Shown: in pieces, positions 1 through 64,000 of the stretch
Position numbering within the stretch: position 1 is the first letter of the stretch
Layout: every line of letters starts with the position of its first letter
Source: a virus
Lineage: Duplodnaviria; Heunggongvirae; Uroviricota; Caudoviricetes
Strand: one strand, 5' to 3'
Virus record (IMG/VR): IMGVR_UViG_3300014205_006828
Coordinates: 1 to 64,000 of that record
DNA length: 64,000 bases
The notes under the pieces: generated by a model
What the model saw: the letters and a program-made list of their open reading frames with translations, nothing else
The model's database searches: none
Told to the model about the DNA's origin: nothing
Position numbers and translations under genes: made by a program

Positions 1-8993: not shown

Positions 8994-9794
8994 TTACTGC
9001 CACAGTAAGCTTTCGAGTGTGGCTCCAGGATCTTGCTTTTGCGGCAATACTGATTCCATAGATCTTTGTGACTTCTGAGCAACTGGAGCATTCATATTGG
9101 CGCTTGGGCCTTGTCCCCTGATCTGATTCAAGATGGACATATCAGTAGTAACCGGCAAGAAATTATTTGTAGATTGGCGGCTCCACGCTGACGGTTCCCC
9201 CAATGCTGATGCGATTGAATCTACAGCCTTTTGTATTCCGTTGGCATGTACGCGCATCCGTTCGGCAAAGTCTGGAGCTACACCTTCATAGTAATTCGTG
9301 TACCACATTGCTCTTGAGAAAGCGTCTGTATCTCCGGTTCGTGCCGCGGCTTGAATCAATTCTGCACGGCCTGGTCCATTGATATTTGAACCCATTGCTC
9401 GATTGGCCTTGTTGGGGTCTGGCATTCTCTGTTTACCATTTGCTTTGAATAGATTTCTTACAACATCAGCAGCCCCTGCAATATCGTCAGGGTATGCTTT
9501 AAAATTAGTAATGTATTTTCCTTGAGCGCTGGAGTCTTGGTGAGAGAAGCTATTTCTCTTACTTCTGGTTTGCACAGCTCCCCAGTTATGAGATCCTGAA
9601 CCTTGTCCTTCTTTCCATCCTTTGCCGTAGTTCGATTCTAGGTCCGAGACTGCCATAACTATTTGTCGTTCAGCTGTAGTTGGGGCACGACCCATTACTT
9701 GTTGAAAGGCTTGATTGGCAATACCAGCAGCCCAGCGATGTAGATTCGCATGAGTAGCAGTTTTGTAAATAGAGGCAAATCGTAGTACTTGCAT
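8994..9794 (-). CDS. Hypothetical protein, possibly a glucosaminidase-like peptidoglycan hydrolase
   Basis: YGKGWKEGQGSGSHNWGAVQT ... FKAYPDDIAGAADVVRNL loosely resembles the GH73/FlgJ glucosaminidase core (GW ... NN.FGI ... F.AY.S..eS..DY). This is a weak call. Confidence 0.3.
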   Translation of the reverse strand: MQVLRFASIYKTATHANLHRWAAGIANQAFQQVMGRAPTTAERQIVMAVSDLESNYGKGWKEGQGSGSHNWGAVQTRSKRNSFSHQDSSAQGKYITNFKAYPDDIAGAADVVRNLFKANGKQRMPDPNKANRAMGSNINGPGRAELIQAAARTGDTDAFSRAMWYTNYYEGVAPDFAERMRVHANGIQKAVDSIASALGEPSAWSRQSTNNFLPVTTDMSILNQIRGQGPSANMNAPVAQKSQRSMESVLPQKQDPGATLESLLWQ

Positions 9795-10075
9795 ATACCA
9801 AATGCCTTAATAGTGGTTGAACTATCCGAAAATCCCAGATAGCTGGTAATATCAGGATATCGTGAACTACATATTGAGGATTATCCTTAATAGCTTGTCC
9901 CCCGCAATAAATGTTTTCAGCTGCATTCTCACAGCTAAAGCAAGGGGATTTCTTGTACGATCAGGTTAAAAGACAATATGGTAATTCAAACACTTCATGA
10001 AGATGGTTAGCTTATTTTGCAGAGTCAACATGACGTAGGTTGCTAAATTTCATTGGTCGAGAGGCTTCTGTAATC

Positions 10076-10085
10076 TGGTTATAAT
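10076..10085 (+). promoter_or_regulatory. Candidate sigma70 -10 element (TGgtTATAAT) for the 10130 gene
   Basis: TATAAT at 10080-10085 with an upstream TG. AGGAG RBS lies 7 nt before ATG 10130. Confidence 0.35.
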
Positions 10086-10129
10086 GGCAGCTCGACGCCC
10101 TATAAGTCGAGACTTACAGGAGTTTAGAT

Positions 10130-10459
10130 ATGGAACATGAAACTAAGTTTGATGAAGATACAAAGAAGCTAATTAAAGCATTCAGAGCTAAGATTGCTAA
10201 TGGACAATATACCAGCAGAACAACCCTATTGGCATATTCTTTCCTTAAGCGGCGTCCTTACGTTGCACTAGAAAATAAGATTAATGAGGATCATGAAAGC
10301 TTTGGAATTGGTAGGGATACATTCCTAACAGATCTGGCATATGATGTTGGAAGGGAGATCTTCCGCATTTCAGGTGCAGAGATGCAACATAAAATCCATA
10401 TGTGGATTATGGAAAAGTACGAACCAGCCGCTGCGATTGCAGAAGATAAAGCGGCATAG
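10130..10459 (+). CDS. Hypothetical protein
   Basis: 109-aa ORF with RBS. Confidence 0.45.
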   Translation: MEHETKFDEDTKKLIKAFRAKIANGQYTSRTTLLAYSFLKRRPYVALENKINEDHESFGIGRDTFLTDLAYDVGREIFRISGAEMQHKIHMWIMEKYEPAAAIAEDKAA

Positions 10460-10533
10460 AGAACCAGATATGTTAATCAAGTTACAGCCATCGCCTTTAA
10501 CCCGGCCCCCAAACCAAACGGCTGTGTTCTCGA

Positions 10534-10562
10534 TTGCCATTGGATTGCAAGAGTGATATAAT
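10534..10562 (+). promoter_or_regulatory. Sigma70-type promoter with extended -10. -35 TTGCCA (10534-10539), 17-nt spacer, TGaTATAAT (10554-10562)
   Basis: Textbook spacing and sequence. It sits upstream of the tRNA at 10630. Confidence 0.6.
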
Positions 10563-10629
10563 GTGTGGCACGCTGGTAGTTCAGAGGCCTTGAGCGGGTG
10601 CGCAAGCTAACCAGATTCGAACCATTAAT

Positions 10630-10703
10630 AGGCTTCTAGCTCAATTGGTCAGAGCTCCCGACTCATAATCGGGCGGTTCTCGGTTCGAACCCGGGGAGGC
10701 CTA
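10630..10703 (+). tRNA. tRNA with anticodon CAT (Met or lysidine-Ile)
   Basis: Acceptor AGGCTTC/GAGGCCT, D-stem GCTC/GAGC, anticodon stem CCCGA/TCGGG with loop CTCATAA, T-arm CTCGG-TTCGAAC-CCGGG. Confidence 0.75.
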
Positions 10704-10795
10704 CGAAATACCATGAGTACAGATTGGCACATCCACTGCAGAACTTGCAACGCCACTCATTCCTTCGATGACGCCAATCACGAAGAAGAACTGAT

Positions 10796-11008
10796 GTGGC
10801 TCCTGATAGACCACGCCCGGCTATAGCTGCATTAGTCCATTTGATTGAGGCGGATCAAGCCAGAGATATTCAATTCAAGGCTAATCGTTATGGGGATATC
10901 GACCCTAAGTGGTTTGCGAATCACCTAGGACCCGACCTAGTTCCCATCAGTGAGTACAAAGACTTCAGTGTCCGGGAGGCTTCTCAACGGGTATTGAGCA
11001 CGCTTTGA
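10796..11008 (+). CDS. Hypothetical small protein
   Basis: 70-aa ORF. Confidence 0.3.
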   Translation: MAPDRPRPAIAALVHLIEADQARDIQFKANRYGDIDPKWFANHLGPDLVPISEYKDFSVREASQRVLSTL

Positions 11009-11228
11009 CTTGGTGTTGACCCCGGAGTGCATCCAGTGGTAGTATGAAGGACCTTACTTGGTGTAGGGTACTCAAACAGGGTACTCAAACACTATGGGAG
11101 TGATCGATCCACCAAAGCACGAAGGTTGTATCGAGGGGAAGATGGGTTTCGCATGTAATTGACAAACTATCATATAACAACAATTAATTGACAAACTATC
11201 ATATAACAACAATTGTCGGGGTGTTGGA

Positions 11229-11717
11229 ATGGCAGACAACGTGGGCTTAAAACCCATTGGTAGCAATACCGTGAGAGTTCAAGTCTCTCCCTCGACACAA
11301 ATTAGTTTTCGATTTTTGCAAGCCGTCACGAATCCGATCACAGATGATCATGTGACGGTTGGTGTGCTTCATTGGGATGGACAACATCTTAAATTTGCAC
11401 ATGACAGCAGCAAATTATCGAATAACAAAACATTAGTGTTGGCACTTGAAGCGATTCAAAAACAAGTAGATAACTCTAGCCCAAATCCTTCTGAGCCTAA
11501 CCTGAAAAAAGTATTTGAGGTTGCTGAAGGGGACGGTTCTATTCTGAAATGGTCGGATGTTCGTTGTGGGCTAGCCTCGAATTCTGAACAGAATTTTAAA
11601 GACTTGGTAACTATAACTGGGCTCAACGACGATCATCAGGATATCGAACTTGATAATGGTGGTAGGTTAACTTGGTGCGAAAGATGCCAATCATATTGGC
11701 AATGCGGATGCGAATAA
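11229..11717 (+). CDS. Hypothetical protein
   Basis: 162-aa ORF, C-terminal Cys cluster (CERCQSYWQCGCE). Confidence 0.4.
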   Translation: MADNVGLKPIGSNTVRVQVSPSTQISFRFLQAVTNPITDDHVTVGVLHWDGQHLKFAHDSSKLSNNKTLVLALEAIQKQVDNSSPNPSEPNLKKVFEVAEGDGSILKWSDVRCGLASNSEQNFKDLVTITGLNDDHQDIELDNGGRLTWCERCQSYWQCGCE

Positions 11718-11721
11718 AACC

Positions 11722-12693
11722 ATGCCCAAAAAGATAATTGTTATCACTAAGAAAACCTCATATTCCAAGTATATTCAAGACCAGGATGATGAAGGATCTA
11801 GAGAGCTGTTGCGCACCCAAAACCCAGCTGTTGCGTTCTGGCAATCCTCACACAATAGCCACATGAGAACCCTCAATCGCGTTGTTGAGGAGATTCAAAA
11901 GCAGAACATAGTCTGTACGGTTATTGATTCTAAGTCATTTGTAGTCGATCCTGATGATGTGGCAATGGTAATTTCTGTTGGCGGAGATGGTACTCTTCTC
12001 TCAGCCTCACACAGCGTAAATGGCACACTACCAATCCTGGGAGTGAACTCCGATCCAGAAACTAGCATTGGCTTCTTCTGCTACTCCACCGCAGATACAT
12101 TCCTCAAACATCTATTATTAGCCTTAGATAGTATGTGTATTGAGACAGAATTAACTCGGATGAGTGTGCGAAAAAATGGCAAATTCGTAGCTAATAGAAT
12201 ACTTAACGACGTTCTATTCTGTCATACAAATCCAGCCGCCACCTCGAACTACATCATTCAACTCATGAACCATAGTACGCGCACAATGGCTGCCGTACAG
12301 TGTGGAACTGAAACGAAGCTGACGGCCGATAAAGTACTTCCTCTCTCGACTCAAGAAACGCAGCGATCCAGTGGTATTTGGGTAGGGCCTGCGGCAGGGA
12401 GTACGGCTGCCAGGCGTTCAGCTGGTGCGAGCCCAATGAATCTATCATCTAAAGACTTGCAATTAAGGGTAAGAGAGTTGTACTATAGGCCATCCTCTCA
12501 GCCTGGTCGTATTGAATTGACCGCAGCCCCAGGGCAATTCATTAAGGTTATTAGCAAAATGGATAGTGCTGCTATGTATCTTGATGGTGACTATAGTGTT
12601 ATTCCGGTTGGTCTGGGAGATGAGATTAACTTTGAAATGTCAGATGAATCTCTACATCTCTTAGGTAAACCAAATGTACTTTGTGGGAAATAA
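11722..12693 (+). CDS. nadK: NAD+ kinase (NadK/PpnK family)
   Basis: VISVGGDGTLLSASH is the GGDGT signature of NAD kinases. It is followed by NDVLF in the expected position. Confidence 0.65.
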   Translation: MPKKIIVITKKTSYSKYIQDQDDEGSRELLRTQNPAVAFWQSSHNSHMRTLNRVVEEIQKQNIVCTVIDSKSFVVDPDDVAMVISVGGDGTLLSASHSVNGTLPILGVNSDPETSIGFFCYSTADTFLKHLLLALDSMCIETELTRMSVRKNGKFVANRILNDVLFCHTNPAATSNYIIQLMNHSTRTMAAVQCGTETKLTADKVLPLSTQETQRSSGIWVGPAAGSTAARRSAGASPMNLSSKDLQLRVRELYYRPSSQPGRIELTAAPGQFIKVISKMDSAAMYLDGDYSVIPVGLGDEINFEMSDESLHLLGKPNVLCGK

Positions 12694-13066
12694 ATCATTC
12701 GAAAAGATGTCTGATGCAATGGCGTGTTGTAGCTCAGGCTCATCTGATGCTGTTGTAACTGACGAAGATGGAATTGTCCTAATGAGGCATGAGGAAGTTC
12801 CCATCGACGATATATATGGATTAATGGTTGCTCAGACCTTTTTAAAAGTACAATGCTTAAATGGATTTTCCGAGTCTTAGATAAACGTGCTACCAAACTA
12901 CACGATGAACGCATTCTAAAACGAGATGGGTGTGTTCTATACTGTAGAAATTGTCGGTCGATACTCAATGGACGTGGTGATGAAGATCATCACGGCATTT
13001 ACATAGCTGAATGTCAATGCGGGAAAGTGAGTGGGTTCTTACTGGATACACCAGTCCCGATACTGG

Positions 13067-13333
13067 TTAGGTATACATAATTACTTTTTTTATGAAAAGA
13101 ATCATGGCATTTTTACACAACGTAATTCCGACAAAATTCTCTAAATCATTTTCGTCGCAACGGATCCTAACTAAATTCACAATATCCATAAATGAACGTT
13201 TGTGATGATGTACAACGAGGCTCTTTCTAGAACCACACCACTGGCATATAAATCCATCTCTCCTCATAATTGGATAAACAAAATGTTCATTTATTCTTCC
13301 TCGTGCTAATTTCCAGACAAACCACCTTTCCAA
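13067..13333 (-). CDS. Putative small HNH-like endonuclease (degenerate motif)
   Basis: CQWCGSRKSLVVHHHKRS...NDLENFVGITLCKNAM. It has CxxC, HH and N...N...LC, but the final His is replaced. Confidence 0.35.
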   Translation of the reverse strand: MERWFVWKLARGRINEHFVYPIMRRDGFICQWCGSRKSLVVHHHKRSFMDIVNLVRIRCDENDLENFVGITLCKNAMILFIKKVIMYT

Positions 13334-13342
13334 TTATGGTTA

Positions 13343-13609
13343 TTAGAACCCTCGAAGTGCTTCTTGTTTTGTTCTACGATTAATACCACACTGACCTAAC
13401 CCTGTTAGTACTGTTGTAGCATCCACTCCAAGAAGTCTACCAATTTCTGGTAATGACATCTTTTTTGTTACATACAAATTAAACATATAATCATAATTAC
13501 GTACCAACTTCCGTGGATTATCATCATCCAAAGATACAATAGCCTTACTGCTAGAACTTTCAGAGCCGGAACGAATACGCGAAAACCTCTCTATACTATG
13601 CGATTTCAA
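13343..13609 (-). CDS. Hypothetical HTH-containing protein, possibly the N-terminal part of a split homing-endonuclease-like gene
   Basis: LPEIGRLLGVDATTVLTGL looks like a helix-turn-helix. It lies immediately upstream of the HNH-like ORF in the same orientation. Confidence 0.35.
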   Translation of the reverse strand: MKSHSIERFSRIRSGSESSSSKAIVSLDDDNPRKLVRNYDYMFNLYVTKKMSLPEIGRLLGVDATTVLTGLGQCGINRRTKQEALRGF

Positions 13610-13736
13610 TAAATATTGGACACCAGATTTAGAGTAACCAGTTAATTCTGCAGTTTTCTAATACTCTTTACATCCATATATATCTATTAATTCTTCTACA
13701 GTAGATTTTATATTTAGATGCGAGATTATTAGTTCC

Positions 13737-14228
13737 ATGTCCACAAGATTGATGAAAATGATTATATCAGGAACAGGTCATCGCCCATCTAAAATAGGTG
13801 GATTTATTATCCCAAACAAGACCTTCAACTATATCTGCAGAACAGCAGAAGAGATATTGATACGAGAAAGCCCCTCCAAGATCATTACTGGTATGGCTCT
13901 TGGTTGGGATACTTGGCTCGCTCAAATATCCTACAAACTAAAAATTCCATTCATTGCCGCCGTTCCTTTTACAGGTCAAGAATCTGTGTGGCCAGCGCAA
14001 TCACAAAAACTATATCGTGAATTATTAGAGTTGGCTGATGAAGTTGTGATTGTGAGTGATGGGATATATAGCTCACGCAAAATGCAACTACGCAACGAAT
14101 GGATGGTCAACCATTCTGATAAGGTGCTGGCAGTTTGGGATGGCTCAAATGGTGGTACTGGTAATTGCGTTAGGTATGCTGAAAGTGTAAGCAAAGAAAT
14201 CATAAGGATAGATCCCTGGCATGACTGA
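13737..14228 (+). CDS. SLOG-family YpsA-like protein (DUF1273)
   Basis: MIISGTGHRP...ITGMALGWDTWLAQISYKLKIPFIAAVPFTGQESVWPAQSQKLYRELLELADE matches the B. subtilis YpsA pattern VLAITGYKP...ISGQLGVELWAAEAAY...VAVITPFYEQEKNW. Confidence 0.55.
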   Translation: MSTRLMKMIISGTGHRPSKIGGFIIPNKTFNYICRTAEEILIRESPSKIITGMALGWDTWLAQISYKLKIPFIAAVPFTGQESVWPAQSQKLYRELLELADEVVIVSDGIYSSRKMQLRNEWMVNHSDKVLAVWDGSNGGTGNCVRYAESVSKEIIRIDPWHD

Positions 14229-14472
14229 TAAAATTCCAATACCAAGTTCTGCTCAAAAAGCATTACTTAGTAAATATTCTAGCCGACTAAATAAGATACA
14301 TCTAATAATAGGATGGACATATTTCAACAATTGGTATATTGATTGGAAGTGGGCTGGAGAACCTTATAGGTCGAGAATGTTGTTTAGATTCTGCCTAGAT
14401 GGCAATTGGGTTCAGGCCGAATCTTTCGAAGAAGATTTGCTGCCTACATACAAATTCGGAAAAGATAGGTAG
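14221..14472 (+). CDS. Hypothetical small protein
   Basis: 83-aa ORF. Confidence 0.3.
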   Translation: MTDKIPIPSSAQKALLSKYSSRLNKIHLIIGWTYFNNWYIDWKWAGEPYRSRMLFRFCLDGNWVQAESFEEDLLPTYKFGKDR

Positions 14473-14491
14473 ATAATTCAGGGAGACAACC

Positions 14492-15520
14492 ATGCCTAGA
14501 AAGTTTTGGACCTCTTATAACGCCTTGGTAGCCAATTACTCGGCTAACCAGAACGTAACTCAATTCACATATCCAGCTGGATTCTGGACTGAAGGTACAT
14601 TGATTACTGCAGCTCCATCTGGGACCAACTTGATTGCTATGTCCATAGGGGCGGCAACGATTGGTAATGCTCGATGCCTGAAAACATCTTATGGTGGTAA
14701 TGCTGTTGTCCCTATCACATGTACTAACGGAGTTTGGAGTGCTGGCTCATCTGTTACATTAGCTGCAGCAGGTAGTCCTTCACACCTAGGTATCTCATTG
14801 GATGGGGTCCATGGAATTGTTGCATGTGATAACACCTCTACGGTAGGTGCAGTTAAGTTCAATACATTGACTGGATTATGGACATCAAATGGCTATGTGA
14901 GCTTGACAGAATCCAATCTGACAAATATCGCTATCACCCCTGATGGTCTTCGTGGTATCTGTGTTCCCAAAACAAGTGGTTTTGCTTATCCTTTATTTCG
15001 TGACCCAGGCACAGATGTGTGGTCTGTAGGCCCAAGGATTAACCTGGGGAGTAGCTCCACGCGTTTCTTCAGTATTTCGATGGACCCAACTGGGACTGTT
15101 TGCTTGATTGGGAGCAACACTGCTGGGGTAAATGCAGACGTACTTCACTGGGACGGTTCTGTTTGGACCAGATCTGATGTCACTCAAGTGTTCGCTGCAT
15201 CACGTTGGTTATCCGACGGTACTTCAGTACTAACTGTCAGTGGGGGTATCTCGACGCATGAGTTAAAAGTGTTGAACTATGACCCAGGAACTAAAACATT
15301 CAGTCTGAGTCAAACAATAGTCGTTGCTGGAATTACTGGGCAACTTTGGGGGATTTCTGTTCCCGAGTTAGGTAGACAAGATATAGCAATCGCTGTAGCT
15401 TCGGGTAGTAACGTGCTAGTCCCTTTCTCACGCGTTGCTGGTAGCTGGTCAGCAGGTACGCTTATCTCTTCCGTCAATTTCAATACTCCAATGGCAAGTG
15501 TAATTATGCCCTTACTTTGA
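14492..15520 (+). CDS. Hypothetical Gly/Ser/Thr-rich beta-repeat protein, possibly beta-propeller or structural
   Basis: Repeated ~40-aa units with D/PxGxxG.v motifs (ISLDGVHGIVACDN, ITPDGLRGICVPK, ISMDPTGTVCLIGSN, LSDGTSVLTVSGG). Confidence 0.4.
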   Translation: MPRKFWTSYNALVANYSANQNVTQFTYPAGFWTEGTLITAAPSGTNLIAMSIGAATIGNARCLKTSYGGNAVVPITCTNGVWSAGSSVTLAAAGSPSHLGISLDGVHGIVACDNTSTVGAVKFNTLTGLWTSNGYVSLTESNLTNIAITPDGLRGICVPKTSGFAYPLFRDPGTDVWSVGPRINLGSSSTRFFSISMDPTGTVCLIGSNTAGVNADVLHWDGSVWTRSDVTQVFAASRWLSDGTSVLTVSGGISTHELKVLNYDPGTKTFSLSQTIVVAGITGQLWGISVPELGRQDIAIAVASGSNVLVPFSRVAGSWSAGTLISSVNFNTPMASVIMPLL

Positions 15521-15566
15521 GGTATCATCTCAGAGACGGTGTGGAGAATATGTTAGTATTCCCAAT

Positions 15567-16340
15567 TTGGTGAGTATGTTTAATATAGTTGGTATCTCTA
15601 CTTGTAAGGGCCGCCTAAACCACATACAACGAACAGCTACGGCTTTTATTGAATCCACTCCCAATGACGTTGGATATTTAGTGGTTGATTATGAATGCCC
15701 GGAACACACTGGAGAATGGGTTCGGAAGAATCTAGATCCTAGCAGGGCTGAAGCGTTGGTGATGAGGGCAAAGCCAGGTGTTTTCCATAAAACTATTGCA
15801 CTAAATGCCGGATCTAAATACGCAATCAGTAAAATGTGTGCTGAATACCTGCTGTACTTCGATGCTGATACTATCATTCGCCCTGGTTTCATCAACCAAA
15901 TATCTCCATTGCTTCGAAAGGATCGGTTCATTATTGCGGAACCAACTGGCGAAGAAGATCTCACTGGCTTACTTGTCATTCACAAGAGCATTTTCACGGT
16001 ATCTGGTGGATTTGAGGAATCGTTCAGAAGCTGGGGCGCAGAGGATTTGGAGTTTCGACTTAGGTTATTCGCTAAACATCATTGCCAGTTTGATGTTATT
16101 AGTTGCGAAAACCTAGTCCCAATTCACCATGATAATAATCTCCGAGTCAAATTCTACACGGACAAGGATATTGATTTCAGCAACAAACGTAATTTTCATC
16201 GTTTGTTGCAAATGTACCAGGCATATACTGGAAATAGTCTTACGCTAAAAGGATTGAATGATAGTAAACTTCCGGATAAGGATGCTCTTTTTAAATTACT
16301 ATCACTTCATCCGAGAATAGCTTCCAAGGACATAGAATGA
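15567..16340 (+). CDS. Glycosyltransferase (GT2/GT7-like, beta-1,4-galactosyltransferase-type fold)
   Basis: DxD motif in YLLYFDADTIIRPGF, and GGFEESFRSWGAEDLEFRLRL resembling the WGGEDDD region. Confidence 0.55.
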   Translation: MVSMFNIVGISTCKGRLNHIQRTATAFIESTPNDVGYLVVDYECPEHTGEWVRKNLDPSRAEALVMRAKPGVFHKTIALNAGSKYAISKMCAEYLLYFDADTIIRPGFINQISPLLRKDRFIIAEPTGEEDLTGLLVIHKSIFTVSGGFEESFRSWGAEDLEFRLRLFAKHHCQFDVISCENLVPIHHDNNLRVKFYTDKDIDFSNKRNFHRLLQMYQAYTGNSLTLKGLNDSKLPDKDALFKLLSLHPRIASKDIE

Positions 16341-16752
16341 TTTGGCGCATATGGGCAAAAGCAATAGGCCAAAAAGACGGCAAGAGCGACAGAGAAGCTG
16401 ATATAATTGCGCTTATCAGAACGTTCTTTGTTCTCCTTGCAATAATTACCAACATAGCGATTATAGCTGGTATTATAAGACACTGGCAATCTGATTAGTT
16501 CTGTAGATATGAGCCTCAGCGGTGGGCGGATATCTACATTGTTGTGAAGGTCTCTATCAATACTGATTTTGAAGAAATTGGATGGATGCCTCATAAAGCA
16601 TTAATTCAATTACCAAAGAAAGATTTTGGGTTTGGTGAGAAGTTCGCTTGTGACATCTCTCAGCTCAAGAAGCCCGAACTACTAAAAGCATTGATGAAGT
16701 AATATATGTCTCGCTTACGCCAATTACTATCGATGGCCGCAAGTTCCGATGG

Positions 16753-17067
16753 ATGTTACGCGGGAAGAATAGATATGGCGGTTCCCCGATTTGCGTTACC
16801 ATTTCCATTCAAGAGGATTTGGAGAAGCCGGGATCAACTCTTCAGTGCATGCTATTAGCCACTGAAGTTATCACAAAAGAGACGTACCGATTTGATGAGT
16901 ATGAGACTTGTGATGGTTCCATATTCCCATCAGACATCGAGAAGATCATTCGGGCAGGGCTTGCTCGCGGATGGAACTCTGCTGAGGGCCACGGCACCTT
17001 TCATCCAGGCAACGTGAAACTTGAACAATATACTATGACAGAAAAAGAACCTGATAAGCACTCATGA
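16753..17067 (+). CDS. Hypothetical protein. It is followed in the same frame, after a single TGA, by a further 69 codons open to TGA 17275-17277
   Basis: 104-aa ORF. See the finding on the in-frame TGA. Confidence 0.4.
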   Translation: MLRGKNRYGGSPICVTISIQEDLEKPGSTLQCMLLATEVITKETYRFDEYETCDGSIFPSDIEKIIRAGLARGWNSAEGHGTFHPGNVKLEQYTMTEKEPDKHS

Positions 17068-17263
17068 ACTACATACAGCATAATCAACGAGGATGGCGCG
17101 CTGGGTGTTATTACTGCAGTGCGCAAAATCGGAACTTATAAAGTCTGCTCTGGCGTTCATGTTTCCAATGACGTAGCGCCGAAGGGTTCTGATTGGGAAA
17201 GTAAGAATCCACAGATCATCGGTTGTGTCGATGATGCCAAGGCCTTTGCAGAAAGTCTGAAAA

Positions 17264-18475
17264 ATGAACAGGATTGATAGGGTCAAAGAAACATTTCCAG
17301 ACCATTACGAGGCTGCGCTGAAGGTTGAAGACCCAAGTGGTAAGAAACACAAGTACCTCTTATGGATCGCAAACCAACTGGCAAGCGGGCATAACTCTCC
17401 AGACATTTCCCAAACACTCAAGTTCTTCGATGATAATCCTGACAAGTTCATCGTTAAGGATATTCATAAATACAAGGACTTGAAGGATCTTGAAGATCTG
17501 GTCAAGGGCTTTGGTCTTTCAAATCGGCAAGCCAAAGCTCAGGACAAAGATGGTTCTGATAAGATCTATGAAGATGATCACTTGATGGTTATCCGAATAG
17601 ATGACAAACCGGCAATGGTTCTCTATGGAGCAAACACCCGCTGGTGTACGACCATGAAGGATCATCCCTACTATGAAGATTACGTTTCTCAAGGTAATGA
17701 CTTCTACATAGTAATCAGGAAAGATCAGAATTCACTGGCTTCTTCGAAATATGCTATTGTGAGAAATGGCTTGCTTGGGTTCAGCGTGTACGATGCTCAG
17801 GACAACTTAGCCAGGTCATTCTCCGAAGCGGAAGAAGACCGGCTTCGAGATGCTATAAAAGTTATCATCTCTGATCGGCCACCGAAGAACTATCTGCGCA
17901 TGGTTGTTAGCGGAAAGATCCCTGGGCCAGAAGCTGCTGAATGGCTGAAGCAACAGACAAATGTGACGCAAGATTACGTAGAAACAAAGCGTCCTGATTT
18001 GAAGTTTGTCTATCGCTCTGTTGAGGAGCTGATCCCGATATTCCATAACCAGTGGAACAGAAAGTATCTCGGATCAATTGGCTATGAAAGACTTGTAGCC
18101 ATGGTCGAAAAGCTGAAAGACCTGAAAGATAAAGAGAACATTACTCTAAAGCTAGAGGTCTTGAAACTTCTCAAGGAAGAAGAAGACCGATTACTGTTGG
18201 CCAAGGACAGTAGTCCGCAGGTGCGCGCCAAGGTTGTAGAAGGTGTAGGGCCTGCAAAAGCTAAGGAGTTCTTTGCGGACAATGCACTTGCTGTGTTTAG
18301 AGTTGCGGCACGTAAGGTTGATGTGCAGTTCTTGCTTGACTTCGCCGCTAAGTCCAAGTCTTCCAGAAAGAAGAAGGTGGTCAACGAAGTAATTGCCGAG
18401 AGAATCTCCCAAGAGAAGGTTCGTGAGTTCGTATTGAATCAACCACCAGAAGTGCTCAGGGAACTGATGGTTTGA
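17264..18475 (+). CDS. Hypothetical protein with a C-terminal HEAT/armadillo-like helical repeat region
   Basis: 403 aa. The C-terminal LLAKDSSPQVRAKVVEGV...ALAVFRVAARKVDVQFLLDFAA looks like HEAT repeats. Confidence 0.4.
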   Translation: MNRIDRVKETFPDHYEAALKVEDPSGKKHKYLLWIANQLASGHNSPDISQTLKFFDDNPDKFIVKDIHKYKDLKDLEDLVKGFGLSNRQAKAQDKDGSDKIYEDDHLMVIRIDDKPAMVLYGANTRWCTTMKDHPYYEDYVSQGNDFYIVIRKDQNSLASSKYAIVRNGLLGFSVYDAQDNLARSFSEAEEDRLRDAIKVIISDRPPKNYLRMVVSGKIPGPEAAEWLKQQTNVTQDYVETKRPDLKFVYRSVEELIPIFHNQWNRKYLGSIGYERLVAMVEKLKDLKDKENITLKLEVLKLLKEEEDRLLLAKDSSPQVRAKVVEGVGPAKAKEFFADNALAVFRVAARKVDVQFLLDFAAKSKSSRKKKVVNEVIAERISQEKVREFVLNQPPEVLRELMV

Positions 18476-18539
18476 GCGAACGTTCGGTTCACCATGTTCG
18501 TTGACTTCACAATAGCATCTCTGGTATAAGCACCGCACA

Positions 18540-20207
18540 ATGAAGAGACTATCGCGGTGGGCGATTGCTGGCATTGGGCTCGTTGCAGTGTGGTTCACAA
18601 TCCCGCTGGGCCTGTCCGCCTACGTCAATCGAAAGTACGCACCAGACATCCACGTAGGACTCATCAGCATCGTTGGAATTGACTGTGCTCGGGTCCGCAA
18701 TGTCCAAATTTCTAAACCAACAGTCAATGGGGTCATCAACTCTGCTGTGGTTTGCTATCGCGGAAAGACTGTTGACATCAATGGTGGCAAGCTAAATGTC
18801 ACAATAGAGAAATCTTCTGGTAAAAAATCAGATGGAGATCCTACTCATGGATTTGCCATTACCGCTAAAGGTCTTGATGTCCATCTTTCCAAAGGTGATA
18901 TTTCGGCTGATATATCTGGTGCAACGATAAACCAGAATACAGTATGTGCCGGTAAGGTAATTTTCTTTCATCCAAAAGCAGACGCCGTAGTTTTCAATCC
19001 ATGCTTTGATCGAAAATCTCATAGCGTGATGGCGTCTAATGGGACAATATCTCCAAAGATCGAAGTTAAAGGACATAAGGTTGAGGAAATTTCCTTTACT
19101 AGTCTCTTCAAAGCTACAAAGACAGAGGTGTCTGTTGGGGAGATAAAGTACGAAGATACTGTTGCGTCAAACATCTACGCAATACGCCAGAATGATTTTG
19201 TATCGCTGAGCATTGGATCTCTTGCGGCATCTCACAAGAGATTGTTCAGCCGCCCTTTGACTATCAGAAATATCACGATAACAAACATATCTGTAGCAGA
19301 TCCTTTATTAAGTAAAGCTATGATAATTGTTGGGGATAAGGTTACTTTTATTGCCGATATCGATAAGAAGAGGATGTCTGGTAAGTATGCTTGCCAAAGC
19401 TGGCTTGATGTTGTTCCAGAAGAGCTGAAGATTGGCCCAATTTCACAGATGCGTATCAAGGGAACGTTTGGGTTTGATCTTCAACTCAGCCCAATATCCC
19501 TGAAGATCAATAGCAACTGCAGTATCGATGGACCGGTGCCGCAGTTCATCGCCGATCTGCGGGAGCCCTTCAAATACACCGCGTATCACCCAGATGGTAC
19601 CCCGTTCGAGAGAACGTCAGGGCCTGGAACAAATGACTGGATTCCGTTGGATTTCGTGGATAACATGGCCACAGCGCTAACGATTACGGAAGACCCTGGA
19701 TTTTGGCACCATCGTGGTATAATCCCTCAGGCTCTAGAGAACTCTCTCAAGGACAATATGCGCCTCGGAAAGTTCTTTAGGGGCGGCAGCACTATAACGA
19801 TGCAGCTCGCCAAAAACCTCTGGTTGACCCGCAATAAGTCTCTGGGTCGCAAGTTGCAAGAAGGCATTCTCACCATAGCTCTTGAGAGTGGACTTTCCAA
19901 AGAGAAAATTCTTGAACTGTATTTGAACGTTGTGGAGTTTGGACCAAACACTTATGGCATTGGCCCTGGGTGCGCTAAATTCCTCAAGAAATATCCCGGA
20001 GAGATTAATATCTCCGAAGCTCTATACATGGCAACTAGATTACCATCACCTAATAAAGCCCATTCATACGAAGCTAATAAAGGATTCATAAAAAAGCTTA
20101 TAGCTATTGGAGTGTCTTCCGGCAAGATTTCAGAGGATGAATTGGCCACTGAACTCCAAGCTGAGCAAGCTCAAGAGATAGATGAATCTGAAGATGAAGA
20201 TGATTAA
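18540..20207 (+). CDS. Membrane-anchored protein with a C-terminal family-51 peptidoglycan glycosyltransferase (transglycosylase) domain
   Basis: N-terminal TM. C-terminal TITEDPGFWHHRGI..., FFRGGSTITMQLAKNLWL and RKLQEGILTIALESGLSKEKILELYLNVVEFG match the GT51 motifs (EDxxFxxHxG; GxSTITQQ; RKxxE). The tail is acidic. Confidence 0.65.
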   Translation: MKRLSRWAIAGIGLVAVWFTIPLGLSAYVNRKYAPDIHVGLISIVGIDCARVRNVQISKPTVNGVINSAVVCYRGKTVDINGGKLNVTIEKSSGKKSDGDPTHGFAITAKGLDVHLSKGDISADISGATINQNTVCAGKVIFFHPKADAVVFNPCFDRKSHSVMASNGTISPKIEVKGHKVEEISFTSLFKATKTEVSVGEIKYEDTVASNIYAIRQNDFVSLSIGSLAASHKRLFSRPLTIRNITITNISVADPLLSKAMIIVGDKVTFIADIDKKRMSGKYACQSWLDVVPEELKIGPISQMRIKGTFGFDLQLSPISLKINSNCSIDGPVPQFIADLREPFKYTAYHPDGTPFERTSGPGTNDWIPLDFVDNMATALTITEDPGFWHHRGIIPQALENSLKDNMRLGKFFRGGSTITMQLAKNLWLTRNKSLGRKLQEGILTIALESGLSKEKILELYLNVVEFGPNTYGIGPGCAKFLKKYPGEINISEALYMATRLPSPNKAHSYEANKGFIKKLIAIGVSSGKISEDELATELQAEQAQEIDESEDEDD

Positions 20208-20238
20208 TTGATTTATGTGATGTACTATTGGAGATAAT

Positions 20239-20679
20239 ATGAACACCAGCGATTTAACTGTCAGCATCCCACTTCACTCTCAAACAGATCTGATCACCAA
20301 CTCTTCCACTACAATCTACACCTACAGCGATGCTTCTCCTGCTGCGTGTCGAGAAATGATCGAGGCCATATTCAAAGCCTTCGAAATCGACAAGAAGTGC
20401 GATGACGTCTTCCATATCGTTTTGATGATGGAGAATGAAGAGAACTACGAATACTGGTTAGAGGATCAAGGTCACGACATTGAAGGGGACCTTAGCGAAC
20501 TACTTAATAAGGTTCGTAGTGGTAAGGTTGAGAAACCAAAGTGGATGTTTGATGCCGAAAAGTCTCGTCATCAAGGCACCGTACTCCATATCTCAGCCAA
20601 ATCCAAGAAGTACGTTGCTGTAGCTAATCTCATTAAGAAGTTCCTATATTCAACTGAGACCAAAGAAATCTATGACTAG
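20239..20679 (+). CDS. Hypothetical protein, tandem paralog 1
   Basis: DLITNSSTTIYTYSDASPAACREMIEAIFKAF..KKCDDVF is shared with the next gene. Confidence 0.5.
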   Translation: MNTSDLTVSIPLHSQTDLITNSSTTIYTYSDASPAACREMIEAIFKAFEIDKKCDDVFHIVLMMENEENYEYWLEDQGHDIEGDLSELLNKVRSGKVEKPKWMFDAEKSRHQGTVLHISAKSKKYVAVANLIKKFLYSTETKEIYD

Positions 20680-20702
20680 CAAGTGAGAGGAGAGGAATTC
20701 AA

Positions 20703-21248
20703 ATGATCACAATACAGTTTCATTCAATTACAGATCTTATAACAAACTCATCCACAACCCTCTTCACCTATAGCGATGCATCCCCGCAGGCTTGTGAGGA
20801 GATGATTGACGAAATCTTCAAAACACTCGGCGTTGATAAGAAGTGCAGCGATGTCTTCCGACTCACTGTCTTAGCCGAAGACTCCTACACCTACACTGAG
20901 TGGAAAGATCGTCAAGCAGAAGCGGAAGATGATGATGACGACCTCGATGAAGACGAGGATGATGGGGAGGAAGAAGATGAAGAAGATGAGAATGAGGATG
21001 AGGATGAGGATGAGGATGAGGATGAGGATGAGGAGGTAAGCGACATCGATAAACTGATCGAGGACATCATCCAAGGACGCGCTGAGAAGCCAAATTGGAT
21101 GACGGAAGCAGAGCAAGACGAAAGCGATGAGGGTTACACCCCAAGTACCAAACTTTACATCGTAGCCAAATCTCCAAAGTTCGAGAAGTTGGCGGAGCTG
21201 ATTGTCAACTTCCTATATTCCACCCACACAGATACTGGGGCTGATTGA
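20703..21248 (+). CDS. Hypothetical protein, tandem paralog 2, with an inserted acidic (D/E) low-complexity tract
   Basis: DLITNSSTTLFTYSDASPQACEEMIDEIFKTL..KKCSDVF. It contains a (GAGGAT)n-encoded ED repeat. Confidence 0.5.
   Translation: MITIQFHSITDLITNSSTTLFTYSDASPQACEEMIDEIFKTLGVDKKCSDVFRLTVLAEDSYTYTEWKDRQAEAEDDDDDLDEDEDDGEEEDEEDENEDEDEDEDEDEDEEVSDIDKLIEDIIQGRAEKPNWMTEAEQDESDEGYTPSTKLYIVAKSPKFEKLAELIVNFLYSTHTDTGAD
20992..21039 (+). repeat. Hexanucleotide microsatellite (GAGGAT)x7-8 inside CDS 20703-21248
   Basis: gaggatgaggatgaggatgaggatgaggatgaggatgagga encodes (ED)n. Confidence 0.8.
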
Positions 21249-21255
21249 TAGCTTT

Positions 21256-22119
21256 ATGCTTCAAACCAGAACATTCCCGGAACATAATTACCGAGCGCTG
21301 CACTTCAATGGGAAGACAGTACGTATAGCGATCGATCCTACCAAACCAATTACCGAGCTGGCATATCCGGAGTTCTACGACGTCAAGGTCACTTCGTATT
21401 GCAAAGGGAACTGTCCATACTGCTACCAAAGCAGCGTGCCCAGCGCCAAGCACACATCCGGTTTGGTTACGAGGTTTCGGGCGTTCTTCGATGGGTTCTC
21501 CCGCAACCAGATGCCATTCCAAATCGCCTTTGGAGGCGGGGAGCCCACCAGCCACCCAGAGTTCGCAGACCTGATGCGGGCCAGCGTGGATTTGGGAGTG
21601 GTCCCAAACTACACCACCAACGGCATGTGGGTTGACGATGCTGGCAAGGCACTGACCATCCTAGCCACCACGAAAGAGCTGTGCGGAGGTGTTGCTGTCT
21701 CAACTCATCAACACCTTGAGCGGCAATGGAGAGATGCTACCAATCTCTACTTGGAGAATGGTATTCATACCAATCTTCATATGATAATTGGTAACCGAGA
21801 GTCTATAGATCGGTTCTCCGAAATCTACAATGAGTTCTCTGGCAAGGTAAAGTACTTCATCTTGCTGCCGTTATCAGCTCAAGGCAGGGCAACAGAGGAG
21901 TTTTCTGATTGGGAATACCTCACATCTAAGATTGACGGATCCCCAAGAGACATCGGGTTTGGTGCGAACTTCCATCCATACCTGGTAAAAGATCATGGGC
22001 GCTTTGCTGTCAGCTTGTACGAACCAGAAAGCATGTCAGCATATCTTGATCTGGAAACCGGCAAGGTATTCAAGTCTTCGTTCTCCACTGAGGAAAGGAA
22101 GATTGGACATGCCTCTTAA
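21256..22119 (+). CDS. Radical SAM domain protein (CxxxCxxC cluster)
   Basis: YCKGNCPYCY (CX3CX2C) and a GGEP motif (FGGGEPTSHPEF). The start was moved to ATG 21256 to avoid overlap with the upstream gene. Confidence 0.55.
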   Translation: MLQTRTFPEHNYRALHFNGKTVRIAIDPTKPITELAYPEFYDVKVTSYCKGNCPYCYQSSVPSAKHTSGLVTRFRAFFDGFSRNQMPFQIAFGGGEPTSHPEFADLMRASVDLGVVPNYTTNGMWVDDAGKALTILATTKELCGGVAVSTHQHLERQWRDATNLYLENGIHTNLHMIIGNRESIDRFSEIYNEFSGKVKYFILLPLSAQGRATEEFSDWEYLTSKIDGSPRDIGFGANFHPYLVKDHGRFAVSLYEPESMSAYLDLETGKVFKSSFSTEERKIGHAS

Positions 22120-22276
22120 GAAGATAGAAGATGGTTGGAAAACCCCAAAGCAGTGTAAAGATCCTGAGCACGATCCTCCTCGCCACATCTGCTTAGAGCC
22201 AGGGACATATGAGCATACATGTCCCAAATGCGGAAATACCCAAACCTTCACTGTGCAGGGTCATTCATTAGACTAG
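22107..22276 (+). CDS. Hypothetical small zinc-ribbon protein
   Basis: CLEPGTYEHTCPKCG, with a GGAAAGGA RBS upstream of ATG 22107. Confidence 0.3.
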
Positions 22277-22290
22277 ATTGATAGGGAATC

Positions 22291-22782
22291 ATGACACCAG
22301 TGCTATTTGAGTTCAATATCCAAGGTACTCTTGAGCATGCGTTTGCGATATCGGCATTTTATCACGCAGGCATCAAAGATAAAGGCGGCCAGCCATACTT
22401 CAAGCATCCTCTTTGGATAGCCTCAGAGCTTCTATATCGTGGAGGGACTGACACAGAAATCTCTGTTGGTATACTTCACGATGTGGTTGAAGATACTCCA
22501 GTGACATTTGAGATGTTGAGGGAGTGGAGATTTTCTGAGGAAGTAATCGAAGCAGTAGATGCTTTGACACGCCGTGATGGTGAGGACCGCAATGAGTACA
22601 TCAAGAGAGTAGCTCAAAATCGTATTGCTAAGAAAATCAAGCTGCTTGACCTTCGGCACAACATGGATATCACAAGGTTGAAGAATAGAGGAAGTCTCCA
22701 AGATAAGGATCTGGAGAGAATTCGCAGCTACGCTCGTGAATATGAATTCCTGTCCGGAGGTTGTATAGGACCAATCTTCTAA
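22291..22782 (+). CDS. Small alarmone ((p)ppGpp) hydrolase, HD domain (SpoT/Mesh1-like)
   Basis: GQPYFKHPLWIASEL...ISVGILHDVVEDT...EVIEAVDALTR...KKIKLLDLRHNM matches the RelA/SpoT hydrolase HD signature (EPYI.HPL.VA ... LLHDVIEDT ... KLADRLHNMRT). Confidence 0.65.
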   Translation: MTPVLFEFNIQGTLEHAFAISAFYHAGIKDKGGQPYFKHPLWIASELLYRGGTDTEISVGILHDVVEDTPVTFEMLREWRFSEEVIEAVDALTRRDGEDRNEYIKRVAQNRIAKKIKLLDLRHNMDITRLKNRGSLQDKDLERIRSYAREYEFLSGGCIGPIF

Positions 22783-23192
22783 TGTCCATGAACCTTAGCG
22801 TATATGCCAAAGGAGATATTACCACTCCAAATGGCAATAAGAGATATCATAGGGAGAGTGGCCCTCTGCTTTCTCAAACCAGATCTGATGATTCGTACGA
22901 GATCTATGGGTGTGTTGATAACAAAACCAAATACGCGCTGTACAAGCAACTGTATGGCGACCCAGGTGGAATCCTAAAGAAGTGGCTCCTCTCCATGGAA
23001 TTGGATGGATTCGAAATAGTCTGGGAGGTACATTGATATGGAAACTTGCGATGATAAAGATCTACTAATAAGAAGAATGGTAACTAAAAACTATTCTTTG
23101 ATAAAGACACTGCATAAAACCAGAAACATAAACTGGTTATTGAAAGCTTCATTACTAGTTTCGTTTGTCGCAATTGCCTTCATGGCAACCAG

Positions 23193-23723
23193 GTGAGCAT
23201 ACGAAGCATCTACGAGAGCATCGGAGTTGAGGCCTTCTACTCCGGCGTGATGCGGTACGAGAACCCCCACGCCCGCGAGGTTGATGCGCTGATCCGAGCC
23301 CACCACCTAGCGCTGCCATTGGAAAACGTCCTGGACCTGGCCTGCGGGAATGGGCTCGTTACCAGCTCGCTTCAGGCTTTGGGGCATTTTGACGTAATTG
23401 GGCTTGACCCGTTTCGGAGCGAAGAGTACACTGCTCGCACTGGGCGTCCATCATATAGGATGTCCTTTAAGGATATAGTCAATGACGGCCTGCCACATGA
23501 TTTCTCTTGCATAATTTGCAGTTTCGCAATGCATCTGTGCCAACAGAGTATGTTGCCAGACTTGCTTTGGAGATTGTCAGAGAGATCAAATACCCTTGTG
23601 GTAATATCGCCAACGAAGTTTCCGATCATTGGAAAACCTGTGGTCGAGGACGTCTGTTGGACGGCCAATAATAAGAGGATACAGTTTCGAAGATACAATC
23701 TACCACTATTTCCGAATAGTTGA
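23193..23723 (+). CDS. Class I SAM-dependent methyltransferase
   Basis: VLDLACGNGLVTSSL is motif I (hhDLGCGxG), followed by FDVIGLDPF. Confidence 0.5.
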   Translation: MSIRSIYESIGVEAFYSGVMRYENPHAREVDALIRAHHLALPLENVLDLACGNGLVTSSLQALGHFDVIGLDPFRSEEYTARTGRPSYRMSFKDIVNDGLPHDFSCIICSFAMHLCQQSMLPDLLWRLSERSNTLVVISPTKFPIIGKPVVEDVCWTANNKRIQFRRYNLPLFPNS

Positions 23724-23792
23724 TTGATACGGGACCGTGGTGAAGAGGGATCACGCAACACTGGCATAATGCTCAATGTCATGGCAACATGC

Positions 23793-23865
23793 GCCCCAAT
23801 AGCTCAACGGATAGAGCAACAGGTTTCTAACCTGTAGGCTTCAGGTTCGAATCCTGATTGGGGTA
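23793..23865 (+). tRNA. tRNA-Arg (anticodon TCT)
   Basis: Acceptor GCCCCAA/TTGGGGT, D-stem GCTC/GAGC, anticodon stem ACAGG/CCTGT with loop TTTCTAA, T-arm TCAGG-TTCGAAT-CCTGA. Confidence 0.75.
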
Positions 23866-23876
23866 CTAGGTAAGAT

Positions 23877-24368
23877 ATGATCACTTACGAAACCGCATTA
23901 GCTAACCAAGAAAAGGCGGCTGCAGCATACTCCAAAGCTTCAGCTAAATTGCAGGAAGCAAATAAGGTTCTTGAAGAAGCAAAGCGTCATTTGACAATCG
24001 AATGCATTTGCGGACACGAAACTAAAGTTAGTGATATAGAACTAATTGTAAAGAAGTTTGGCGGATACCAAGATTGTGATAACTGGAATTATTCAACCCG
24101 CTCCATGTGGGTTTGCCCAAGCTGTAAAGATGTTTTCGAACCGCCAGAAGATAAAGGACCATTCATTAGAGGTTTTGATAAGTACGTCAAAGTAGTTCAC
24201 GAGTGGTATTCGGATTCGCAGCGCTGTCATGGGCGCGTGCTAGATCTTCTTGCGCCTTATTTCAAGAAAGAAGAAGAACAAAAAGCAAAGGCGGATCATG
24301 AAAGAAAAGTTCGAGAAGCAAGAAAATTACTTGCACAAGAAGATAATACAGGTAATACTACAGCATAG
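23877..24368 (+). CDS. Hypothetical coiled-coil / zinc-finger protein
   Basis: 163 aa. CICGHETK...CPSCKD, with a lysine/glutamate-rich C-terminus. Confidence 0.4.
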   Translation: MITYETALANQEKAAAAYSKASAKLQEANKVLEEAKRHLTIECICGHETKVSDIELIVKKFGGYQDCDNWNYSTRSMWVCPSCKDVFEPPEDKGPFIRGFDKYVKVVHEWYSDSQRCHGRVLDLLAPYFKKEEEQKAKADHERKVREARKLLAQEDNTGNTTA

Positions 24369-24377
24369 ATTTGATAT

Positions 24378-24453
24378 GGCGGTGTGGGCTTATGGTGTCC
24401 CAGCAATCCTCATAAGGTTGCCCATGTGAGTTCGATTCTCATTGCCGCTACCA
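24378..24453 (+). tRNA. tRNA with anticodon CAT (Met/Ile2), with encoded CCA
   Basis: Acceptor GGCGGTG/TGCCGCT (three G-U pairs), anticodon stem CAATC/GGTTG with loop CTCATAA, T-arm GTGAG-TTCGATT-CTCAT, followed by ACCA. Confidence 0.5.
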
Positions 24454-24524
24454 AATGTTTACTTCCCAGCACATCAGCCTAACGATCACACGCGAGCCGC
24501 TAACGGCGGCGTGTAAGGATAGTT

Positions 24525-25631
24525 ATGGCGCATCACAAACGGCGAAAGCCGCCTAATTCCAGAGCTGGATGTTTTCTTTGTCATCCACATAAAATTACTG
24601 GATGTAAATTGAAAAACAAATATAAGCCATCAGATAGAAGGAAAATGATAGGATGGCAAAATTTCAAACCAACAATTCAAAACTAATTTGTTCATTTGAT
24701 GGATGTGGCAGAAAAGTTCTTTCAAAAGGTTGGTGCAGTGCTCACTACAAGCAGGTTGTAGTTGGTAAAAAGATCCTAAATCAATCATAGTATATTTACC
24801 AATTGGGCAAAGGCTCTATTCAAATATAGAGATATCAAATGGATGTTGGTTGTGGAAAGGGTCAGTAAATAACAAAGGATATGGAGTTATAGGTAGTGAT
24901 AATCTGGTATGAATGACCGAGATGGTTTGTTAACTCAGACGTCTCGCACGGGGCCATCGTCCAATGGGAGGACTTCAGACCTGCAATCTGAAAATGAGAG
25001 TTCGACTCTCTCTGGTTCCACTTCGGGGCTGTGTATAGGGATACAGATTTCCCTTGCAAGGAAATTCTCGACGGCTTCACAATTAGAAGTCGAGAGTCAG
25101 ATTATCTATACCACCACAAAGGTGCATAATTTTACATGTAAACACTGCCATAAAGAATTTGAATCCCCAGAAAAAGATCGAACTTTTTGCTCATTAAGCT
25201 GTTCAAGCAAATACAATAATACTGGAATTATAAGAAGCAGACCATTCGAGTGAATCAACTGTGGAGATAAATTCCGACGCACAAATACTCGCGGAAAGAA
25301 ATATTGCCCCAAATGTATACAAAACAAAATACACATCACAGACAGAAGAGTAAAAGATCTTTCAAAAGCCAGATGTGATAGAACACGCAAAAAGATACTA
25401 ATAGATACTAATGGAGAAAAATGTTCTGTATGTTCCAATGATAGTTGGTTGGGTAATAAAATTCCACTAGATATAGATCATGTTGATGGAAATTCTGAAA
25501 ACAATACTGAAACAAATCTAAGATTGATTTGTCCAAATTGTCACGCTCTAACCAAGACATATAAAGGCAAAAACAAAGGAAACGGAAGATATAACAGACG
25601 TAGTAGATACAACAAAGGATTGTCTTATTAA
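24525..25631 (+). pseudogene. Fragmented HNH homing-endonuclease remnants interleaved with tRNA genes
   Basis: Short ORFs in different frames carry HNH pieces: CFLCHPHK, GCGRKVLSKGWCSAHYKQ, SNGCWLWKGSVNNKGYGVIG, and an intact-looking core DIDHVDGNSENNTETNLRLICPNCHALT (25449-25631). Confidence 0.45.
24950..25020 (+). tRNA. tRNA-Ala (anticodon TGC), G3:U70 present
   Basis: Acceptor GGGGCCA/TGGTTCC with a G3-U70 wobble (the Ala identity element). D-stem GTCC/GGAC, anticodon stem TCAGA/TCTGA with loop CCTGCAA (C at position 33), T-arm GAGAG-TTCGACT-CTCTC. Confidence 0.6.
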
Positions 25632-25633
25632 TG

Positions 25634-25705
25634 CTGATTTAGTTGTAATGGTAGCACACTTGGCCTGTACCCATGTAGTATCAGTTCGAATCTGGTAATC
25701 AGCTC
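25634..25705 (+). tRNA. tRNA-like, probably tRNA-Thr (TGT). Weak D-stem and a C at position 33
   Basis: Acceptor GCTGATT/AATCAGC is perfect. Anticodon stem CTTGG/CCATG has one mismatch, loop CCTGTAC, T-arm ATCAG-TTCGAAT-CTGGT. Confidence 0.4.
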
Positions 25706-25720
25706 TACTCGCTAACTTGG

Positions 25721-25790
25721 TGTAACGGCAGCATGCTTGTTTCGTAATCAAGAGGCCCAGTTCAACTCTGGTAGTTAGCTCTAGTGAATG
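25721..25790 (+). tRNA. tRNA-Thr (anticodon CGT), compact
   Basis: Acceptor GCTAACT/AGTTAGC is perfect. Anticodon stem CTTG(T)/(T)CAAG with loop TTCGTAA, T-arm CCCAG-TTCAACT-CTGGT with one mismatch. Confidence 0.5.
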
Positions 25791-26059
25791 AAGTATTCTC
25801 CATAATCGGCATAATCGGCGCAATATGTTTCGCGTTATCCGGACTTCCTCAAGCTATCAAGTCCTGGAAGGATGGCCATTCTAGAGGGATTGCCACCGCA
25901 ACGGTTTGGTTATGGTTGGTTGGAGAGGCTGCAACACTTGCGTATACTTATCATAAATATCCAGATGATTACATTTTGATATTGAATTATCTCAGCAACG
26001 TAATTCTTGTAGGGATAGTCTTCAAATACAAATACTGGGCAAGGAATATCAACGAATAA
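25784..26059 (+). CDS. Small PQ-loop / SemiSWEET-like 3-TM membrane protein
   Basis: 91 aa. ICFALSGLPQAIKSWK has a PQ motif in the first TM helix. Three hydrophobic segments are in the SemiSWEET size range. Confidence 0.45.
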   Translation: MNEVFSIIGIIGAICFALSGLPQAIKSWKDGHSRGIATATVWLWLVGEAATLAYTYHKYPDDYILILNYLSNVILVGIVFKYKYWARNINE

Positions 26060-26113
26060 TTTAGCATATTCATAGGAGTAATCAAGTCGCACTCCTCAAT
26101 AATGAGGTGACAA

Positions 26114-26317
26114 ATGGTTACGATTAGAGAGGCAATAGTTCAGGTAGTTGCGGAGAAACTTCGGGAATATTACCTTCGTGGAATTAGAGATGCCCGCGTT
26201 GAAGCAGATGAAAATTCAATGCCAAGCATCCTTGAAGAGTTCGACGCTGGAGAGTTTGAAGATGCATGCGAACAACATGTATGGCTTAAAATAGCAGAGA
26301 ACATCATAGATATGTAA
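26114..26317 (+). CDS. Hypothetical small acidic protein
   Basis: 67-aa ORF. Confidence 0.3.
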   Translation: MVTIREAIVQVVAEKLREYYLRGIRDARVEADENSMPSILEEFDAGEFEDACEQHVWLKIAENIIDM

Positions 26318-26321
26318 ACAT

Positions 26322-26394
26322 GCCGATAGAGTTTGCTAGGGTGAACGCAACTTTGGTAAAGTTGAGGTGGTCAGTTCGAATCTGACTTTCGGCT
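26322..26394 (+). tRNA. tRNA-Thr (anticodon GGT)
   Basis: Acceptor GCCGATA/TTTCGGC, anticodon stem CAACT/AGTTG with loop TTGGTAA, T-arm GTCAG-TTCGAAT-CTGAC is perfect. Confidence 0.65.
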
Positions 26395-26423
26395 CAAAAC
26401 TCTGCATAAAAACGCAGAGAAGT

Positions 26424-27110
26424 ATGGTTTCAAAAATTTCTATCGTCGGGGTTGATGATAGTGTATGTCCCCAAGATCTAGCTGATATTTCACAGACCTT
26501 CAAGTTTGTTGAGTGGGGCATTAATCTGTACCCTGACCAAGGACAGAGGCCTGGATACCCTTCCTCAGAATGGCTTGAAGAACTGCTGCAATACTCTGAC
26601 GACCTCCAATTGAGGGGGATCTTGCACGGGCGTTGGGAAAGCGATATACTTGACGGTACGCTTTCTTTCAAAATAGAGAAGCCTGACCTTTGGAATGCAA
26701 TTGATTATGTACAGGTAGATATCCGCAATAGTCCGCGGAACATAGTTGATGTCCTTACCACATGCACAGATAAAACTTGCCGTGTAAAAAATAGGAACGG
26801 ATGTCTGCTGTGTGCTAAAAAGATCATACTACAAACCAATTACGTACCAACATTCAATGCCAATATTCTATTACCAAGAAGTGGAATGTTTTCTTTTTCT
26901 AGATATTGCGGATACTCAATACTTGAAGAGGATTTAGCATTGTTATGTACCGAAGTGAAGGAGTCTTTTTGGGTTAGCGTCGAGGGTTTCAAATCCAATA
27001 ACAATGTTACACTGGACCTATCTAGGATCACAGCATTTCTTAGCAAGGCCGAAGATTGCGTAACTCACTCTAGTCTGATGAGATACCTGCACAAGAAGAT
27101 AAGAGTATAA
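26424..27110 (+). CDS. Hypothetical protein
   Basis: The start was moved to ATG 26424 (MVSKISIVG) to clear the upstream tRNA. No family was recognised. Confidence 0.4.
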   Translation: MVSKISIVGVDDSVCPQDLADISQTFKFVEWGINLYPDQGQRPGYPSSEWLEELLQYSDDLQLRGILHGRWESDILDGTLSFKIEKPDLWNAIDYVQVDIRNSPRNIVDVLTTCTDKTCRVKNRNGCLLCAKKIILQTNYVPTFNANILLPRSGMFSFSRYCGYSILEEDLALLCTEVKESFWVSVEGFKSNNNVTLDLSRITAFLSKAEDCVTHSSLMRYLHKKIRV

Positions 27111-27111
27111 C

Positions 27112-27984
27112 ATGATCTTAGATCACATCAGGCAAATAGCTCATTCCAACTATTCTGAAGAAATTAGCAATGTAACTAATGAAGAGGTTGACGCTCTAAG
27201 CCAAAAGGATTTATTAGTACTTCACTCAATCATGATTGGGCCGCACGTAAGTTTGGCCCTAGCTGTTCTTCAGCGGATTGGATTCTTTGCCGATCTAATT
27301 CCAGAGATTCAGGCTGGTTTGGACTTACAGAGTTCAAAGCACTTCAAGGAAATTTGGCCGCATACGATTCGAGTAGTTGGTCAGACACCGCCGGTTCTTA
27401 ATGTTCGCTGGGCTGCACTGTTCCATGATCTTGGTAAGGCCAAGGCATTTGAGATCAAGAACAACAAGGTAACATTTCATAATCACGAGCATATCAGCGC
27501 AGGAATCTTTAATCAGTTTTCAAAGCGCACTGGGATTTTCAGCAGCGGACAGCGAAGATCTATCAGGTTTCTTATAGCTAATTTAGGTTATATGGAAGCC
27601 TATGAAAGTAATTGGACGGACACTGCCGTACGTAGGTTGGATAAGGAAGTCGGAATTTTTCTTGAAGATCTTTTGACTTTATCCGAGTCTGATATTACAA
27701 CCAGCAAACCGGAAAACAGAAGGAGGATCCTGAGAAGGATTCAAGAGCTGCGAGACCGCATTAAAGACATACGAGAAAAAGACTCAAAGCAATGTCCTCT
27801 ACCAAAGGGCTTGGGAAGCGCTATTGTTGATAACCTCGGCATTCCGCTCGGCCCCAGAATTGGGCAGCTCCGCAAGGAACTTGAGGAAAAGATTGATAGA
27901 GGAGAATTATTTGCAAATGAAACTATCACATACTATATTGAACATCTAAGAAAGTCACAGGTCGAGGAAACTACTAATACTTAA
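27112..27984 (+). CDS. HD-domain phosphohydrolase with a CCA-enzyme-like C-terminal tail
   Basis: H...HD motif (IWPHTIR...WAALFHDLGK). The C-terminal PLPKGLGSAIVDNLGIPLGPRIGQL parallels the tail of the CCA enzyme at 40289 (PISGKDLIAMGLKPGPIMGQIL). Confidence 0.45.
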   Translation: MILDHIRQIAHSNYSEEISNVTNEEVDALSQKDLLVLHSIMIGPHVSLALAVLQRIGFFADLIPEIQAGLDLQSSKHFKEIWPHTIRVVGQTPPVLNVRWAALFHDLGKAKAFEIKNNKVTFHNHEHISAGIFNQFSKRTGIFSSGQRRSIRFLIANLGYMEAYESNWTDTAVRRLDKEVGIFLEDLLTLSESDITTSKPENRRRILRRIQELRDRIKDIREKDSKQCPLPKGLGSAIVDNLGIPLGPRIGQLRKELEEKIDRGELFANETITYYIEHLRKSQVEETTNT

Positions 27985-28517
27985 GTATAATAATCTAGCC
28001 TGTATCTTGAACACAACGATATAGTTGGTTAGAACAGGACAAACCACTAACCATGGTTTGGGGCCATACCATAGCAGAATAATTCAGGGTGGTCATTTTT
28101 GCGGGCGTAGTTCAATTGGCAGAACGTCTGGTTGCCAACCAGGAGGTTGTGGAATCGTTGTCCACCGCTCGCTCCCCCACTTGTTAGTTGGGATAAATTG
28201 CTTTTCAGTAAGTGGTTTGTGACTGCCTCAGAACCCTGTCCTGTAAGGCGGTCATTTCGCAGATGTCGTATAGCGGCTATTATTCCTGGCTTCCAACCAG
28301 AAGACGAGGTTTCGATTACCTCCATCTGCTCCAATTAGTTGCGTTGCCAATCACCACGACCAGGTTTTTTCAATCCATGTTTTCTGGCACGCTTTCCAAT
28401 AATAGAATCTTACACTCCAAGTTCTTTTGATATTTGGGTTGTTGGTTTCTCAAATCACATTTTTTGACGTCGAATCACAATAATTCTTTTTTACATTACA
28501 TATATTCGTATTGATTC

Positions 28518-29432
28518 ATGGATCATTCTAGAGTTATTAAAAGATGGGCTTTATCCAATAAAGACGTAAATTCTCAGCTTGTTGTTTCAGAATCTATGAT
28601 CGATGGCTTCTTTGGAGTTAAAGTTGCTGCTGATTCAATGGATGAAGAAGCTTGTAAGATTCTGTCAGCTTATGTAGCATTCACTAGAGCACTCTACACA
28701 CTTCATCAGCAGAACCATTGGGAAGCTCAAGCCTATGAAGATCATCTACTCTTCCAGAGATTGTACGAAGATGCACAGGACTTAGCTGACGACGCCGCCG
28801 AGCGCACCATGGGCCTTTGTGGAGAGGTTGTGTTAGAAGGCGCTGAAGCGATTGCTAAGAAATTCGAGGCCCGCATCAAGACGCTCAGCTCGCTCCTGGA
28901 ATCCTCATTAGAGATTGAACGTGCCTTCCAAGATGTTGGCCAGAATACATACAATGTTCTGAAGGAAAAGGAGATGCTCACGCTTGGTCTTGATGACTTG
29001 ATTATGTCTCAAGCAAGCCAGGGTGAGGTTCACATTTACCTTCTACAGCAGGAATTAAAGGGATTAGGAGAAGATATGGGTAGCGTAGCCGATCATGCGA
29101 AAGAGATTATTGATAAGACCGAATCGTTGAAGGATATTGTGGTAACTGCGAAGAAACGCAAGCAGCCCGAATATAAGCCGAAGGACATCATCGAGTATAT
29201 CGAAGCCGCATTGAAGGTTCGCCCATACGAAGAAGTATTGTGCTACATCAAAGGCCTGGAAACTGAAGCGCTGGACCAAGTTATCAATATCCTGATGCGT
29301 ACAAATCCAGGACTATTGAAGAAGATTTACGTTAGCAGCATCACGAAGAAAGGTCCGGAAGAAGGCGAAATTGAAATCTCAGTTGAGCCTCCAAATACTG
29401 AAAATATTGAGAACGGAATAGTGCTTCTGTAA
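28518..29432 (+). CDS. Dps/ferritin-like N-terminal domain protein with a C-terminal extension
   Basis: ILSAYVAFTRALYTLHQQNHWEAQAYEDHLLFQRLYEDAQDLADDAAERTMGL parallels the Dps helix A/B region (L..L.vlY.KlHNyHWNVkG..F..lHe.FEe.Y.el.e..DeiAERi.alG). Confidence 0.45.
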   Translation: MDHSRVIKRWALSNKDVNSQLVVSESMIDGFFGVKVAADSMDEEACKILSAYVAFTRALYTLHQQNHWEAQAYEDHLLFQRLYEDAQDLADDAAERTMGLCGEVVLEGAEAIAKKFEARIKTLSSLLESSLEIERAFQDVGQNTYNVLKEKEMLTLGLDDLIMSQASQGEVHIYLLQQELKGLGEDMGSVADHAKEIIDKTESLKDIVVTAKKRKQPEYKPKDIIEYIEAALKVRPYEEVLCYIKGLETEALDQVINILMRTNPGLLKKIYVSSITKKGPEEGEIEISVEPPNTENIENGIVLL

Positions 29433-29984
29433 TTAATATGCAGCAACTGAAGAGTTTCTCACAACCTGATCAAAAGGCGGGAGAGTTGCAGCAGCTGCCG
29501 GTGGAGCGGATTTTTTTGGAGCTTCTTGCGCAACATCTGGTGCAACGTCTGGTTCCCAGAAATTCTGTGGTGGTTCCTCTGACATTACTATTCCATCCCC
29601 ATCGGTCTTGGTAGTTTTTGGTTTACGAGCTTTGGTAACTAGCGGAAGAGTTATGGTTTGGGTATTTCCAGAAAGACCGGCTAGCTTACCATTATTGAAA
29701 CCCTCAATATAAGCTCGTAGGTTAGAAACTTCATCGTGACTATCTTCAATTGACTTTGATAGATCTTCTGTCGTTTTCGTAAGCTCATTTACCTTCACCG
29801 ACAAAACTTCGTAGGTTGCTTTGGTCGCCGTAATATCCGGTGGCTTAAACCAAGAAGCAGCCGCCGTGAGAACAGCAGCTATTCCGATAATCAAACCCTT
29901 GTAAGATAGTATCTGGTTCAACAACGAGATTGTCTTATTCTCTTCAACTGGATTATTTTCTGTCTTAAGCTTATCTTCAGTCAT
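29433..29984 (-). CDS. Hypothetical single-pass membrane / coiled-coil protein
   Basis: TM helix (LIIGIAAVLTAAASWF), then a coiled-coil-like segment and a proline-rich tail. Confidence 0.4.
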   Translation of the reverse strand: MTEDKLKTENNPVEENKTISLLNQILSYKGLIIGIAAVLTAAASWFKPPDITATKATYEVLSVKVNELTKTTEDLSKSIEDSHDEVSNLRAYIEGFNNGKLAGLSGNTQTITLPLVTKARKPKTTKTDGDGIVMSEEPPQNFWEPDVAPDVAQEAPKKSAPPAAAATLPPFDQVVRNSSVAAY

Positions 29985-30323
29985 ACTAATAACCCAATAT
30001 ATTCATACAGGAATGAGGTAGTTATGCTATAGTTATGCAAACAACCAATAATTATGTTCCGACAATCATTGAACGTGGCGCTCGCCGAGCTACTCGCTAT
30101 GTCTGTAGTGGGGAAAGGTCTATGCGCTACTACAAGAAATCATGTCATCGTTCCTATCGTAGAGTAATAAAACATCGTCTTCATGAAATAACCGTTGGAT
30201 TAAAGGATATAGAAGAATATAATGATGAGCCCGGCCATTGTAAATGTACCAGTTGGGATATTTGGTAGTCGAGCATAATATTCAAGAATACCAATTACTA
30301 TTAGCCAAAGAAAAGAATGATAT

Positions 30324-30406
30324 GGTAGGACAATCCGATTGGCGACGGAACTTGTTTTGAAAACAAGCGAGCGCAAGCCTTGGGGATTCGAATTCCTCTC
30401 CTACCG
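30324..30406 (+). tRNA. tRNA-Ser (anticodon TGA), type II
   Basis: Acceptor GGTAGGA/TCCTACC is perfect. D-stem TCCG/CGGA, anticodon stem CTTGT/ACAAG with loop TTTGAAA, 14-nt variable arm, T-arm GGGGA-TTCGAAT-TCCTC. Confidence 0.7.
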
Positions 30407-30795
30407 CAATAAACGTATCCAGAATGGCGATATATCTATATTAGTAGAATGGTTAGCTAAATAGGGAATAATTGGAAATATAGACCCAAATGCAAGTAAA
30501 CCGCGTTCAGCTCCAGAGCTTTCGTTAGCCTGGGGCTTTTGGGGTAGGTGCCAGCCCTTAGGATCCGTGGGCAGTGGTGACCATGACGGCGAGAAAGAGC
30601 GCAAAGTCGATGAGTAAAGCGGACATGCATATACAGCTTCCCGACAATCCGGAGTAGACGATTGACAGCTGAAACGAGACAGCTAACGCTCGACGGGCGC
30701 GGAGAATGAACAGCACCAGACAGCTGGAAAGACAGCTGACGGCGGGAACAGACCGCATTATCTTCTCTGCATTGACCAACAATTCACCCAAATAT

Positions 30796-30878
30796 GGAGA
30801 GTAAACTTAGTGGGACTAAGCTCTGATTGGAAATTAGATGAGACTTAAACGTTAGTGATTCGATTTCACTGCTCTCCG
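30796..30878 (+). tRNA. tRNA-Ser (anticodon GGA), type II
   Basis: Acceptor GGAGAGT/GCTCTCC, anticodon stem TCTGA/TTAGA with loop TTGGAAA, long variable arm, T-arm AGTGA-TTCGATT-TCACT is perfect. Confidence 0.6.
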
Positions 30879-30890
30879 CAAAAGAATATT

Positions 30891-30981
30891 GGGTAAGATT
30901 ATCCGACAGCTGGCAACGGAACTTCTTTGCTAAAGAAGCGAGCCCCTGAAGGGCCTTTAGGGTTCGACCCCCTATCTTACC
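30891..30981 (+). tRNA. tRNA-Ser (anticodon GCT), type II
   Basis: Acceptor GGTAAGA/TCTTACC is perfect. D-stem TCCG/CGGA, anticodon stem CTTCT/AGAAG with loop TTGCTAA, variable-arm hairpin GCCCCTGAAGGGC, T-arm TAGGG-TTCGACC-CCCTA. Confidence 0.7.
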
Positions 30982-30990
30982 GCAACCCGA

Positions 30991-31479
30991 GTGCATATGA
31001 AAAAAGATACTTTCTACGATCAATATCCACTTGTATTTCCAAAACGCGAACCTGAACAAGGTTTTCATTGTGGTGAGGGATGGTATCAACTTCTGGATTG
31101 TCTATTCGAAGTAATGCAAAAAAATTTGGTTAAACAACCAGAGCCTATAGACTTCCGAATTACATATATTAAAGAGAAGTTCGGTACGTTGAGAGTTGGC
31201 TGCGAACACGCTACCGATTATATTCGAGAAACGGTTATTCAAGCCGAAGAGATGAGTGGCCACATCTGCGAAACATGCGGTGAGTACGGCAAGATTCGAA
31301 ACTCAGCTCATTGGATAAAAGTGCGCTGCGATTCCTGCGAACGAACTCACTTCGCACATCGCAACACGCCACTATTGTCAGAAGCAAAAGCTAGCCTAGA
31401 CGCTGGCATCAAGAGTGCTCAAGAACATCCTGCGATCAGCCTGGGCAGCTTTGCTAAATTCGCCGATGATGAAGAGTAG
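30991..31479 (+). CDS. Hypothetical zinc-finger protein
   Basis: CETCGEYGK...CDSCERTH. Confidence 0.4.
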   Translation: MHMKKDTFYDQYPLVFPKREPEQGFHCGEGWYQLLDCLFEVMQKNLVKQPEPIDFRITYIKEKFGTLRVGCEHATDYIRETVIQAEEMSGHICETCGEYGKIRNSAHWIKVRCDSCERTHFAHRNTPLLSEAKASLDAGIKSAQEHPAISLGSFAKFADDEE

Positions 31480-31769
31480 TTCACCGGCATAGTTCACTAT
31501 TTTGGTGAGTTGGCGTCCATAACCAATTCTGTTTGAGGCACTAAACCTTCTCATTCTTGCAAGCGAAATCAACGATAGCAGCTTCGAGCATGTAATCCTC
31601 GATGTAGAACAGCGGTACAGATGGGGCTGTTTCCGAGGTACGAAAGGCATTCACAATCAATTGTCCAAGGCGCAGATCTGGACACTTGATCCATGATTGA
31701 AAGATCGCCTCTATCATCATACTTTTCTGAGCTACAGTCAGAGCGCGCCCTTCAGGTGGTTGCATTGCC

Positions 31770-31982
31770 TCAATGCACTCTTATTAGTTCAAGATAGTAT
31801 GTTTCATCTTGATCAGTCATGCGTTGAAATACCTTATGGCAATCATGGCACTCAAACACTGATGTTACTTTCAATCCAAGTAGAGTGCCTTGACATTTGG
31901 GACAATGAGCTTCTGAAATTACTGTTTGTAGAAGCGTGGTGCCTATTCCTTCGAGAAGTATTTTTGTATCTAGTGTTTTCAT
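31770..31982 (-). CDS. Hypothetical small zinc-ribbon protein
   Basis: CPKCQG...CHDCHK. Confidence 0.3.
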   Translation of the reverse strand: MKTLDTKILLEGIGTTLLQTVISEAHCPKCQGTLLGLKVTSVFECHDCHKVFQRMTDQDETYYLELIRVH

Positions 31983-32266
31983 GAAATAAGATCTGGCCTT
32001 CCACCTAATCTAGACCGAATGCACCCAAGAAGTATTTGAGATACCGGAAGACCATCCACTCTCTGAATGGTTAGGGGATATGGATTGAGAACGTAATCTT
32101 CTTTAGTATAACCCAAGAATTCAATGATACTGTATACTTCATATTTTATTGCCTGAAATACACTTGCAATAGATTGTCGCAAGGTAGGTTTGTATTCAAA
32201 TTCGTTATTAAGAATCGTTACAGTACAATCATCCATTCTTTTACCCCTGATCATATACAGTAACAT
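31979..32266 (-). CDS. Hypothetical protein
   Basis: 95-aa ORF, translationally coupled to its neighbours. Confidence 0.3.
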   Translation of the reverse strand: MLLYMIRGKRMDDCTVTILNNEFEYKPTLRQSIASVFQAIKYEVYSIIEFLGYTKEDYVLNPYPLTIQRVDGLPVSQILLGCIRSRLGGRPDLIS

Positions 32267-32741
32267 TAATTCCTCTCTTTAATAACTCTTGTTCAATAAG
32301 TGGCTCAATAACACTCCACTCCCCTTGTGCTAATCCTGCTCCGATCCGAGGCATATGTACTGCTGCGGTATGCTGACTGATTTCATCACCAGCTTTACTC
32401 AAGCACTGTTGTAGAGCTTTATAGTCAATCGGCTTAGGATTGTTTGGACCTACGATGCCTTTTTGAGCCACCATGTTGATAACAACTAGGTCGCTCAGAA
32501 TCTGAATTACCTGAATATCACCAAGTAGTAGCTTTCCAAAGCGTTCGCGCCACCACTTACGATACTCTGTTTCAACCTTCGGCCATCGCTTAGAAAGTGC
32601 TCCTGAAAAGCCTGCTCCGTATTTCCCCTCATCATTCACGATTTGGATAATGTAACGGTTGCTACTTCCGAGAGGATTTGTTGCATCGCCCTTTACGAAC
32701 TTGAGAAGGCCTTTGGGATTATGATCACTTGGGTTTACCAT
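32241..32741 (-). CDS. Macro domain protein (ADP-ribose binding/processing)
   Basis: VKGDATNP...IVNDEGKYGAGFSGALSKRWP...VHMPRIGAGLAQGEW matches macro-domain motifs (GDIT; NAAN..L.gGgGVdgAI; iafPaistGiyG). Confidence 0.55.
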   Translation of the reverse strand: MVNPSDHNPKGLLKFVKGDATNPLGSSNRYIIQIVNDEGKYGAGFSGALSKRWPKVETEYRKWWRERFGKLLLGDIQVIQILSDLVVINMVAQKGIVGPNNPKPIDYKALQQCLSKAGDEISQHTAAVHMPRIGAGLAQGEWSVIEPLIEQELLKRGINVTVYDQG

Positions 32742-32811
32742 ATTGTTTCCTACGAAAAGAAGTAGTTTTTGATCTGAAACTACAAAACAGGTACCAGTGC
32801 GCCACTCTGCG

Positions 32812-33042
32812 TTATTTCTTCCGATAGATTATACGACACTTAGTTATATCGAAGGTATCGAGTTCGATATCAACTTTATCACCCTCAACAACCTTAATGT
32901 TATTGGTCCTCATCTTACCAGACAGCTGTCCCATGACTCTTCTAGTGTTGCCATTCTCAAGATCAATGAGAATGGAGAAAAATCCGTTACCGCACGCTTT
33001 ATTAATAAGCCCATTGAATCTTGGTTTTTCACTCGGCATCAA
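32812..33042 (-). CDS. infA: Translation initiation factor IF-1 (bacterial type, S1-like OB fold)
   Basis: NGFFSILIDLENGNTRRVMGQLSGKMRTNNIKVVEGDKVDIELDTFDITKCRIIYR aligns with E. coli IF-1 ([52 protein letters not shown]). Confidence 0.75.
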   Translation of the reverse strand: MMPSEKPRFNGLINKACGNGFFSILIDLENGNTRRVMGQLSGKMRTNNIKVVEGDKVDIELDTFDITKCRIIYRKK

Positions 33043-33600
33043 TCACTCCGTTGTCCCAGTGTACTTGGCAATCAATATATCAACACGTTCCTTGATATTG
33101 GCCTGCTCAATTGGAAGTCCAAAAGCCCAGGCTTCCTCGATTATAAAGTCATTAGGATATGAAACCTTCAGGAACTTTATTGTCCTTAGATTGGTTTCTA
33201 GGTACCCAGAAGATATATATCTAAGAATACCGAAACCTAATAATAGCGGGCTAATATTCCTGACCCAGATATTGTTTTCGAAATAGGAGCTTCTAATCTT
33301 TCCATCATTACCAAGAAGTATAAGTATATTGTTTTGTCCGGAAAGTAGCATCCCCCAATAGCTATGGCGTTCTATCAGGGCTGGGTTTGCCTTCCTAAAA
33401 ACGTCTGTAGTCTTCGTGGAAATGGCTGTGGCTGGATAAACCTTGACCACCCCGTTCTTTAGAAGACGCAGGCGGTTTCCATCAAAATCTCTCCACACAT
33501 GCCAGTCCTCCACCGGTTCCAGGCCTAGCATGTCCACCAGAAGATCGAAGGGGCAATTAAGCGCCGCCCGAGCTGAAGCTATCAACCGTTCCTGCCTCAT
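33043..33600 (-). CDS. Hypothetical protein
   Basis: 185-aa ORF between the IF-1 and PP-loop genes. Confidence 0.4.
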   Translation of the reverse strand: MRQERLIASARAALNCPFDLLVDMLGLEPVEDWHVWRDFDGNRLRLLKNGVVKVYPATAISTKTTDVFRKANPALIERHSYWGMLLSGQNNILILLGNDGKIRSSYFENNIWVRNISPLLLGFGILRYISSGYLETNLRTIKFLKVSYPNDFIIEEAWAFGLPIEQANIKERVDILIAKYTGTTE

Positions 33601-34295
33601 CGCACTCTTCTATATAGCTGTGGTTTATCAGAGAGGCTTGGATATGGCTTGTTCATCTTCTTGTGGCGTGTCAGTTTTTCTCTTTGATGAACCTTAGCAA
33701 TCATAGCCTTCTGTGTATGAATGAAGTAGGGCCAACGAGGATGCCGGTGCGGAGACTCTTCACACGTGATGATCCCGAACATCGCCTCGGCCTCATTGCA
33801 GAACTCAATGTCTGCAACGATATCTGTGGATTCAACCGGCCATAGACCAGGCCACAGAGAATCAGTTATCTCAACAATCTCCGAATACTCAAGGTCAAAC
33901 AGCGGGAAGACATCTGCACTACCCGCCGCGCGCTTTCCGTAGCTGCGATAGTACAGTCCGAACGTTCTGTCTACCGGGCCAACTACAATGCCGTGGTCGT
34001 GCGCTATTTCGTGGCATTGAAGATAGTAGTAACCAGGGTTCTTGATACTGTCAATGGAGTATGTAACATTTCCATTGAAAACATTCTTGATCTCGATAGT
34101 GCTCGTCGGAAAGCTGAGGGCATGAGTTGCAAGGCCACCATAGTTCTCAGTGGCCTTTGAGCAGATGTGAAGCAACAGGGCATCAGAACGAGCGCCATCA
34201 AAACCCACCACAAAAACACTGCGTCCGGCGGCTTTGGCGTATTCTGCCAGCCACTTGGCGAGATGTTCAATGAGTAGGTCTTGGTTGGTGATCAT
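33597..34295 (-). CDS. PP-loop ATP pyrophosphatase family protein, NH3-dependent NAD+ synthetase (NadE)-like. The SGGxDS motif is degenerate (FDGARSD)
   Basis: HLAKWLAEYAKAAGRSVFVVGFDGARSDALLLHICSKATENYGG parallels NadE ([44 protein letters not shown]). Downstream, VGPVDRTF and FPLFDL sit at the GTDHAAE and LLPL positions. Confidence 0.45.
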   Translation of the reverse strand: MITNQDLLIEHLAKWLAEYAKAAGRSVFVVGFDGARSDALLLHICSKATENYGGLATHALSFPTSTIEIKNVFNGNVTYSIDSIKNPGYYYLQCHEIAHDHGIVVGPVDRTFGLYYRSYGKRAAGSADVFPLFDLEYSEIVEITDSLWPGLWPVESTDIVADIEFCNEAEAMFGIITCEESPHRHPRWPYFIHTQKAMIAKVHQREKLTRHKKMNKPYPSLSDKPQLYRRVR

Positions 34296-34525
34296 TTCTT
34301 TTTACTTGATGCGTCCTTCAGTACCTTATCAACAATACCCTGGACATCGAAGTTTGGAGCTTGTGGAATGTCCTCGACTTCCTTGAATTTCTCGACGGCA
34401 TGGGTAGCGATAGCGTCTGCTTTCATAATCGCATGCTGCGCATCGTAATTGGCCGAAGATGTAAACATCGTTGTAACCACACTAGTATATACATGGTACC
34501 AAACTTGATACTCCGGATACTTCAT
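34292..34525 (-). CDS. Hypothetical small protein
   Basis: 77-aa ORF with overlapping stop/start to its neighbours. Confidence 0.3.
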   Translation of the reverse strand: MKYPEYQVWYHVYTSVVTTMFTSSANYDAQHAIMKADAIATHAVEKFKEVEDIPQAPNFDVQGIVDKVLKDASSKKK

Positions 34526-34803
34526 GACACATCCTTCTTCTTCCTGGTCTTCTTAATCACTGGTGTGGATTGGCTCCTACAAATTCGAAGCACTTCCCGA
34601 ACTTCTTCAATCTCTTGTGCTGAACACGCACTGCCACTAGAGTTATTGACCTCTAACCCATAATTATTGGTCTCTTTATTATGGTGAATCAATATCCACA
34701 ATCTTGGGTTTGCGTCCAAGAGAGCTTTGCGATATGAAATGAGGAGGTTTAGATCGCTACTTAGTTCGAACAGGTCTTTGCGTTGTTCAATTGGAATCGG
34801 CAT
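34522..34803 (-). CDS. Hypothetical small protein
   Basis: 93-aa ORF. Confidence 0.3.
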   Translation of the reverse strand: MPIPIEQRKDLFELSSDLNLLISYRKALLDANPRLWILIHHNKETNNYGLEVNNSSGSACSAQEIEEVREVLRICRSQSTPVIKKTRKKKDVS

Positions 34804-34815
34804 ATCTGTCTTTCT

Positions 34816-35403
34816 TTATAGCAAGCCAAGTAACATCATGGCCAGAACATATCCATGACCAACTTTAATCTTTTCATTATCAATCAGCTTATCGACATCA
34901 TACCCATGCACATTGATTCCATGCGCGTCGAAGTCTTGAAGAACCAAACAATCTGCTCCATTCGTTCGAGAACAAACCGATTCAAATGTTTGAGTTAGCT
35001 TCTCGAACGCCTCGGTATTTCGTACTGCATTTGAGTAAAGTGGAATATAGATTTGCCTTCTAGCTTCTATATACCCAAGCTTTCTCCCATCCCATAATGA
35101 GTAAAGCGGCTTGTTTCCTCGACCCATAGGATACCGATCAGCAAACTTCTTAGCCCAGCCCTTTTTAGCCCATTCGAAATACGCATTGCCAGGCTCGTTA
35201 TTTTCATCAGCGTACTCGGTGTACACTTTAGAATATTGCCAGGCATTCTCTACATTTTGAGCCTCATACTCTCCGTACAACTTCACAGGCCCAAGTAGAA
35301 ATGGTGATAAACCACGGCTCCAACCATGAGCGCGTGAAGTTGTGTTGACAATCACCGCATCATCGGAGAACTTGCTAGAGAAGTCTGCTACGATAAGTTT
35401 CAT
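34816..35403 (-). CDS. Putative NADAR (DUF1768, YbiA-like) domain protein. Weak call
   Basis: LSPFLLGPV..., ...ENAWQYSKV and ...WDGRKLGYIEARRQIYIPL loosely follow the YbiA pattern (FSNFA..PI ... EHYFQAQKF ... GKNRLGYLLMELR). Confidence 0.35.
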   Translation of the reverse strand: MKLIVADFSSKFSDDAVIVNTTSRAHGWSRGLSPFLLGPVKLYGEYEAQNVENAWQYSKVYTEYADENNEPGNAYFEWAKKGWAKKFADRYPMGRGNKPLYSLWDGRKLGYIEARRQIYIPLYSNAVRNTEAFEKLTQTFESVCSRTNGADCLVLQDFDAHGINVHGYDVDKLIDNEKIKVGHGYVLAMMLLGLL

Positions 35404-35996
35404 TTGTATACTAACTTAATTCCGCTATTAGGATCTTCGGACAGGATAATCAATCTTTGTTTGAAATCGAACTCCAGATCGTTTTTCAGATCAGTATACT
35501 CTTTTTTCCTATCGGTTGACTTCTCAATCAGCCTGGAAAGAGATCCTCGTGGATCAAGGTATGTTCCGTATAGATATTGGATTCTCTGTTTGGAATTGGC
35601 CTCTTGCACTTCTCGTAGGGCTTGTGCTTTGAATTTCTCAACATTACTTTCTATTACTGTGCTTTTTAGAAGCCCACCATTAATGGAAAGGAACATATCT
35701 TCTTCATACATAGATCCATATCCGGCATGAACATAGTTAAGAAGATTTCCCTTCCAAACATGAAGTTCTTGAGAAACCCAATCGGCAAAAAATGGGCCTT
35801 TACCCTTCATGACTCCGCCAACCACTCGATTGAGATATAGCTTGTTATCTACAATCTCCCACTCCCCAACGTACCCTCGATAGTTTGAGGTTTTCGTAGA
35901 CCAACCAGCTTCAGCCTTGTCATGGAGGCTTGGGTTGGATACCATCTCTAACTCCTCACCATCAATGATGAGGATTTCAGGTTGTTGCGCCGTCAT
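35400..35996 (-). CDS. Hypothetical protein
   Basis: 198-aa ORF. Confidence 0.4.
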   Translation of the reverse strand: MTAQQPEILIIDGEELEMVSNPSLHDKAEAGWSTKTSNYRGYVGEWEIVDNKLYLNRVVGGVMKGKGPFFADWVSQELHVWKGNLLNYVHAGYGSMYEEDMFLSINGGLLKSTVIESNVEKFKAQALREVQEANSKQRIQYLYGTYLDPRGSLSRLIEKSTDRKKEYTDLKNDLEFDFKQRLIILSEDPNSGIKLVYK

Positions 35997-36807
35997 CTTC
36001 CAATGCCTTCTTCAAGTTACTGTACAAGACGTCAGGATCGTTATCCGATAACCCGCTCATCTGGCCGTCATTCAACTCAATCAGAATCCATTCACCAGCG
36101 GCTGTCTTTGCCACATCAATCACGTAGTACGTTGGCGGCTCACTCAGCTCCGTATTCTGAATCTTATCAATGATAGCATTCAAGAACTCGCGCGGCACCT
36201 CATCTGGATTAATAGAAATACCCTCGGCGCGGATGTCATCCGAATGTGAACTCCAATAGAAGCCGCCGCTAAGTATCGTCTTCTTGTATACAAAAAACCT
36301 ATACTCTCTGGTAATTTGTAGTCCTTGAAGCCCGCTAGAAAGAACCTCAAGAGGCACGTACTTTCGAATGTAGATCTTCTGGTACTGAAGCATTGAATCA
36401 GCCATAAGCCGCCCATGCACTTCAATGGCCGCCTTCTTATCCTTGGCAAAACAGTGGGTATTCCAAAGGAACTTTTTGGAGTTTGTTTCGCCCTTTAATA
36501 CAAATGGACCATCAGTAGGAATGTTGTGAAGCTCATCCCATGTATGAGGAGTAAAAGAACTCAAATCCATATACCAATTACCAAGATCTGCAATATACCT
36601 ATGTTGCTCATAGGTATTAATCATCTTGCATCCAACAATATTTAGGTCACGTTCCTGTTCGAGATAAAACGGGAGGGCTGAAAACCTAGAAATTACTAAA
36701 TTGTCTCTAAGCAACATACGACTATCAACACAAGCAAAATACTTACGCACTACTTGTTCTTCTTGTCTCCAATCAATATCATTGCGAAACAAAATTACTG
36801 GTTTCAT
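35977..36807 (-). CDS. ATP-grasp fold enzyme (putative carboxylate-amine ligase)
   Basis: The C-terminal WILIELNDGQMSGLS resembles the ATP-grasp hhEhN..PG motif. Preceding beta-rich segments (YRFFVYKKTILSGG) fit the fold. Confidence 0.45.
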   Translation of the reverse strand: MKPVILFRNDIDWRQEEQVVRKYFACVDSRMLLRDNLVISRFSALPFYLEQERDLNIVGCKMINTYEQHRYIADLGNWYMDLSSFTPHTWDELHNIPTDGPFVLKGETNSKKFLWNTHCFAKDKKAAIEVHGRLMADSMLQYQKIYIRKYVPLEVLSSGLQGLQITREYRFFVYKKTILSGGFYWSSHSDDIRAEGISINPDEVPREFLNAIIDKIQNTELSEPPTYYVIDVAKTAAGEWILIELNDGQMSGLSDNDPDVLYSNLKKALEDDGATT

Positions 36808-36892
36808 TTTTACCTATATTCACATATACCTGTTTATCCAGGTATAAAACTCTTTCAATGTCTTATCGGATTTAGATAAGTGTATGTACTTC

Positions 36893-37165
36893 TTACGTTC
36901 CATTGCAGAATTCGTTTATCTCACCAAAAACCCTAGCGTCCTCAACAGCTATCAAATCATCAATGGCTCTCTTTTGAGCAGATTCAATGATATCCTTTTC
37001 TGCACACCTGATCATTTCTCTAAAGGCCAGATACTTCCCCAACAACGCCCTGCGAATATCTGCCTTGGAGATTTTCCTTACAAGCTCTCCAAACTCATTC
37101 TCGCGCCAACCACTAGGCAACATGGCCTTGATGGCCTTTCGCTTTTCACGATGCTTCTTTCCCAT
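36893..37165 (-). CDS. Hypothetical basic protein
   Basis: The start was moved to MGKKHREKRK so it does not overlap tRNA-Pro. Confidence 0.3.
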   Translation of the reverse strand: MGKKHREKRKAIKAMLPSGWRENEFGELVRKISKADIRRALLGKYLAFREMIRCAEKDIIESAQKRAIDDLIAVEDARVFGEINEFCNGT

Positions 37166-37169
37166 ATTG

Positions 37170-37243
37170 TCGGAATGGTCAGATTCGAACTGACGGTCTC
37201 CAGTACCCAAAACTGGCGGATTACCAAACTTTCCTACATTCCG
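37170..37243 (-). tRNA. tRNA-Pro (anticodon TGG)
   Basis: Reverse complement folds as acceptor CGGAATG/CATTCCG (perfect), anticodon stem CCAGT/ACTGG with loop TTTGGGT, T-arm GTCAG-TTCGAAT-CTGAC (perfect). Confidence 0.7.
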
Positions 37244-37249
37244 ATGGCA

Positions 37250-38023
37250 TCACACAGATGCCGCTTGAACCTGAATAGACCCATCAAGGGTATTCCGAAT
37301 CCAAGTCTTAGTATCTTCCGGATCCCTTACTTGAACGTAAACAAGACCCATCTCTATAGCGGCATAATCACTGCCTCCCTTGAAGATGGCATCGCCTACA
37401 TACAAAAGATCATCCTTGCTGGCACGTAGCTTCTTCATCAACTCATCAATGCCGTACTTCTTATTAATGCCCTTAGCAGAGACATCAATGGAAGTCTTCC
37501 CAGCTACGCGCACCTCGTAAATTGGAAGTTTGCGTCGTAGAACATCGGCCAACACCCGGCGCTTACTACCATCCACATCCCACTTCTCCTTGGCTTCAAG
37601 AGGTGCTCTCTGGCCAAGTGCGGAGAAGGTTACTTTGGAATCACAACTCTCCACCTGCTTCCCCCAAAGCTTCTGTGGCTGTATAAACCCAGATTCCACG
37701 ATAGCCTCTTCAATCATGGCGTTGATGCGGTCTACCTCGCGAGAGCTAAGCTTATGCTGATAGGCCGCAACCCAACCATACTTCCCCCAGGATTGGAACA
37801 GGCTGCCACCTGACGCTGGGAGAATGTAGAGGTTGTTTAGAAGCTTCTGATCAATATGTAGAAGGTTATCGATCTGTTTGTTTACCTGTTTCCAAGATGC
37901 TCCAGAAATGATGGCAATATTACAACTGGCTAACAACTTGCTGAGCAATGCTATCATTTCCTCATCAAGTGCGTCTTTGGAAATGGTCAGGGTTCCGCCA
38001 AGATCAAAAACAATCGTCTTCAT
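37250..38023 (-). CDS. HAD-superfamily hydrolase (Cof/phosphomannomutase-like)
   Basis: MKTIVFDLGGTLT is HAD motif I with the second Asp replaced by Gly. Later motifs follow: ..GASW.. and ..VGDAIFKGGSD.. . The start was moved to ATG at 38023. Confidence 0.5.
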   Translation of the reverse strand: MKTIVFDLGGTLTISKDALDEEMIALLSKLLASCNIAIISGASWKQVNKQIDNLLHIDQKLLNNLYILPASGGSLFQSWGKYGWVAAYQHKLSSREVDRINAMIEEAIVESGFIQPQKLWGKQVESCDSKVTFSALGQRAPLEAKEKWDVDGSKRRVLADVLRRKLPIYEVRVAGKTSIDVSAKGINKKYGIDELMKKLRASKDDLLYVGDAIFKGGSDYAAIEMGLVYVQVRDPEDTKTWIRNTLDGSIQVQAASV

Positions 38024-38057
38024 ACTATCTCTCTTGTTTATTCGAAGTTTCCAAACA

Positions 38058-38136
38058 GTCCCCAGACCAGGGCTCGCACCTGGATCGTCCCTAAACAATT
38101 AGGGGCTCTTTACAACTTGAGCTATCCGGGGGAAGT
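38058..38136 (-). tRNA. tRNA-like element with aberrant anticodon loop (6 nt) and atypical T-loop. Possible pseudo-tRNA or processed/edited tRNA
   Basis: Reverse complement folds as acceptor CCCCGGA/TCTGGGG, D-arm TAGCTCAAGTTGTAAAGAGC, stem CCCTA/TAGGG around ATTGTT, T-stem CCAGG-TGCGAGC-CCTGG. Confidence 0.35.
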
Positions 38137-38151
38137 GTACAAAATGGGACA

Positions 38152-38457
38152 CTATCCTGGCTCCTCGACTTTTTCCAATTCAATCCATCCATATCTCAAT
38201 GTCTTCATTGCTATAGACCATTCTACTTCACAATGATAAGTCATCCCGGTCATCTTCTTCTCTAGATAGAAGTTGTTATCACCAACATTCTTGTAAATAG
38301 TATCTTCCAAATCTGCATCTGTATTAAAATGCTGAACTCGAAAGGCTCTCTTTACCATGTATGACTTTTCTCGCACTTGAGGCTTAGCCATCAATTCAAT
38401 AGGATCACAGGATGGAATTCTCTCATTCCAAAATGAAGGTGGAATAAATGCGCCCAT
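38152..38457 (-). CDS. Hypothetical protein
   Basis: 101-aa ORF. Confidence 0.35.
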   Translation of the reverse strand: MGAFIPPSFWNERIPSCDPIELMAKPQVREKSYMVKRAFRVQHFNTDADLEDTIYKNVGDNNFYLEKKMTGMTYHCEVEWSIAMKTLRYGWIELEKVEEPG

Positions 38458-38459
38458 AA

Positions 38460-39020
38460 TTACGTCCAGGTTTGAGGAAATACATTCATATAAGGGCCAG
38501 GAACTCTGTTGTAATATTCATCATTGCTAGAACATATTGTATGATAATGATATATTCTAATAGAAAAGCTTGGATTGATCACTTCATAACCAACCAATTG
38601 CGCTTCGGCCGCTATCCTGTTATCACAACCAAGAACCCCAAGATAGAAATTAGCATTCTCAATCCTAACTCTACCCTTCCAAGCCCAGACATCTTGACTA
38701 TACTTAGCTGTCTGTGGGTCCAAATCAGCAGACTCTGATTCATATCTAGATATTGCAACAAATTGATTTTCGCCAATTTTATTCAATAGTAGCACTGTTT
38801 CGTCAAAGTATATATCTATGTTGGCAATTACATTGACATTATCACCCAATGTTTGTTCATTAATCCTATTAAAGATACTTTGATAGGACATTCTTTCGGG
38901 GGAATTTAGAAGGTGATAATTGAAATTGGTATTAGATTTATTTAGGTCAATACATCTTGATATCTCAGCAGCTCTTTCTTCATTTGGGTGAATAAAATTA
39001 TCAACAAAAACATTAATCAT
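38460..39020 (-). CDS. Hypothetical protein
   Basis: 186-aa ORF. Confidence 0.4.
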   Translation of the reverse strand: MINVFVDNFIHPNEERAAEISRCIDLNKSNTNFNYHLLNSPERMSYQSIFNRINEQTLGDNVNVIANIDIYFDETVLLLNKIGENQFVAISRYESESADLDPQTAKYSQDVWAWKGRVRIENANFYLGVLGCDNRIAAEAQLVGYEVINPSFSIRIYHYHTICSSNDEYYNRVPGPYMNVFPQTWT

Positions 39021-39239
39021 TCAATCCACCCAAACTTACATGAGATACTTACTTCTTGAGTTGCACCCTTGCCTTTCGACGGGCGGCCTTTGCCTTGTTG
39101 CGAGCCTTTCTCTTCTCATCCAATTCCTTGGAGATAGATTCTGTAACTTCCTTAATCAACTGATCCTTTAAATAATCAACCATTTGGCCTCGTCTCGATT
39201 TATAAGGTCCCGAGCTACCTTGCTAAAGAATATATTCCA

Positions 39240-39956
39240 TCACATATCATCTATATCAAGATCTTGGGTTGGAGCATCTTTTTGAGGAACTCTTCCAATA
39301 AGAGACACATGCTCTGTATTTGAGTTCATCAACCACTGATATAACTCGACAGTATTCTGAACATCGACCTCTGCACTATGAGCCCCAATCTTTGGTGTCA
39401 GCCCAACGCCAACCATGAAGTTGTTCAAACCAAACTTCGGCTTGAGGGCTCCACACTTGTCCCGCTTGATGTCCACCCCACACTTGACCTGCGCCTCCGC
39501 GATCTTCTCGCCGTTGTTGTGCTTCTTGACGTGGCGCTTGGCGAAGGACTGGGTGCAGAGCCAAAGATCGGCTGGGAACTCCTTGCCAAGCCTATCCCAG
39601 GCCCGGTGGATGAATTTTCGGTCGAACGGAGCGTTGTGTGCTATGATGCAGCGGTGGGCTGCAGTCTGGCCGTCTTCCTTGAGGAACATGTCCACCGACT
39701 CCACAACTTCCTCTACCGGAACTCCCTTCTTCAAGTCATCTGGCGTAATCCCTTGAACTTCCAGAGCTTGTATGCTGTAGACGTGGGGATGCTTCACCTT
39801 AATTTGAAGACTTAATTGTTCTCTGTCGATAACCCGCATAACAGAAACCTGGTTGATTTCATGAGCGTCTACCGAAAGACCTGTTGTTTCTGTGTCCAAG
39901 ATATAGTAATGTATCATTAGGTTTCCCTTCAAAGTCTGAAGGGAAGCCAAGGCCAT
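39240..39956 (-). CDS. DEDDh 3'-5' exonuclease (DnaQ/epsilon-like)
   Basis: Exo I YILDTETTGL, Exo II CIIAHNAPFDRKFI, Exo III GAHSAEVDVQNT (H-x4-D). Confidence 0.65.
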   Translation of the reverse strand: MALASLQTLKGNLMIHYYILDTETTGLSVDAHEINQVSVMRVIDREQLSLQIKVKHPHVYSIQALEVQGITPDDLKKGVPVEEVVESVDMFLKEDGQTAAHRCIIAHNAPFDRKFIHRAWDRLGKEFPADLWLCTQSFAKRHVKKHNNGEKIAEAQVKCGVDIKRDKCGALKPKFGLNNFMVGVGLTPKIGAHSAEVDVQNTVELYQWLMNSNTEHVSLIGRVPQKDAPTQDLDIDDM

Positions 39957-39962
39957 CCTCGA

Positions 39963-40244
39963 TTAGAAGTTCTTTACCAACTTGACTAATGAGGTGTTGG
40001 CATCTTTTACCGTAATCTTCTTTCGAATCAATCTTGGCATATCAAGTTCAGGTCTTTCCAGCATACTAAGTAAATGTGGATTATCTAATTGCTTCAGTGC
40101 TTCATGTTCATCAGTAGCAAATGTTTGGAATCTGACCTTTACTGGAACTATTCCTTCCACTACAATCATGAATCTTTGTCGAGGTTTCGGTAGCTCAACC
40201 TTCTTAGGAACCGGTCTTTTACTTTCGCCTTTCTTCTCTTCCAT
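39963..40244 (-). CDS. Hypothetical basic protein
   Basis: 93-aa ORF. Confidence 0.35.
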   Translation of the reverse strand: MEEKKGESKRPVPKKVELPKPRQRFMIVVEGIVPVKVRFQTFATDEHEALKQLDNPHLLSMLERPELDMPRLIRKKITVKDANTSLVKLVKNF

Positions 40245-40288
40245 ACATTACCCTATACCGAGCATTATCAATAAAATCACATTTAGAT

Positions 40289-41950
40289 GTGAAAAAATTA
40301 CTAAGATTTGCTCATCTGTATTCTCTAGCAATTGAGAAATTGAATATGGACCTGTCTCTAACCGCCACAGAAACTAAGATCTTTTCCCTACTCAAAGCAG
40401 TCGTCGCCGAGAAGACCCCAGAAACCATTCTTCGGGGCGCAGGAGGCTGGGTGCGCGATAAGCTACTGAGCAAAGACTCTAATGATATTGATATCGCAGT
40501 CAATAACATGACCGGAGAAGCATTTGCTAATTTGGTCAGTGAATATATGGCTGAGCATGGATTAAAGAAGCAAAGCGTTACCGTCGTCGAAGCAAACCCC
40601 GATCAATCGAAGCACCTAGCCACCGCCATGATCAGGCTGTTTGGACTCCCTATCGACTTCGTTAATCTGCGCACAGAGACCTACGCAGATAGCCGAATCC
40701 CAACCATGGAAATGGGCACCGCCGAAGAGGATGCTCAACGTAGGGATCTTACCATCAACTCGTTATTCTACAATATTAATAGCGGCGAAATCGAGGATTT
40801 TGTTGGCGGCATCAATGACCTTCGTGCAGGCATTGCGCGCACTCCCCTTGACCCAGTACAAACTTTCTTGGACGACCCGCTACGAATTCTTCGAACGGTC
40901 AGATTTGCGTCTAAGTATGGCCTGGACTTAGACCCAGCACTCATTGCCGCTACACACGATCCAAAAGTGCAAGAAGCCTTCAAGACCAAGATCTCTAATG
41001 AACGTGTCTGGGCCGAACTAGCTGGTAAGAAGGACGGCGACCACTACAAGCCAGGTGCTCTGATTGGTCCGAATCCAACACGCGCCGTAGAGCTTCTGAA
41101 GGAGCTTGGATTGATGGAGGCTGTCTTCGACCCAACCGATGAGGAGGTGAAGGATCTGGCCCCAAAACCGCTTCCGCCGCGCGGTACTGATGACTACGAA
41201 CGCCTCAACGCACCACCACCGAAAGAAGAGCGAATGGTGCCTTGGGAAACTCCACAGAACAATCCACATCACCAATTCGACATTTGGAATCATACCCTGA
41301 GCGTGGTGAAGAATCTGATTGATCAAACCCCAAAACCAATTACCGAAGATCAGGAGACTTACCTAGTGCGCAATCTAGCGGCACTGCTCCATGACATCGG
41401 GAAGCGGTATACTGGCATTCAAGGAGTTTCCGAGAATGGTAGCCATACTTCATACCACGGACATGAAGAAGCATCAGCTAAGCTTGCTCAGGCTGTATTG
41501 ACCAGGCTACATGCTCCGCAGGATATTATCAAAAGAGTTGTTGATTTGATTTCTGTGCATTTGCGGCCACATACCCTTCTTGAAAATGGGCGTGGGCGCA
41601 ATTACCGGAGGTTCGTTCGAGACTACCCAGATTGGAGGCACAGTGTTGACATTGCAATTGCCGATAATCTTGGCAAGCAAAACTTCAATCCGGAAGAGGC
41701 CGAACTGGAAAGGCAAAAGTATGAAGGCCTTCGCGGAAACATTCAGAAGGCAATGGAATGGGCTGGTAAAGACCCCAACTCCACCTCAGCTATCCCGCGC
41801 CCAATCTCCGGAAAAGACCTTATCGCAATGGGTCTTAAGCCGGGGCCAATCATGGGACAGATCCTCAATGCGCTCGACGAAGCTCTGCTTGACAATCCAA
41901 GTATGAGCAAAGAAGAGGCTTTGGAATTTGCTCGGACGTTTATTGCATAG
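40289..41950 (+). CDS. cca: Class II tRNA nucleotidyltransferase (CCA-adding enzyme) with C-terminal HD domain
   Basis: Head-domain motif GGWVRDKLLSKDSNDIDIAV (GGxVRD...DxD), RDLTINSLFYN, and HD motif LAALLHDIGK. Confidence 0.75.
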   Translation: MKKLLRFAHLYSLAIEKLNMDLSLTATETKIFSLLKAVVAEKTPETILRGAGGWVRDKLLSKDSNDIDIAVNNMTGEAFANLVSEYMAEHGLKKQSVTVVEANPDQSKHLATAMIRLFGLPIDFVNLRTETYADSRIPTMEMGTAEEDAQRRDLTINSLFYNINSGEIEDFVGGINDLRAGIARTPLDPVQTFLDDPLRILRTVRFASKYGLDLDPALIAATHDPKVQEAFKTKISNERVWAELAGKKDGDHYKPGALIGPNPTRAVELLKELGLMEAVFDPTDEEVKDLAPKPLPPRGTDDYERLNAPPPKEERMVPWETPQNNPHHQFDIWNHTLSVVKNLIDQTPKPITEDQETYLVRNLAALLHDIGKRYTGIQGVSENGSHTSYHGHEEASAKLAQAVLTRLHAPQDIIKRVVDLISVHLRPHTLLENGRGRNYRRFVRDYPDWRHSVDIAIADNLGKQNFNPEEAELERQKYEGLRGNIQKAMEWAGKDPNSTSAIPRPISGKDLIAMGLKPGPIMGQILNALDEALLDNPSMSKEEALEFARTFIA

Positions 41951-42197
41951 GTTGATTGCGATGATCGCGCAGTCTTCGCTTGACGATTCCCAGGTACAGG
42001 TTCACTTCTTCTTCGTCCTCAAGCGGGCCGAAGAGGTACATGACAACGGCCAAACAAGCCGTGTGCTCTCGTGAATCAGTATCTGGGAATTGCTTTTCAA
42101 AGCTCTCAACCAGCTGTATGATGCGCGGAGTGTAGCGATTATCATCGTTCCATGATTTGTTTTTACAAATTTCTTCCCATTCTTTAATCATCTTCAT
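41940..42197 (-). CDS. Hypothetical small protein
   Basis: 85-aa ORF. Confidence 0.3.
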   Translation of the reverse strand: MKMIKEWEEICKNKSWNDDNRYTPRIIQLVESFEKQFPDTDSREHTACLAVVMYLFGPLEDEEEVNLYLGIVKRRLRDHRNQPMQ

Positions 42198-42438
42198 CTC
42201 CTACTATTACCGTCTTTACAATCTTCGGAGCACCAATTAGTCCCCGAGGATTTACGACACCAACACCATTACACTCCAGCAATTGATACGCTATTAGGTC
42301 AGGAAGAACTACTGGCATAGGGCCTTTCCGCTCATGTCTCACTGGAGTGATTGGCGTCATCTCTAAAAGAATCTCTGATATTGGTTTCAGATCCTCATCA
42401 GTAATGTCAGGGTATCCTTGTCGCTTGATAGTTGTCAT
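42184..42438 (-). CDS. Hypothetical small protein
   Basis: 84-aa ORF. Confidence 0.3.
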   Translation of the reverse strand: MTTIKRQGYPDITDEDLKPISEILLEMTPITPVRHERKGPMPVVLPDLIAYQLLECNGVGVVNPRGLIGAPKIVKTVIVGDEDD

Positions 42439-44594
42439 AGCATTACATTGTGAGGATGCGACTCAGTCAGGCCAGCATTCGATATAACCACGAAATGAGG
42501 ATCGGCTTTCAAGTCAGCTAGATTCTTGGATCCTTGGTATGAACATCCACTCTTGATGCCCTCCACCAAACGCAGTACAACATCACGCACACTGCTTTTG
42601 TATGGAACGAGCGCAACGACACCTTCGACATGCTTTTGCTTGTGTGTTGAGCTGCCAGCGTAGCGCTTGAACTTCTTGCCTTGAAACTGGATGATTTCTC
42701 CTGGGGCTTCGTCTGTGCCGGCAAACAAGTTGCCAATCATCACAAGCTCCGCGAATGCCAGCGCCTTGACGCAATCACCTGCGCTCTTAATTCCACCATC
42801 CGCAATGAACATCGGCCACTGATCATCTCTCATGCTGTAGTTGCCATCATTGCAGACAATATCCAGCGCACTGAGTTGTGGATATCCGTTGCCTGTTTCA
42901 ATGCGGGTAGTGCAGAGAGAATTGTGTACTATAGCGTTATCAGCAATAAAGCTATGTGTTTCACAATCAATCGTCAAATCAAATACCGACACCTCATCAT
43001 TTATATTTGTATACTCTAACAATTTAGATATTTGATAGTTGTCTATAACTCGTTTTTCTGCTGTGTTGTTTATTCTTGACACATAAGGCGTATTGAAATT
43101 TTCAATATTCGCACCTTTTAGATTTCCAGATGTCACTTTATCTTGCTGATTGTTTGGGAACACCTTGGTAAGAAGATATGTGACTATATTAAATAGTTCT
43201 ATTAGGTGAATTGATGTATTTTTGAAATTCTTTCTACCACCAGATTCTATACTACCATCCGAGTCCATCAAACCATCGTGTATGCCTTGTAAATACCCAA
43301 TATTATTTACAATGTATTCTGGTGGTAGATATTTCTCTGTTCTCTTTCCAAAACCAGATAAGAATTCCGCAAACGGTTTATGATACAAAGAACAAACAAT
43401 TATGTTTTCTTTAGCTTTAATTTTCAACGCCCTTCCTGTAAGGGTCTTGATACACTCCGCTAATCGATGTGCGATGTGAAGTTCATCAACTCCAAAATAC
43501 CAATGAATAGCTCCTGTATTAGTACGCCCGTTATTAACAATCATGGCGTGCCCATCTCCAAGGAAAGTCCCAAAAATATATCCTACCTCTATTGTTGGTT
43601 CAATGACAAAATCAACACTTACCTTAATTGAAGAATGCCCATTCCAGCCATCGCGTATCACAATTTCCTTTTTGAAACTATTCGGAAATTCAAACTCAAT
43701 ATTATTTGGCATTAGTAATGCAACTTTATTAATGTTGCCAATTTCTTGCCATTTTAGTTTGCTTTGTTTTGGTGTAGTTTTCGATTGCGTTTTTAGAGCC
43801 TTTGAATAACCAATACTTTCAAGTGTTGTTTTAGAAATACTACTTAAATCACCAATGAAATATTGATGATCAGGCGTTACATAAGTAGCTTTATATGAAA
43901 TAGAGTTGCGAATCTTAGATACCTTACGAATGCCGGTGCAAAATGCTTTCAGTACACTTTTCGGTTTGCCATCCATATTGATAATACGCTCGCCCGGTTT
44001 GATATCCTCAATGTTTTTATACAACCCATTAGACATTAATATTCTGGTACCAGCCCCAAAACAACCTGGCCCTACGCCAATTTTGATAATATCCGCACCA
44101 GCATTCCAGAGCAAAGAAGCTCCTTTGGCAGTTACTACATTCCCGGCAATAAGGAGAATGCCAGGAAATGTGGTGTGAACTGCCGATACGAACTCAGCCA
44201 CTTTGGTATGATCCCCATGAGCAACATCTACACAAATTATCTTACAACCAATTCTATTCAGTTCATGTATGAGGTCCAGATCTTTCGGCTTGATACCTAC
44301 TGAGGCACCAATCGCACCAGGAAATCCATGGGATGCTGCACGAGCTTGATCGTAGTTTGTGAACAGCTCTCCATAGTCATCGAAGCGGTGCAGTATGGCC
44401 AGACCTCCAAGTTCAGCGATTGTTTCTGCCATTTTTACATCTGTCACTGTTGCCATATTTGCACTGACAAAAGGTATCTTAAGTTCAATACCTTTTGGTA
44501 AAGAAACCGATAGATCAACCTCCTCCCTAGATCCAATCGAGCTGTGTTTTGGGATCAGAAGAACATCATCAAAAGTATAGCCTTGAGTGAACAT
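42435..44594 (-). CDS. guaC: GMP reductase / IMP dehydrogenase-family (CBS-less, GuaC-like) enzyme interrupted by a 381-aa LAGLIDADG intein
   Basis: Exteins: ...ICVDVAHGDH...AGNVVTAKGASLLWNAGADIIKIGVGPG | SLCTTRIETGNGYPQLSA...MFIADGG... matches the GuaC/IMPDH catalytic region (VGIGPGSVCTTR..GVGYPQLSAV). The insert begins with Cys and ends ..IVHN|S, and carries two LAGLIDADG blocks (FGTFLGDGHA; IHDGLMDSDGSI). Confidence 0.75.
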   Translation of the reverse strand: MFTQGYTFDDVLLIPKHSSIGSREEVDLSVSLPKGIELKIPFVSANMATVTDVKMAETIAELGGLAILHRFDDYGELFTNYDQARAASHGFPGAIGASVGIKPKDLDLIHELNRIGCKIICVDVAHGDHTKVAEFVSAVHTTFPGILLIAGNVVTAKGASLLWNAGADIIKIGVGPGCFGAGTRILMSNGLYKNIEDIKPGERIINMDGKPKSVLKAFCTGIRKVSKIRNSISYKATYVTPDHQYFIGDLSSISKTTLESIGYSKALKTQSKTTPKQSKLKWQEIGNINKVALLMPNNIEFEFPNSFKKEIVIRDGWNGHSSIKVSVDFVIEPTIEVGYIFGTFLGDGHAMIVNNGRTNTGAIHWYFGVDELHIAHRLAECIKTLTGRALKIKAKENIIVCSLYHKPFAEFLSGFGKRTEKYLPPEYIVNNIGYLQGIHDGLMDSDGSIESGGRKNFKNTSIHLIELFNIVTYLLTKVFPNNQQDKVTSGNLKGANIENFNTPYVSRINNTAEKRVIDNYQISKLLEYTNINDEVSVFDLTIDCETHSFIADNAIVHNSLCTTRIETGNGYPQLSALDIVCNDGNYSMRDDQWPMFIADGGIKSAGDCVKALAFAELVMIGNLFAGTDEAPGEIIQFQGKKFKRYAGSSTHKQKHVEGVVALVPYKSSVRDVVLRLVEGIKSGCSYQGSKNLADLKADPHFVVISNAGLTESHPHNVML
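42921..44063 (-). mobile_element. Intein with LAGLIDADG homing-endonuclease domain, inserted 3 residues upstream of the catalytic Cys of the GuaC/IMPDH-like enzyme
   Basis: Splice junctions GVGPG/CFGAG... and ...AIVHN/SLCTTR. Codon coordinates were verified against the sequence. Confidence 0.7.
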
Positions 44595-44723
44595 AGGTTG
44601 GCTATTTATTGGCCAATTCGCGATTGCTCGACGATTCTTTTCTTGACAATGGTAATTTGATGTACATATTCAAATACCCACGAGAAGTCCAGAATGAAGT
44701 CGTAGGTATATACAGAGGAAATC

Positions 44724-45068
44724 ATGCTTATCAAAATGAGAAACGGAAACATCGCCCTTGAAGAGTCTGCTGCTGATGAGCGTACATCTAGCGGTCTTTA
44801 CATTCCACAAACAGTGGGTCGTAAAGGAAGTCTTCGATTCGGAAAGGTAGTTGAAGTTGGACCCGGTGAATTAGTCCAGGGAATATTCGTCAAAGTTGAT
44901 TTTGAAAAGGGTCAAGATGTAATCTTCGACGCATCTCGCTCAGAAATTGTTGAAGTTGACGGAAAGAAATTGACAATCTGTAATATGGTGGATATCATCG
45001 CAACAGTAAGTGCTAAGCACCTATCTGTCGTTCCAGATGCTCCACCACCCGCTAACGAAATCGCCTAA
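44724..45068 (+). CDS. groES: Co-chaperonin GroES-like (Cpn10)
   Basis: GLYIPQTVGRKGSLRFGKVVEVGPGE...VDFEKGQDVIF...KKLTICNMVDIIATV follows the GroES pattern (GI.LP.sA.eK...G.VvAVG.G ... vkvGD.V.f ... lil.e.DIlAvv). Confidence 0.55.
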   Translation: MLIKMRNGNIALEESAADERTSSGLYIPQTVGRKGSLRFGKVVEVGPGELVQGIFVKVDFEKGQDVIFDASRSEIVEVDGKKLTICNMVDIIATVSAKHLSVVPDAPPPANEIA

Positions 45069-45335
45069 TTGGACTGGCTCGCAGTGTCGGCTTCTGGCTC
45101 TAAAGCGTAGACCTCAATTGATCCATCTTCATTGAGTTCACAGGTGATTTCCCCGTCGAAATCATCTGGCACATCCCTATGCCACACAGCAAAGGCTATA
45201 TATTCAAGCGCTTCTTCAACAGATAGTGTCTTGTGTCTGGTTACGGTTGGCATAAGTTATCTCCATAGGTAGTTCACCCATTATAGATATAACACTATGC
45301 GTCTCTATTTATATGGTATAGAGCTACCATTATAT

Positions 45336-45971
45336 TTAAGCCAAAGAAAGATGCTCTCGCATCGCTTTTGCCGCAGCCTCATCCGATTCGAATTTTGTAA
45401 TATCGAACAATATTCCTTTGTGAAATTCACTGCCCATGGCAATATTATCTTCCCTATCATCGAAGTATAGAGAGTTGTTTGGCCATCCATACTGAATTAG
45501 GAAGCTTTGATAATATAATCTCATAGGTTTCCTAGCTCCAACATCACAAGAGAAATGTTGAATACAATCCCTAAATATCTTACATTTTTCACGCACAAAT
45601 TTAGCATGATCAGGCCCGATGTTTGATAATAGGGCAACCTTATGCTTTTTAGCTATCAATTCATCAACTACATCAAGCATTGGTAATGATGGTGTGAATG
45701 TTTCCATCCATCTGTCATGAATCTCTTGCAATGTATGATAACTCAATGATTTGTTTAGTTGATAAAAGCTCTGCTTAATATCGTATAATCCAATTTCCTG
45801 AGAGTGTTGAAAGCTTCCACCCATGAACTCATACGCTTGAATAGTATCCTCAACTATCCTTTTACCTATTAATAGATCGAGTAATGGGCTTAGATCGAAG
45901 CGAAACAGAACATTACCAATATCGAATGCAATTTTCTTCTGGGGATTATACTGAAAGTAATCTTTCGTCAA
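45336..45971 (-). CDS. HAD-like hydrolase (variant motif I)
   Basis: IAFDIGNVLF (motif I), ALLSNIG (motif II), GARKP (Lys), FDDREDN (motif IV). Confidence 0.4.
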   Translation of the reverse strand: MTKDYFQYNPQKKIAFDIGNVLFRFDLSPLLDLLIGKRIVEDTIQAYEFMGGSFQHSQEIGLYDIKQSFYQLNKSLSYHTLQEIHDRWMETFTPSLPMLDVVDELIAKKHKVALLSNIGPDHAKFVREKCKIFRDCIQHFSCDVGARKPMRLYYQSFLIQYGWPNNSLYFDDREDNIAMGSEFHKGILFDITKFESDEAAAKAMREHLSLA

Positions 45972-46800
45972 GCTGCCTCCACTTCTGTATAGATAGAGAT
46001 GGATGAGATACCGGGCGCTCGACCTGTCTCTTAATGAAGTTCATATTTGTTGATCTGCCGATATTGGTCGAAACACCATACCACTGCAACAATTGCGCAT
46101 TTATAACTTGCTCAATCTCAGATGGATTTGGGCTGATGTAAAGAGGTTTCCCAGTATACAAACAATCAGATACAAAACTAGTCTCTCCTGTTGTAACTAA
46201 ACTACCTACAGGGATCAATCTCTGAAGATTTGATATGTCAATATCTTCTGTAGTACATTCTTTAGGTACTATTGAATATGGACGTACCCATTCAAATCCG
46301 CGCTTCAATATTGGCCTTGCAGAAATATCACATAACGGAGAATACACTAGATAAGCATCGCCACGCGGCAGCGATTCAAGATACACTTTAGTGTTATCCA
46401 TTATCTTGGTGGTCAGCTCCTTCTTCTCATGCTCCATCCCAGTAATTTGAAGCATGGGGCTGCAATACCACAATGGAACTTCCAGCACCTTCGCCACCAT
46501 CGCGGTGAAGAACTCGCAATCGCTAATCACCAATTCCGGAACCCACTCCAGAAGATCGTTGATGATCATATCGGCAAGGAAATGGTCTACCGGCGGCCCA
46601 GCTACACCATACTTATCCTTGAAGTAGTTCTTCTCACACCTGACAGCTAGCGCATCCAGGCACCAATCAATAGACTGAAGATATCGGCTATTTCGGTAGT
46701 ACGCAGCGATGCGAACCTCATGCTCCTGTGTGTGGTGCAGGAACCGAGACAGCATAATATTGGAACCTATTGTCTTGCTTGCTCCAAACAAAATCTTCAT
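45946..46800 (-). CDS. Hypothetical protein, possibly a GT-B glycosyltransferase-like
   Basis: N-terminal KILFGASKTIGSNIMLS...VPELVISDCEFFTAMVAKVLEVPLWYCSP resembles the GT1/MurG N-terminal half. Confidence 0.3.
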   Translation of the reverse strand: MKILFGASKTIGSNIMLSRFLHHTQEHEVRIAAYYRNSRYLQSIDWCLDALAVRCEKNYFKDKYGVAGPPVDHFLADMIINDLLEWVPELVISDCEFFTAMVAKVLEVPLWYCSPMLQITGMEHEKKELTTKIMDNTKVYLESLPRGDAYLVYSPLCDISARPILKRGFEWVRPYSIVPKECTTEDIDISNLQRLIPVGSLVTTGETSFVSDCLYTGKPLYISPNPSEIEQVINAQLLQWYGVSTNIGRSTNMNFIKRQVERPVSHPSLSIQKWRQLDERLLSV

Positions 46801-47095
46801 GCGTTTCCGGTATCATATGCACTAAAGACCATACCATCTTCAAGCTCTACAGAACTACCAGGGTACAACATACCTGACCGTTGCATATCACCATGTTGCC
46901 TTCCTCGGTACGTTACAGAAATTACCCTGTTAGGAGAATATCCGGCACGTGTAATAATTTCTTCATATGTGAGTCTTAGCGGCTGCTCTTTACCATTGAT
47001 TGTAATATTCATTGTTCATCCTCATTACTTGGGCTCATTCTGTCTTAGATGTTGACAATTTTATGGAAACTATATCAATATGTTAGTATCCGATT

Positions 47096-47782
47096 ATGTC
47101 AAAAAGAGTTGTTTCCGAAAAGTGCAAAGAATCAGTTTACATATTGAGAATGGCCAGAATGCTATACGCAATAAAATACCTTGGTAGGTACTGCTCAGAG
47201 TGTGGTGCTGACGGTTTTGACATTCCTTGGTGTATGGATTTTCATCATAGAGATGGTTCGGGAAAATCATACGAAGTAAAGAACAAGCTATACAACGGCA
47301 GTTTCGCCAACCACAAAAGTGAAATTGATAAGTGTATTCTGATTTGTTCTAATTGCCACAGGCTCGGTCACTCTAACAAAGATCGCTACACACAACTAAA
47401 GCCATTGATAATGGACAAATTATCTGAGATTGGCAACAGTGATGGCGGCAAGATTAGAGAATTCAATCCGATGTCTCTCGACGAAAAGCAGATTATAGTA
47501 AACATGGCAAGTGACGGATATAGCGTTGTGGAAATATCAAATATGATGAATCTAAAATATGATCGTGTGAAACACTTCATTAGGTATCACAAGATAAATC
47601 ATTGTAGATTTGAAAGAAAGCTTCCACAATCTGCCATAATCAAACTACTGAATCAGAAACACAGTATACGAAGTATTGCCGGGAAAATAGGAATTAATAG
47701 AGAGACTTTGAGGTTATGGATTTCTAAAAGAGTTACATATGCTGAGATAAATGGTGTCAAGATTCATCGGCTTCAAAGTTAG
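47096..47782 (+). CDS. Free-standing HNH homing endonuclease with a C-terminal HTH domain
   Basis: CSECGADGFDIPWCMDFHHRDGSGKS...ILICSNCHRLGH is an HNH core. The C-terminus (IRSIAGKIGINRETLRLWI) is HTH-like. Confidence 0.6.
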   Translation: MSKRVVSEKCKESVYILRMARMLYAIKYLGRYCSECGADGFDIPWCMDFHHRDGSGKSYEVKNKLYNGSFANHKSEIDKCILICSNCHRLGHSNKDRYTQLKPLIMDKLSEIGNSDGGKIREFNPMSLDEKQIIVNMASDGYSVVEISNMMNLKYDRVKHFIRYHKINHCRFERKLPQSAIIKLLNQKHSIRSIAGKIGINRETLRLWISKRVTYAEINGVKIHRLQS

Positions 47783-48065
47783 CAATCCATGCAAGAACAT
47801 GGGCATGACATAGCCGTGGAACGCAAAAACACGCGAGCTTCTTGCCTCGCAACTCTCTCTTAATCATTGCTATCATTTCTGGCTGCGATCTAACCCATTC
47901 TTCGTACTTTTGTATTGCCTCTGCTCTAGTATCTACTTTGAACTTTGCCAGTGTTCCGTCTTTGTGAGAATATGGATTTCCGTATTTTGATGGGCGACCC
48001 ACATACACATCATAGTAACTTTTGTTCCTGTGAACTACAAATGGCCATACTCTTTTAATATCCAT
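47757..48065 (-). CDS. DUF4326-like protein
   Basis: VGRPSKYGNPY...CFCVPRLCHAHVLA follows the DUF4326 pattern (GNPF ... C.C ... CHa.vL). Confidence 0.45.
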   Translation of the reverse strand: MDIKRVWPFVVHRNKSYYDVYVGRPSKYGNPYSHKDGTLAKFKVDTRAEAIQKYEEWVRSQPEMIAMIKRELRGKKLACFCVPRLCHAHVLAWIANFEADES

Positions 48066-48166
48066 GTTAACTTAGTTTTCGTTAATGCTATAAGAACCAA
48101 AGGAAAATTAACAAATAGCTTATTTATAAGTCTTGCTCGTAAAAGCAAATATCATTGTCTAGTCCG

Positions 48167-48601
48167 TTATTCATGATGTCCATTGATAATATTCACCGCC
48201 GATATCAACAAATCTCTGAGCTTACTTGATTGTGGTAGAAATCTCTCTTCTCTAGGAAGAATTGCGAGGTAATCTTCCATCTCGACAACTAAATCCTGTA
48301 AGGCTTGCGCTACGCTTTCGTGTGTTCTACTTCCAGAGTCAAGTTCATGCTTTAGAAATGCTATGTTGTTTACAAATGGCCTAAGCATACTCTCAGCTAT
48401 CTGCTGCCGACCACCTGGAGTGGTAAGGTATTTCACCAAGATATGACGATGAACACTGGTGACGCGGCGGAAGTTATTCAACCATCTCCGCATATGATCG
48501 TCAATAGGGGTGGCGTGTGGCCCAATTACATCATTCATATCATCCACATCAGCTCTTTTGTCGATATCATATCTAGGATCTGTATTTTTCCACATAATCA
48601 C
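48167..48601 (-). CDS. Hypothetical protein
   Basis: 144-aa ORF. Confidence 0.35.
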   Translation of the reverse strand: MIMWKNTDPRYDIDKRADVDDMNDVIGPHATPIDDHMRRWLNNFRRVTSVHRHILVKYLTTPGGRQQIAESMLRPFVNNIAFLKHELDSGSRTHESVAQALQDLVVEMEDYLAILPREERFLPQSSKLRDLLISAVNIINGHHE

Positions 48602-48738
48602 TACCTAACACCATTTGGTTTGACTTTGAAAATCTCATTGGAGATTATAACAACTAAATGATCATTTCTTTTGATCACTTTAGCCTCAGGAAGTTGAAGA
48701 CTTGGTCTCCAATCTTGTCTCGATGATCTGTTGCCATG

Positions 48739-49383
48739 TTACTTATACGAATCGTTGAAGGCCGAGATGATTGGGTCTTTAAGAACAGCAACGATTTTCT
48801 CGAACAATTCCTTTGTCATCTTGACGTCACCATCAGCTCTGTGGGCCGTAGCCTTAGTGATGCTGAAGTCCTTGACTAAAGCGCCGAGACCGTAGCGAGC
48901 CCGCTTCTTGCCAGTGCAGACATCGATCAGTCGAGCAAGCTGCATTGTATCGATGATGTACCCCTGGTTGCGCCGCTTGCCGTCCTTCCCCTCAATCCAG
49001 TAGCCGAACGGGAAATCATCCTCAGATCCGGCCTTGCGCCACAACGCTAGAAGGAACCTGTAATCGAAGTCTGGGTTCTGGCCAATGAACACCCGCTCTT
49101 CTGCAGCTGCCCCATCTTCCATCAGCCACATTTCGATCTCTGGAAGAACTTCCTTTGGAATGCGATACGTCTCTCTTCCCTTGGGTGTTTTCCACAGAAT
49201 GTCTTCAAGCAAATGGCCATTGACTCGGAGAGCTTCTTCTTCGATGTTCTCTGGAGATAAAGGTTTCAGACACCAAGTCTTACTTTCGGCATCTCCAATA
49301 CGCCAGAAGCAGAGTTCAATGATGTCATGCTTTTCAGGATCGGTACCCGTTGTTTCTACGTCACATACATATTGTATATACAT
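48739..49383 (-). CDS. DEDDh 3'-5' exonuclease (second copy, RNase T/oligoribonuclease-like)
   Basis: Exo I VCDVETTGTD, Exo II FIGQNPDFDYRFL, Exo III HRADGDVKMTKEL. Confidence 0.6.
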   Translation of the reverse strand: MYIQYVCDVETTGTDPEKHDIIELCFWRIGDAESKTWCLKPLSPENIEEEALRVNGHLLEDILWKTPKGRETYRIPKEVLPEIEMWLMEDGAAAEERVFIGQNPDFDYRFLLALWRKAGSEDDFPFGYWIEGKDGKRRNQGYIIDTMQLARLIDVCTGKKRARYGLGALVKDFSITKATAHRADGDVKMTKELFEKIVAVLKDPIISAFNDSYK

Positions 49384-49390
49384 TTGAATT

Positions 49391-50692
49391 TTACCTAAGA
49401 TTTAAAACGAATTTCTTTTGTCCACAATCCCAAATTTTAACTAATCCATTGTCATATCCAGAATTTCCTGGATATTTCATTCTATGGAATGTGTTTTTGA
49501 AATCTGTCCACTTGAAACTTACATGATTTGAAGCTTCAACAAATCCAATATTTACAAGGGAAGATCCTGTGCCATATCTACAATCAACAAAACTTATTAT
49601 TTTTTTTGGATTATAGTCACAGGCAACCCTTTTTAATAATTTACTAAAACCACCAACAACCAATGTATCTATTTTGTTTGCAAATCTAGATATTTCAACA
49701 AATTCTTTTTTGTGAATAATTTGCATACACGCGACAATATCACCATCAAACACCAGAGAGTATATCTTGCCTGTGCCCTTAGACATCAAATGATTATTAG
49801 CGAACCAACCACAATCATCAGGCAACACATTAACAGCACACTTCCTAGCAAATAGTTTGCTGTTTATTATATTCAGCTTTGCGCGTATGATAGATTTGAC
49901 AATGTTTGTTTTTTGAAGAATTTCATCACCCCTAAAAAACAAAGATGTATATCCATATAAATAATACGATGCTTGTTTATTTAGGTGATAAGACCTATCT
50001 TTGATGTAAAGATCGGAGTGATGTTTTAAACCATCTGATTCTATAATTAGATTACCAAGTCTAAAATCTGGTCTATATGATGTACCTGGCAATTGCTTAT
50101 CATACACAAAATTCACACCAAGATCATTTAAGATATTTTCAATAACAAATTCTATATCTGTTTTAGATTTATTCCATTTAAGGGCAGAATCAACACCAAC
50201 TGATTTTATCAACTCAAGAAATTTTGAATAACTAAAATTAGGCTCATAACCATCAAAAATATTTCTAGCAGATAACCCGTTTAGATCGTAACTAATCCCT
50301 CTGGCTATTTTTGTGTTATTAATTTTCGCAATCACACATTCTGCTTTGGATGGATGATCTACTCCAAACCTTTTCAAATTAGTATTTTTGATTTTGTCTT
50401 GTATATCTTTATTTAATAGAGGCGTAGATGCTCCAAATCTCTCTATACAGGTATTGGCGCGTTTATCTTTGGTACTTTGTTTTCTAGACCCTAGTACTTT
50501 GTTAGCCGCTGAACGTTTCGGATGTCGCCTCTCCCCATAGAGAACTTTGGAATAAGTTCCATAAAATTTACCATACTCACTATCCTCAAATTCCGCAATT
50601 GAATGTGCAGATGTATAAGATAGCAAATCAAGATAAGGGAATTTTTCTTTTACTTTAATTCTAGCTTCTTCTAACGTTTGTCTTCGCGCCAT
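49391..50692 (-). CDS. Hypothetical protein with a Vsr/PD-(D/E)xK-like nuclease-like segment. Possible homing endonuclease
   Basis: YRPDFRLGNLIIESDGLKHH resembles the endonuclease core (rpDF...iEvDG..wH). The rest is unassigned. Confidence 0.3.
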   Translation of the reverse strand: MARRQTLEEARIKVKEKFPYLDLLSYTSAHSIAEFEDSEYGKFYGTYSKVLYGERRHPKRSAANKVLGSRKQSTKDKRANTCIERFGASTPLLNKDIQDKIKNTNLKRFGVDHPSKAECVIAKINNTKIARGISYDLNGLSARNIFDGYEPNFSYSKFLELIKSVGVDSALKWNKSKTDIEFVIENILNDLGVNFVYDKQLPGTSYRPDFRLGNLIIESDGLKHHSDLYIKDRSYHLNKQASYYLYGYTSLFFRGDEILQKTNIVKSIIRAKLNIINSKLFARKCAVNVLPDDCGWFANNHLMSKGTGKIYSLVFDGDIVACMQIIHKKEFVEISRFANKIDTLVVGGFSKLLKRVACDYNPKKIISFVDCRYGTGSSLVNIGFVEASNHVSFKWTDFKNTFHRMKYPGNSGYDNGLVKIWDCGQKKFVLNLR

Positions 50693-50879
50693 ACATGCTA
50701 TTTAGAGGCGGCGGGCTGGGGATCCTCGACAGGCTTTGTTGGCGGAGATAGACGATCAAAGTACCGCATAAACCAGATCATAATTTCTTCAGCTATAGGG
50801 ATCTCGATAGACGACCCTTTCTCGTTTTCAAAGATGAGAAAATGATCGTCCCTAACGCTTCTTGTTCCTTTGAAAATGA

Positions 50880-51224
50880 TCATGCCTTCACCTGCAGTTG
50901 TCTCTTAAATTCAGAAACAGACTTCCATCCGCTCTTGATGCCATTAATGATGAACATCACCCCTTCAGTAGTTCTTAAGAATTCACGCTCTTTAGAAGTA
51001 AATCTAATTCCTTTCAGAACAATGATTTCCTGCTCATTTATGAAAACTCTCCAATCCTCATGAGAACTTGTTGAGATCCGCTTAACTCTCACAGATTTTC
51101 CAGGAACGTAATCTTCGTCATTGAAAAATTCAGAGTCTTGTTTGATGAACGAGCCCTTCTTTCCGCCCTTTTCATCGTAGGCAAATTGGTCATCTGAGTA
51201 CTTGTGATAAGAATGATCGTTCAT
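50880..51224 (-). CDS. Hypothetical protein
   Basis: 114-aa ORF, translationally coupled to the FAD oxidoreductase gene. Confidence 0.35.
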   Translation of the reverse strand: MNDHSYHKYSDDQFAYDEKGGKKGSFIKQDSEFFNDEDYVPGKSVRVKRISTSSHEDWRVFINEQEIIVLKGIRFTSKEREFLRTTEGVMFIINGIKSGWKSVSEFKRQLQVKA

Positions 51225-52513
51225 TTTGCAGCTCCTTCAGCGGCTACCGCCCCCATAATTCCAGCAGCGGCTATCCCTTTTATACCAGCACATTCGCCGG
51301 CTACAAATAAACCATCCACTTCGGTTTCTAAATTGTTTGCTATATTAATTCTACTAGTATTCGTATCAATGTCTGGTACATGGAAGTAACCACGATTTAT
51401 GATGTTTGGAAATACTGACTCAAGAGTCTTCAACGCTACGGCCACCCAAGAGTATTCTGGCATCTCTGCTAAGTCGCCAATACCATGGGTAAAGCTCCTA
51501 ATCTTTTCACGTCCAACCCTATCCCCAGATAGTAAATGCGAAAGCTTGGCAATCCTATCAACGTGAGAACATGGATCTGCCTTGATCTCAATGCTTTTTT
51601 GAACTGAAAAGAATACCTTATCTGACTTCCACCTATCTTCATTTGAGCGAAAGGCTGCGATGGTCATGTCATCATGGTCTTCTTGAATTACAGAACCCAT
51701 CCATTGAAGCGGCCCTACATCAAGGTCTTCTCTTACCAAAGAACAATGAGCTTTATGGAATTCCTTGAGAGATGAGGATGGCATTTCTACTCTAACTCCA
51801 TACCTAGCAATGTGATCTGGTTGTAACAGACCTAGATTTTTATATACATTATTCACCCAACGCCAGCCGCTTCTCCCAACTCCAAGAATCAGTTTCTTAC
51901 AAGTGAAATCGCCCTGAGATGTATTAACCACGAACTTCTTATCAATCTTTAAAAAGTCAAAAACCTCAGTATCAAAACTAAGAAGTACATTTCCTGCGGC
52001 CTCTATTTTTTCGGATGTTATCTTTGATAGTTGATGAATTTGATCGGGATTCCACTGATCGTATGTATGCATTATCAAACCAAAACCATTATCAGTAATT
52101 GCCTTTTTGATAGTAGCTGAAGGCTGCTTAGTTTTCACACCACGAGGAACACTCACCTCATTCAGTTGCGCAGAAAACCATTCTTTGATAGATCTGACAC
52201 GCCTACCATCTGCAATTTCCAAAACCTTATCAGTATCCTCATCTAGGTAGATTTTTCCATCTCCTGTAGGGAAACATCCGAGATATCCTTCTAATTGGCG
52301 ACGTCTACGCTTCACATGGATAGGATCTTGCCGCAAACAATTTGGAGGTGGTGGACCGAACTCAAATACAACAACTTTTAAGTTCTTGTGTCGTTCAGCT
52401 AAGCGTAAAGCAGCAAATACGCCAGAGATACCAGAGCCCACTATTCCTATATCAAACGAATTATTCATGGTGATGTTGAGGATACGGCGTTCAAATACGA
52501 TTGCCTTACACAA
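51221..52513 (-). CDS. FAD-dependent oxidoreductase (Rossmann GxGxxG)
   Basis: DIGIVGSGISGVFAALRLA is the FAD-binding dinucleotide fold. The C-terminal GLFVAGECAGIKGIAAAG is typical of the HI0933/Thi4-like flavoprotein C-terminus. Confidence 0.5.
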   Translation of the reverse strand: MCKAIVFERRILNITMNNSFDIGIVGSGISGVFAALRLAERHKNLKVVVFEFGPPPPNCLRQDPIHVKRRRRQLEGYLGCFPTGDGKIYLDEDTDKVLEIADGRRVRSIKEWFSAQLNEVSVPRGVKTKQPSATIKKAITDNGFGLIMHTYDQWNPDQIHQLSKITSEKIEAAGNVLLSFDTEVFDFLKIDKKFVVNTSQGDFTCKKLILGVGRSGWRWVNNVYKNLGLLQPDHIARYGVRVEMPSSSLKEFHKAHCSLVREDLDVGPLQWMGSVIQEDHDDMTIAAFRSNEDRWKSDKVFFSVQKSIEIKADPCSHVDRIAKLSHLLSGDRVGREKIRSFTHGIGDLAEMPEYSWVAVALKTLESVFPNIINRGYFHVPDIDTNTSRINIANNLETEVDGLFVAGECAGIKGIAAAGIMGAVAAEGAAK

Positions 52514-53139
52514 TCATATATCTCGTCTTTTCCTCCTATAACACCATCCAAGATATCTACGATATTATTTTGCAATTGATAAGAAACACCAAATGGCCAC
52601 ATGAACCAATAAGATGGCCCAACGAAGTATATCCTGTTGATTTTATCTGATTCTTCACAAAGAATTTCGTAAATCTTATCTGGGGAATTTTGGAAGAATA
52701 TCAACTGCTCATTTAATACGAATAAACTCATCGTATATCCACCTACCTCAAACTTCGTTCTCCATGGTGCTGGTAATGGGGCTAGACACAACAAGAATAA
52801 TAAGAACCACAAAGAGATAGGTGCTAATAAAGCGAAAACTGCCAAACATTGCGGAAATAGATATAAAATACTGAACAGAACTTTTCCATACCGTTTCGCT
52901 TGTTGTATATGCACAAGCTCATGCGCTAAAACGCTAATTGCTGATTGATTTTGTGAATTGACGAAGTCTTCACTAGTGAAATAGATAGTACTACCAATTG
53001 TGGTAATGTATTTAGTCATGAAGCCTTTATTGAAAAATAATAAAAAGCCAAGAAGCTTCATAAACAATGATTTATTCTTGTATTTAATATCAAAACTATA
53101 ATGCTTATGCATTTCGTTTTCAAATGTATTGAATATCAT
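52465..53139 (-). CDS. Multi-pass membrane protein with an HExxH motif (putative membrane metalloprotease-like)
   Basis: LAHELVHIQQ (HExxH), plus several hydrophobic segments. Confidence 0.35.
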   Translation of the reverse strand: MIFNTFENEMHKHYSFDIKYKNKSLFMKLLGFLLFFNKGFMTKYITTIGSTIYFTSEDFVNSQNQSAISVLAHELVHIQQAKRYGKVLFSILYLFPQCLAVFALLAPISLWFLLFLLCLAPLPAPWRTKFEVGGYTMSLFVLNEQLIFFQNSPDKIYEILCEESDKINRIYFVGPSYWFMWPFGVSYQLQNNIVDILDGVIGGKDEIYDCVRQSYLNAVSSTSP

Positions 53140-53207
53140 TATGCTCCAAATTAAGGTGAAACTTGGTTTAGACAGCTAAAAATATTTAGGCAAGGGTAGT
53201 TCACATA

Positions 53208-53981
53208 CTAATTCCCAACATAACTAATACCGCGTTCTCTTAAAATTCTCCAGGGCATGAAATTATCCGCTGTCATTTTGGGCGTCTTTAGGATCTTTGG
53301 AATTGGACGTGGAACAATTCCATTCACAATGTCTTCATCGAAACTACCAAGATCCTGAAAATCTACCTGCCAAAGAACTCTCAGCTCTTCATCAGTACAT
53401 GGCCAAGTATGTTTGTTACCACTAAATCTTTGATAACAGAAGTTCTCGGGGGGAAGCTCTACACAAACCCTTCTATCAGCGGCCATCATTCGACACCAAG
53501 AGTCATCTTCACCCCATTGCGCTACATTCGGGAAGTCAAGTGCAGAAGAAATTCTACCAGTTAATGTTGGGCCATGAAAGACGAACTTAGCATCCTTAGA
53601 TTCAGCGAACCAGAGAATGTTTTCTGTATTACGGATGTAGAGGGATTTTGAGCCGGCGTAGTCTGCATTTGTTTTTACCAAAGAAGATATTTTAGTTAGA
53701 TATCCTGGGCCGTAGTAATCATCAGCATCACATTTAGCAAACCAAGAGTCATCCTTGGCAATTTCACGAAGCCAATGAAGCGCGGCTGTTATGTATTGCC
53801 CAACCCCAGGATCGCTTTGAATAATAGATACTTTCTCTGGTAATTCAAAGCACGAACCAAGCCCCTTCCCATTCTCGACGATGAGTAATCTTTTGTCAGT
53901 ATAAGTTTGGCGCGCAAAGTTACCTAGAACGTTAGGTAACCAACGCGGATCGTGAAGGCCGGATACCATCCATATTGCCAT
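53208..53981 (-). CDS. Glycosyltransferase family 2-like
   Basis: FARQTYTDKRLLIVENG (GT2 N-terminal motif), CDADDYY (DxD), QWGEDDSW. Confidence 0.5.
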   Translation of the reverse strand: MAIWMVSGLHDPRWLPNVLGNFARQTYTDKRLLIVENGKGLGSCFELPEKVSIIQSDPGVGQYITAALHWLREIAKDDSWFAKCDADDYYGPGYLTKISSLVKTNADYAGSKSLYIRNTENILWFAESKDAKFVFHGPTLTGRISSALDFPNVAQWGEDDSWCRMMAADRRVCVELPPENFCYQRFSGNKHTWPCTDEELRVLWQVDFQDLGSFDEDIVNGIVPRPIPKILKTPKMTADNFMPWRILRERGISYVGN

Positions 53982-55090
53982 TATGTTTCACCCCAAGTGT
54001 GTTCAATATCATACACAAAGTTTGTCGTATCTGTTGGCAATGGGTTGTCAGTAGCCCGAAATATAAACGTATAATATCTATCACTAGATGGAAGATCAAC
54101 AACAATCAATGGCATATTTGATCCTGTTGGCAGAACGTAGTCACAATCACCGTTTATAGGTACTGGTTTGCCTACCGAAGAGACAGGGGACGATCCGCCT
54201 GCTAGCACAGTATTATCACTTATAGAGCAACAGAACATCTTAACTTTACCACCACCATCTGAGGTAATAGTATACAGGAATTCTATTGCCCCACCATTTG
54301 TATAGGAGCCATTACCGTTCCAGCCAACTCTAATTCTTCCAAGCAATACCGAGTTTCGTGGCATTCCTGCACTGTGAATGGTAGTTGGAATTTGGACTGA
54401 ATATGTAGGCGCGGTTCCAACGAGCTTGAACGTACCAAAAAACTTATCTGTTCTTGGTACTTGATATGTTCCGCCGTCATAAGCGATTGGTGATATTGCA
54501 TAGCTTCCATATCCATTAGCATTAGTCGTTACTAGATGATCAGCAACCATCTGCTCTGTAGCATAACTGCTTGTCATCACAGAAGTTTGCGATGGAAGAA
54601 TAAAGTAACCATCAAAATTCATCCATTTTGATCCATTGAAATTATGTATATCAGACCTACCCATGGTCACAACATTATAAGATGCCGCGCTTAAGCTAAT
54701 TATACCAGATGTAGTTCCTCCACCAGAATGGATATCTATATTACCACCATCACCATTACAACCAAGAATTAGATCAGATTCACTATATACAGCAGGTGTC
54801 TCAACCCATGATATTGCGTTGACCGTATTTATCAGAGGATCACTTGACCAAATATCATTATAACCATCTGACCAATAGACTGTATTAATAGGGCCTATAC
54901 CTGATGATGGCTTCCATGCTGCCGTAGTTGAGCTTGTGGCTGTTAGAACATAGCCATCAATTGGTGCTGGAGATGCGGCGCACGAAACGATTGTGGTTGT
55001 ATTCTTGAGCCAATTAGCAATGGTCTGTTCAGCAACCGCGAATGCGCCACCATTTTTTGCGATAAGGGTATCAGGTACTTCTATTGACAT
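53981..55090 (-). CDS. Ser/Thr/Gly-rich putative virion fibre/structural protein
   Basis: 369 aa, beta-rich and low in charged residues, with S/T/G/N runs. Confidence 0.35.
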   Translation of the reverse strand: MSIEVPDTLIAKNGGAFAVAEQTIANWLKNTTTIVSCAASPAPIDGYVLTATSSTTAAWKPSSGIGPINTVYWSDGYNDIWSSDPLINTVNAISWVETPAVYSESDLILGCNGDGGNIDIHSGGGTTSGIISLSAASYNVVTMGRSDIHNFNGSKWMNFDGYFILPSQTSVMTSSYATEQMVADHLVTTNANGYGSYAISPIAYDGGTYQVPRTDKFFGTFKLVGTAPTYSVQIPTTIHSAGMPRNSVLLGRIRVGWNGNGSYTNGGAIEFLYTITSDGGGKVKMFCCSISDNTVLAGGSSPVSSVGKPVPINGDCDYVLPTGSNMPLIVVDLPSSDRYYTFIFRATDNPLPTDTTNFVYDIEHTWGET

Positions 55091-55121
55091 TAAGAATCCT
55101 TTAGGATGAGAAGTTTTGGTT

Positions 55122-56093
55122 TCACGTTACAGTCCAAGTAATGGTGCTGAGATTAGGTTGGTTGGTCATCCATATATCATATAACTGCGTTACACCTTGG
55201 CTATTAGTAACACTGGTTTGAGCAACCAAAGACCACCCACCTGGAAGAACACCATACTGGAATGTAGGTGTTCCATAAGAATTAGGCAAACAGTAGAATT
55301 CATATTCATCAACGCCCATCGTATCAGTAATAATTGCGGCCTTTGACGGCTGCAGCGCACGATTAGTCAAGCTTGTTACAAATGATGAATTGTAGGAACC
55401 AGGAATAACACTGTTGCCATGATAGACGTATGGCTGCCAGGATACGGTCTGCGTTGCCGTTTGTGTCTTAGTGCCCTTTGTGACGCTTAGAGTAGCTGTA
55501 TAAGTCTGATTATTGACTGTCTTAACAACAGCAGCACCAGCCCGAGAGCCAGAACTGAATGGCGTAGCAAATGTCCATGTACCACCAGCATTATCGGTTA
55601 TTGTTCCAGATGTAGGTACATAGTTTTCAGCAACACTGGCAACAATACTTGAGATTGATGTTCCTACTTCAACCACCGAAGCATAATTCGTTCCAGCGAT
55701 AGTAAAAGAAATAATCGCAAATCCAGGAAGGATATCATCCTCAGTCAATTGCCTAATTTCAGAGGCCGAACCAGTACCGACAATCACATTAGACATTTCT
55801 ATACAACTAAGAAAACAAAGCCGATACTCCATTTCGTCTAGGCGTGCTCTTACGGTTGTATAAGTACCACTAGGCTTAATTCCCAATTCTCCTTCAATTG
55901 CAAGAATTGATTCTCGGTGCCGGTTCAAAACTTCAGCTTTTATTGAAGTTTGTAAATCGACAATTACTGGCAATCCTTTGGTATCCATTGGGCGTGGGTC
56001 ATCTTGATCGCACGGATAGCGGGTATAGGAGTATGCAGGATTCACTCCGCAAGGTATTGATGGTCCAAAATCGCATGGGTTGAGAGTTACCAT
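55122..56093 (-). CDS. Ser/Thr-rich putative virion fibre/structural protein
   Basis: 323 aa with a T/S-rich C-terminal half (TATLSVTKGTKTQTATQTVSW). Confidence 0.35.
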   Translation of the reverse strand: MVTLNPCDFGPSIPCGVNPAYSYTRYPCDQDDPRPMDTKGLPVIVDLQTSIKAEVLNRHRESILAIEGELGIKPSGTYTTVRARLDEMEYRLCFLSCIEMSNVIVGTGSASEIRQLTEDDILPGFAIISFTIAGTNYASVVEVGTSISSIVASVAENYVPTSGTITDNAGGTWTFATPFSSGSRAGAAVVKTVNNQTYTATLSVTKGTKTQTATQTVSWQPYVYHGNSVIPGSYNSSFVTSLTNRALQPSKAAIITDTMGVDEYEFYCLPNSYGTPTFQYGVLPGGWSLVAQTSVTNSQGVTQLYDIWMTNQPNLSTITWTVT

Positions 56094-56214
56094 TGATCCT
56101 CAAAAATAGCCATAGTCTCATGGATATGGCAGATTATGTATATCCAAAACAGAATGGTTAAACAAAATAACCCCGGAAGTTTTACTTCCGGGGTTATTCG
56201 TGGCTGTTCAAAGA

Positions 56215-56541
56215 TTATTCTGCAGGAAATAATGTTTGGATCTGCTTTTGAGTTACCTTATTCGGATTGATTCGGTAGTAGAATGTGCGTTTACTGGTCT
56301 TACGAGACAGGTCTGTTGAGCTTTTACACTCCACTTTGAAGCTACCAAACTCATCCTTGCGCAGATCGCGAACGCGAGCTGTGGCGGATGGGATACGGCT
56401 CAAGCTGGAACGTGGGAGCCATTCGCCGTCTGCGGATAGCAAACGAATACCAACGCGCTGGGTATTATTGGTGATCTTCTTCTGAGCTGCCTGAATTGTT
56501 GTTTTCAATGTCTTCATTTTGTCTTCCTTGTTGTGTAACAA
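56215..56541 (-). CDS. Hypothetical basic protein
   Basis: 108-aa ORF. Confidence 0.3.
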   Translation of the reverse strand: MLHNKEDKMKTLKTTIQAAQKKITNNTQRVGIRLLSADGEWLPRSSLSRIPSATARVRDLRKDEFGSFKVECKSSTDLSRKTSKRTFYYRINPNKVTQKQIQTLFPAE

Positions 56542-56781
56542 TTGGCCCTGATACAGATTTCACGGCCTCTATCAATTTTACCAATGGTATCTCAGCCGAG
56601 TTTACTAGCAACTCCAGATGATTATCTGGCTTCCTGGCAGCGACCATGACATGAACATGTTGTGCTTTCTTGGAGCGCTGAAGTTCTAAATAGCCACCAT
56701 CATCGAAGGATATTCGCATTCTCGGCCTGTCTCGATTTAGTTAGTTGCCACTAAAAACCGTTACTTATTAGTCGCTCGACC

Positions 56782-57591
56782 TCAATATTCTCTAGCACTT
56801 ATACCATGATCAGTGATAATGTGCCGATTACCATCTTCATCAAGAGTAATGGTGTGTTCGAAATGACATCCGATATCATGAGTTATCACTGTCCATTTAT
56901 CAGTGAGGGTTTTTGTCTTGACATTCTTCCCAAGCACAAACATAGGTTCAATAGCAATCGACATTCCGGGCTGCATCGTTACCCCATCATTTACTGATGA
57001 CTTGTTTGGAACAAATGGATCAGCGTGCAGTTTGTTATGCTCTATTCCATGACCTCCAAATTCAATCACCACACCAAACCCATCGCTCTTTGATCTGTCG
57101 AAGATCGCTCTACCAATCTCGCCTATTCGACGCCCAGGTTCAACTAGTGCAATAGCATCATACAATGCATCTTGGCAAGAAATCAATAACCGCAATATCT
57201 CTGGGTTCTTTGGCTTTCCATATATGTATGTTACGGCACAATCTCCAATAGCGCCTTCGAAGGTTGCTCCGATATCAACCTTAAGAACATCACCATCCTT
57301 CAATTGGATATTTCTGCTTCCCATCCCATGAACCAATTCGGTATTAAGTGAAGCACAGATAGAACTGGGAAATCCTCGATAATTAAGAAATGTAGGAGTA
57401 CAGTTGTTTTGTCTTATTAGGTCATCAACCATACTATTTAGTTTGGAAAGCGTAAGGTTGCTGGCCATACCTTTGAACATAGCGTAAATCTCTTGATGAG
57501 CTTTACCTACGACACGACCAGCAATCTTCTGCCGCCCAATCCAATCCTTATCCTTGAGAACAATGATTTCGCTTTTACTTGGTAGTGCCAT
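56782..57591 (-). CDS. map: Methionine aminopeptidase, type I
   Basis: MetAP-I pita-bread fold. Metal-site residues follow the expected MetAP-I order (H..VHGMG, DGDVLKVDIGATFEGAIGDCAVTY, GGHGIEH, SIAIEPMF). Confidence 0.75.
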   Translation of the reverse strand: MALPSKSEIIVLKDKDWIGRQKIAGRVVGKAHQEIYAMFKGMASNLTLSKLNSMVDDLIRQNNCTPTFLNYRGFPSSICASLNTELVHGMGSRNIQLKDGDVLKVDIGATFEGAIGDCAVTYIYGKPKNPEILRLLISCQDALYDAIALVEPGRRIGEIGRAIFDRSKSDGFGVVIEFGGHGIEHNKLHADPFVPNKSSVNDGVTMQPGMSIAIEPMFVLGKNVKTKTLTDKWTVITHDIGCHFEHTITLDEDGNRHIITDHGISAREY

Positions 57592-58054
57592 CTTTAGGCT
57601 TCCGCTTATTGCTACGCCCTTCCTTCTTCAGCTGCTCTTTCTGAGCCCGCACACGCTCAGCAATCAATGCCAATTCTGCCGCCTCTGAATCTTCTGTGGC
57701 TTCTACAGGCTCTGTTTCTGGGGCAACACTTTGTTCGGTATCATCATGGTGGTCTAGAGATGTGTCAGCTTCTTCCCAAACCCCCTTTGGAGAATATAGA
57801 TCTTGCGTCACATTTTCTACGGATTGAAGAAAAACAATATCTGATGATTTAATACGTTGCGGAGCGATGACAGGCTGACTAAACAGACCTTCGACATCCG
57901 CATCCCTTAATGCTGCTATAAATTTCTTATCTAACTTAACCCTAGCTTCATTAAGAGGACGAACGTCATCCTTGCTACAAACGCTCTTATCATTCATTAC
58001 TATGGAAATGTGATTTCGCACAGCAACAAGATCTGCTAGATCAGAGATCTTCAT
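57575..58054 (-). CDS. Hypothetical protein with an acidic and a basic tail
   Basis: 159-aa ORF. Confidence 0.35.
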   Translation of the reverse strand: MKISDLADLVAVRNHISIVMNDKSVCSKDDVRPLNEARVKLDKKFIAALRDADVEGLFSQPVIAPQRIKSSDIVFLQSVENVTQDLYSPKGVWEEADTSLDHHDDTEQSVAPETEPVEATEDSEAAELALIAERVRAQKEQLKKEGRSNKRKPKDGTTK

Positions 58055-58383
58055 CCTTCGGTCTCCGGCTCTGCTGGTTTCTTTCCTCGGCGCTTGCTTA
58101 CTCTCGGCGGTGGATCTTGATCTGGCTCCCCGGCGACCACAGTCTCTGTTGGAGCAGCTGTCTCATCAGGCCACGCAATAACTCCATTAGAAATATCAAC
58201 CCGACAATTGGCATCTAGATTCTTGGCCAAATACAACTGTTGAATTTGAACCTTGAACTCCAGCTCTGCCAAGCGAGCATCTTTCAATGCCTTATCGGCG
58301 TTTTGAGCAGCTTCCACTGCCTTTCCTCGGGCCTGGACAACTGGTTCCAATTCTTCTTTACTGATCTGCGTTACTCTTGCCAT
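58051..58383 (-). CDS. Hypothetical coiled-coil protein
   Basis: 110-aa ORF. Confidence 0.35.
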   Translation of the reverse strand: MARVTQISKEELEPVVQARGKAVEAAQNADKALKDARLAELEFKVQIQQLYLAKNLDANCRVDISNGVIAWPDETAAPTETVVAGEPDQDPPPRVSKRRGKKPAEPETEG

Positions 58384-58397
58384 TCTATTCTCCTTAG

Positions 58398-58766
58398 TTA
58401 CTCTTTGGTATCAAATACGCTCCAGGTATTTATCACCATCTCAAAGAAATGTCGCTTGCTCAGGGTTCTCGCCTTATTATCTTCTCGCAAGATAAATTTT
58501 GGTTTGTTCCATTTACCAAGCTGAGTGTCATTATGATAGATTGTAAATGCCCTATCTCCATCATCAATGATTTCTATCTCTAATTTACCTAACAAATCCC
58601 GAAGTAGGCATTTCTGTTTTACCGTCAATAATATATCAGGCCAAACGTCATCTAACGGAACTCCGACTTGTTCAAGGACGCCTTTCAGAAAAAGGTTTCT
58701 TTCTTCCTCTTCGACTGATTTGGCGTCCTCTCTATCTAGGTAAACTGATCTGTACATTAACCACAC
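58398..58766 (-). CDS. Hypothetical protein
   Basis: 122-aa ORF. Confidence 0.35.
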   Translation of the reverse strand: MWLMYRSVYLDREDAKSVEEEERNLFLKGVLEQVGVPLDDVWPDILLTVKQKCLLRDLLGKLEIEIIDDGDRAFTIYHNDTQLGKWNKPKFILREDNKARTLSKRHFFEMVINTWSVFDTKE

Positions 58767-61700
58767 TTACCATAATTACAATCAACACAAGTAAAACACG
58801 GATCTAGTTTTATATTTTTACCGCCACATTCTGGACAAATATTATCAACCTTATTATCAGATAAATATTTCTTCAAAATCCTTGCTAGTACTTTATTAAT
58901 GTCAGTAACATAACCGTCTTTGCTTAGTTGATCACATATAAAGCGAATTGGAACAGAGTGGCGCAGTGACATTGAAATCAATCTAGTAGCCCAAGCCGAA
59001 GATGCGTCATCGAGCATATCCACGATATTTCCCGTTCCATTAACGGAGAGTATTTCGCCATTAATTTCAAGGCAATATTCCCCGCGCTTCCTCTTTACAA
59101 TCTTGCCGGTTTGGCCATTTTTGACATCCAGATTCTCGGCCGGACCAGCAAAAACTTCGTATGGTTTATTATCATGTAATCCAATAATAACAGCCCACTT
59201 TACACCATCAACCTTAGCCGTATGAATATTACAAGGCAATTCTTTTGGTCTCTTTGGTGCCTCGCGTTCCTTAGGCTTATCATCTACAGCCTCCAGAACA
59301 GCCGTCATTGTTCCATTGCGGTATGTGGTAACACCCTTTATACCAGACTTCCAAGCATCAAAGTATATATCCTTAAATGAGTCATATGGATAATCATTTG
59401 GAAGATTTATTGTTTTACTACTATTCATATCGACATATCTAGCGATAGCTTTTAACATGTCGATATGTTCGGAATGAGATAGTTCTTCGGAAGTGGCTAA
59501 TAACCCAAGATTTTTGCGGCGATCTATCTCTTCTTGACTAAAATGCTCTTTAATAAACAACCAGGCCCAATCCTGCACAACGCTCTTTTTGGTAAGGCCG
59601 CGATTCTTATCAACCTGATATTGAGACCCATTAAATTCTCCAATTAGGATATCGTCTGTACCAGCCTTTGACTTTTTTAACAACTCAGTCTCAAACCACT
59701 CTCCCTTAAAAACATCCGGAAAGTTGAACCCGCTCTTGCGAAGATCTGCCCGATCTCCCTCTGGTACAATTGCCCATCTGGCGTATTCTAGATTGAACAT
59801 AGGCTCAATACCACCAGACAATACTCCTGCGTAAATGCTCATATTGCCGGTTGGGGCATTTGCTGAGCGATGAGAATTTCTCATATACCCAATATCCTCT
59901 ACTTCGCGCTTTACTTTTTCGGATATTGGTAGTGTTTTCCACCAATACGAATTAAAATATTTCAGCTTATCAAATAATGGGAACGAACCCTTTTCTTGGC
60001 CAATTCGTGCAGACGCTAGGATCTCAGTTTCGGCCTTTGTCTTAAATATCTTGGTCACTAACTCAATAGACTCTTTTGATCCGTATCTCAATCCCAAAAT
60101 TGCCAGCAATGAACCAAGCCCAACAACACCAATACCAATTCGGCGCTTCTCTACCATTGAGATCTTATAATCATCAAGAGGAACGCGAGAAATATCATTA
60201 ATGTTATCAGAAAATCTGACGGCTATTTCAGAAGCTCGTTTAAATGTCTCAAAATCAAACTCAAAACCATCATCTGTTTCTTTGAGATACTTTACTAAAT
60301 TCAAAGACAACAACAGACACACCCCGGTTGACATAGACACCTCTCCGCATGGATTGGTTGTCACTATATTTTCTGCATACCCCAACGGGTTGTATTTGTT
60401 AGCGATATCTAAAAACAACACTCCTGGGTCATTTCTATTGTAGGTTGACTTCATGATATTGTCCCACAAATCACGAGCCTTGACAGTCTTGTATACTACA
60501 ATTGGTAAACCCCTAGATTTCCAATCTTCAATATCACCAGCCCATACTTGTTTATGCTCTGGAACATGAGTATTAGGAAATACCAAATCCCAATCTGTAT
60601 TGTTTTCGACAGCCTCCATAAATCCTCGGCAGATACCAACCGAAATATTAAACTTTGAAAGGCGTCCAGCAGTTTGCTTGGCAACAATAAAATCTTCAAT
60701 CTCTGGGTGCCAGCAATTGTGAATAAATACACCATTAGCTACAAAATTATGAAAATCAGGCACTGACATGTCAAAGACTTCTTCTTCACCATAATCTTCG
60801 ACAGTTATTACTTTATGATTTGTATCATCTGCTAGTTTTTGACTGAACTGATTCTTGAATCCATTCTGATAGTGATTTTTATATTCAACAGACCCTTTAT
60901 TCCATGGAACATTGGTTCCGTTTGATCTTCTAGATGCTATTCTCTTTTCTTGAATCAACCTAGATTTTTTTTCACCATACCATTCAATATCACTCTTCCC
61001 TTTTCTTGACTCTGCCAAATCCCTTTGATATTTTCTCAATACAAAATCATTAGATCTTCCATGTTCTTTGGCATGTTCAGATCGTGTTAATAATTCTATA
61101 TTATCAATGGAATTATTTGTTGTGTTACAATCTATATGATGAAGTTCTTCACTCTCTGGCAAAAACGCTCCATTGGCAATTTTACTTAAAGGATATCGCC
61201 CATATTTTAATTCGGCGACAGCTACATGTTCTGGTATACATTTTCTATACCCAGTAATTCCTAATTGTAAGTATTTGTTATAAATTCTCTTCCTAAGAGC
61301 AGAGATAGAATCTCCAAATACCAGTTTCCCAGCTTCTTTGTAAGAACCATTTGATAATAATATTTTATGATCTGGTGTGCAAATTATAAAGTCATCGTTA
61401 TCAAAGAAAACTTTGATAACTTTCCTTTTGCCATTACTCCATATTTTTGATGCTTGTCGTACAAAAACATTTCCTTTACAATCCGTGCAATAAACATATG
61501 GCGTCTTTCCAACCAAATCTTTAATAGACACTCTTCCGTTGATTGTAGAAATTAAAGAACTTCCAGCAATACACTCCAGAATGCCCATCTGAGCACCCTT
61601 GCGAATTTTCTTTTTTTCATCTGCTTTTTTACCAGATGACTTCTCCGAGCCCATTGTAATAACTTCTGAAGATTTATCCCAAAGTTCCATAAACTTCAAG

Positions 61701-62140
61701 ACGCCCGGAGTTCTACCACCAATGCCACTAACATACGAACCAGATGGACGAATCCAGGAAAAATTCATTCCATATCCGCCTTCGGATTTTAGAGTTAGTG
61801 CCTGTGCTTTAAGCATATCATAAATACCACTCAACGAGTCTGGATCTTGGTATTTTATATCTGAAGGATTATGTACAAAACAATTCATCAAACTAGTAGC
61901 TTCGCGTCCAGTCACGCCAAGATTTGCAGTAATTCTACCGCCAGCAATACCTTTGAAATCAGTCAGTAACCACAGAAAATCTTTGTATACCTTTTCTCTA
62001 ATATCTTCGCTTTCAATTTCGGAGCAAGCTTTAGCTTGCCTCTCCCAAGTATCAGCTAACGAACTTTCTCCTGGGGCTCTGTAATTATCGTTCCAAACTT
62101 CATCTGAGATATTCTGTCTAATTACCATGTTATTCCTCAA
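58757..62140 (-). CDS. Ribonucleotide reductase large subunit (likely class II NrdJ-type) interrupted by a 286-aa HNH intein
   Basis: Exteins: ..SLMNCFVHN.., KGAQMGILE | CWHPEIEDFI (RRGA....L...HPDI..F motif), TTNPCGEVSMS (NPCGE active site), and a C-terminal CxxC...CxxC tail. The insert begins with Cys, ends ..FIHN|C, and contains an HNH core (ELHHIDCNTTNNSIDNIELLTRSEHAKEH). Confidence 0.8.
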   Translation of the reverse strand: MRNNMVIRQNISDEVWNDNYRAPGESSLADTWERQAKACSEIESEDIREKVYKDFLWLLTDFKGIAGGRITANLGVTGREATSLMNCFVHNPSDIKYQDPDSLSGIYDMLKAQALTLKSEGGYGMNFSWIRPSGSYVSGIGGRTPGVLKFMELWDKSSEVITMGSEKSSGKKADEKKKIRKGAQMGILECIAGSSLISTINGRVSIKDLVGKTPYVYCTDCKGNVFVRQASKIWSNGKRKVIKVFFDNDDFIICTPDHKILLSNGSYKEAGKLVFGDSISALRKRIYNKYLQLGITGYRKCIPEHVAVAELKYGRYPLSKIANGAFLPESEELHHIDCNTTNNSIDNIELLTRSEHAKEHGRSNDFVLRKYQRDLAESRKGKSDIEWYGEKKSRLIQEKRIASRRSNGTNVPWNKGSVEYKNHYQNGFKNQFSQKLADDTNHKVITVEDYGEEEVFDMSVPDFHNFVANGVFIHNCWHPEIEDFIVAKQTAGRLSKFNISVGICRGFMEAVENNTDWDLVFPNTHVPEHKQVWAGDIEDWKSRGLPIVVYKTVKARDLWDNIMKSTYNRNDPGVLFLDIANKYNPLGYAENIVTTNPCGEVSMSTGVCLLLSLNLVKYLKETDDGFEFDFETFKRASEIAVRFSDNINDISRVPLDDYKISMVEKRRIGIGVVGLGSLLAILGLRYGSKESIELVTKIFKTKAETEILASARIGQEKGSFPLFDKLKYFNSYWWKTLPISEKVKREVEDIGYMRNSHRSANAPTGNMSIYAGVLSGGIEPMFNLEYARWAIVPEGDRADLRKSGFNFPDVFKGEWFETELLKKSKAGTDDILIGEFNGSQYQVDKNRGLTKKSVVQDWAWLFIKEHFSQEEIDRRKNLGLLATSEELSHSEHIDMLKAIARYVDMNSSKTINLPNDYPYDSFKDIYFDAWKSGIKGVTTYRNGTMTAVLEAVDDKPKEREAPKRPKELPCNIHTAKVDGVKWAVIIGLHDNKPYEVFAGPAENLDVKNGQTGKIVKRKRGEYCLEINGEILSVNGTGNIVDMLDDASSAWATRLISMSLRHSVPIRFICDQLSKDGYVTDINKVLARILKKYLSDNKVDNICPECGGKNIKLDPCFTCVDCNYGKCG
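60716..61573 (-). mobile_element. HNH-containing intein in the ribonucleotide reductase gene
   Basis: Junctions MGILE/CIAGSS... and ...GVFIHN/CWHPEI. Codon positions were verified. Confidence 0.7.
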
Positions 62141-62787
62141 AACAAGTCTACTAATTCTCGTCTCAACGTCTTTTTAGCTTCGGTAAGTAGCTTGATACAA
62201 CTCATTCGGGAAATATTCAGCCTATCGCAAATCTTTCCGATAGAATAAAGGTCCCGGCGATTATCGGATCCGCCACCCAGTTCGTAATGTAAGGTTATTA
62301 CCCTACGCTGATCCTCAGGAAGCTTTTCAACTGCACTTCGAATCAAAATCACCGCTTCATCATTCGCGATACGATCGAGAGCGCTTGGCTCTCCATCAAT
62401 AATAATCGGCAGCTGTGAAACTTTGTAAGGCTGTACTAGCTTGGCGTGCTTCAGAGGTATCTTGATAGTGGAATGACGATTCGCCTCTCGACTAATCTTT
62501 GTTTTAATGTACTTATTACACCACCAATAAAAATCACCCTTATTAGGATTATATGTTTGTAGTGCTCTGCACAGTGCAATTTTTCCATCTTGACAAAGAT
62601 CTTCGTAGTTAGCGAAACCTCTATATTTTTTTGTTCTTGAATCAACAATATGAGAAAACATCATAATACAGTCTGATTCTACTTTTTTGTATTCAAGTTG
62701 ATTCTTTTTATTTTGCTTTAGCTTATACTTCTCGCGCAATGTAACTAACTTTTCAAGAAGCATCCTTTCATGATTTTCATTTTCCAA
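62137..62787 (-). CDS. Sigma-70 family RNA polymerase sigma factor (regions 2 and 4 recognisable)
   Basis: Region 2: DLCQDGKIALCRALQTYNPNKGDFYWWCNKYIKTKISR (compare DLIQEGNIGLMKAV.KFDP.KGFRFSTYATWWIRQAITR). Region 4 HTH: ..DLYSIGKICDRLNISRMSCIKLLTEAKKTLRRE. Confidence 0.6.
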   Translation of the reverse strand: MENENHERMLLEKLVTLREKYKLKQNKKNQLEYKKVESDCIMMFSHIVDSRTKKYRGFANYEDLCQDGKIALCRALQTYNPNKGDFYWWCNKYIKTKISREANRHSTIKIPLKHAKLVQPYKVSQLPIIIDGEPSALDRIANDEAVILIRSAVEKLPEDQRRVITLHYELGGGSDNRRDLYSIGKICDRLNISRMSCIKLLTEAKKTLRRELVDLF

Positions 62788-62823
62788 AATTCTCCTATAT
62801 TGTTTATGTGAACGAAATCTTTC

Positions 62824-63084
62824 TCATTTACTTCCATACAAAGTACGAGCAAGTTTTTCATCTGTCCTAGCTTGACGAGCCAAGTCTTTCCCTTCTTTCC
62901 AAAGTTTCTGTACAAGTTCTCGACCGGTTAATTCAACATTAGCCGAAACATTACAAGATATTAATCTCTTCACTTGTCCTTCTACATTACAATTAGGACA
63001 TACAGTTGGGACTGCGGCATGTATACTGTATATATCTTCAAACTCTTGATTACAGGCATTGCAAATGTGCAGATATGTTGGCAT
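62824..63084 (-). CDS. FmdB-family zinc-ribbon protein
   Basis: MPTYLHICNACNQEFEDIYSIHAAVPTVCPNCN matches the FmdB pattern (MPiYeY.C..Cg..FE........ap...CP.CG). Confidence 0.45.
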   Translation of the reverse strand: MPTYLHICNACNQEFEDIYSIHAAVPTVCPNCNVEGQVKRLISCNVSANVELTGRELVQKLWKEGKDLARQARTDEKLARTLYGSK

Positions 63085-63264
63085 TTTATCTCCTATGTTC
63101 TATTAGGTCTCTTCCTAGAACTTTCAATTCAACATCAGCGTTCCAATTCTCTCGAATTCTTTGTTTAAATGACTCATCAATAACTCTGAATACCAAATAC
63201 AAGTCGCCAGTAATTGGATCAACTTCCATTCTTACAGCTCTTGCAACGGTATCATGAGTATCCA

Positions 63265-64000
63265 TTAACTATCCTTTTTATTCTTTGCCTCTTGAATTGA
63301 TCTAATCAAATCAGGTATATTAGCAGATACATCTCCAGGAAGATCTCTCTGATCATATGGAACATCGATAAGAGACGCATTGGCAAAGTTCTTGATTAAA
63401 TGTCCTTGCCCCAATGGTCCTTTGCGATTTTTGACTACATGAATCCTTAGATCTGGGAAACTCATTTCGTTTTGTCGAGTCTCAATCTGAATTCCAAGAT
63501 TGACGTGATGCATAATCAATGAGGAACGCCCCCATCGATGCATGCCAACAGCACGATTCTCTTCGCTCTTAGAATTTCCAGAACTACGTTTCAGATCTGT
63601 TAGCTGTGCGGCAGTTAAGATAACATTATCATACGCTCTGCCGAACTCATGAAGAGATGCCGCAATGCCACCAAGCTTTAACCAATCCTGCTCCTTTGCG
63701 AGCGTTGTGCTGTGCATCAAACCCATATAATCGATAACGACCACATCTGGACGATACCGAAGCATTGCATCATGATATCGAAGCTCAACCTCCTCAATTG
63801 TGAGATTGCGTGGTACATCTACTATGTCGAAATAATACCCACTATCTTGATATGCCCTGATGAATTCCTTGGCTTTTTCGACTCTCAGCTCCTCTTCGTG
63901 AGAAAGCGTTGACTTAGCCAAACCGCGCTGTGGAACGTTTGCCAAGCTGGCAAGAAATCGGATAAAGCAGTCTTCATAAGGCATCTCTAAAGAGAAATAG
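63265..64000 (-). CDS. dnaB: DnaB-family replicative DNA helicase, C-terminal RecA-like domain. The 5' part lies beyond the window end
   Basis: The frame is open to the window edge (..YFSLEMPYED.. = DnaB FSLEM motif). Walker B DVVVIDYMGLM, ILTAAQL (SQLNR-equivalent), Arg-finger IHVVKNRKGPLG. Confidence 0.75.
   Translation of the reverse strand, partial: YFSLEMPYEDCFIRFLASLANVPQRGLAKSTLSHEEELRVEKAKEFIRAYQDSGYYFDIVDVPRNLTIEEVELRYHDAMLRYRPDVVVIDYMGLMHSTTLAKEQDWLKLGGIAASLHEFGRAYDNVILTAAQLTDLKRSSGNSKSEENRAVGMHRWGRSSLIMHHVNLGIQIETRQNEMSFPDLRIHVVKNRKGPLGQGHLIKNFANASLIDVPYDQRDLPGDVSANIPDLIRSIQEAKNKKDS

Follow-up and report, generated by a model that had tools for sequence, protein, structure and literature searches.

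A predicted membrane-anchored GT51 peptidoglycan glycosyltransferase of apparent bacterial ancestry in huge phages

We analyzed a 64,000-nucleotide stretch of DNA (hereafter, the window) and found that it encodes a protein of 555 amino acids with a GT51 domain of the biosynthetic type, and not a lytic transglycosylase, on the bases of profile, predicted fold, and conservation of catalytic residues. We lean toward the reading that the protein is a monofunctional GT51 lipid II polymerase, a bacterial capture kept by huge phages, by which the wall is maintained during infection. Phages are known for destruction of peptidoglycan or inhibition of its synthesis, and we did not find an earlier description of a phage GT51 protein of this kind in the literature that we searched. 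The gene and its parts are listed in Table 1. The AF2 model of the whole protein had a pLDDT of 89.5 and a pTM of 0.78.

Table 1. Positions within the window of the GT51 protein gene and of the parts of its product.
Feature	Position	Strand	Remarks
GT51 protein gene, complete	18540..20207	+	ATG start, 555 aa; from the ORF list
Signal-anchor (TM) helix, residues 7-29	18558..18626	+	WAIAGIGLVAVWFTIPLGLSAYV; K2, R3, and R6 precede; translation checked
All-beta domain, residues 37-284	18648..19391	+	~18 antiparallel strands
Alpha/beta Cys module, residues 285-365	19392..19634	+	Invariant columns; joins beta domain to GT51
GT51 domain, residues 366-530	19635..20129	+	Peptidoglycan glycosyltransferase
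GT51 motif 1 EDPGFWHHRG, residues 384-393	19689..19718	+	Translation checked; aligned to 2oqo
GT51 motif 2 GGSTITMQ	19782..19805	+	Translation checked
GT51 motif 3 RKLQE	19848..19862	+	Translation checked; aligned to RKIKE of 2oqo
GT51 motif 4 KEKILELYLN	19899..19928	+	Translation checked
C-terminal helix and acidic tail	20130..20204	+	AF2 model helix 532-553; 13 D/E in last 25 residues

The single Pfam match of the protein was PF00912 (Transgly; E=2.2e-38; 131.9 bits versus a cut-off of 27), which covers residues 364-514 and spans profile positions 13-164 of 178. The closest sequence match in the PDB was the GT domain of Aquifex PBP1a (2oqo; E=3e-29; 32% identity across the domain), and the predicted fold has the helical head-plus-jaw form of GT51. 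Models of PBP1A, PBP1B, and PBP1C matched through the GT part alone, far under their cut-offs, and the MtgA model likewise matched through the GT51 domain only. An initial annotation of this DNA had proposed a biosynthetic-type GT51 domain at the C-terminus, which is borne out by PF00912, the PDB sequence matches, the fold, and the catalytic motifs. Placement in an SLT family had been named beforehand as the outcome that would speak against this proposal; at E<=1, Transgly was still alone in the Pfam search, with no SLT or lysozyme family matched, and no lysin family was among the PHROGs matches of the protein.

We assessed conservation of the catalytic motifs over 59 homologs sharing 30-87% identity. 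Motif 1, following a published definition (PMC6053601), pairs in the alignment with TEDrnFWhHfG of 2oqo, and it has five invariant residues (E384, D385, F388, H391, and G393). The catalytic Glu found in motif 1 of GT51 enzymes (within TED in Aquifex PBP1a, and E100 in S. aureus MtgA) corresponds to E384 in the alignment, and this residue, singled out in the initial annotation as a test of its proposal, is the same in all 59 sequences. Motif 2 together with the following KN reads GGSTITMQLAKN, with G415, G416, S417, T418, Q422, K425, and N426 invariant; the first Q of most GT51 enzymes is replaced by M throughout the family of the phage protein. Also invariant over the 59 homologs are R437, K438, and E441 of motif 3, the last being the second conserved glutamate, and K454, E459, Y461, and N463 of motif 4. 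The invariant residues coincide with the published lining of the GT51 cleft (PMC6053601, PMC4810414). Judging from this motif conservation, the phage protein is apparently competent as an enzyme. Two points in the sequence would argue against a competent polymerase: (i) the M in place of the first Q in motif 2, and (ii) motif 5, which is unrecognizable. The classical form of motif 5 is R-K/R-x-x-V-L, located in the last head helix. The aligned region of the phage protein is KGFIKKLIAIGVSSGKI, in which G528 alone is nearly invariant and the classical residues are absent; the motif 5 helix itself is present in the AF2 model, at 511-526.

Wall-degrading enzymes are common in phages, and a distant resemblance to lambda lysozyme has been described for the GT51 head subdomain (PMC4810414). 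Both observations would fit a GT51 fold turned to glycan binding or cleavage, acting as a virion- or lysis-associated factor for penetration of the wall; a virion-associated module of this type had been put forward in the initial annotation. We consider such a role quite improbable, since the polymerase-specific motifs, jaw region included, are all invariant, SLT and lysozyme profiles are without a match, and structural or lysis genes are absent around the gene in all 34 loci compared. In addition, the N-in anchor and disulfides described below suit a periplasmic enzyme of the inner membrane, not a virion component.

The N-terminal membrane anchor of the initial annotation was confirmed as a hydrophobic helix at residues 7-29, with K2, R3, and R6 ahead of it. 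The Kyte-Doolittle 19-residue maximum of 1.91 falls at residues 7-27, the sole such segment in the protein. An N-terminal hydrophobic segment was found in 48 of the 59 homologs, and the AF2 model has a helix at residues 2-33. Three cysteine pairs are gained or lost together across homologs. Two of the disulfide pairs, C49-C72 and C136-C155, lie in the beta domain and are facultative, and C285 and C327 of the Cys module co-occur in 59/59 sequences. These features of the sequence point to an N-in signal anchor and, because of this anchor and the three co-varying cysteine pairs, the remainder of the protein is predicted to be periplasmic.

The region of about 330 aa that separates the anchor from the GT51 domain had been annotated as an unknown middle of ~300 aa. 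This description stands in that the region is unrecognized by Pfam: it has no match, and AsmA, DUF748, DUF3971, and TamB are absent even at E<=10. It does not stand in the sense of an orphan, since homology to the N-terminal part of longer bacterial GT51 proteins extends along the entire region (hhalign probability 99.9%, E=1e-34). The Cys module, with its conserved motif F.Y.AY..DG.PF.R..GPGT, matches a deltaproteobacterial homolog with an hhalign probability of 97.6% (E=3e-12). Fold comparison, which the initial annotation had suggested for the middle region, yields a lipid-conduit-like all-beta domain and the Cys alpha/beta module. The fold matches of the beta domain in the predicted model are Lpt, BLTP1, Vps13, and TamB; as modeled, the domain is curved and resembles lipid-conduit proteins (Lpt, AsmA/TamB, and Vps13/BLTP). 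Sequence comparison did not connect the N-terminal region with any solved structure. The beta domain may bind or guide a polyprenyl lipid, or may space or position the enzyme.

A further possibility, which we regard as unlikely, is that the beta domain genuinely serves as a lipid conduit. This would make the protein a bridge-type polymerase with a groove in which the polyprenyl tail, either that of lipid II or that of the growing chain, is held or transported. It is no more probable, in our estimate, that GT51 acts at a distance from the surface of the inner membrane or links synthesis of the wall with the outer membrane, and we are just as doubtful that the family in bacteria and huge phages is an unrecognized bridge-type polymerase that lifts lipid II or a lipid-linked strand out of the inner membrane. 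The fold matches listed above favor such a conduit, as does purifying selection on the beta domain (see below). Of 17 long bacterial homologs, 6 have sub-threshold DUF748/AsmA matches at the N-terminus (DUF748, 33.5 bits versus 50; AsmA, 22.6 versus 29.8), and DUF748 has been placed in one group with AsmA/TamB (PMC4494059). Also in favor, a profile of the N-terminal region gave 277 matches in 1.84 billion representatives, nearly all of them fused to GT51. We note that the giant proteins (1,800-6,900 aa) matched by this profile are cadherin/Ig-repeat adhesins; these matches are repeat-driven, and we rejected the proteins as non-relatives. To our knowledge, bridge-type synthesis of peptidoglycan has been described neither for MtgA nor for class A PBPs. 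If the bridge-type reading were true, strands would arise level with the sacculus or aligned with the outer membrane, and the trimmed phage version would build or reinforce the wall on its own schedule, independent of the host elongasome and divisome.

We compared the phage protein with lipid-transfer relatives, namely AsmA, TamB, YhdP, and DUF748; Vps13, Atg2, and BLTP1; and the Lpt jellyroll bridge (LptC, LptA, and the LptD N-terminal domain). Like AsmA and TamB, for which an N-terminal anchor has been described (PMC4494059), it has an inner-membrane signal anchor and then a periplasmic beta-rich region (~18 strands, residues 37-284). It differs from AsmA-like and bridge-like proteins in several ways: it has no Pfam match in this region and shows no sequence connection with solved members, its length is far below that of members that span the envelope, its distal end bears an enzyme domain, and its lipid binding is putative.

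The same architecture occurs in chromosomal proteins of 630-820 aa from Bacteroidota, Chlorobi, Oligoflexales, and Myxococcota/'Deltaproteobacteria' (for example, ORF L023:6993-8963 on chromosome OY969556.1, and ORF L009:6801-9191). The order of parts is common to these long bacterial GT51 proteins and the phage protein: anchor, beta region, Cys module (F.Y.AY..DG...GPGT), GT51, and acidic tail, the last being seen repeatedly in both phage and bacterial homologs. In contrast to the bacterial proteins, the phage versions are shorter (about 505-600 aa) and have large deletions in the beta region, and the bacterial genes are located among housekeeping genes. A quick NJ tree, computed without bootstraps, places the phage proteins together as a single clade within the bacterial long-GT51 group, away from MtgA and class A PBPs, and the sister and outer groups of this clade are long bacterial GT51 proteins. 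The architecture thus appears, from sequence comparison, to be inherited from the bacterial family, having been captured in the ancestry of a large group of huge phages. NCBIfam has no named family for the long bacterial homologs, and no member has a curated family. Because these relatives are uncharacterized, a function cannot be transferred from them to the phage protein.

The gene is present on 46 IMG/VR contigs, of which more than 20 are 200-529 kb in length, and it is always alone on its contig. The initial annotation had called a GT51 domain unusual for phages; this holds for catalogued phages (BFVD, INPHARED, and the literature) and fails for the window as a singleton, given the 46 contigs. 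In BFVD, the GT51 domain had no match among viral proteins. A tblastn search of INPHARED gave GT51-domain matches only, with a full-length homolog absent, and megablast of 20 kb found no close DNA relatives among deposited phages. We found nothing relevant on phage-encoded GT51 or on AsmA-GT51 fusions in the literature that we searched, reviews included. The INPHARED matches were rejected as phage precedents, as they are mostly bacterial contigs (Salmonella and Acinetobacter assemblies and short 'phage' fragments). Two individual candidates were also unconvincing: the mtgA of 'Microcystis phage MaAM05' adjoins glyS and gatD, and the PBP of a freshwater 'Bacteriophage sp.' adjoins a LysE transporter and a fimbrial chaperone. 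The dN/dS of the whole gene is 0.09-0.15, with values of 0.02-0.04 for GT51, 0.05-0.15 for the Cys module, and 0.14-0.21 for the beta domain. These ratios indicate strong purifying selection on the gene, beta domain included.

Synteny links the window to a 391,957-bp IMG/VR viral contig (L003). The window contains 14 scattered tRNAs, RNR and IMPDH genes that are interrupted by inteins, and ORFs that are mostly orphan, a content typical of huge phages. Synteny, tRNAs, and intein-bearing genes agree with the phage-like genome of the initial annotation. Protein P0001, on a 463,377-bp contig, is identical to the GT51 protein of the window. The NCBI label of the identical protein is 'Candidatus Pacearchaeota archaeon', and no capsid or terminase gene lies within the 64-kb window, so we considered whether the gene is a cellular one on a mis-binned or chimeric contig, or a functionless recent passenger. 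This appears very unlikely. The synteny noted above and the presence of the family on 46 viral contigs argue against it, as do the scattered tRNAs, inteins, and orphan ORFs; a GT51 enzyme would be useless to an archaeon without peptidoglycan; and strong purifying selection across a span of 30-87% identity is unexpected for a passenger. Neighbors from phage families are also present. The commonest is a VWA protein, phrog_2426 (E=2e-184), which occurs next to the gene in one subclade, is absent from the 64-kb window, and is conserved in Ackermannviridae-type phages.

The surroundings of the gene consist of tRNAs and of nucleotide, replication, and auxiliary genes, and no conserved neighbor hints at a role in the 34 loci. 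The flanking genes (17264-18475 and 20239-21248) have no Pfam, PHROG-function, or PDB match, and a scan for promoters and terminators around the gene gave nothing beyond shuffled expectation. By tblastn, no transpeptidase domain was found in the window and 47 phage loci (928 kb), with the GT domain, as a positive control, matched in 48/48 subjects.

This setting bears on a different use of an active GT51, namely sabotage or exclusion instead of maintenance, with lipid II drained or the wall altered. We view it as possible and clearly less probable than maintenance. Under sabotage, which we hold at the same low level, uncross-linked strands would drain lipid II and undecaprenyl-phosphate, halting growth or division and starving O-antigen or capsule. 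Under exclusion, to which we give no greater weight, a thickened or altered wall, or starved O-antigen or capsule, would leave competing phages unable to adsorb or penetrate. The evidence for an active periplasmic GT51 (motifs, disulfides, and selection) would fit these roles equally well. With no transpeptidase encoded nearby, the enzyme is uncoupled from a cross-linker of its own, and its gene sits among takeover and auxiliary genes, not with partners in wall synthesis. However, nothing separates sabotage or exclusion from the maintenance role, and known exclusion genes are not linked in the 34 loci. Monofunctional GT51 and SEDS polymerases usually pair with separate host transpeptidases, and the missing transpeptidase is therefore undiagnostic.

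We propose the following for the favored maintenance role. During infection, the phage protein would insert into the inner membrane of a diderm (Gram-negative-type) host via its N-terminal signal anchor. The periplasmic part (beta domain, Cys module, and GT51), stabilized by disulfides, would polymerize host lipid II into glycan strands through the reaction typical of GT51, with E384 acting as the base on the 4-OH of the acceptor GlcNAc and with E441, K438, and R437 handling the pyrophosphate leaving group. Cross-linking of the product would be left to host transpeptidases, because the phage supplies none nearby. The benefit would be a sacculus that is kept intact and expandable through a long replication cycle while host expression is taken over. 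Of the several roles that would fit an active enzyme, phage-controlled strand synthesis for envelope maintenance is, we infer, the most likely.

The phage protein is distinct from known GT51 enzymes. In MtgA and SaMGT (PDB 3vmq and 3hzs), which are about 240-270 aa, the GT domain comes straight after the anchor. The phage-encoded protein has ~330 extra residues (beta domain and Cys module) between anchor and GT51, scores 114.9 bits against MtgA, under the TIGR02070 equivalog cut-off of 182.65, and lies on a separate branch of the NJ tree. In class A PBPs, a transpeptidase domain (SxxK, SxN, and KTG) comes after the GT51 domain. The catalytic motifs of those compared (Aquifex aeolicus PBP1a, 2oqo; E. 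coli PBP1b, 5fgz) are shared with the phage protein, whereas the latter has no transpeptidase in the protein or nearby, and its GT domain is C-terminal, not N-terminal. Phage wall degraders (lambda R lytic transglycosylase, phiKZ gp144, and T4 lysozyme-type endolysins) have the same polymer as substrate. The chemistry of the phage GT51 protein would be the opposite: it has polymerase motifs and a jaw, has no SLT or lysozyme profile, is membrane-anchored, and is encoded outside lysis and virion modules.

Our analysis reveals an uncharacterized bacterial branch of GT51 with a lipid-conduit-like domain, which bears on the presentation of lipid II to polymerases and on envelope coordination in diderms. 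GT51 is an antibiotic target (moenomycin), and a compact, disulfide-stabilized phage GT51 could hence be a handy experimental handle. Because dozens of huge phages keep a GT51 gene, they probably steer wall synthesis of the cells that they infect. A wall polymerase kept by selection in dozens of huge phages suggests that the largest phages may also exert positive control over construction of the envelope, and such control would represent a new type of host manipulation.

The ORF at 18540-20207 lies exactly where the initial annotation had placed it, and that annotation's core reading, a biosynthetic-type GT51 glycosyltransferase, proved right. PF00912 (Transgly) was the single Pfam family on the protein (residues 364-514; E=2.2e-38; 131.9 bits vs a cut-off of 27), and four GT51 motifs were verified by translation (see table). 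The competing placement named in the annotation, among lytic transglycosylases (SLT), came back negative: no lytic transglycosylase or lysozyme family appeared even at E<=1, where Transgly stood alone, and we ruled that identity out. NCBIfam models for PBP1A, MtgA, PBP1C and PBP1B matched only the GT51 stretch, with scores far under their whole-protein cut-offs. The closest solved structures by sequence were the GT domains of Aquifex PBP1a (2oqo, E=3e-29), of other class A PBPs and of MtgA.

Features of the window, with coordinates and strand where assigned
Feature	Position	Strand	Details
Vault-type ORF	5426-8176	+	916 aa; Major Vault Protein shoulder PF11978 E=5e-27; vault repeat PF17795 E=2e-8
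NAD kinase	11722-12693		
GT2/GT7C-like glycosyltransferase	15567-16340		
GT51 protein ORF	18540-20207	+	ATG start, 555 aa
N-terminal membrane anchor	18558-18626	+	WAIAGIGLVAVWFTIPLGLSAYV; checked by translation
GT51 motif 1	19689-19718	+	EDPGFWHHRG; checked by translation
GT51 motif 2	19782-19805	+	GGSTITMQ; checked by translation
GT51 motif 3	19848-19862	+	RKLQE; checked by translation
GT51 motif 4	19899-19928	+	KEKILELYLN; checked by translation
Tandem paralogous small ORFs	20239-20679, 20703-21248	+	directly downstream of GT51 gene; 37% identity, E=7e-37
R2K ATP-grasp	35977-36807		
IMP dehydrogenase / GMP reductase	42435-44594	-	intein-interrupted (Hint + intein-splicing domains)
GT1-like glycosyltransferase	45946-46800		
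Homing-endonuclease-like ORF	49391-50692		free-standing
GT2	53208-53981		weak match
Ribonucleotide reductase large subunit	58757-62140	-	1127 aa; HNH endonuclease/intein-type insertion at ~residues 190-470

Metagenomes yielded more than 120 full-length homologs of ~550 aa (31-87% identity), many of them carried by 200-513-kb contigs. When 59 of these were aligned, the catalytic Glu of EDPGFW, whose conservation the annotation had proposed checking, was invariant (E384), as were D385, F388, H391 and G393 of motif 1; G415, G416, S417, T418 and Q422 of motif 2 and the K425 and N426 that follow it; R437, K438 and E441 of motif 3; and K454, E459, Y461 and N463 of motif 4. In published structures, the matching residues fall within the cleft of GT51 enzymes and the sites for moenomycin and lipid II (PMC6053601, PMC4810414). 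M replaces the first Q of motif 2 throughout the family, and the classical fifth motif was not recognisable. The gene is outside any lysis or virion module, and we consider a virion protein, or a lytic or glycan-binding protein that does not polymerise, very unlikely. Relative to two homologs, each 87% identical, dN/dS was 0.13-0.15 over the whole gene; by part, it was 0.025-0.037 within the GT51 domain, 0.17-0.21 within the beta domain (residues 37-284) and 0.11-0.15 within the Cys module (residues 285-365). Selection therefore maintains both halves of the protein within the phage lineage.

From the 59-sequence alignment, AlphaFold2 gave a confident model (pLDDT 89.5, pTM 0.78) comprising a helix (2-33), ~18 beta strands (37-284), a small alpha/beta module (285-360) and a helical GT51 domain (374-553). 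Residues 7-27 form the sole hydrophobic segment of membrane-spanning length; as K2, R3 and R6 lie ahead of it, we read the topology as N-in. Three cysteine pairs are gained or lost jointly across the family, the signature of predicted disulfides: C49/C72 (36 sequences with both, 0 with a single one), C136/C155 (45 and 1) and C285/C327 (59 and 0). On the strength of this signature, we place the protein in the periplasm.

The initial annotation had called the middle region unknown. Pfam assigned no family to residues 1-353 and a profile of the N-terminal region matched no PDB sequence, but bacterial reference genomes (Bacteroidota, Chlorobi, Oligoflexales, Myxococcota/'Deltaproteobacteria') encode 630-820-aa proteins with the same order of parts. 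Compared profile to profile, 17 of these long proteins and the phage N-terminal region matched across 366 columns that run from the anchor to the GPGT motif (probability 99.9%, E=1e-34); the phage profile has large deletions. Sub-threshold matches to DUF748 occurred in 6 of the 17 N-termini and to AsmA in 2; DUF748 is classed together with AsmA and TamB (PMC4494059). In the viral structure library, where no protein matched the GT51 domain, the only significant matches were giant-virus 'Chorein N-terminal domain' proteins, aligning to the beta region (E=5e-8 to 2e-6). Because these scores are moderate and generic beta-barrels follow close behind, a lipid-conduit-like fold is a supported lead, short of proof, for which the bacterial homology provides independent support. 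We consider a bridge-type polymerase, with a beta domain that truly conducts lipid, decidedly unlikely; where the GT51 jaw lies with respect to the anchor would separate it from a conventional polymerase. Searched exhaustively with the N-terminal profile, 1.84 billion representatives gave only 277 proteins, practically all GT51 fusions of 500-680 aa. This region is therefore essentially confined to fusions with this GT51 branch. A few giant proteins among the matches were cadherin/Ig-repeat adhesins, which we rejected as spurious.

Could the contig be cellular? The 64-kb window holds no capsid or terminase gene, and an identical protein (P0001, NCBI MCK9567882.1) lies on a 463,377-bp contig labelled 'Candidatus Pacearchaeota archaeon' at NCBI. 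Against this, the window is collinear with L003, a 391,957-bp IMG/VR viral contig (12 common flanking ORFs at 47-89% identity; GT51 protein at 69%), and an IMG/VR profile scan picked up relatives on 46 viral contigs, of which more than 20 measure 200-529 kb. In one subclade (L090:7562-9913 and 9 other phage loci), the position directly upstream of GT51 is taken by a ~790-aa VWA-domain protein that belongs to phrog_2426 over its full length (E=2e-184) and is absent from the window; it is 36-38% identical to a conserved protein of Ackermannviridae-type myophages (Serratia, Klebsiella, Dickeya, Salmonella). On these grounds we assign the contig to a huge tailed phage and regard a cellular origin as scarcely credible. 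Most likely, the 463-kb contig is a huge phage mis-binned as a small-genome archaeon.

Most ORFs of the window are unannotated. Besides the tabulated genes, it encodes a tRNA nucleotidyltransferase, a radical-SAM protein, an M24 peptidase, RNase T-like exonucleases and a DnaB-like helicase fragment. With the glycosyltransferase-like genes of the table, the phage carries several sugar-transfer enzymes besides GT51. Fourteen scattered tRNA genes (3314-38131) lie singly or paired between small ORFs, with two tRNA-Met and three tRNA-Thr; Rfam confirms just 10, and the ARAGORN call at 38058-38131 has an odd, two-base anticodon. Shine-Dalgarno-like tetramers at -20 to -4 precede just 13 of 38 ORF starts (background 14%), the GT51 gene not among them, which may indicate a host with weak SD usage, e.g. 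Bacteroidota. The vault-type ORF had no PHROG match; a preprint notes MVP-like proteins in archaeal Borg elements (bioRxiv 10.1101/2024.11.05.622173), and such a protein on a huge-phage contig is possibly worth separate attention.

A neighbour-joining tree of the GT51 domain, computed without bootstraps, placed all ~550-aa proteins in one clade inside the group with a long N-terminus and C-terminal GT51, adjoining Myxococcota/'Deltaproteobacteria' versions and apart from MtgA and class A PBPs. L008, a 4-kb contig of a 'Parcubacteria' MAG, branched within this clade and probably represents phage DNA that was binned wrongly. A Bacteroidetes homolog on a complete chromosome has housekeeping neighbours (deformylase, RuvX, ComEC, TrkA), so the bacterial homologs are genuinely cellular. 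The simplest history would be a single capture from a bacterium, then long retention and shortening in huge phages. Separately, many INPHARED 'phage' records with GT51-domain matches (H1-H30; L087, L088) represent bacterial assemblies or fragments, for example Salmonella AFYI01000003 and AGRM01000003 and the 'Acinetobacter phage MD-2021a' contigs, which carry mrcB and mtgA. In 'Microcystis phage MaAM05', mtgA adjoins glyS and gatD. Such records point to cellular DNA.

ORF clustering across 34 loci (±10 kb) found no universally conserved neighbour, and two distantly related contigs, L085 (513 kb) and L086 (458 kb), have only the GT51 gene in common with the window. The gene lies within a long co-directional block, and promoter and terminator scans around it were uninformative. 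The tandem small ORFs downstream are present in the 87%-identical relatives, absent from L003 and had no PDB match; the second has an inserted run of ~40 D/E residues. Querying the window and 47 loci (928 kb) by tblastn with four PBP transpeptidase domains gave no match; a GT-domain control matched 48/48 subjects. The GT51 gene therefore operates without a phage cross-linker nearby.

We lean somewhat towards an active monofunctional lipid II polymerase: the protein would insert into the host inner membrane during infection and polymerise lipid II into glycan strands, which host transpeptidases would cross-link. An active enzyme serving as a lipid II or undecaprenyl-phosphate sink, or in superinfection exclusion, is possible but unlikely.

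By profile, four of five motifs and fold, the protein belongs to the GT51 family, with predicted activity. It is not an MtgA ortholog (under the equivalog cut-off, of other architecture and on another branch), nor, lacking a transpeptidase domain, a class A PBP. Its N-terminal half resembles AsmA-like and Lpt-type lipid conduits but fails their sequence-profile test, so we do not file it with them. Jumbo-phage reviews, a huge-phage survey and keyword searches, with incomplete coverage, mentioned neither a GT51 enzyme encoded by a phage nor an AsmA-like plus GT51 architecture. Here, a known enzyme family takes on a provisionally undescribed architecture and turns up, repeatedly across huge phages, in genomes where it was not expected. 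For phage biologists a GT51 enzyme in these phages is unexpected, and the benefit we infer for the favoured polymerase would be envelope maintenance or expansion through a long infection.

What the first reader, a model, noticed from the sequence alone, without database searches (positions are those of the whole stretch)
23793..33042. Virus-encoded translation support set: about 14 tRNAs with Ser and Thr isoacceptor clusters, IF-1, CCA-adding enzyme, MetAP, GroES and an alarmone hydrolase
Cloverleaves can be folded by hand for: tRNA-Arg(TCT); two CAT tRNAs; Ala(TGC, with G3:U70); Thr(TGT?/CGT/GGT) in a row; Ser(TGA/GGA/GCT) in a row plus Ser(CGA) at 3315-3401; Pro(TGG) at 37170-37243. These sit alongside a bacterial-type IF-1 (32812-33042), a class-II CCA-adding enzyme (40289-41950) and a second HD protein with a CCA-like tail (27112-27984). 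Methionine aminopeptidase (56782-57591), GroES (44724-45068) and a SpoT/Mesh1-type (p)ppGpp hydrolase (22291-22782) complete the set. This looks like a deliberate take-over of host translation and of the stringent response. The isoacceptor triplets for Ser and Thr suggest codon-usage compensation.
Basis: partly seen in the sequence, partly recalled or inferred. Interest (0 to 1): 0.6.

Follow-up and report, generated by a model that had tools for sequence, protein, structure and literature searches.

The report
Huge-phage tRNA and translation gene island
This stretch of an uncultured bacteriophage genome about 460 kb long carries 15 working-looking tRNA genes plus an initiation factor, a CCA-adding enzyme and other translation helpers, which is real but typical of what is already known for huge phages.

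Summary
The window has 15 credible tRNA genes and one tRNA-like oddity. Twelve lie in 23793-30983. Its hand-folded Ser(TGA) and Ser(GGA) fall below default ARAGORN thresholds, and Rfam sees none of the three clustered Ser genes. All three are real: nine such phage tRNA-Ser pair at 186 of 189 stem cells, with many double changes.

IF-1 (above the infA cut-off), a class II CCA-adding enzyme, type I MetAP and GroES are confirmed. So is a head-less CCA-like HDIG protein.

The alarmone hydrolase is closest to Aph1, a (p)ppApp-specific enzyme. It is not closest to SpoT or Mesh1, so the stringent-response reading is weakened.

The exact proteins sit on a 463-kb contig labelled Pacearchaeota at NCBI. 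The gene content is bacterial or phage-like, and relatives are 200-450 kb IMG/VR viral contigs with the same island.

tRNAs, IF1, CCA-adding and tRNA-modifying enzymes in huge phages were described in 2020, so this is a new member of a known kind. Codon compensation cannot be tested without a host.

Unexplained extras: a conserved TIM-barrel/HDIG pair inside the tRNA cluster, and a repeat-rich non-coding element abutting tRNA-Ser(GGA).

The parts
3314..3401 (-). tRNA-Ser(CGA)
   Evidence: ARAGORN default; Rfam tRNA 50.9 bits
10630..10704 (+). tRNA with CAT anticodon (elongator Met or Ile2; not initiator-like)
   Evidence: ARAGORN; Rfam 62.1 bits; structure
   Evidence: ARAGORN; Rfam 47.5 bits when the region is searched alone
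22291..22782 (+). Small alarmone hydrolase, Aph1-like (probable (p)ppApp hydrolase)
   Evidence: PF13328 HD_4; phrog_990 at 2.5e-50; PDB 7smg (p)ppApp hydrolase at E=2e-24 with D24 and R119 equivalents kept
23193..23723 (+). SAM-dependent methyltransferase, PHROG family annotated as tRNA methyltransferase
   Evidence: Methyltransf_25; phrog_19153 at 7.6e-27; conserved in L001 and L016
23793..23866 (+). tRNA-Arg(TCT)
   Evidence: ARAGORN; Rfam 72.4 bits
24378..24453 (+). tRNA with CAT anticodon and encoded CCA; atypical D arm
   Evidence: ARAGORN; Rfam 26 bits, below gathering; near-identical copies in L040 and L042 with a compensatory acceptor change
24950..25021 (+). tRNA-Ala(TGC) with G3:U70 and C33 in the anticodon loop
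   Evidence: ARAGORN; Rfam 59.2 bits; loop CCTGCAA conserved in L001, L040 and L042
25035..25631 (+). HNH-like homing-endonuclease reading frame with one in-frame TGA (probably decaying)
   Evidence: Translation; HNH and HNH_3 hits below threshold, E 0.003-0.007
25633..25705 (+). tRNA-Thr(TGT), C33
   Evidence: ARAGORN; Rfam 47.1 bits; loop
25711..25781 (+). tRNA-Thr(CGT)
   Evidence: ARAGORN; Rfam 43.8 bits
26322..26395 (+). tRNA-Thr(GGT)
   Evidence: ARAGORN; Rfam 44.7 bits; position conserved in L001, L017-L019, L040 and L042
26424..27110 (+). 228-aa TIM-barrel protein of unknown function, always directly upstream of the HDIG protein
   Evidence: No Pfam, PHROG or PDB sequence hit; AF2 pLDDT 83.5 and generic TIM-barrel matches with TM<0.5; conserved in L001 and L016-L019
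27112..27984 (+). Head-less CCA-enzyme-like HDIG protein (body/tail plus HD, no nucleotidyltransferase head)
   Evidence: TIGR02692 positions 195-459 only, plus HDIG; 3wfo residues 307-500; 24% identical to the C-terminal half of the window's CCA enzyme; 233 homologues, many on 200-460 kb contigs
   Evidence: ARAGORN; Rfam 54.4 bits
   Evidence: ARAGORN; Rfam 54 bits; 3' end
30324..30407 (+). tRNA-Ser(TGA), non-canonical D arm
   Evidence: ARAGORN only at 90% threshold; no Rfam hit; 93% identical to L001 with compensatory D-stem and anticodon-stem changes
30480..30762 (+). Conserved ORF-free, repeat-rich element upstream of tRNA-Ser(GGA); function unknown
   Evidence: 84% identical to L001; present in L040 and L042 and duplicated in those three relatives; no conserved ORF; no Rfam hit; no covariation
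30796..30879 (+). tRNA-Ser(GGA)
   Evidence: ARAGORN only at 80% threshold; hand parse gives a perfect cloverleaf; covaries with orthologues
30892..30983 (+). tRNA-Ser(GCT)
   Evidence: ARAGORN default; no Rfam hit; covariation table
32241..32741 (-). Macro-domain protein next to IF-1
   Evidence: phrog_335 at 1.5e-27; Macro E=0.0016; adjacent to IF-1 in L001 and L018 too
32812..33042 (-). Bacterial-type translation initiation factor IF-1
   Evidence: TIGR00008 64.2 against 61.15; PF01176 at 1.7e-14; only IF-1 chains in the PDB; conserved in L001, L018, L040 and L042
37169..37243 (-). tRNA-Pro(TGG)
   Evidence: ARAGORN; Rfam 63.5 bits; present in L038
38058..38131 (-). tRNA-like cloverleaf with a 6-nt anticodon loop and aberrant T loop (probable pseudogene)
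   Evidence: ARAGORN '???' call; MFE cloverleaf z=-2.6; no Rfam hit; absent from relative L038
40343..41950 (+). Class II CCA-adding enzyme with C-terminal HD domain (ORF opens at 40289; the likely ATG is at 40343)
   Evidence: PolyA_pol 8e-29, HD, tRNA_NucTran2_2; phrog_2244; motifs read; PDB 9kma at 8e-66
44724..45068 (+). GroES-type co-chaperonin
   Evidence: PF00166 49.8 bits; phrog_3188
56782..57591 (-). Type I methionine aminopeptidase
   Evidence: TIGR00500 196.6 against 171.35; PDB MetAPs down to 4e-42

Best explanation
The window is part of an uncultured huge bacteriophage genome; the contig is at least 463 kb. Region 22-31.5 kb is a plus-strand tRNA island with 11 tRNA genes: Arg, one CAT tRNA, Ala, three Thr, two Gly and three Ser. 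Interleaved with them are an Aph1-type alarmone hydrolase, a methyltransferase of a PHROG family annotated as tRNA methyltransferase, a TIM-barrel protein paired with a head-less CCA-like HDIG protein, decaying homing-endonuclease frames and a conserved non-coding element. Further tRNAs (Ser, CAT, Leu, Pro) and IF-1, a full CCA-adding enzyme, GroES and MetAP lie elsewhere in the window. The most likely function is to keep phage protein synthesis running during a long infection, independently of the state of the host's tRNA pool. The phage would supply its own decoding set for whole codon families. It would mature those tRNAs itself, since 13 of 15 do not encode CCA and so need a CCA-adding enzyme. 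It would also add its own initiation factor, N-terminal processing enzyme and co-chaperonin. Shown here: gene identities, tRNA structure and covariation, and conservation of the island across a clade of 200-460 kb phages. Inferred: expression, aminoacylation, and any benefit to translation.
For: The case for a huge phage rests on several points. The exact proteins lie on a 463,377-bp contig. Relatives are IMG/VR viral contigs of 169-452 kb. The closest GenBank phage matches for the RNR are the 735 and 642 kb phages LR756501-3. IF-1 homologues occur in Lak megaphages and the 469-kb phage Phosso. The window also holds inteins, HNH endonucleases, a sigma factor and a DnaB-like helicase. The island is conserved: orf67, Thr-ggt, TIM barrel, HDIG protein, Gly tRNAs and the Dps-like gene keep their order in L001, L016-L019, L040 and L042, and the hydrolase, methyltransferase and IF-1 are in the same neighbourhood in L040 and L042. 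Only 2 of 15 tRNAs encode CCA. tRNA sequences diverge fast, at 53-93% identity to positional counterparts, yet keep their pairing, which indicates selection on function. The published description of this gene repertoire in huge phages is PMC7162821.
Against: No expression or activity data exist for any of these genes. The genes are dispersed on both strands over 55 kb and are not an operon, so calling them a 'set' is a thematic grouping. No aminoacyl-tRNA synthetase, ribosomal protein or elongation factor turned up among the ORFs scanned (most of those of 150 aa or more plus selected shorter ones). The host is unknown, so a need for extra tRNAs cannot be shown. Two tRNAs have C33 instead of the near-universal U33, and one tRNA-like gene is clearly defective, so not every member need be a working decoder.
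Confidence: 0.7

Rival explanations
1. The island is mainly a counter-defence module that replaces and repairs tRNAs. Phage tRNAs with altered anticodon loops would replace host tRNAs destroyed by anticodon nucleases. The CCA-adding enzyme and the head-less HDIG protein would rebuild or heal damaged 3' ends. The Aph1-type hydrolase would neutralise (p)ppApp-making or tRNA-pyrophosphorylating RelA/SpoT-like toxins. The macro-domain protein would reverse ADP-ribosylation. This overlaps with the best explanation rather than excluding it.
For: tRNA-Ala(TGC) with a C33 loop is conserved in four genomes, alongside a canonical copy in two of them. Thr-tgt also has C33. The hydrolase is Aph1-like, and Aph1 is an immunity protein against a (p)ppApp synthetase toxin. 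The HDIG protein is tightly linked to tRNA genes across a wide clade. Published cases of phage tRNAs defeating tRNA-targeting defences are PMC10264068, PMC11464382 and PMC11555353. [quoted passage not shown]
Against: No RNA ligase, polynucleotide kinase or known anti-defence gene was seen among the ORFs scanned; the PADLOC library was not searched. C33 occurs in about 5% of tRNAs on unrelated viral contigs (29 of 548), so it is not special to this genome. Most loops here are canonical. No host nuclease is known for comparison. The phosphohydrolase activity of the HDIG protein is only inferred from the domain.
Confidence: 0.3
2. Codon-usage compensation, the first reader's suggestion: the tRNAs supply codons that are common in phage genes but poorly served by the host.
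For: Arg-tct and Pro-tgg match the phage's most used Arg and Pro codons, AGA (RSCU 1.68) and CCA (1.90). GC3 is only 0.41.
Against: Ser-cga and Thr-cgt read the phage's own rarest Ser and Thr codons, TCG (0.50) and ACG (0.59). The Ser, Thr and Gly sets cover the entire families rather than particular codons. The isoacceptor complement differs between close relatives, for example extra Ala-ggc, Gly-ccc and duplicated Ala-tgc in L001 and L040. The host genome is unknown, so the key comparison is missing.
Confidence: 0.2
3. Selfish accretion: the tRNA genes are largely passengers in a region of high turnover driven by homing endonucleases and small mobile ORFs, with little benefit to the phage.
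For: Spacers between tRNAs hold broken HNH-type frames. Inserted ORFs differ between relatives at the same sites. Positional tRNA counterparts are only 53-82% identical where flanking proteins are about 80% identical. One tRNA-like gene is defective and lineage-specific. T4 has the segB endonuclease inside its tRNA cluster.
Against: Anticodon identity and order (Thr x3, Gly, Ser x3) persist down to 49-68% protein identity, and stems are kept by compensatory change. That pattern is purifying selection on function.
Confidence: 0.12
4. The sequence is a fragment of a cellular genome, a DPANN archaeon as labelled at NCBI, and not a virus.
For: NCBI names the identical proteins 'Candidatus Pacearchaeota archaeon'. 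No capsid or terminase gene was identified within this 64-kb window.
Against: IF-1 fits bacterial infA (64 bits) far better than aIF-1A or eIF-1A (16-22 bits). MetAP is type I, and GroES, a sigma-70-type factor, a DnaB-like helicase and a peptidoglycan transglycosylase are bacterial or phage features. Relatives are catalogued as viral genomes of 169-452 kb in IMG/VR. There are many PHROG hits, two inteins and several HNH endonucleases. No rRNA, ribosomal protein or aaRS was seen.
Confidence: 0.03

Closest known systems
Translation-related gene repertoires of huge phages (Al-Shayeb et al. 2020, PMC7162821) and Lak megaphages
   Same: Genomes over 200 kb with many tRNAs, IF1, CCA-adding tRNA nucleotidyltransferase and tRNA-modification genes, interpreted as redirecting host translation. 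IF-1 homologues at about 40% identity are found in Lak phages and in the 469-kb Sinorhizobium phage Phosso. The best RNR and HDIG matches among GenBank phages are the 636-735 kb phages LR756501-4.
   Different: There is no nucleotide-level match to any GenBank phage, and protein identities to those phages are only 27-42%. This window holds no aaRS or ribosomal protein. It does hold a type I MetAP, for which no PHROG family matched; the few 'phage' database hits look like short or contaminated records.
Phage T4 tRNA region
   Same: It is a cluster of tRNA genes interrupted by a homing endonuclease (segB) and followed by two small stable RNAs of unknown function (rnaC, rnaD). An A1pp or macro-type phosphatase (tk.4) and a Dps-like rI.-1 gene lie about 10-12 kb from the tRNA cluster. 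Half of the T4 tRNAs lack encoded CCA. From established knowledge, those depend on the host CCA-adding enzyme and RNase BN.
   Different: T4 has 8 tRNAs and relies on host IF-1. No CCA-adding enzyme is annotated in the T4 stretch examined; that T4 relies on the host enzyme is established knowledge. Here the phage carries its own CCA enzyme, a head-less paralogue, IF-1 and MetAP. There is no sequence similarity between the conserved non-coding element and any Rfam family.
Aph1 (adenosine 3'-pyrophosphohydrolase 1), PDB 7smg, PMC10083569
   Same: The 22291-22782 product aligns end to end with Aph1 (E=2e-24). It is of similar small size (163 aa against 149). It keeps the HD motif and the D24 and R119 positions reported to confer ppApp specificity. 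Aph1 is itself encoded in a temperate phage.
   Different: No adjacent (p)ppApp synthetase toxin gene was recognised here; the neighbours are a radical SAM protein, small ORFs and a methyltransferase. Activity was not tested.
Class II CCA-adding enzymes with an HD domain (E. coli Cca type) and the Aquifex A-adding enzyme (3wfo)
   Same: The 40343-41950 protein has the head motifs GGxVRD, DxD and EDxxRRD plus an HD domain and tail. The 27112-27984 protein aligns with the body/tail and HD part.
   Different: Neither reaches an NCBIfam equivalog cut-off (161 and 95 bits against 438.8). The head domain is closest to solved structures named cca1/cca2 and 9kma (3e-51 to 8e-66), which I take from memory to be eukaryotic enzymes, rather than to bacterial ones (1e-15 to 1e-18). 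The 290-aa protein has no head domain and so cannot add nucleotides.

Membership tests
tRNA (Rfam RF00005) | Cloverleaf with a 7-bp acceptor stem, D, anticodon and T arms, and a 7-nt anticodon loop | tested here: met
   15 genes. Ten are at or above the Rfam gathering score, and Leu scores 47.5 bits. The CAT tRNA at 24378 scores 26 bits, below gathering. The three clustered Ser genes get no Rfam hit but pair at 186 of 189 stem cells with covariation across nine homologues.
tRNA (Rfam RF00005) | Same features, for the element at 38058-38131(-) | tested here: not met
   It has a 6-nt anticodon loop, a T loop reading UGCGAGC, and no G18G19. It gets no Rfam hit and is absent from relative L038. 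It is treated as tRNA-like or a pseudogene.
tRNA-Ala | G3:U70 identity pair | tested here: met
   The ARAGORN structure shows g+t at 3:70.
Bacterial IF-1 (infA, TIGR00008 / PF01176) | Score above the curated equivalog cut-off, with the S1-like OB domain covering the whole protein | tested here: met
   64.2 bits against 61.15, covering residues 8-75 of 76. The eIF-1A and aIF-1A models score only 22 and 16 bits. All 12 PDB matches are IF-1.
Bacterial IF-1 | Binds the 30S A site and stimulates initiation | not testable with these tools
   The alignment keeps the SGKMR, GDKV and C-terminal RI..R motifs, but there is no functional assay.
Class II CCA-adding enzyme | Nucleotidyltransferase head with GGxVRD, DxD, RRD and the EDxxR nucleotide-selecting motif | tested here: met
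   For 40343-41950, GGWVRD, DIDIA and EDAQRRD are read. PolyA_pol scores 8e-29, and PDB tRNA nucleotidyltransferases score 3e-51 to 8e-66. The NCBIfam equivalog cut-offs are not reached, so CCA versus CC- or A-adding specificity remains open.
Class II CCA-adding enzyme | The same head domain, in the 27112-27984 protein | tested here: not met
   Only model positions 195-459 of TIGR02692 and residues 307-500 of 3wfo are matched. The upstream 228-aa ORF is a TIM barrel, not a detached head. The protein is not filed as a CCA-adding enzyme.
Aph1-type (p)ppApp hydrolase | Small HD-domain hydrolase with the D24 and R119 specificity residues (PMC10083569) | tested here: met
   The full-length alignment to 7smg (E=2e-24) has D at the D24 position (HAGIKDKGG) and R in NMDITRL. 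The residues are as named.
Aph1-type (p)ppApp hydrolase | Hydrolyses (p)ppApp but not (p)ppGpp | not testable with these tools
   This needs an enzyme assay.
SpoT/Mesh1 (p)ppGpp hydrolase | Closest relatives are (p)ppGpp hydrolases | tested here: not met
   Rel, SpoT and Mesh1 structures match at 8e-11 to 1e-5, far weaker than Aph1. TIGR00691 scores 57.6 bits against a cut-off of 499.
Type I methionine aminopeptidase (TIGR00500) | Score above the equivalog cut-off over the full pita-bread domain | tested here: met
   196.6 bits against 171.35, covering residues 10-255. There are 49 MetAP structures at E<=1e-20. Metal ligands were not checked individually.
GroES / Cpn10 | Cpn10 domain over the full length | tested here: met
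   PF00166 scores 49.8 bits against 21.1, covering residues 3-94. The NCBIfam GroES models are below their cut-offs (49.5 against 96), so this is a divergent member.
Huge phage (genome over 200 kb) | Viral genome longer than 200 kb | tested here: inconclusive
   The exact proteins lie on a 463,377-bp contig, and relatives are IMG/VR viral contigs of 169-452 kb. No virion gene was identified inside this window, and the full contig could not be inspected.

The most novel reading that the evidence does not exclude
The conserved core of the island is the run orf67, tRNA-Thr, TIM-barrel protein, head-less CCA-like HDIG protein and tRNA-Gly x2. On this reading it is an undescribed tRNA 3'-end healing or quality-control system of huge phages. 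It would work together with the full CCA-adding enzyme and the Aph1-type hydrolase against tRNA-targeting host immunity. The repeat-rich conserved non-coding element that abuts tRNA-Ser(GGA) would be a new stable RNA co-processed with the tRNAs, analogous to T4 rnaC and rnaD.
Probability: 0.12. Interest if true: 0.6.

Novelty: new member of a known kind. Interest (0 to 1): 0.33.

Why it matters
The finding adds one more lineage of 200-460 kb phages carrying their own tRNAs, IF-1 and CCA-adding enzyme, which is already an established theme.

Three points have practical value. First, a 463-kb contig deposited as a Pacearchaeota archaeon is almost certainly a bacteriophage. Second, a family of phage tRNA-Ser genes escapes the Rfam model, and in part escapes default ARAGORN, so tRNA counts for such phages are underestimates. 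Third, the 'alarmone hydrolase' of such phages should be read as Aph1-like and (p)ppApp-directed, not as a tool against the stringent response.

The head-less CCA-like protein with its TIM-barrel partner is a conserved gene pair of unknown function, tied to tRNA genes, and could be tested biochemically.

Tried and rejected
1. Diverged RNase P RNA, tmRNA or other known RNA for the element at 30480-30762. Rejected: no Rfam match at E<=10, no tmRNA, MFE z=-0.86, RNAalifold on four copies gave 21 pairs with no double change, and TRF found nothing. It is also not a conserved ORF on either strand.

2. Split CCA-adding enzyme, with the 228-aa ORF as a detached head domain. Rejected: the AF2 model (pLDDT 83.5) is a generic TIM barrel.

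3. Stop-codon recoding as the reason for the in-frame TGA and the ORF-poor spacers. Rejected: the standard code already gives 86% coverage by ORFs of at least 100 codons, and TGA is a frequent terminator.

4. Near-invariant C74 in CCA-less tRNA genes as a special feature of this clade. Demoted: 75% of 285 CCA-less tRNAs on 120 unrelated IMG/VR loci also have C74, and many loci are at 100%. C33 is likewise found in 5% of those tRNAs.

5. The DEDDh exonuclease at 39240-39956, next to the CCA gene, as an RNase T that trims to C74. Not supported: DnaQ and PolC models score higher than RNase T (44 against 23 bits).

6. The tRNA-like element at 38058 as a conserved feature. Rejected: it is absent from L038, and the odd call in L018 is unrelated.

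7. Nucleotide match to a known phage: none. An exact-protein look-up of the 553-aa ORF failed because of the start codon chosen.

8. Host inference from homologue names: none of the close homologues carries an organism name.

9. A 16-mer scan for the non-coding element gave mostly chance hits.

Full report
**Observation: tRNAs**

Default ARAGORN finds 14 tRNA-type genes in the window. At relaxed thresholds it adds Ser(TGA) at 30324-30407 and Ser(GGA) at 30796-30879. Rfam's tRNA model finds 10 at gathering score. It finds Leu(TAA) at 47.5 bits when that region is searched alone. The second CAT tRNA scores 26 bits. None of the three clustered Ser genes is found, even at E<=10.

I tested the Ser genes comparatively because their support was the weakest. 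Nine tRNA-Ser of this type, from the window and five related phage contigs, share one architecture: a 7-bp acceptor stem, a 3-nt connector, a 4-bp D stem, a short variable arm and G73. They pair in 186 of 189 stem cells. Double, compensatory changes occur at many positions; for example the D stem reads TCCG/CGGA, TCCA/TGGA, GCCA/TGGC or CTTA/TAAG.

The three Ser genes are therefore real. Its own refutation test, "tRNAscan fails to find them", would have given a false negative.

The sixteenth element, at 38058-38131, is a tRNA-like cloverleaf with a 6-nt anticodon loop and a defective T loop. It is absent from the closest relative and is probably a pseudogene.

**Observation: proteins**

- **IF-1.** It passes the infA equivalog cut-off (64.2 against 61.15). 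It scores far lower on the archaeal and eukaryotic models, and it matches only IF-1 chains in the PDB.
- **CCA-adding enzyme, 40289-41950.** The ORF has a PolyA_pol head with GGWVRD, DIDIA and EDAQRRD, plus an HD domain and a tail.
- **HDIG protein, 27112-27984.** It matches only the C-terminal half of such enzymes. It has no head domain and so cannot be a nucleotidyltransferase.
- **MetAP.** It passes the type I equivalog cut-off.
- **GroES.** It is a divergent Cpn10.
- **Alarmone hydrolase, 22291-22782.** This 163-aa HD_4 protein aligns end to end with Aph1, the (p)ppApp-specific hydrolase (7smg, E=2e-24). Rel, SpoT and Mesh1 hydrolases match 13 to 19 orders of magnitude more weakly. It keeps the D24 and R119 positions that the Aph1 paper identifies as conferring ppApp specificity.
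A methyltransferase of a PHROG family annotated as tRNA methyltransferase lies just upstream of tRNA-Arg. A macro-domain protein lies next to IF-1.

**Source**

There is no nucleotide match to any GenBank phage. The identical proteins lie on a contig of 463,377 bp. NCBI labels that contig "Candidatus Pacearchaeota archaeon".

That label is very unlikely to be right, for four reasons:

- IF-1, type I MetAP, GroES, a sigma-70-type factor, a DnaB-like helicase and a peptidoglycan transglycosylase are bacterial or phage features.
- The window has inteins in IMPDH and in the ribonucleotide reductase, and several HNH endonucleases.
- The best phage matches are the 636-735 kb huge phages, Lak megaphages and a 469-kb rhizobiophage.
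- Homologues of the HDIG protein retrieve 24 IMG/VR viral contigs, most of them 170-450 kb long.

**Conservation**

The order orf67, tRNA-Thr(GGT), 228-aa ORF, HDIG protein, Gly tRNAs and Dps-like gene is kept in relatives down to 49% protein identity. In closer relatives (L040, L042) the hydrolase, the methyltransferase, the Ala/Thr/Gly/Ser tRNA runs and IF-1 are all in the same neighbourhood.

Positional tRNA counterparts are only 53-93% identical between genomes whose flanking proteins are about 80% identical, yet their stems stay paired. Spacers between tRNAs differ through inserted small ORFs. In this window they hold broken HNH-type reading frames. The island is thus a conserved scaffold with rapid local turnover.

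**Function**

Only 2 of the 15 tRNAs encode CCA, so they need a CCA-adding activity, which the phage carries. The Ser, Thr and Gly sets each cover their whole codon family. Arg(TCT) and Pro(TGG) match the phage's favourite Arg and Pro codons. Ser(CGA) and Thr(CGT), however, serve its rarest Ser and Thr codons.

This fits a self-sufficient decoding supply better than targeted codon compensation. The latter cannot be tested without a host.

My best explanation (confidence about 0.7) is the established one for huge phages: these genes keep phage translation running regardless of the state of the host machinery. PMC7162821 lists tRNAs, IF1, CCA-adding and tRNA-modifying enzymes in huge phages and proposes exactly this.

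The main rival overlaps with it and reads the island as counter-defence. In its favour:

- a tRNA-Ala(TGC) with C33 is conserved in four genomes;
- the hydrolase is Aph1-like;
- the HDIG protein is tightly linked to tRNA genes;
- phage tRNAs are known to defeat tRNA-targeting defences.

Against it, C33 occurs in about 5% of tRNAs on unrelated viral contigs, and no ligase or kinase repair genes were seen.

The "take-over of the stringent response" reading is not supported.

**Leads that did not hold**

- The 228-aa ORF upstream of the HDIG protein is a generic TIM barrel, not a detached head domain.
- The near-invariant C74 in CCA-less tRNA genes of this clade is widespread. It occurs in 75% of 285 such tRNAs on 120 unrelated viral loci.
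- The DEDDh exonuclease next to the CCA gene is DnaQ-like rather than RNase T.
- There is no sign of stop-codon recoding.

**Unexplained**

A 280-nt ORF-free element at 30480-30762 lies between Ser(TGA) and Ser(GGA). It is 84% identical to its counterpart in L001, higher than most flanking coding DNA. It is present in L040 and L042. In the three relatives it is tandemly duplicated and directly abuts tRNA-Ser(GGA).

It starts with a GC-rich hairpin followed by a T run; read off alignment A6, three of the hairpin's pairs appear to change in a compensatory way. It is rich in the repeated words GACAGCTG, TCGATGA, AAGCGGA and GGAAAGACAG. It has no Rfam match, no excess folding energy, no covariation in its body and no conserved ORF. 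It is missing from more distant relatives.

The nearest precedent is the pair of stable RNAs rnaC and rnaD at the end of the T4 tRNA cluster. That is an analogy, not a demonstrated relationship.

**Verdict**

This is a new member of a known kind, and interest is modest (0.33). What value there is lies in four points:

- the corrected (p)ppApp reading of the hydrolase;
- the tRNA-Ser family that escapes standard detectors;
- the probable mis-binning of the contig as an archaeon;
- two conserved unknowns, the TIM-barrel/HDIG pair and the non-coding element.

Noticed in passing
window 30480-30762 (L001 15050-15495; L040 13475-13937; L042 15582-16071): A conserved ORF-free, repeat-rich element lies between tRNA-Ser(TGA) and tRNA-Ser(GGA). 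It starts with a terminator-like hairpin. The three relatives have two tandem units of about 170-180 nt abutting the tRNA, while the window has one. It has no Rfam hit, no covariation and no conserved ORF. Its function is unknown.
   Followed up: partly
window 38058-38131 (-): An intergenic tRNA-like cloverleaf has a 6-nt anticodon loop, the T loop UGCGAGC and a C1-G72 pair. It is absent from the close relative L038, so it is probably a recent tRNA pseudogene.
   Followed up: partly
window 24454-24949 and 25035-25631: The spacers between tRNA genes hold fragments of HNH/AP2-type homing endonucleases (CWLWKG..GYG and CPNCH motifs) in different frames. One longer frame is interrupted by a single TGA at 25251-25253. 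Pfam support is below threshold.
   Followed up: partly
window 42435-44594 (-) and 58757-62140 (-): The IMPDH/GMP-reductase-like gene and the ribonucleotide reductase (its phage matches are annotated cobalamin-dependent class II) each carry an intein, and the RNR intein includes an HNH domain. The IMPDH intein (about 42920-44065) is missing from relative L038, as expected for a mobile insertion.
   Followed up: partly
window 5426-8176 (+): A 916-aa protein has major vault protein shoulder and repeat domains (PF11978 at 4.6e-27, PF17795), which is an unusual domain for a phage.
   Followed up: no
window 40343-41950 (+) and homologues P0236-P0261: The head domain of the CCA-adding enzyme is far closer to solved structures named cca1/cca2 and 9kma (3e-51 to 8e-66), which I take from memory to be eukaryotic enzymes, than to bacterial ones (about 1e-15). 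Homologues at 46-50% identity are fused to peptidoglycan-hydrolase domains (M23, CHAP, VanY-like).
   Followed up: no
all tRNA genes in the window and in loci L001, L016-L019, L024-L032, L040, L042: Position 74 is C in almost every tRNA gene although most lack C75. A control on 120 unrelated IMG/VR loci shows the same tendency (213 of 285 CCA-less tRNAs), so this is a general property of phage tRNA genes and not of this clade.
   Followed up: yes
window 24950-25021; L001 8003-8076; L040 5294-5365; L042 9032-9103: A tRNA-Ala(TGC) with C33 instead of U33 (loop CCTGCAA) is conserved in four genomes, next to a canonical Ala(TGC) copy in two of them. C33 is seen in about 5% of tRNAs on unrelated viral contigs.
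   Followed up: partly
whole window; proteins P0001, P0121, P0147: The identical proteins are deposited at NCBI under 'Candidatus Pacearchaeota archaeon' on a 463-kb contig. The gene content argues for a mis-binned huge bacteriophage.
   Followed up: partly
window 11215-11298: tRNA-Leu(TAA) scores 47.5 bits on the Rfam tRNA model but was dropped by the speed filters when the whole 64-kb window was searched at gathering threshold.
   Followed up: yes
window 39240-39956 (-) and 48739-49383 (-): There are two separate DEDDh (DnaQ-like) 3'-5' exonuclease genes. One is divergently adjacent to the CCA-adding enzyme gene, and this arrangement is also seen in L038. The substrate is unknown.
   Followed up: partly
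window 11722-12693, 13737-14228, 35977-36807, 52465-53139, 21202-22119: Other accessory genes are present: an NAD kinase-like protein, a YpsA/SLOG-DprA-like protein, an R2K-clade ATP-grasp, a protein with an eCIS core domain, and a radical SAM protein upstream of the hydrolase.
   Followed up: no

What the first reader, a model, noticed from the sequence alone, without database searches (positions are those of the whole stretch)
32241..36807. Co-oriented NAD/ADP-ribose-associated block: macro domain, NADAR-like, NadE-like PP-loop (degenerate P-loop) and ATP-grasp ligase
One tightly packed minus-strand operon-like block also contains IF-1 and several unknowns. It holds a macro domain protein (32241-32741), a PP-loop protein with NH3-dependent NAD+ synthetase-like layout but FDGARSD in place of SGGxDS (33597-34295), a weak NADAR/YbiA-like ORF (34816-35403), and an ATP-grasp enzyme (35977-36807). 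An NAD+ kinase (GGDGT, 11722-12693) lies elsewhere in the window. Macro and NADAR domains remove ADP-ribose from proteins and nucleic acids. Phage-borne NAD-handling enzymes have been linked to countering host defences that deplete NAD+ or ADP-ribosylate phage DNA. The combination here (PP-loop plus ATP-grasp plus macro/NADAR) is not a pathway I can name. It could be a new NAD+/ADP-ribose salvage or anti-defence module.
Basis: inference. Interest (0 to 1): 0.65.

Follow-up and report, generated by a model that had tools for sequence, protein, structure and literature searches.

The report
Phage ADP-ribose erasers beside dead NadE
A huge phage carries, in one tightly packed gene row, two different enzymes predicted to strip ADP-ribose marks (a likely counter to bacterial toxins), next to a conserved but catalytically dead copy of the last NAD-synthesis enzyme; the row is a mosaic of accessory genes, not a new NAD pathway.

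Summary
All four domain calls hold. ORF 32241-32741 is a macrodomain of the SCO6735/BT1257 subclass (E about 1e-35 to solved structures). ORF 33597-34295 is a true but very divergent NadE homologue. ORF 34816-35403 is Pfam DUF6939; its confident model (pLDDT 95) matches three NADAR structures best. ORF 35977-36807 is an ATP-grasp of the R2K (CDC123-like) clade.

The proposed NAD+/ADP-ribose pathway is not supported. The NadE-like protein has lost the PP-loop, both Mg/ATP residues and two ATP-contacting segments, so it cannot make NAD+. It is still under strong purifying selection. It belongs to a family of at least 215 clusters, mostly degenerate in the same way.

R2K, the 198-aa ORF and DUF6939 come and go between related phages. 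The order NadE(-like) > 185-aa orphan > IF-1 > macro persists down to 22-28% identity, but helicase or thioredoxin-like genes are inserted in some lineages.

Best reading: a mosaic array in a roughly 460-kb phage, with two independent ADP-ribosyl-glycohydrolases acting as antitoxin-like counter-defence. No NAMPT or NMNAT was found in the window.

New points: DUF6939 as a NADAR-fold family, the pseudo-NadE family, and its persistent orphan partner.

The parts
32241..32741 (-). Macrodomain protein (166 aa) of the SCO6735/BT1257 subclass of the ALC1-like (TARG1/DarG) class. Predicted ADP-ribosyl hydrolase.
   Evidence: PDB 2fg1, 2afc and 5e3b at E 7e-36 to 3e-35; weaker hits to CHD1L/ALC1, Poa1p and TARG1. 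PADLOC DarG E 6e-8. Q93 aligns with the essential Gln85 of SCO6735, and the 'PRIGAGLAQG' loop is kept. SCO6735 K34 and K89 correspond to A43 and V97 here. dN/dS 0.05.
32812..33042 (-). Translation initiation factor IF-1 (76 aa), lying between the 185-aa orphan and the macro gene.
   Evidence: TIGR00008 64.2 bits against a cut-off of 61.15. Pfam eIF-1a E 1.7e-14. It is adjacent to the 185-aa orphan in every lineage that has it. It is absent from the canonical-NadE loci L015, L021, L022 and L023.
33043..33600 (-). 185-aa orphan protein ('u185'), the constant partner downstream of NadE(-like).
   Evidence: 91 homologues, none with a Pfam domain. No PDB sequence hit with a 44-sequence profile, and no consistent Pfam hit. 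Invariant residues: W33 W36 D38 D66 S80 G97 R103 W112 N115 G122. It lies downstream of NadE(-like) in loci down to 22-28% identity. dN/dS 0.16.
33597..34295 (-). Pseudo-NadE (232 aa): a divergent NH3-dependent NAD+ synthetase homologue without the PP-loop and other ATP/Mg determinants.
   Evidence: for homology and fold. Searches show a family of 215 clusters that grades into Pfam NAD_synthase members. Searches give residue-by-residue loss: SGGxDS, T157>P, E162>F, D173>A, and the R139 and T208 segments deleted. K121, D128, H211 and K212 are kept. dN/dS 0.07.
34292..34525 (-). 77-aa ORF found upstream of the NadE-like gene in the window's lineage. Function unknown.
   Evidence: tblastn homologues lie upstream of the NadE-like gene in L002, L004, L010, L011, L013, L019, L020 and L028-L035, directly in most; in L011/L012, L019/L033 and L020/L034 other sequence lies between. 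No credible family hit.
34522..34803 (-). 93-aa ORF of unknown function.
   Evidence: Homologues in close relatives and L013. No family hit. dN/dS 0.04.
34816..35403 (-). DUF6939 protein (195 aa) with a divergent NADAR-like fold. Predicted ADP-ribosyl glycohydrolase.
35400..35996 (-). 198-aa orphan overlapping both R2K and DUF6939. Function unknown.
   Evidence: Found only in close relatives. No hit in the phage collection, no family hit, and not found beside DUF6939 elsewhere. dN/dS 0.25.
35977..36807 (-). ATP-grasp enzyme (276 aa) of the R2K (CDC123-like) clade. Predicted ATP-dependent peptide or amino-acid ligase acting on proteins.
   Evidence: Pfam R2K_3 E 7e-18 and R2K_2 E 4.5e-15, both above cut-off. 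The 'IELNDG' (ExN) motif is visible in the translation. A 44%-identical homologue in the 485-kb phage LR745208.1 sits in a different context, next to Multi_ubiq and YpsA genes. Function as predicted in PMC4431377 and PMC7824862.
31541..32266 (-). Three small co-oriented ORFs (74, 70 and 95 aa) downstream of macro. The 70-aa ORF has a weak zinc-ribbon-like signature.
   Evidence: Homologues are collinear in relatives. dN/dS 0.09-0.11.

Best explanation
The block is a co-directional, tightly packed array of accessory genes in a roughly 460-kb phage. It is not one biochemical pathway.

Two of its genes are independent erasers of ADP-ribose. The SCO6735/BT1257-type macrodomain belongs to a class shown to remove ADP-ribose from thymidine in DNA and from proteins. 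DUF6939 is a divergent NADAR-fold protein that keeps the Glu/Lys pair; NADARs remove ADP-ribose from guanine. The most likely role of both is as orphan, antitoxin-like counter-defence enzymes. They would strip ADP-ribose that host ADP-ribosyltransferase toxins (DarT-like and relatives) put on phage DNA, RNA or proteins.

The NadE-like protein descends from a genuine phage NAD+ synthetase but has lost ATP binding and catalysis. It persists under purifying selection as a non-catalytic protein, probably a ligand-binding or partner subunit. It lies next to a conserved 185-aa orphan.

The R2K ATP-grasp is a separate, mobile gene predicted to ligate amino acids or peptides onto proteins.

Shown here: homology, fold, motif loss or retention, synteny patterns and purifying selection. 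Inferred: every enzymatic activity, the substrates and the counter-defence role.
For: Macro: E about 1e-35 to SCO6735 and BT1257. The Gln85 equivalent and the diphosphate loop are kept. SCO6735 cleaves thymidine-linked ADP-ribose on DNA and rescues cells from DarT (PMC9411070).

Pseudo-NadE: Foldseek ranks 1-37 are all NadE. The family grades into Pfam NAD_synthase members with SGGxDS. The window protein lacks SGGxDS, the T157, E162 and D173 equivalents and two segments. dN/dS is 0.07.

Mosaic structure: DUF6939 and the 198-aa ORF are missing in L013. R2K, the 198-aa ORF and DUF6939 were not detected in the sequence available in L010, L011, L019 and L020. The NadE-like, u185, IF-1 and macro genes remain in all of these. 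R2K in LR745208.1 has other neighbours.
Against: No activity was measured. The SCO6735 lysines that position DNA (K34, K89) are not conserved in the phage macro (A43, V97), so its substrate may not be DNA. A weaker resemblance to the ADPR-1''-phosphatase Poa1p exists.

DUF6939 does not match Pfam NADAR. Foldseek E-values to annotated viral NADARs are poor, 0.09-2. The Glu/Lys equivalence rests on motif spacing, not on a residue-level superposition, and hhalign to YbiA was not significant.

No ADP-ribosyltransferase target or host is known. The persistence of NadE(-like) > u185 > (IF-1) > macro down to 22-28% identity could mean these genes work together, which this explanation leaves open.
Confidence: 0.5

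Rival explanations
1. NadE(-like), the 185-aa orphan and the macrodomain form a real multi-component NAD/ADP-ribose system, possibly a physical complex, with u185 as an undescribed core enzyme or binder.

In the ancestral form, with active NadE and active macro as in L022-like loci, it could rebuild NAD+ from ADP-ribose-derived products through a deamido intermediate. In the window's lineage it would have been repurposed, for example to bind or sequester NAD-derived molecules, with NadE reduced to a ligand-binding subunit.
For: The gene order is kept from 88% down to 22-28% identity. Starts and stops overlap or abut.

A precedent exists: phage NARP1 operons carry a macro-domain ADPR-1''-P phosphatase (bioRxiv 10.64898/2026.01.28.702374).

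The residues aligned to NadE's K170, D177 and His-Lys are nearly invariant across 151 family members while the PP-loop is free to vary.

Decay is reciprocal. Canonical-NadE loci L015, L021 and L023 carry macros that lack the Gln and the diphosphate loop, whereas the window's lineage has the reverse.
Against: All these loci come from one clade of large phages that also shares RNase T, a CCA-adding enzyme and a HAD gene nearby. Synteny may therefore simply be inherited.

A 640-aa SF2 helicase and thioredoxin-like genes are inserted between NadE-like and u185 in L037, L039 and L040. Macro is not detected in those loci.

The reciprocal-decay pattern rests on essentially two lineages. u185 has no detectable fold or family.
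Confidence: 0.25
2. The macro protein works on soluble metabolites, as an ADPR-1''-phosphate or O-acetyl-ADPR hydrolase. It would feed an NAD+ reconstitution pathway encoded elsewhere in the 460-kb genome. The block would then contribute to NAD+ homeostasis together with the NAD kinase at 11722-12693.
For: PHROG 335 'phosphatase' at E 1.5e-27. Poa1p hits at E 4e-5. Phage Adpp macro proteins do exactly this. An NAD kinase and a YpsA-SLOG protein are in the window. DUF6939 lies near NAMPT and NMNAT in other phages.
Against: Similarity to SCO6735 and BT1257 is far stronger (E 1e-35) than to Poa1p. No Adps, Namat, NAMPT or NMNAT was found in the 64-kb window. The rest of the genome could not be inspected.
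Confidence: 0.12
3. The block is a translation take-over module. IF-1 would be the functional centre, the R2K ligase would modify a translation factor or ribosomal protein as proposed for CDC123, and the PP-loop-fold protein would act on tRNA.
For: IF-1 is embedded in the block and always adjacent to u185. The R2K clade is defined by CDC123, a regulator of eIF2 assembly. tRNA genes lie in the same transcription direction. An RF-1-domain gene lies upstream in L011.
Against: Foldseek places the PP-loop protein with NadE (ranks 1-37). TilS and NcsA appear only from rank 38 with lower TM scores. The PP-loop protein cannot bind ATP in any case. IF-1 is absent from the canonical-NadE loci. R2K is not linked to IF-1 in L001, L010 or L011.
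Confidence: 0.08

Closest known systems
SCO6735 / BT1257 subclass of ALC1-like macrodomains (relatives: DarG, TARG1)
   Same: Full-length similarity of about 45-50% identity (by eye from the alignment) at E about 1e-35. The essential Gln (Q93 here) and the Gly-rich diphosphate loop are kept. SCO6735 removes ADP-ribose from thymidine in DNA and acts as a DarT antitoxin.
   Different: It is phage-encoded and stand-alone, with no DarT partner in the sequence examined. The DNA-positioning lysines K34 and K89 are replaced (A43, V97), although K40 and K94 lie nearby. The substrate is unknown.
NADAR superfamily, including phage AdfN (anti-DarTG1) and DarG1
   Same: The best structural matches are G. 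lovleyi NADAR, YbiA and P. nicotianae NADAR. An invariant Glu-x6-Lys matches the conserved NADAR pair E43/K50. It is a single-domain phage protein like AdfN.
   Different: Pfam classifies it as DUF6939, not NADAR. It has no significant sequence-profile match to YbiA and weak Foldseek scores to annotated viral NADARs. Its closest structural relatives are uncharacterised giant-virus proteins. The third catalytic residue is unassigned.
NH3-dependent NAD+ synthetase NadE (PF02540), including jumbo-phage pncB-nadD-nadE clusters
   Same: Same fold and overall layout, with the central 'Y.K....ADIFPL.DL' and C-terminal 'HK' motifs. It is linked by intermediate sequences to Pfam-positive phage NadEs. 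Phage NadE genes are known (PMC11662467).
   Different: It lacks SGGxDS and has T157>P, E162>F and D173>A. The segments aligned to the R139 and T208 regions are deleted. It is therefore not an NAD synthetase. It has a family-specific C-terminal 'W.Y..QK..IA..HQREK.TRHK' signature. It lies next to u185 and macro, not next to pncB or nadD.
Phage NAD+ reconstitution pathways NARP1, NARP1-AP, NARP2 and NARP3
   Same: The theme is similar: a macro-domain protein sits beside NAD-related genes in phages. NARP1-AP uses a macro ADPR-1''-P phosphatase. DUF6939 neighbours NAMPT and NMNAT-Nudix (NARP2-type genes) in other phages.
   Different: No Adps, Namat, NAMPT or NMNAT was found in the block or window, and no scanned ORF matched PnuC or NadR. 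NadE is not part of any described NARP, and here it is inactive.
R2K clade ATP-grasp enzymes (CDC123, R2K.2, R2K.3)
   Same: Pfam R2K_3 and R2K_2 both score above their cut-offs. Sporadic presence in jumbo phages has been noted before. A published R2K.2 - ADP-ribosylglycohydrolase - R2K.3 linkage in Firmicutes parallels the proximity to ADP-ribose erasers here.
   Different: It carries ExN ('IELNDG') rather than the ExGD hallmark of R2K.3. The target is unknown. The linkage to macro and NADAR-like genes is not conserved.

Membership tests
Macrodomain, ALC1-like class, SCO6735/BT1257 subclass | Full-length sequence similarity to solved members of the subclass | tested here: met
   2fg1 E 7e-36 and 5e3b E 3e-35, covering residues 13-166.
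Macrodomain, ALC1-like class, SCO6735/BT1257 subclass | Gln at the position of DarG K80 / TARG1 K84 (SCO6735 Gln85, essential), plus the Gly-rich diphosphate-binding loop | tested here: met
   Q93 in 'MVAQKG' aligns to 'MIGQHG', and 'PRIGAGLAQG' aligns to 'PRIGCGLAGG'.
Macrodomain, ALC1-like class, SCO6735/BT1257 subclass | Lysines K34 and K89, which position the DNA substrate in SCO6735 | tested here: not met
   The aligned residues are A43 and V97. K40 and K94 are nearby but not equivalent.
Macrodomain, ALC1-like class, SCO6735/BT1257 subclass | Pfam Macro (PF01661) gathering score | tested here: not met
   18.8 bits against a cut-off of 22. The generic model fits this subclass poorly, so this carries little weight against the PDB matches.
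Macrodomain, ALC1-like class, SCO6735/BT1257 subclass | Hydrolysis of ADP-ribose from thymidine in DNA or from proteins | not testable with these tools
   Requires an enzyme assay or a DarT2 rescue assay.
NADAR superfamily | Match to the Pfam NADAR model | tested here: not met
   Only DUF6939 (PF22075, E 9e-9) was reported at E <= 0.1.
NADAR superfamily | NADAR fold | tested here: met
NADAR superfamily | Conserved Glu and Lys seven residues apart (E43/K50 in P. nicotianae NADAR; E88/K95 in E. coli C7 NADAR) | tested here: inconclusive
   E52 and K59 are invariant in 36 sequences with the same spacing: 'VENAWQYSK' against YbiA 'SEHYFQAQK' (YbiA sequence recalled from memory). No residue-level structural superposition was available, and hhalign to YbiA was not significant and was offset.
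NADAR superfamily | Third catalytic residue (Glu, Asp or His near the distal ribose) | tested here: inconclusive
   D157, D159 and H183 are invariant candidates. None could be placed in the active site.
NH3-dependent NAD+ synthetase (NadE, PF02540) | Homology and fold | tested here: met
   Profile to 3fiu at E 4e-4. Foldseek ranks 1-37 are all NadE. tblastn with a canonical phage NadE gives E 2e-10. Family members reach 132 bits on PF02540. The window protein itself has no Pfam hit.
NH3-dependent NAD+ synthetase (NadE, PF02540) | PP-loop SGGxDS | tested here: not met
   'FDGARSD' in the window protein. Of 151 family sequences, 126 match at most 2 of the 5 motif positions and 11 are canonical.
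NH3-dependent NAD+ synthetase (NadE, PF02540) | Mg/ATP and catalytic residues (B. subtilis T157, E162, D173; the R139 and T208 segments). Residue roles are recalled from memory of the NadE literature. | tested here: not met
   P, F and A at the aligned positions. The segments aligned to 'GGLRSCLRAP' and 'PTADLWGP' are deleted. The canonical phage NadEs in the same alignment give the same result.
NH3-dependent NAD+ synthetase (NadE, PF02540) | K170, D177 and the C-terminal His-Lys | tested here: met
   K121, D128, H211 and K212. Across the family: K 149/151, D 150/151, H 143/151, K 145/151.
ATP-grasp, R2K clade | Match to the R2K family models above their curated cut-offs | tested here: met
   R2K_3 65.8 bits (cut-off 26.3) and R2K_2 56.2 bits (cut-off 26.2).
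ATP-grasp, R2K clade | R2K.3-specific ExGD motif in the last strand (PMC4431377) | tested here: not met
   The sequence reads 'IELNDG', a standard ExN. Subfamily assignment is left open.
ATP-grasp, R2K clade | Two conserved lysines in the RAGNYA domain | not tested
   No residue-level alignment to the published family alignment was made.
Phage NAD+ reconstitution pathways (NARP1, 2, 3) | Presence of Adps+Namat, or NAMPT+NMNAT, or PnuC+NadR | tested here: not met
   None appeared among the 50 window ORFs scanned with Pfam. tblastn with phage NAMPT, NMNAT-Nudix and ARH found nothing in the window. The rest of the genome was not available.
Translation initiation factor IF-1 | Equivalog model score | tested here: met
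   TIGR00008 64.2 bits against 61.15.

The most novel reading that the evidence does not exclude
NadE(-like), the 185-aa orphan and the macrodomain are the three parts of an undescribed phage NAD/ADP-ribose system in which u185 is a new enzyme or binder.

The ancestral version (active NadE plus active macro) would rebuild NAD+ through a deamido intermediate. Derived versions lost one or the other catalytic site but kept the complex. In the window's lineage the dead NadE would then serve as a dinucleotide-binding subunit, for example a sensor or sponge for NAD-derived immune signals.
Probability: 0.2. Interest if true: 0.75.

Novelty: new variant of a known kind. Interest (0 to 1): 0.5.

Why it matters
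ADP-ribosylation of phage DNA and depletion of NAD+ are two major themes in bacterial immunity. Phage erasers (AdfN NADARs, macro phosphatases) and NAD+ rebuilding pathways have only recently been described.

If the readings here hold, three things follow.

(1) DUF6939 has more than 1000 members. They occur in cultured Erwinia, Dickeya, Klebsiella, Citrobacter and Ralstonia phages, and giant viruses have structurally similar proteins. The family would become a candidate new branch of NADAR-type ADP-ribosyl glycohydrolases. This gives a function to many 'hypothetical' phage genes and a testable counter-defence.

(2) One phage would carry erasers of two different folds, possibly covering thymine- and guanine-linked ADP-ribose.

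(3) A sizeable family of NadE-derived pseudoenzymes, kept under selection beside a conserved orphan, would show that automatic 'NAD synthetase' labels on phage genes (PHROG 11189) can mislead. It also points to an unknown partner protein worth structural study.

Tried and rejected
- Near-identity DNA search of 31500-38200 against 50,697 phage records found no match.
- tblastn of the NadE-like and 198-aa proteins against phage records found nothing.
- Single-sequence PDB searches for DUF6939, the NadE-like protein and R2K were uninformative or empty.
- The DUF6939 profile found no NADAR in PDB sequences.
- hhalign of the DUF6939 family to an E. coli YbiA sequence recalled from memory was not significant.
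- hhalign of the NadE-like family to a single B. subtilis NadE sequence aligned only the N-terminal 33 residues.
- u185 gave no Pfam, NCBIfam, PHROG or PADLOC hit, no PDB hit with 6- or 44-sequence profiles and no consistent Pfam hit among 44 members. hhalign of u185 to DUF6939 or to the NadE-like family was not significant.
- I considered u185 as an R-S-E ADP-ribosyltransferase and dropped the idea. The 'EE' pair is not conserved in the L015 homologue.
- I considered u185 as a DarG C-terminal (DarT-binding) domain. The DarG models matched only the macro protein.
- I considered the 198-aa ORF as a fixed partner of DUF6939 and rejected it.
- The promoter and terminator scan showed no signal above shuffles.
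- The search for related loci failed on the broad alignments A4 and A5 because they have no conserved stretch.
- The afdb50 fold library was unavailable.
- I looked for published residue roles of NadE in the held library without success. Those roles are therefore cited from memory.

Full report
**Setting.** The window has 14 tRNA genes. It also encodes a CCA-adding enzyme, IMP dehydrogenase and ribonucleotide reductase (each interrupted by an intein), methionine aminopeptidase, a sigma factor, a DnaB-like helicase and IF-1. The exact DUF6939 and 185-aa proteins occur on a 463-kb contig that NCBI labels as a Pacearchaeota MAG. Relatives lie on IMG/VR contigs of 208-392 kb. This is a huge phage. 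No close relative exists among 50,697 deposited phage records.

**Observation.** From 31541 to 36807 there are 12 co-oriented minus-strand ORFs, and the minus-strand run continues to 40244. Seven junctions overlap by 4-26 nt; the other gaps are 0-70 nt. All 12 ORFs have collinear homologues in related contigs. dN/dS against the closest relative (L004) is 0.04-0.25 for the 11 ORFs where dS could be estimated; dS is near saturation, so the values are rough.

**Macro (32241-32741).** Pfam Macro is below its cut-off. However, the protein matches solved structures BT1257 (2fg1) and SCO6735 (5e3b) over its full length at E 7e-36 to 3e-35. Weaker hits go to ALC1, Poa1p, TARG1 and DarG. SCO6735 removes thymidine-linked ADP-ribose from DNA, protects against DarT and depends on Gln85 (PMC9411070). 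The phage protein keeps that Gln (Q93) and the diphosphate loop. It has A43 and V97 where SCO6735 has the DNA-positioning K34 and K89. It is probably an active ADP-ribose hydrolase, but the substrate is open.

**NadE-like protein (33597-34295).**
- It has no Pfam hit and a weak PHROG 'NAD synthetase' match.
- A profile of 21 homologues hits Francisella NadE (3fiu) at E 4e-4.
- The AF2 model (pLDDT 78) retrieves only NadE structures in Foldseek ranks 1-37. The tRNA-modifying PP-loop enzymes TilS and NcsA appear only from rank 38.
- An exhaustive profile search found 215 cluster representatives. They share a central 'Y.K....ADIFPL.DL' motif and a family-specific C-terminal 'W.Y..QK..IA..HQREK.TRHK' motif.
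- The PP-loop ranges from canonical SGGxDS or SGGxNS to unrecognisable. Of 151 sequences, 11 are canonical, 6 match 4 of 5 positions, and 126 match at most 2 of 5.
- The ten members tested, eight with canonical PP-loops and two with altered ones, all score above the Pfam NAD_synthase cut-off, up to 132 bits. One canonical NadE (L015) hits the window gene directly at E 2e-10.
It lacks SGGxDS. It has P, F and A at the T157, E162 and D173 positions. The segments corresponding to the R139 helix and the 'PTADL' loop are deleted. It keeps K170, D177 and the C-terminal His-Lys, which are 143-150 of 151 across the family.
- Residue roles are from my memory of the NadE literature. I could not retrieve a source.
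- Conclusion: this is a NadE-derived pseudoenzyme that cannot adenylate NaAD, yet it is strongly constrained (dN/dS 0.07).

Homologues sit in 66 deposited phage records, all annotated 'hypothetical': Erwinia jumbo phages, Dickeya, Klebsiella, Citrobacter Tr1, Yersinia and Ralstonia phiRSL1, plus four uncultured huge-phage records. In two unrelated large-phage contigs the gene lies within a few kb of NMNAT-Nudix and an ADP-ribosylglycohydrolase, and in one of them (L008) also of NAMPT. In a third contig it lies next to a nucleoside deoxyribosyltransferase-like gene. Phage NADARs are proven anti-DarTG1 factors (PMC11825919).

**ATP-grasp (35977-36807).** It matches R2K_3 and R2K_2 above their cut-offs and has an ExN motif. 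The clade is defined by CDC123 and is predicted to ligate peptides or amino acids onto proteins. Its phage members have been proposed to modify host proteins (PMC4431377 and PMC7824862). The only hit in the phage collection, a 485-kb uncultured phage, places R2K beside a Multiubiquitin-domain protein and a YpsA-SLOG protein. None of the other block genes lies within 10 kb there.

**Is it a module?**
- Close relatives (56-88% identity) keep the whole order, but they also keep the flanking genes, so this says little.
- More distant loci are informative. L013 keeps R2K but lacks the 198-aa ORF and DUF6939. In L010, L011/L012, L019 and L020, R2K, the 198-aa ORF and DUF6939 were not detected in the sequence available. 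All of these keep 77-aa > NadE-like > u185 > IF-1, and > macro wherever the contig extends that far.
- In a far lineage with canonical NadE (22% identity to the window protein), the order NadE > u185 > macro recurs without IF-1 (L015, L021, L022, L023).
- In other lineages (24-31% identity) a 640-aa SF2 helicase or a thioredoxin-like gene sits between NadE-like and u185. There u185 still lies next to IF-1 in L037 and L039 (IF-1 was not detected in L040), and macro was not detected.
- These contigs also share RNase T, and L023 shares the CCA-adding enzyme, nearby. They belong to one phage clade, so part of the conservation is inherited backbone synteny.
- Functional coupling of NadE(-like), u185 and macro is therefore possible but only moderately supported. 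Coupling of R2K and DUF6939 to them is not supported.

**A curious detail.** The macros in three canonical-NadE loci (L015, L021, L023) lack the Gln and the diphosphate loop. L022 and the window's lineage keep them. Decay thus appears reciprocal, but the sample is effectively two lineages.

**u185 and the 198-aa ORF.** Both remain orphans by every sequence method available. Both structure-prediction slots had already been used.

**Comparison with known systems.** Described phage NAD+ reconstitution pathways use Adps and Namat (with or without a macro phosphatase), NAMPT and NMNAT, or PnuC and NadR. None uses NadE, and none of those genes was found in the window. Jumbo phages with pncB-nadD-nadE clusters are known, but here NadE is dead and has different neighbours.

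The most likely mechanism is as follows. Two independent ADP-ribosyl hydrolases act as antitoxin-like counter-defence. They sit in a mosaic accessory array that also holds a conserved NadE-derived pseudoenzyme with its orphan partner, IF-1 and a separate R2K protein ligase.

Novelty is moderate: a new variant of known kinds. There is a speculative but testable possibility that NadE(-like), u185 and macro form an undescribed system.

Noticed in passing
window 5426-8176 (+): A 916-aa ORF matches the Major Vault Protein shoulder domain (E 4.6e-27) and a vault repeat (E 2e-8). An MVP-like protein in a phage genome is unusual.
   Followed up: no
window 13737-14228 (+); L001 11549-12058: A YpsA-family SLOG protein (E 3e-16) lies near the NAD kinase (11722-12693). 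In the unrelated 485-kb phage LR745208.1, a YpsA-SLOG gene and a Multiubiquitin-domain gene directly follow the R2K ATP-grasp. This suggests a possible R2K, ubiquitin-like, SLOG association.
   Followed up: partly
L015 1564-2025; L021 5618-6091; L023 5829-6287: The macro homologues that follow canonical NadE genes lack the Gln85 equivalent and the 'PRIGCGLAGG' diphosphate loop. The L022 macro and the window-lineage macros keep them. This is the reverse of the NadE decay seen in the window's lineage.
   Followed up: partly
L037 3157-5097; L039 713-2644; L004 2444-3763: A 640-aa SF2 helicase (ResIII, Helicase_C, SNF2-like) is inserted between NadE-like and u185 in some lineages. In L004 the gene call containing R2K is 439 aa with an SNF2-like N-terminal part. 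This is either a fusion or an assembly or gene-calling artefact.
   Followed up: no
window 38058-38131 (-) and 37250-38098 (-): ARAGORN reports a tRNA-like gene with an undetermined anticodon. It overlaps the TTG-start N-terminus of the HAD-IIB/PMM-like ORF, so the HAD protein more likely starts at the internal 'MKTIVFDLGG'. Its motif I reads DLGGT rather than DxDxT.
   Followed up: no
window 42435-44594 (-) and 58757-62140 (-): IMP dehydrogenase and the ribonucleotide reductase large subunit each carry an intein. The RNR intein includes an HNH endonuclease.
   Followed up: no
the 463-kb contig carrying the window (P0026, P0308): NCBI names these proteins as from a 'Candidatus Pacearchaeota archaeon' MAG. 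The gene content and the IMG/VR relatives indicate a huge phage, so the bin label is probably wrong.
   Followed up: no
BFVD hits to the DUF6939 model: The closest viral structural relatives of the DUF6939 model are uncharacterised proteins of Pithovirus, Marseillevirus, Megaviridae and Bodo saltans virus (E 2e-13 to 3e-9, TM up to 0.84). The fold is shared between huge phages and giant eukaryotic viruses.
   Followed up: no
L011 881-1300; L010 4037-4795: In some relatives the region upstream of the NadE-like gene carries an RF-1-domain (peptidyl-tRNA hydrolase-like) gene. In another relative it carries an AAA_28 gene plus a glycosyltransferase family 8 gene.
   Followed up: no

What the first reader, a model, noticed from the sequence alone, without database searches (positions are those of the whole stretch)
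42921..44063. LAGLIDADG intein inserted beside the catalytic cysteine of a CBS-less GuaC/IMPDH-family enzyme
The host gene is colinear with GMP reductase: extein junction GVGPG|...|SLCTTRIETGNGYPQLS, where GuaC has GIGPGSVCTTR, with the active-site Cys three residues after the splice site. The 381-aa insert starts with Cys, ends in HN followed by Ser, and has two LAGLIDADG blocks. Inteins in IMPDH/GuaC are far less commonly reported than those in RNR, DNA polymerase or helicase. Splicing is required to reconstitute the catalytic loop, so the enzyme is conditionally active.
Basis: partly seen in the sequence, partly recalled or inferred. Interest (0 to 1): 0.5.

Follow-up and report, generated by a model that had tools for sequence, protein, structure and literature searches.

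The report
Homing intein in a phage IMPDH-like gene
A self-splicing, mobile protein insert (an intein carrying a LAGLIDADG homing endonuclease) really does interrupt the active-site loop of a phage purine-metabolism enzyme, but it belongs to a widespread family of inteins at this exact site, so it is a clean example, not a new kind of thing.

Summary
ORF 42435..44594 (-) encodes a 719-aa precursor. Residues 178-558 (window 42921..44063) form a 381-aa intein with Cys1, TxxH, His-Asn and Ser+1, plus two LAGLIDADG motifs. It lies two residues before the catalytic Cys of an IMPDH/GMPR-family barrel.

A syntenic relative contig (L001) carries the same gene without the insert. The deletion is exactly these 1143 bp, and the junction peptide DIIKIGVGPG|SLCTTRIETG is identical. 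An AlphaFold model (pLDDT 90.8) matches PI-SceI and VMA-type intein endonucleases, and I-DmoI.

The element is not rare. Relatives sit at the same site in:
- 86 protein clusters;
- at least 26 IMG/VR viral contigs (huge phages and giant-virus MAGs);
- among 163 relatives in species-representative genomes (junctions not individually checked), including an intact guaB in Roseithermus sacchariphilus.

IMPDH has been a published intein host since 2009, through the IMPDH-1 split intein with native junction GGG/SIC.

The host enzyme has no CBS domain and no flap Arg-Tyr dyad. It reaches no NCBIfam IMPDH or GMPR equivalog cutoff, so its reaction is unresolved. "Conditionally active" is unsupported beyond the trivial need for splicing.

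Verdict: a new member of a known kind, of low to moderate interest.

The parts
42435..44594 (-). Precursor ORF, 719 aa plus stop codon: N-extein, intein, C-extein
   Evidence: ORF list and translation. Pfam IMPDH appears in two stretches either side of the Hint hits.
44064..44594 (-). N-extein, residues 1-177, ending ...DIIKIGVGPG. This is the N-terminal half of the (beta/alpha)8 barrel, with no CBS subdomain.
   Evidence: Alignment A2 shows the CBS insertion of E. coli GuaB has no counterpart here.
42921..44063 (-). Intein, 381 aa: Hint splicing domain plus LAGLIDADG homing endonuclease. GC is 34.5%.
   Evidence: Clean 1143-bp insertion relative to L001. Hom_end_hint above the gathering score. 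AF2 model pLDDT 90.8. Foldseek best hits are TliVMA, PI-SceI, PhoVMA and PI-PfuI inteins.
44025..44063 (-). Intein block A, CFGAGTRILMSNG, with the nucleophile Cys1
   Evidence: C1, G5, T6, L9 and M10 are invariant in 16 relatives. It aligns to the PI-SceI N-terminus, E 5.8e-5.
43851..43892 (-). Intein block B, KATYVTPDHQYFIG, with the TxxH motif (T63, H66)
   Evidence: T63 and H66 are invariant.
43545..43583 (-). First LAGLIDADG motif, GYIFGTFLGDGHA, with catalytic Asp170
   Evidence: G165, L168, G169, D170 and G171 are invariant. It lies on helix 158-170 of the model. I-DmoI fold match.
43248..43292 (-). Second LAGLIDADG motif, LQGIHDGLMDSDGSI, with catalytic Asp269
   Evidence: G264, L265, S268, D269 and G270 are invariant. 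It lies on helix 255-269. Weak Pfam LAGLIDADG_3 hit, E 0.045.
42921..42992 (-). Intein blocks F and G, VSVFDLTIDCETHSFIADNAIVHN, with D362, H370, penultimate His380 and terminal Asn381
   Evidence: D362, C367, T369, H370, S371, F372, H380 and N381 are invariant. HSFIADNAIVHN recurs in almost every homologue.
42438..42920 (-). C-extein, residues 559-719, starting with Ser+1. It includes the catalytic loop SLCTTR (Cys561 at 42912..42914), a very short flap and an IMPDH-like C-terminal ESHPH.

Best explanation
This is a canonical class-1 intein carrying a two-motif LAGLIDADG homing endonuclease. It is inserted in frame into the catalytic-cysteine loop (GxGPG|S-L-C-T-T-R) of a CBS-less IMPDH/GMP-reductase-family enzyme encoded by a large, tRNA-rich uncultured phage genome.

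Splicing (inferred from conserved residues, not shown). After translation the 719-aa precursor splices itself. Cys1 makes a thioester. Ser+1 attacks it to give a branched ester. Asn381 cyclises to release the intein. An O-N shift then restores the peptide bond and yields a 338-aa enzyme with an intact GVGPGSLCTTR loop.

Homing (inferred). The excised intein, through its LAGLIDADG domain, most likely cuts intein-less alleles of the same gene in co-infecting relatives. One such allele exists in L001. Repair then copies the intein in.

The extreme conservation of the target codons explains why allelic inteins occupy this same site in bacteria, archaea, phages and giant viruses.
For: Boundaries:
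- blastn of the syntenic contig L001 against the window breaks exactly at window 44065 and 42920.
- The spliced gene aligns without gaps across the junction, and the junction peptide is identical.
- Intein-free homologues of 337-343 aa are 82-89% identical to the spliced extein.

The gene is functional: dN/dS of the spliced gene against L001 is about 0.04. This implies that the intein-bearing copy makes an active product.

Splicing residues: Cys1, T63/H66, D362, H370, H380, N381 and Ser+1 are all present and invariant in 16 relatives of 39-60% identity.

Fold:
- Hom_end_hint is above its gathering score.
- The AF2 model has pLDDT 90.8 and pTM 0.89.
- Foldseek top hits are endonuclease-bearing inteins: TliVMA E 1.6e-15, then PI-SceI, PhoVMA, PI-PfuI and PI-TkoII. 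The centre of the model matches I-DmoI with target-normalised TM about 0.70.

Allelic family:
- 86 homologues, essentially all inside PF00478 hosts, with identical junction motifs.
- 26 of 27 checked IMG/VR loci are at the same site.
- 163 loci in species-representative genomes. One is an intact 899-aa guaB with CBS domains in the complete Roseithermus sacchariphilus chromosome.

Precedent: the IMPDH-1 split intein has native junction GGG/SIC and an essential Ser+1, and it splices fast (PMC2677866; PMC7090010 supplement; PMC11168065).
Against: No experiment shows splicing or DNA cleavage for this protein.

The Pfam Intein_splicing hit (29.5 bits) is below its gathering score of 35.8. LAGLIDADG_3 reaches only E 0.045. 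NCBIfam has no hit for the intein.

The nearest intein relative is only 59-60% identical. No recent homing event is therefore documented, and the endonuclease could be decaying even though its catalytic Asp residues are intact.
Confidence: 0.88

Rival explanations
1. The intein still splices but its endonuclease is inactive. It would then be a fixed, no longer mobile passenger at the late stage of the homing cycle.
For: The closest intein is only about 60% identical, while the closest extein (89%) lacks the intein, so no recent transfer is visible. Mini-inteins of 138-154 aa at the same site show that endonuclease loss happens in this family. The Pfam LAGLIDADG hit is sub-threshold.
Against: Both LAGLIDADG motifs and both catalytic Asp residues (D170, D269) are invariant across 16 full-size relatives. 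The endonuclease domain is modelled with high confidence and matches I-DmoI. The ORF is uninterrupted over 381 codons.
Confidence: 0.25
2. Splicing is conditional, for example redox-gated through Cys1, the family-invariant block-F Cys367 or the host Cys+3. The intein would then act as a post-translational switch on purine metabolism during infection.
For: Cys1, Cys367 (invariant) and the catalytic Cys at +3 cluster in sequence around the splice junctions. From my own knowledge, not retrieved here, disulfide-trapped and stress-sensitive inteins are known in other hosts.
Against: Nothing in the data points to regulation. The same allele sits in the presumably essential guaB of a cultured bacterium. 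The IMPDH-1 intein at this same site splices constitutively and fast in vitro (PMC11168065). The position next to an active-site residue is explained by homing-site conservation alone.
Confidence: 0.08
3. The insert is not a functional intein. It would be a non-splicing Hint-domain insertion or a gene on its way to becoming a pseudogene.
For: There is no experimental proof of splicing. The host enzyme clade is atypical, with no CBS domain and no flap dyad.
Against: All splicing residues are intact. The reading frame is uninterrupted over 719 codons. The exteins are under strong purifying selection (dN/dS 0.04). A 381-aa insertion in the catalytic loop would abolish activity unless it were removed.
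Confidence: 0.03

Closest known systems
IMPDH-1 (and IMPDH-2, -3) naturally split inteins from GOS metagenomes (Dassa et al. 2009, PMC2677866; widely used as a protein-ligation tool)
   Same: Same host family and same insertion point, immediately before the Ser of the S-[IL]-C-T-T-R catalytic loop. The native junction GGG/SIC compares with GPG/SLC here, and the viral locus L008 has GGG|...|SIC. Both have Cys1, a terminal VVHN/IVHN and a Ser+1 nucleophile. Both probably come from phage.
   Different: IMPDH-1 is split into two genes with a free-standing Vsr-like endonuclease gene between them. The window's intein is contiguous and carries an internal LAGLIDADG endonuclease. Sequence similarity is only at the general intein level: 26% over 84 residues at E 3e-7, and hhalign probability 78%.
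Contiguous LAGLIDADG inteins at the same site in cellular guaB genes and viral IMPDH-like genes. These are database entries, one named by JGI as 'IMP dehydrogenase/GMP reductase/intein/homing endonuclease'. Examples: Roseithermus sacchariphilus CP030158.1, Woesearchaeota, Gaiellaceae, Ktedonobacterales.
   Same: 39-60% identity over the full 381 aa, the same junctions, the same domain order and the same invariant residues.
   Different: Most sit in canonical IMPDH with CBS domains and the flap Arg-Tyr dyad. The window's host belongs to the short-flap, CBS-less viral clade. I found no paper in the searchable library that describes this contiguous family.
PI-SceI (yeast VMA1 intein) and the archaeal VMA inteins TliVMA and PhoVMA
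   Same: Overall architecture, a Hint domain interrupted by a LAGLIDADG endonuclease. They are the best structural matches: E 1.6e-15 to 1e-11, query-normalised TM 0.5-0.67. The N-terminal 40 residues align at sequence level.
   Different: Different host protein (V-ATPase subunit A). Only 13-16% identity over the structure. PI-SceI is larger (454 aa).
Bacterial IMP dehydrogenase (GuaB) and GMP reductase (GuaC), as candidate families for the host enzyme
   Same: Full-length PF00478 barrel and the catalytic loop G-x-G-P-G-S-x-C-T-T-R. The best PDB sequence matches are CBS-deleted bacterial IMPDH constructs (5upy, 240 bits). The enzyme is colinear with type-2 GMPR PRK05458.
   Different: No CBS subdomain. 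The flap is reduced to about 7 residues and has no Arg-Tyr dyad. The C-terminal ESHPH is IMPDH-like and absent from GuaC. All NCBIfam equivalog cutoffs are missed.

Membership tests
Intein (class 1, Hint fold) | In-frame insertion with precise boundaries, absent from orthologous alleles | tested here: met
   L001 lacks exactly window 42921..44063. The junction peptide is identical. Intein-free homologues are 82-89% identical.
Intein (class 1, Hint fold) | N-terminal Cys/Ser (block A) and TxxH (block B) | tested here: met
   Cys1, T63 and H66 are present and invariant in 16 relatives.
Intein (class 1, Hint fold) | Blocks F and G: conserved Asp and His, penultimate His, terminal Asn, and a Ser/Thr/Cys at +1 | tested here: met
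   D362, H370, H380, N381 and Ser559 (+1).
Intein (class 1, Hint fold) | Hint fold | tested here: met
   Hom_end_hint scores 35.2 bits against a gathering score of 32.1. The AF2 model matches solved inteins at E 1.6e-15. Intein_splicing PF14890 is sub-threshold (29.5 against 35.8).
Intein (class 1, Hint fold) | Autocatalytic protein splicing | not testable with these tools
   Only indirect evidence: the exteins are under purifying selection (dN/dS 0.04).
LAGLIDADG homing endonuclease (two-motif, monomeric) | Two LAGLIDADG helices, each ending in a catalytic acidic residue | tested here: met
   FLGDG (D170) and MDSDG (D269) are invariant and lie on helices 158-170 and 255-269.
LAGLIDADG homing endonuclease (two-motif, monomeric) | Profile match to a curated LAGLIDADG family | tested here: inconclusive
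   PF14528 scores E 0.045 and 14.5 bits against a cutoff of 22.5. Some homologues carry a precomputed PF14528 hit.
LAGLIDADG homing endonuclease (two-motif, monomeric) | Pseudo-dimeric alpha-beta-beta-alpha-beta-beta-alpha fold | tested here: met
   I-DmoI chains match at E about 1e-6, target-normalised TM 0.65-0.71, rmsd 3.2-4 A.
LAGLIDADG homing endonuclease (two-motif, monomeric) | Site-specific cleavage of the intein-less allele | not testable with these tools
   The candidate target is the L001 junction.
IMPDH-site allelic inteins (site of the IMPDH-1 split intein) | Insertion immediately before the Ser of the S-x-C-T-T-R catalytic loop of a PF00478 protein | tested here: met
   GVGPG|C...HN|SLCTTR. 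The same junction is seen in the homologues and in 26 of 27 viral loci. IMPDH-1 has native exteins GGG/SIC.
IMPDH-site allelic inteins (site of the IMPDH-1 split intein) | Specific sequence relatedness to IMPDH-1 | tested here: inconclusive
   BLASTP gives 26% over 84 aa at E 3e-7. hhalign gives probability 78% over 68 columns. This is no more than generic intein-block similarity.
IMPDH-site allelic inteins (site of the IMPDH-1 split intein) | Split gene arrangement with a free-standing endonuclease ('fractured gene') | tested here: not met
   A single continuous ORF with an internal LAGLIDADG domain.
IMP dehydrogenase (GuaB, TIGR01302) | Equivalog score cutoff | tested here: not met
   252.6 bits against a cutoff of 481.5.
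IMP dehydrogenase (GuaB, TIGR01302) | Mobile flap with the water-activating Arg-Tyr dyad. That this dyad defines IMPDH is established knowledge of IMPDH enzymology, recalled from memory. | tested here: not met
   The flap reads GSSTHKQ-KHVEG. E. coli GuaB reads [28 protein letters not shown]. There is no [DS]RY in the C-extein.
IMP dehydrogenase (GuaB, TIGR01302) | CBS (Bateman) subdomain | tested here: not met
   No counterpart to GuaB's CBS insertion. No PF00571 hit.
GMP reductase (GuaC; PRK05458, TIGR01306, PRK05096, TIGR01305) | Equivalog score cutoffs | tested here: not met
   220.5 against 344, 199.4 against 465.65, 196.4 against 397, and 193.9 against 492.15.
GMP reductase (GuaC; PRK05458, TIGR01306, PRK05096, TIGR01305) | CBS-less barrel of about 330-350 aa with a catalytic Cys loop and a short flap | tested here: met
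   338 aa, colinear with PRK05458 (residues 5-325 to profile positions 5-319 of 327). This feature does not by itself establish the reaction.

The most novel reading that the evidence does not exclude
The window's element may be a contiguous, endonuclease-bearing counterpart of the IMPDH-1 split intein. It would belong to one intein lineage that has repeatedly crossed between canonical cellular guaB genes (with CBS domain and flap) and a flap-less viral IMPDH-like clade in phages and giant viruses. If so, this single site records the whole intein life cycle: full-size, mini and split forms. A further possibility is that the family-invariant block-F Cys367, together with Cys1 and the catalytic Cys+3, makes splicing redox-conditional and so gates the enzyme during infection.
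Probability: 0.1. Interest if true: 0.5.

Novelty: new member of a known kind. Interest (0 to 1): 0.25.

Why it matters
It gives a cleanly delimited natural pair for splicing and homing assays: an intein-plus allele in the window and an intein-minus allele in L001, in the same phage lineage.

It also shows that the IMPDH catalytic-loop site is a widely used intein landing site across bacteria, archaea, phages and giant viruses. Until now that site was known in the literature mainly through the IMPDH-1 split intein used as a biotechnology tool.

A contiguous Cys1/Ser+1 intein from this site could serve as a scaffold for new engineered inteins, or as an outgroup for working out how IMPDH-1 became split. 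None of this changes how inteins are understood.

The more open biological question is a side issue. It is what reaction the flap-less, CBS-less viral IMPDH-like enzyme catalyses.

Tried and rejected
1. DNA (blastn, words of 11 bases) and protein (tblastn) searches of the INPHARED phage collection with the gene and with the intein found nothing. The intein family is absent from deposited phage records at that sensitivity. The extein has only 32-42% identical relatives there.

2. NCBIfam gave no hit for the intein and no equivalog for the extein. A clean IMPDH-or-GuaC assignment was therefore abandoned.

3. The Pfam LAGLIDADG profile on the isolated endonuclease region was sub-threshold. I replaced it with structure prediction and fold search.

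4. A first MAFFT alignment of the full gene against L001 misplaced the gap. I redid it with the spliced sequence and with blastn.

5. I asked whether the low GC of the intein dates a recent acquisition. I rejected this as evidence, because the intein is AT-richer than its exteins in nearly all relatives.

6. I suspected a systematic N-terminal truncation of cellular hosts, with N-exteins of only 24-76 aa. Inspection of Roseithermus (L054) shows an intact 899-aa gene, so the truncation is a fragment or gene-calling artefact.

7. Specific orthology to IMPDH-1 could not be shown beyond the shared site.

8. Literature searches for intein with IMP dehydrogenase, IMPDH, GuaB, GMP reductase and inosine found only the split-intein papers.
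Full report
**1. What is there**

The window contains one long ORF on the minus strand, 42435..44594, of 719 codons. My own translation places GVGPG at residues 173-177, a Cys at residue 178, and VHN at 556-558 followed by SLCTTR. The insert is therefore residues 178-558, 381 aa, at window 42921..44063.

The insert is 34.5% GC. The N-extein is 44.4% and the C-extein 49.6%.

With the insert removed, the 338-aa concatenation matches Pfam IMPDH/GMPR (PF00478) from profile position 1 to 345 of 345 at E 1e-91. In the unspliced protein the same profile is matched in two stretches, with the Hint-family hits between them.

**2. Is it an intein?**

Four independent lines say yes.

(a) Empty-site allele.
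- The closest homologues of the spliced extein are 337-343 aa proteins, 82-89% identical, with no insert.
- One of them, P0088, lies on a 38.7-kb ENA contig (L001) that is syntenic with the window: Cpn10, the IMPDH-like gene, two small ORFs and a CCA-adding enzyme.
- In blastn, L001 7745-10530 aligns to window 46853-44065, and L001 10532-11129 aligns to window 42920-42320. The relative therefore lacks precisely the 1143 bp of the proposed intein.
- The spliced gene aligns to L001 at 78% nucleotide identity. Only a 3-nt length difference separates them, and the junction peptide DIIKIGVGPG|SLCTTRIETG is identical.

(b) Catalytic residues. An alignment of 16 full-size relatives, 39-60% identical, leaves these residues invariant:
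- Cys1, G5 and T6 (block A);
- T63 and H66 (block B, TxxH);
- D362, C367, T369, H370, S371 and F372 (block F);
- V379, H380 and N381 (block G).
Residue +1 is Ser.

(c) Profiles. Hom_end_hint PF05203 scores 35.2 bits against a gathering score of 32.1. Intein_splicing PF14890 is just below threshold (29.5 against 35.8). The first 40 residues align to PI-SceI at E 5.8e-5.

(d) Structure.
- An AlphaFold2 model built on that alignment has mean pLDDT 90.8 and pTM 0.89.
- Foldseek against the PDB returns endonuclease-bearing inteins first: TliVMA 7qsu (E 1.6e-15, TM 0.67-0.70), then PI-SceI, PhoVMA, PI-PfuI and PI-TkoII.
- The central domain alone matches the monomeric LAGLIDADG enzyme I-DmoI, with target-normalised TM about 0.70 and rmsd 3.2-4 A.

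**3. The endonuclease**

Each lies on a predicted helix (158-170 and 255-269). Each ends in an Asp (D170, D269) that is invariant in the family, together with the flanking glycines.

The curated Pfam LAGLIDADG_3 profile reaches only E 0.045. The assignment therefore rests on the motifs and the fold, not on that profile. Whether the enzyme still cuts DNA cannot be decided here.

**4. The gene is in use**

Between the intein-bearing allele (spliced) and the intein-free L001 allele, pN is 0.072 and pS is 0.69. This gives dN/dS of about 0.04, with dS near saturation.

An enzyme with 381 residues lodged in its catalytic-Cys loop can stay under such constraint only if the insert is removed. This is the best indirect evidence that splicing works. 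The mechanism itself is inferred from conserved residues and from the established class-1 intein pathway. It runs from the Cys1 thioester, through Ser+1 transesterification and Asn381 cyclisation, to the O-N shift. It is not shown here.

**5. How unusual is it?**

- Protein database. A search with the intein alone found 86 protein clusters at E 1e-3 or better, virtually all carrying PF00478. Every one in which a junction is visible has the same junctions: G[IV]GPG|CF.AGTR[IV]L... and ...HSFIADNAIVHN|S[IL]C[TS]TR.
- Size range. Intein sizes run from 138 to 390 aa, so both mini-inteins and full-size forms occupy the site.
- Viral contigs. A pattern-limited scan of IMG/VR found 37 loci. Of the 27 I checked, 26 sit at the same point. 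These include contigs of 240-405 kb (huge phages) and giant-virus MAGs.
- Cellular genomes. A scan of one genome per species found 163 loci. The lineages include Woesearchaeota, Methanosarcinales, Ktedonobacterales, Gaiellaceae, Iamiaceae, Gemmataceae, Myxococcota, Deinococcus and Proteobacteria.
- A cultured example. In the complete chromosome of Roseithermus sacchariphilus the host is an intact 899-aa guaB with CBS domains, the DRY flap and a 44%-identical intein at VKVGIGPG|C...HN|SICTTR.

In the literature I could search, IMPDH appears as an intein host only in Dassa et al. 2009 (PMC2677866). That paper described three "fractured" IMPDH loci with split inteins and a free-standing Vsr-like endonuclease, and called IMPDH a new intein host. 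IMPDH-1 has since become a standard fast split intein (PMC11168065).

Its native local exteins are listed as GGG/SIC (PMC7090010 supplement). That is the same site as GPG/SLC here, and viral locus L008 actually reads GIGGG|C...HN|SICTTR.

Sequence similarity between the window's intein and IMPDH-1 (sequence) is modest. BLASTP gives 26% over 84 residues at E 3e-7, and hhalign gives probability 78%. I therefore claim a shared site, not demonstrated orthology.

I found no paper describing the contiguous LAGLIDADG family. JGI's automatic annotation of one member does read "IMP dehydrogenase/GMP reductase/intein/homing endonuclease".

**6. Which enzyme is the host?**

In favour of IMPDH by overall score:
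- The best solved-structure relatives are CBS-deleted bacterial IMPDH constructs (5upy, 240.6 bits). GMP reductases score lower (1ypf, 173.5 bits).
- NCBIfam's best score is IMPDH TIGR01302 at 252.6 bits, against GMPR PRK05458 at 220.5 bits. Both are far below their equivalog cutoffs of 481.5 and 344.
- The C-terminal GLTESHPHN resembles GuaB's GIQESHVHD and has no counterpart in GuaC.

In favour of GMPR by architecture, from the alignment with E. coli GuaB and GuaC and two phage GMPR-annotated proteins:
- There is no CBS subdomain.
- The mobile flap is almost deleted: GSSTHKQ-KHVEG, against [28 protein letters not shown] in GuaB.
- The Arg-Tyr dyad is therefore missing. IMPDH uses it to activate water (established IMPDH enzymology, recalled from memory).

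The same split shows up among intein hosts. One group has short-flap, no-RY C-exteins of about 160 aa starting SLC[ST]TRIETGNG. The other has canonical RY C-exteins of about 185-195 aa starting SICTTRVVAGVG. Both carry this intein family, and intein identity to the window (37-45%) is similar to extein identity (39-51%).

I therefore file the host as an IMPDH/GMPR-superfamily enzyme of unresolved reaction. It is probably not a canonical IMPDH.

**7. Genomic setting**

The window looks like part of a large uncultured phage genome:
- 14 tRNA genes;
- a CCA-adding enzyme whose best match among deposited phages is a 735-kb uncultured phage, at 31% identity;
- a ribonucleotide reductase that itself carries an HNH-type intein;
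- a free-standing homing endonuclease.

Close homologues of the extein sit on contigs of 200-460 kb.

The lineage is rich in mobile endonuclease elements. Relative to L001, the window has gained or retained the intein and the free-standing endonuclease gene at 49391..50692. L001 in turn has a NUMOD3 ORF that the window lacks.

The intein is AT-richer than its exteins, but so are nearly all its relatives. This is therefore a property of the element and not a dating signal.

**8. Verdict**

The suggestion of "conditional activity" has no support beyond the trivial requirement for splicing. The sister allele sits in a presumably essential guaB of a cultured bacterium, and IMPDH-1 at this site splices constitutively.

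This is a well-preserved new member of a known, widespread but little-described allelic intein family. Its practical value is a natural intein-plus and intein-minus pair for splicing and homing assays. Interest is low to moderate (0.25).

Noticed in passing
window 58757..62140 (-): The ribonucleotide reductase large subunit (1127 aa) carries a second intein, of a different type. Intein_splicing PF14890 covers residues 204-475 (62 bits) and contains an HNH_3 endonuclease at 322-357.
   Followed up: partly
window 49391..50692 (-): A free-standing homing endonuclease gene of 433 aa, matching DUF559 (listed only as a protein of unknown function; Vsr-like by my recollection) plus DUF7487, PHROG 'homing endonuclease' and HNH. 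Window 49384..50691 is absent from the syntenic contig L001, so it is an insertion or deletion between conserved genes. Dassa et al. described a Vsr-like endonuclease next to the IMPDH split inteins; whether this ORF is of that kind was not tested.
   Followed up: partly
L001 3822..4313: The relative contig carries a 163-aa NUMOD3/HTH ORF, probably another homing endonuclease. It lies between genes that are adjacent in the window (L001 3838-4357 has no counterpart; window 52454 continues directly to 52423).
   Followed up: no
window 5426..8176 (+): A 916-aa ORF matches the major vault protein shoulder domain (PF11978, E 4.6e-27) and a vault repeat (PF17795). This is an unusual domain for a phage-like genome.
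   Followed up: no
window 3314..38131 (14 loci) and 40289..41950 (+): There are 14 tRNA genes scattered among ORFs, including one tRNA-like call with an undetermined anticodon '(tg)' at 38058..38131. A CCA-adding enzyme (PolyA_pol plus HD) lies next to the intein-bearing gene.
   Followed up: no
window 42438..42920 (C-extein); homologues P0087-P0206: The whole viral clade of this enzyme has the flap reduced to about 7 residues, with no Arg-Tyr dyad, yet keeps an IMPDH-like C-terminal ESHPH. It passes no IMPDH or GMPR equivalog cutoff, so its reaction is unknown.
   Followed up: partly
window 42963..42965 (intein Cys367): A Cys in block F (IDCETHSF) is invariant in all 16 full-size relatives. 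From memory, it is not part of the general intein consensus. I could not measure its distance to Cys1 in the model.
   Followed up: no
L029 1765..4476 (IMG/VR 3300033233_000001, 298-kb contig): A 29%-identical intein of the same architecture sits in a different host. By eye this is an RtcB-like RNA ligase, with motifs HRKGAT and CHGAGR and junction ...GRPCLIPG|C...HN|SMGAAS. I did not check it with profiles.
   Followed up: partly
window 18540..20207 (+): A 555-aa ORF has a penicillin-binding-protein-type transglycosylase domain (PF00912, E 2e-38).
   Followed up: no
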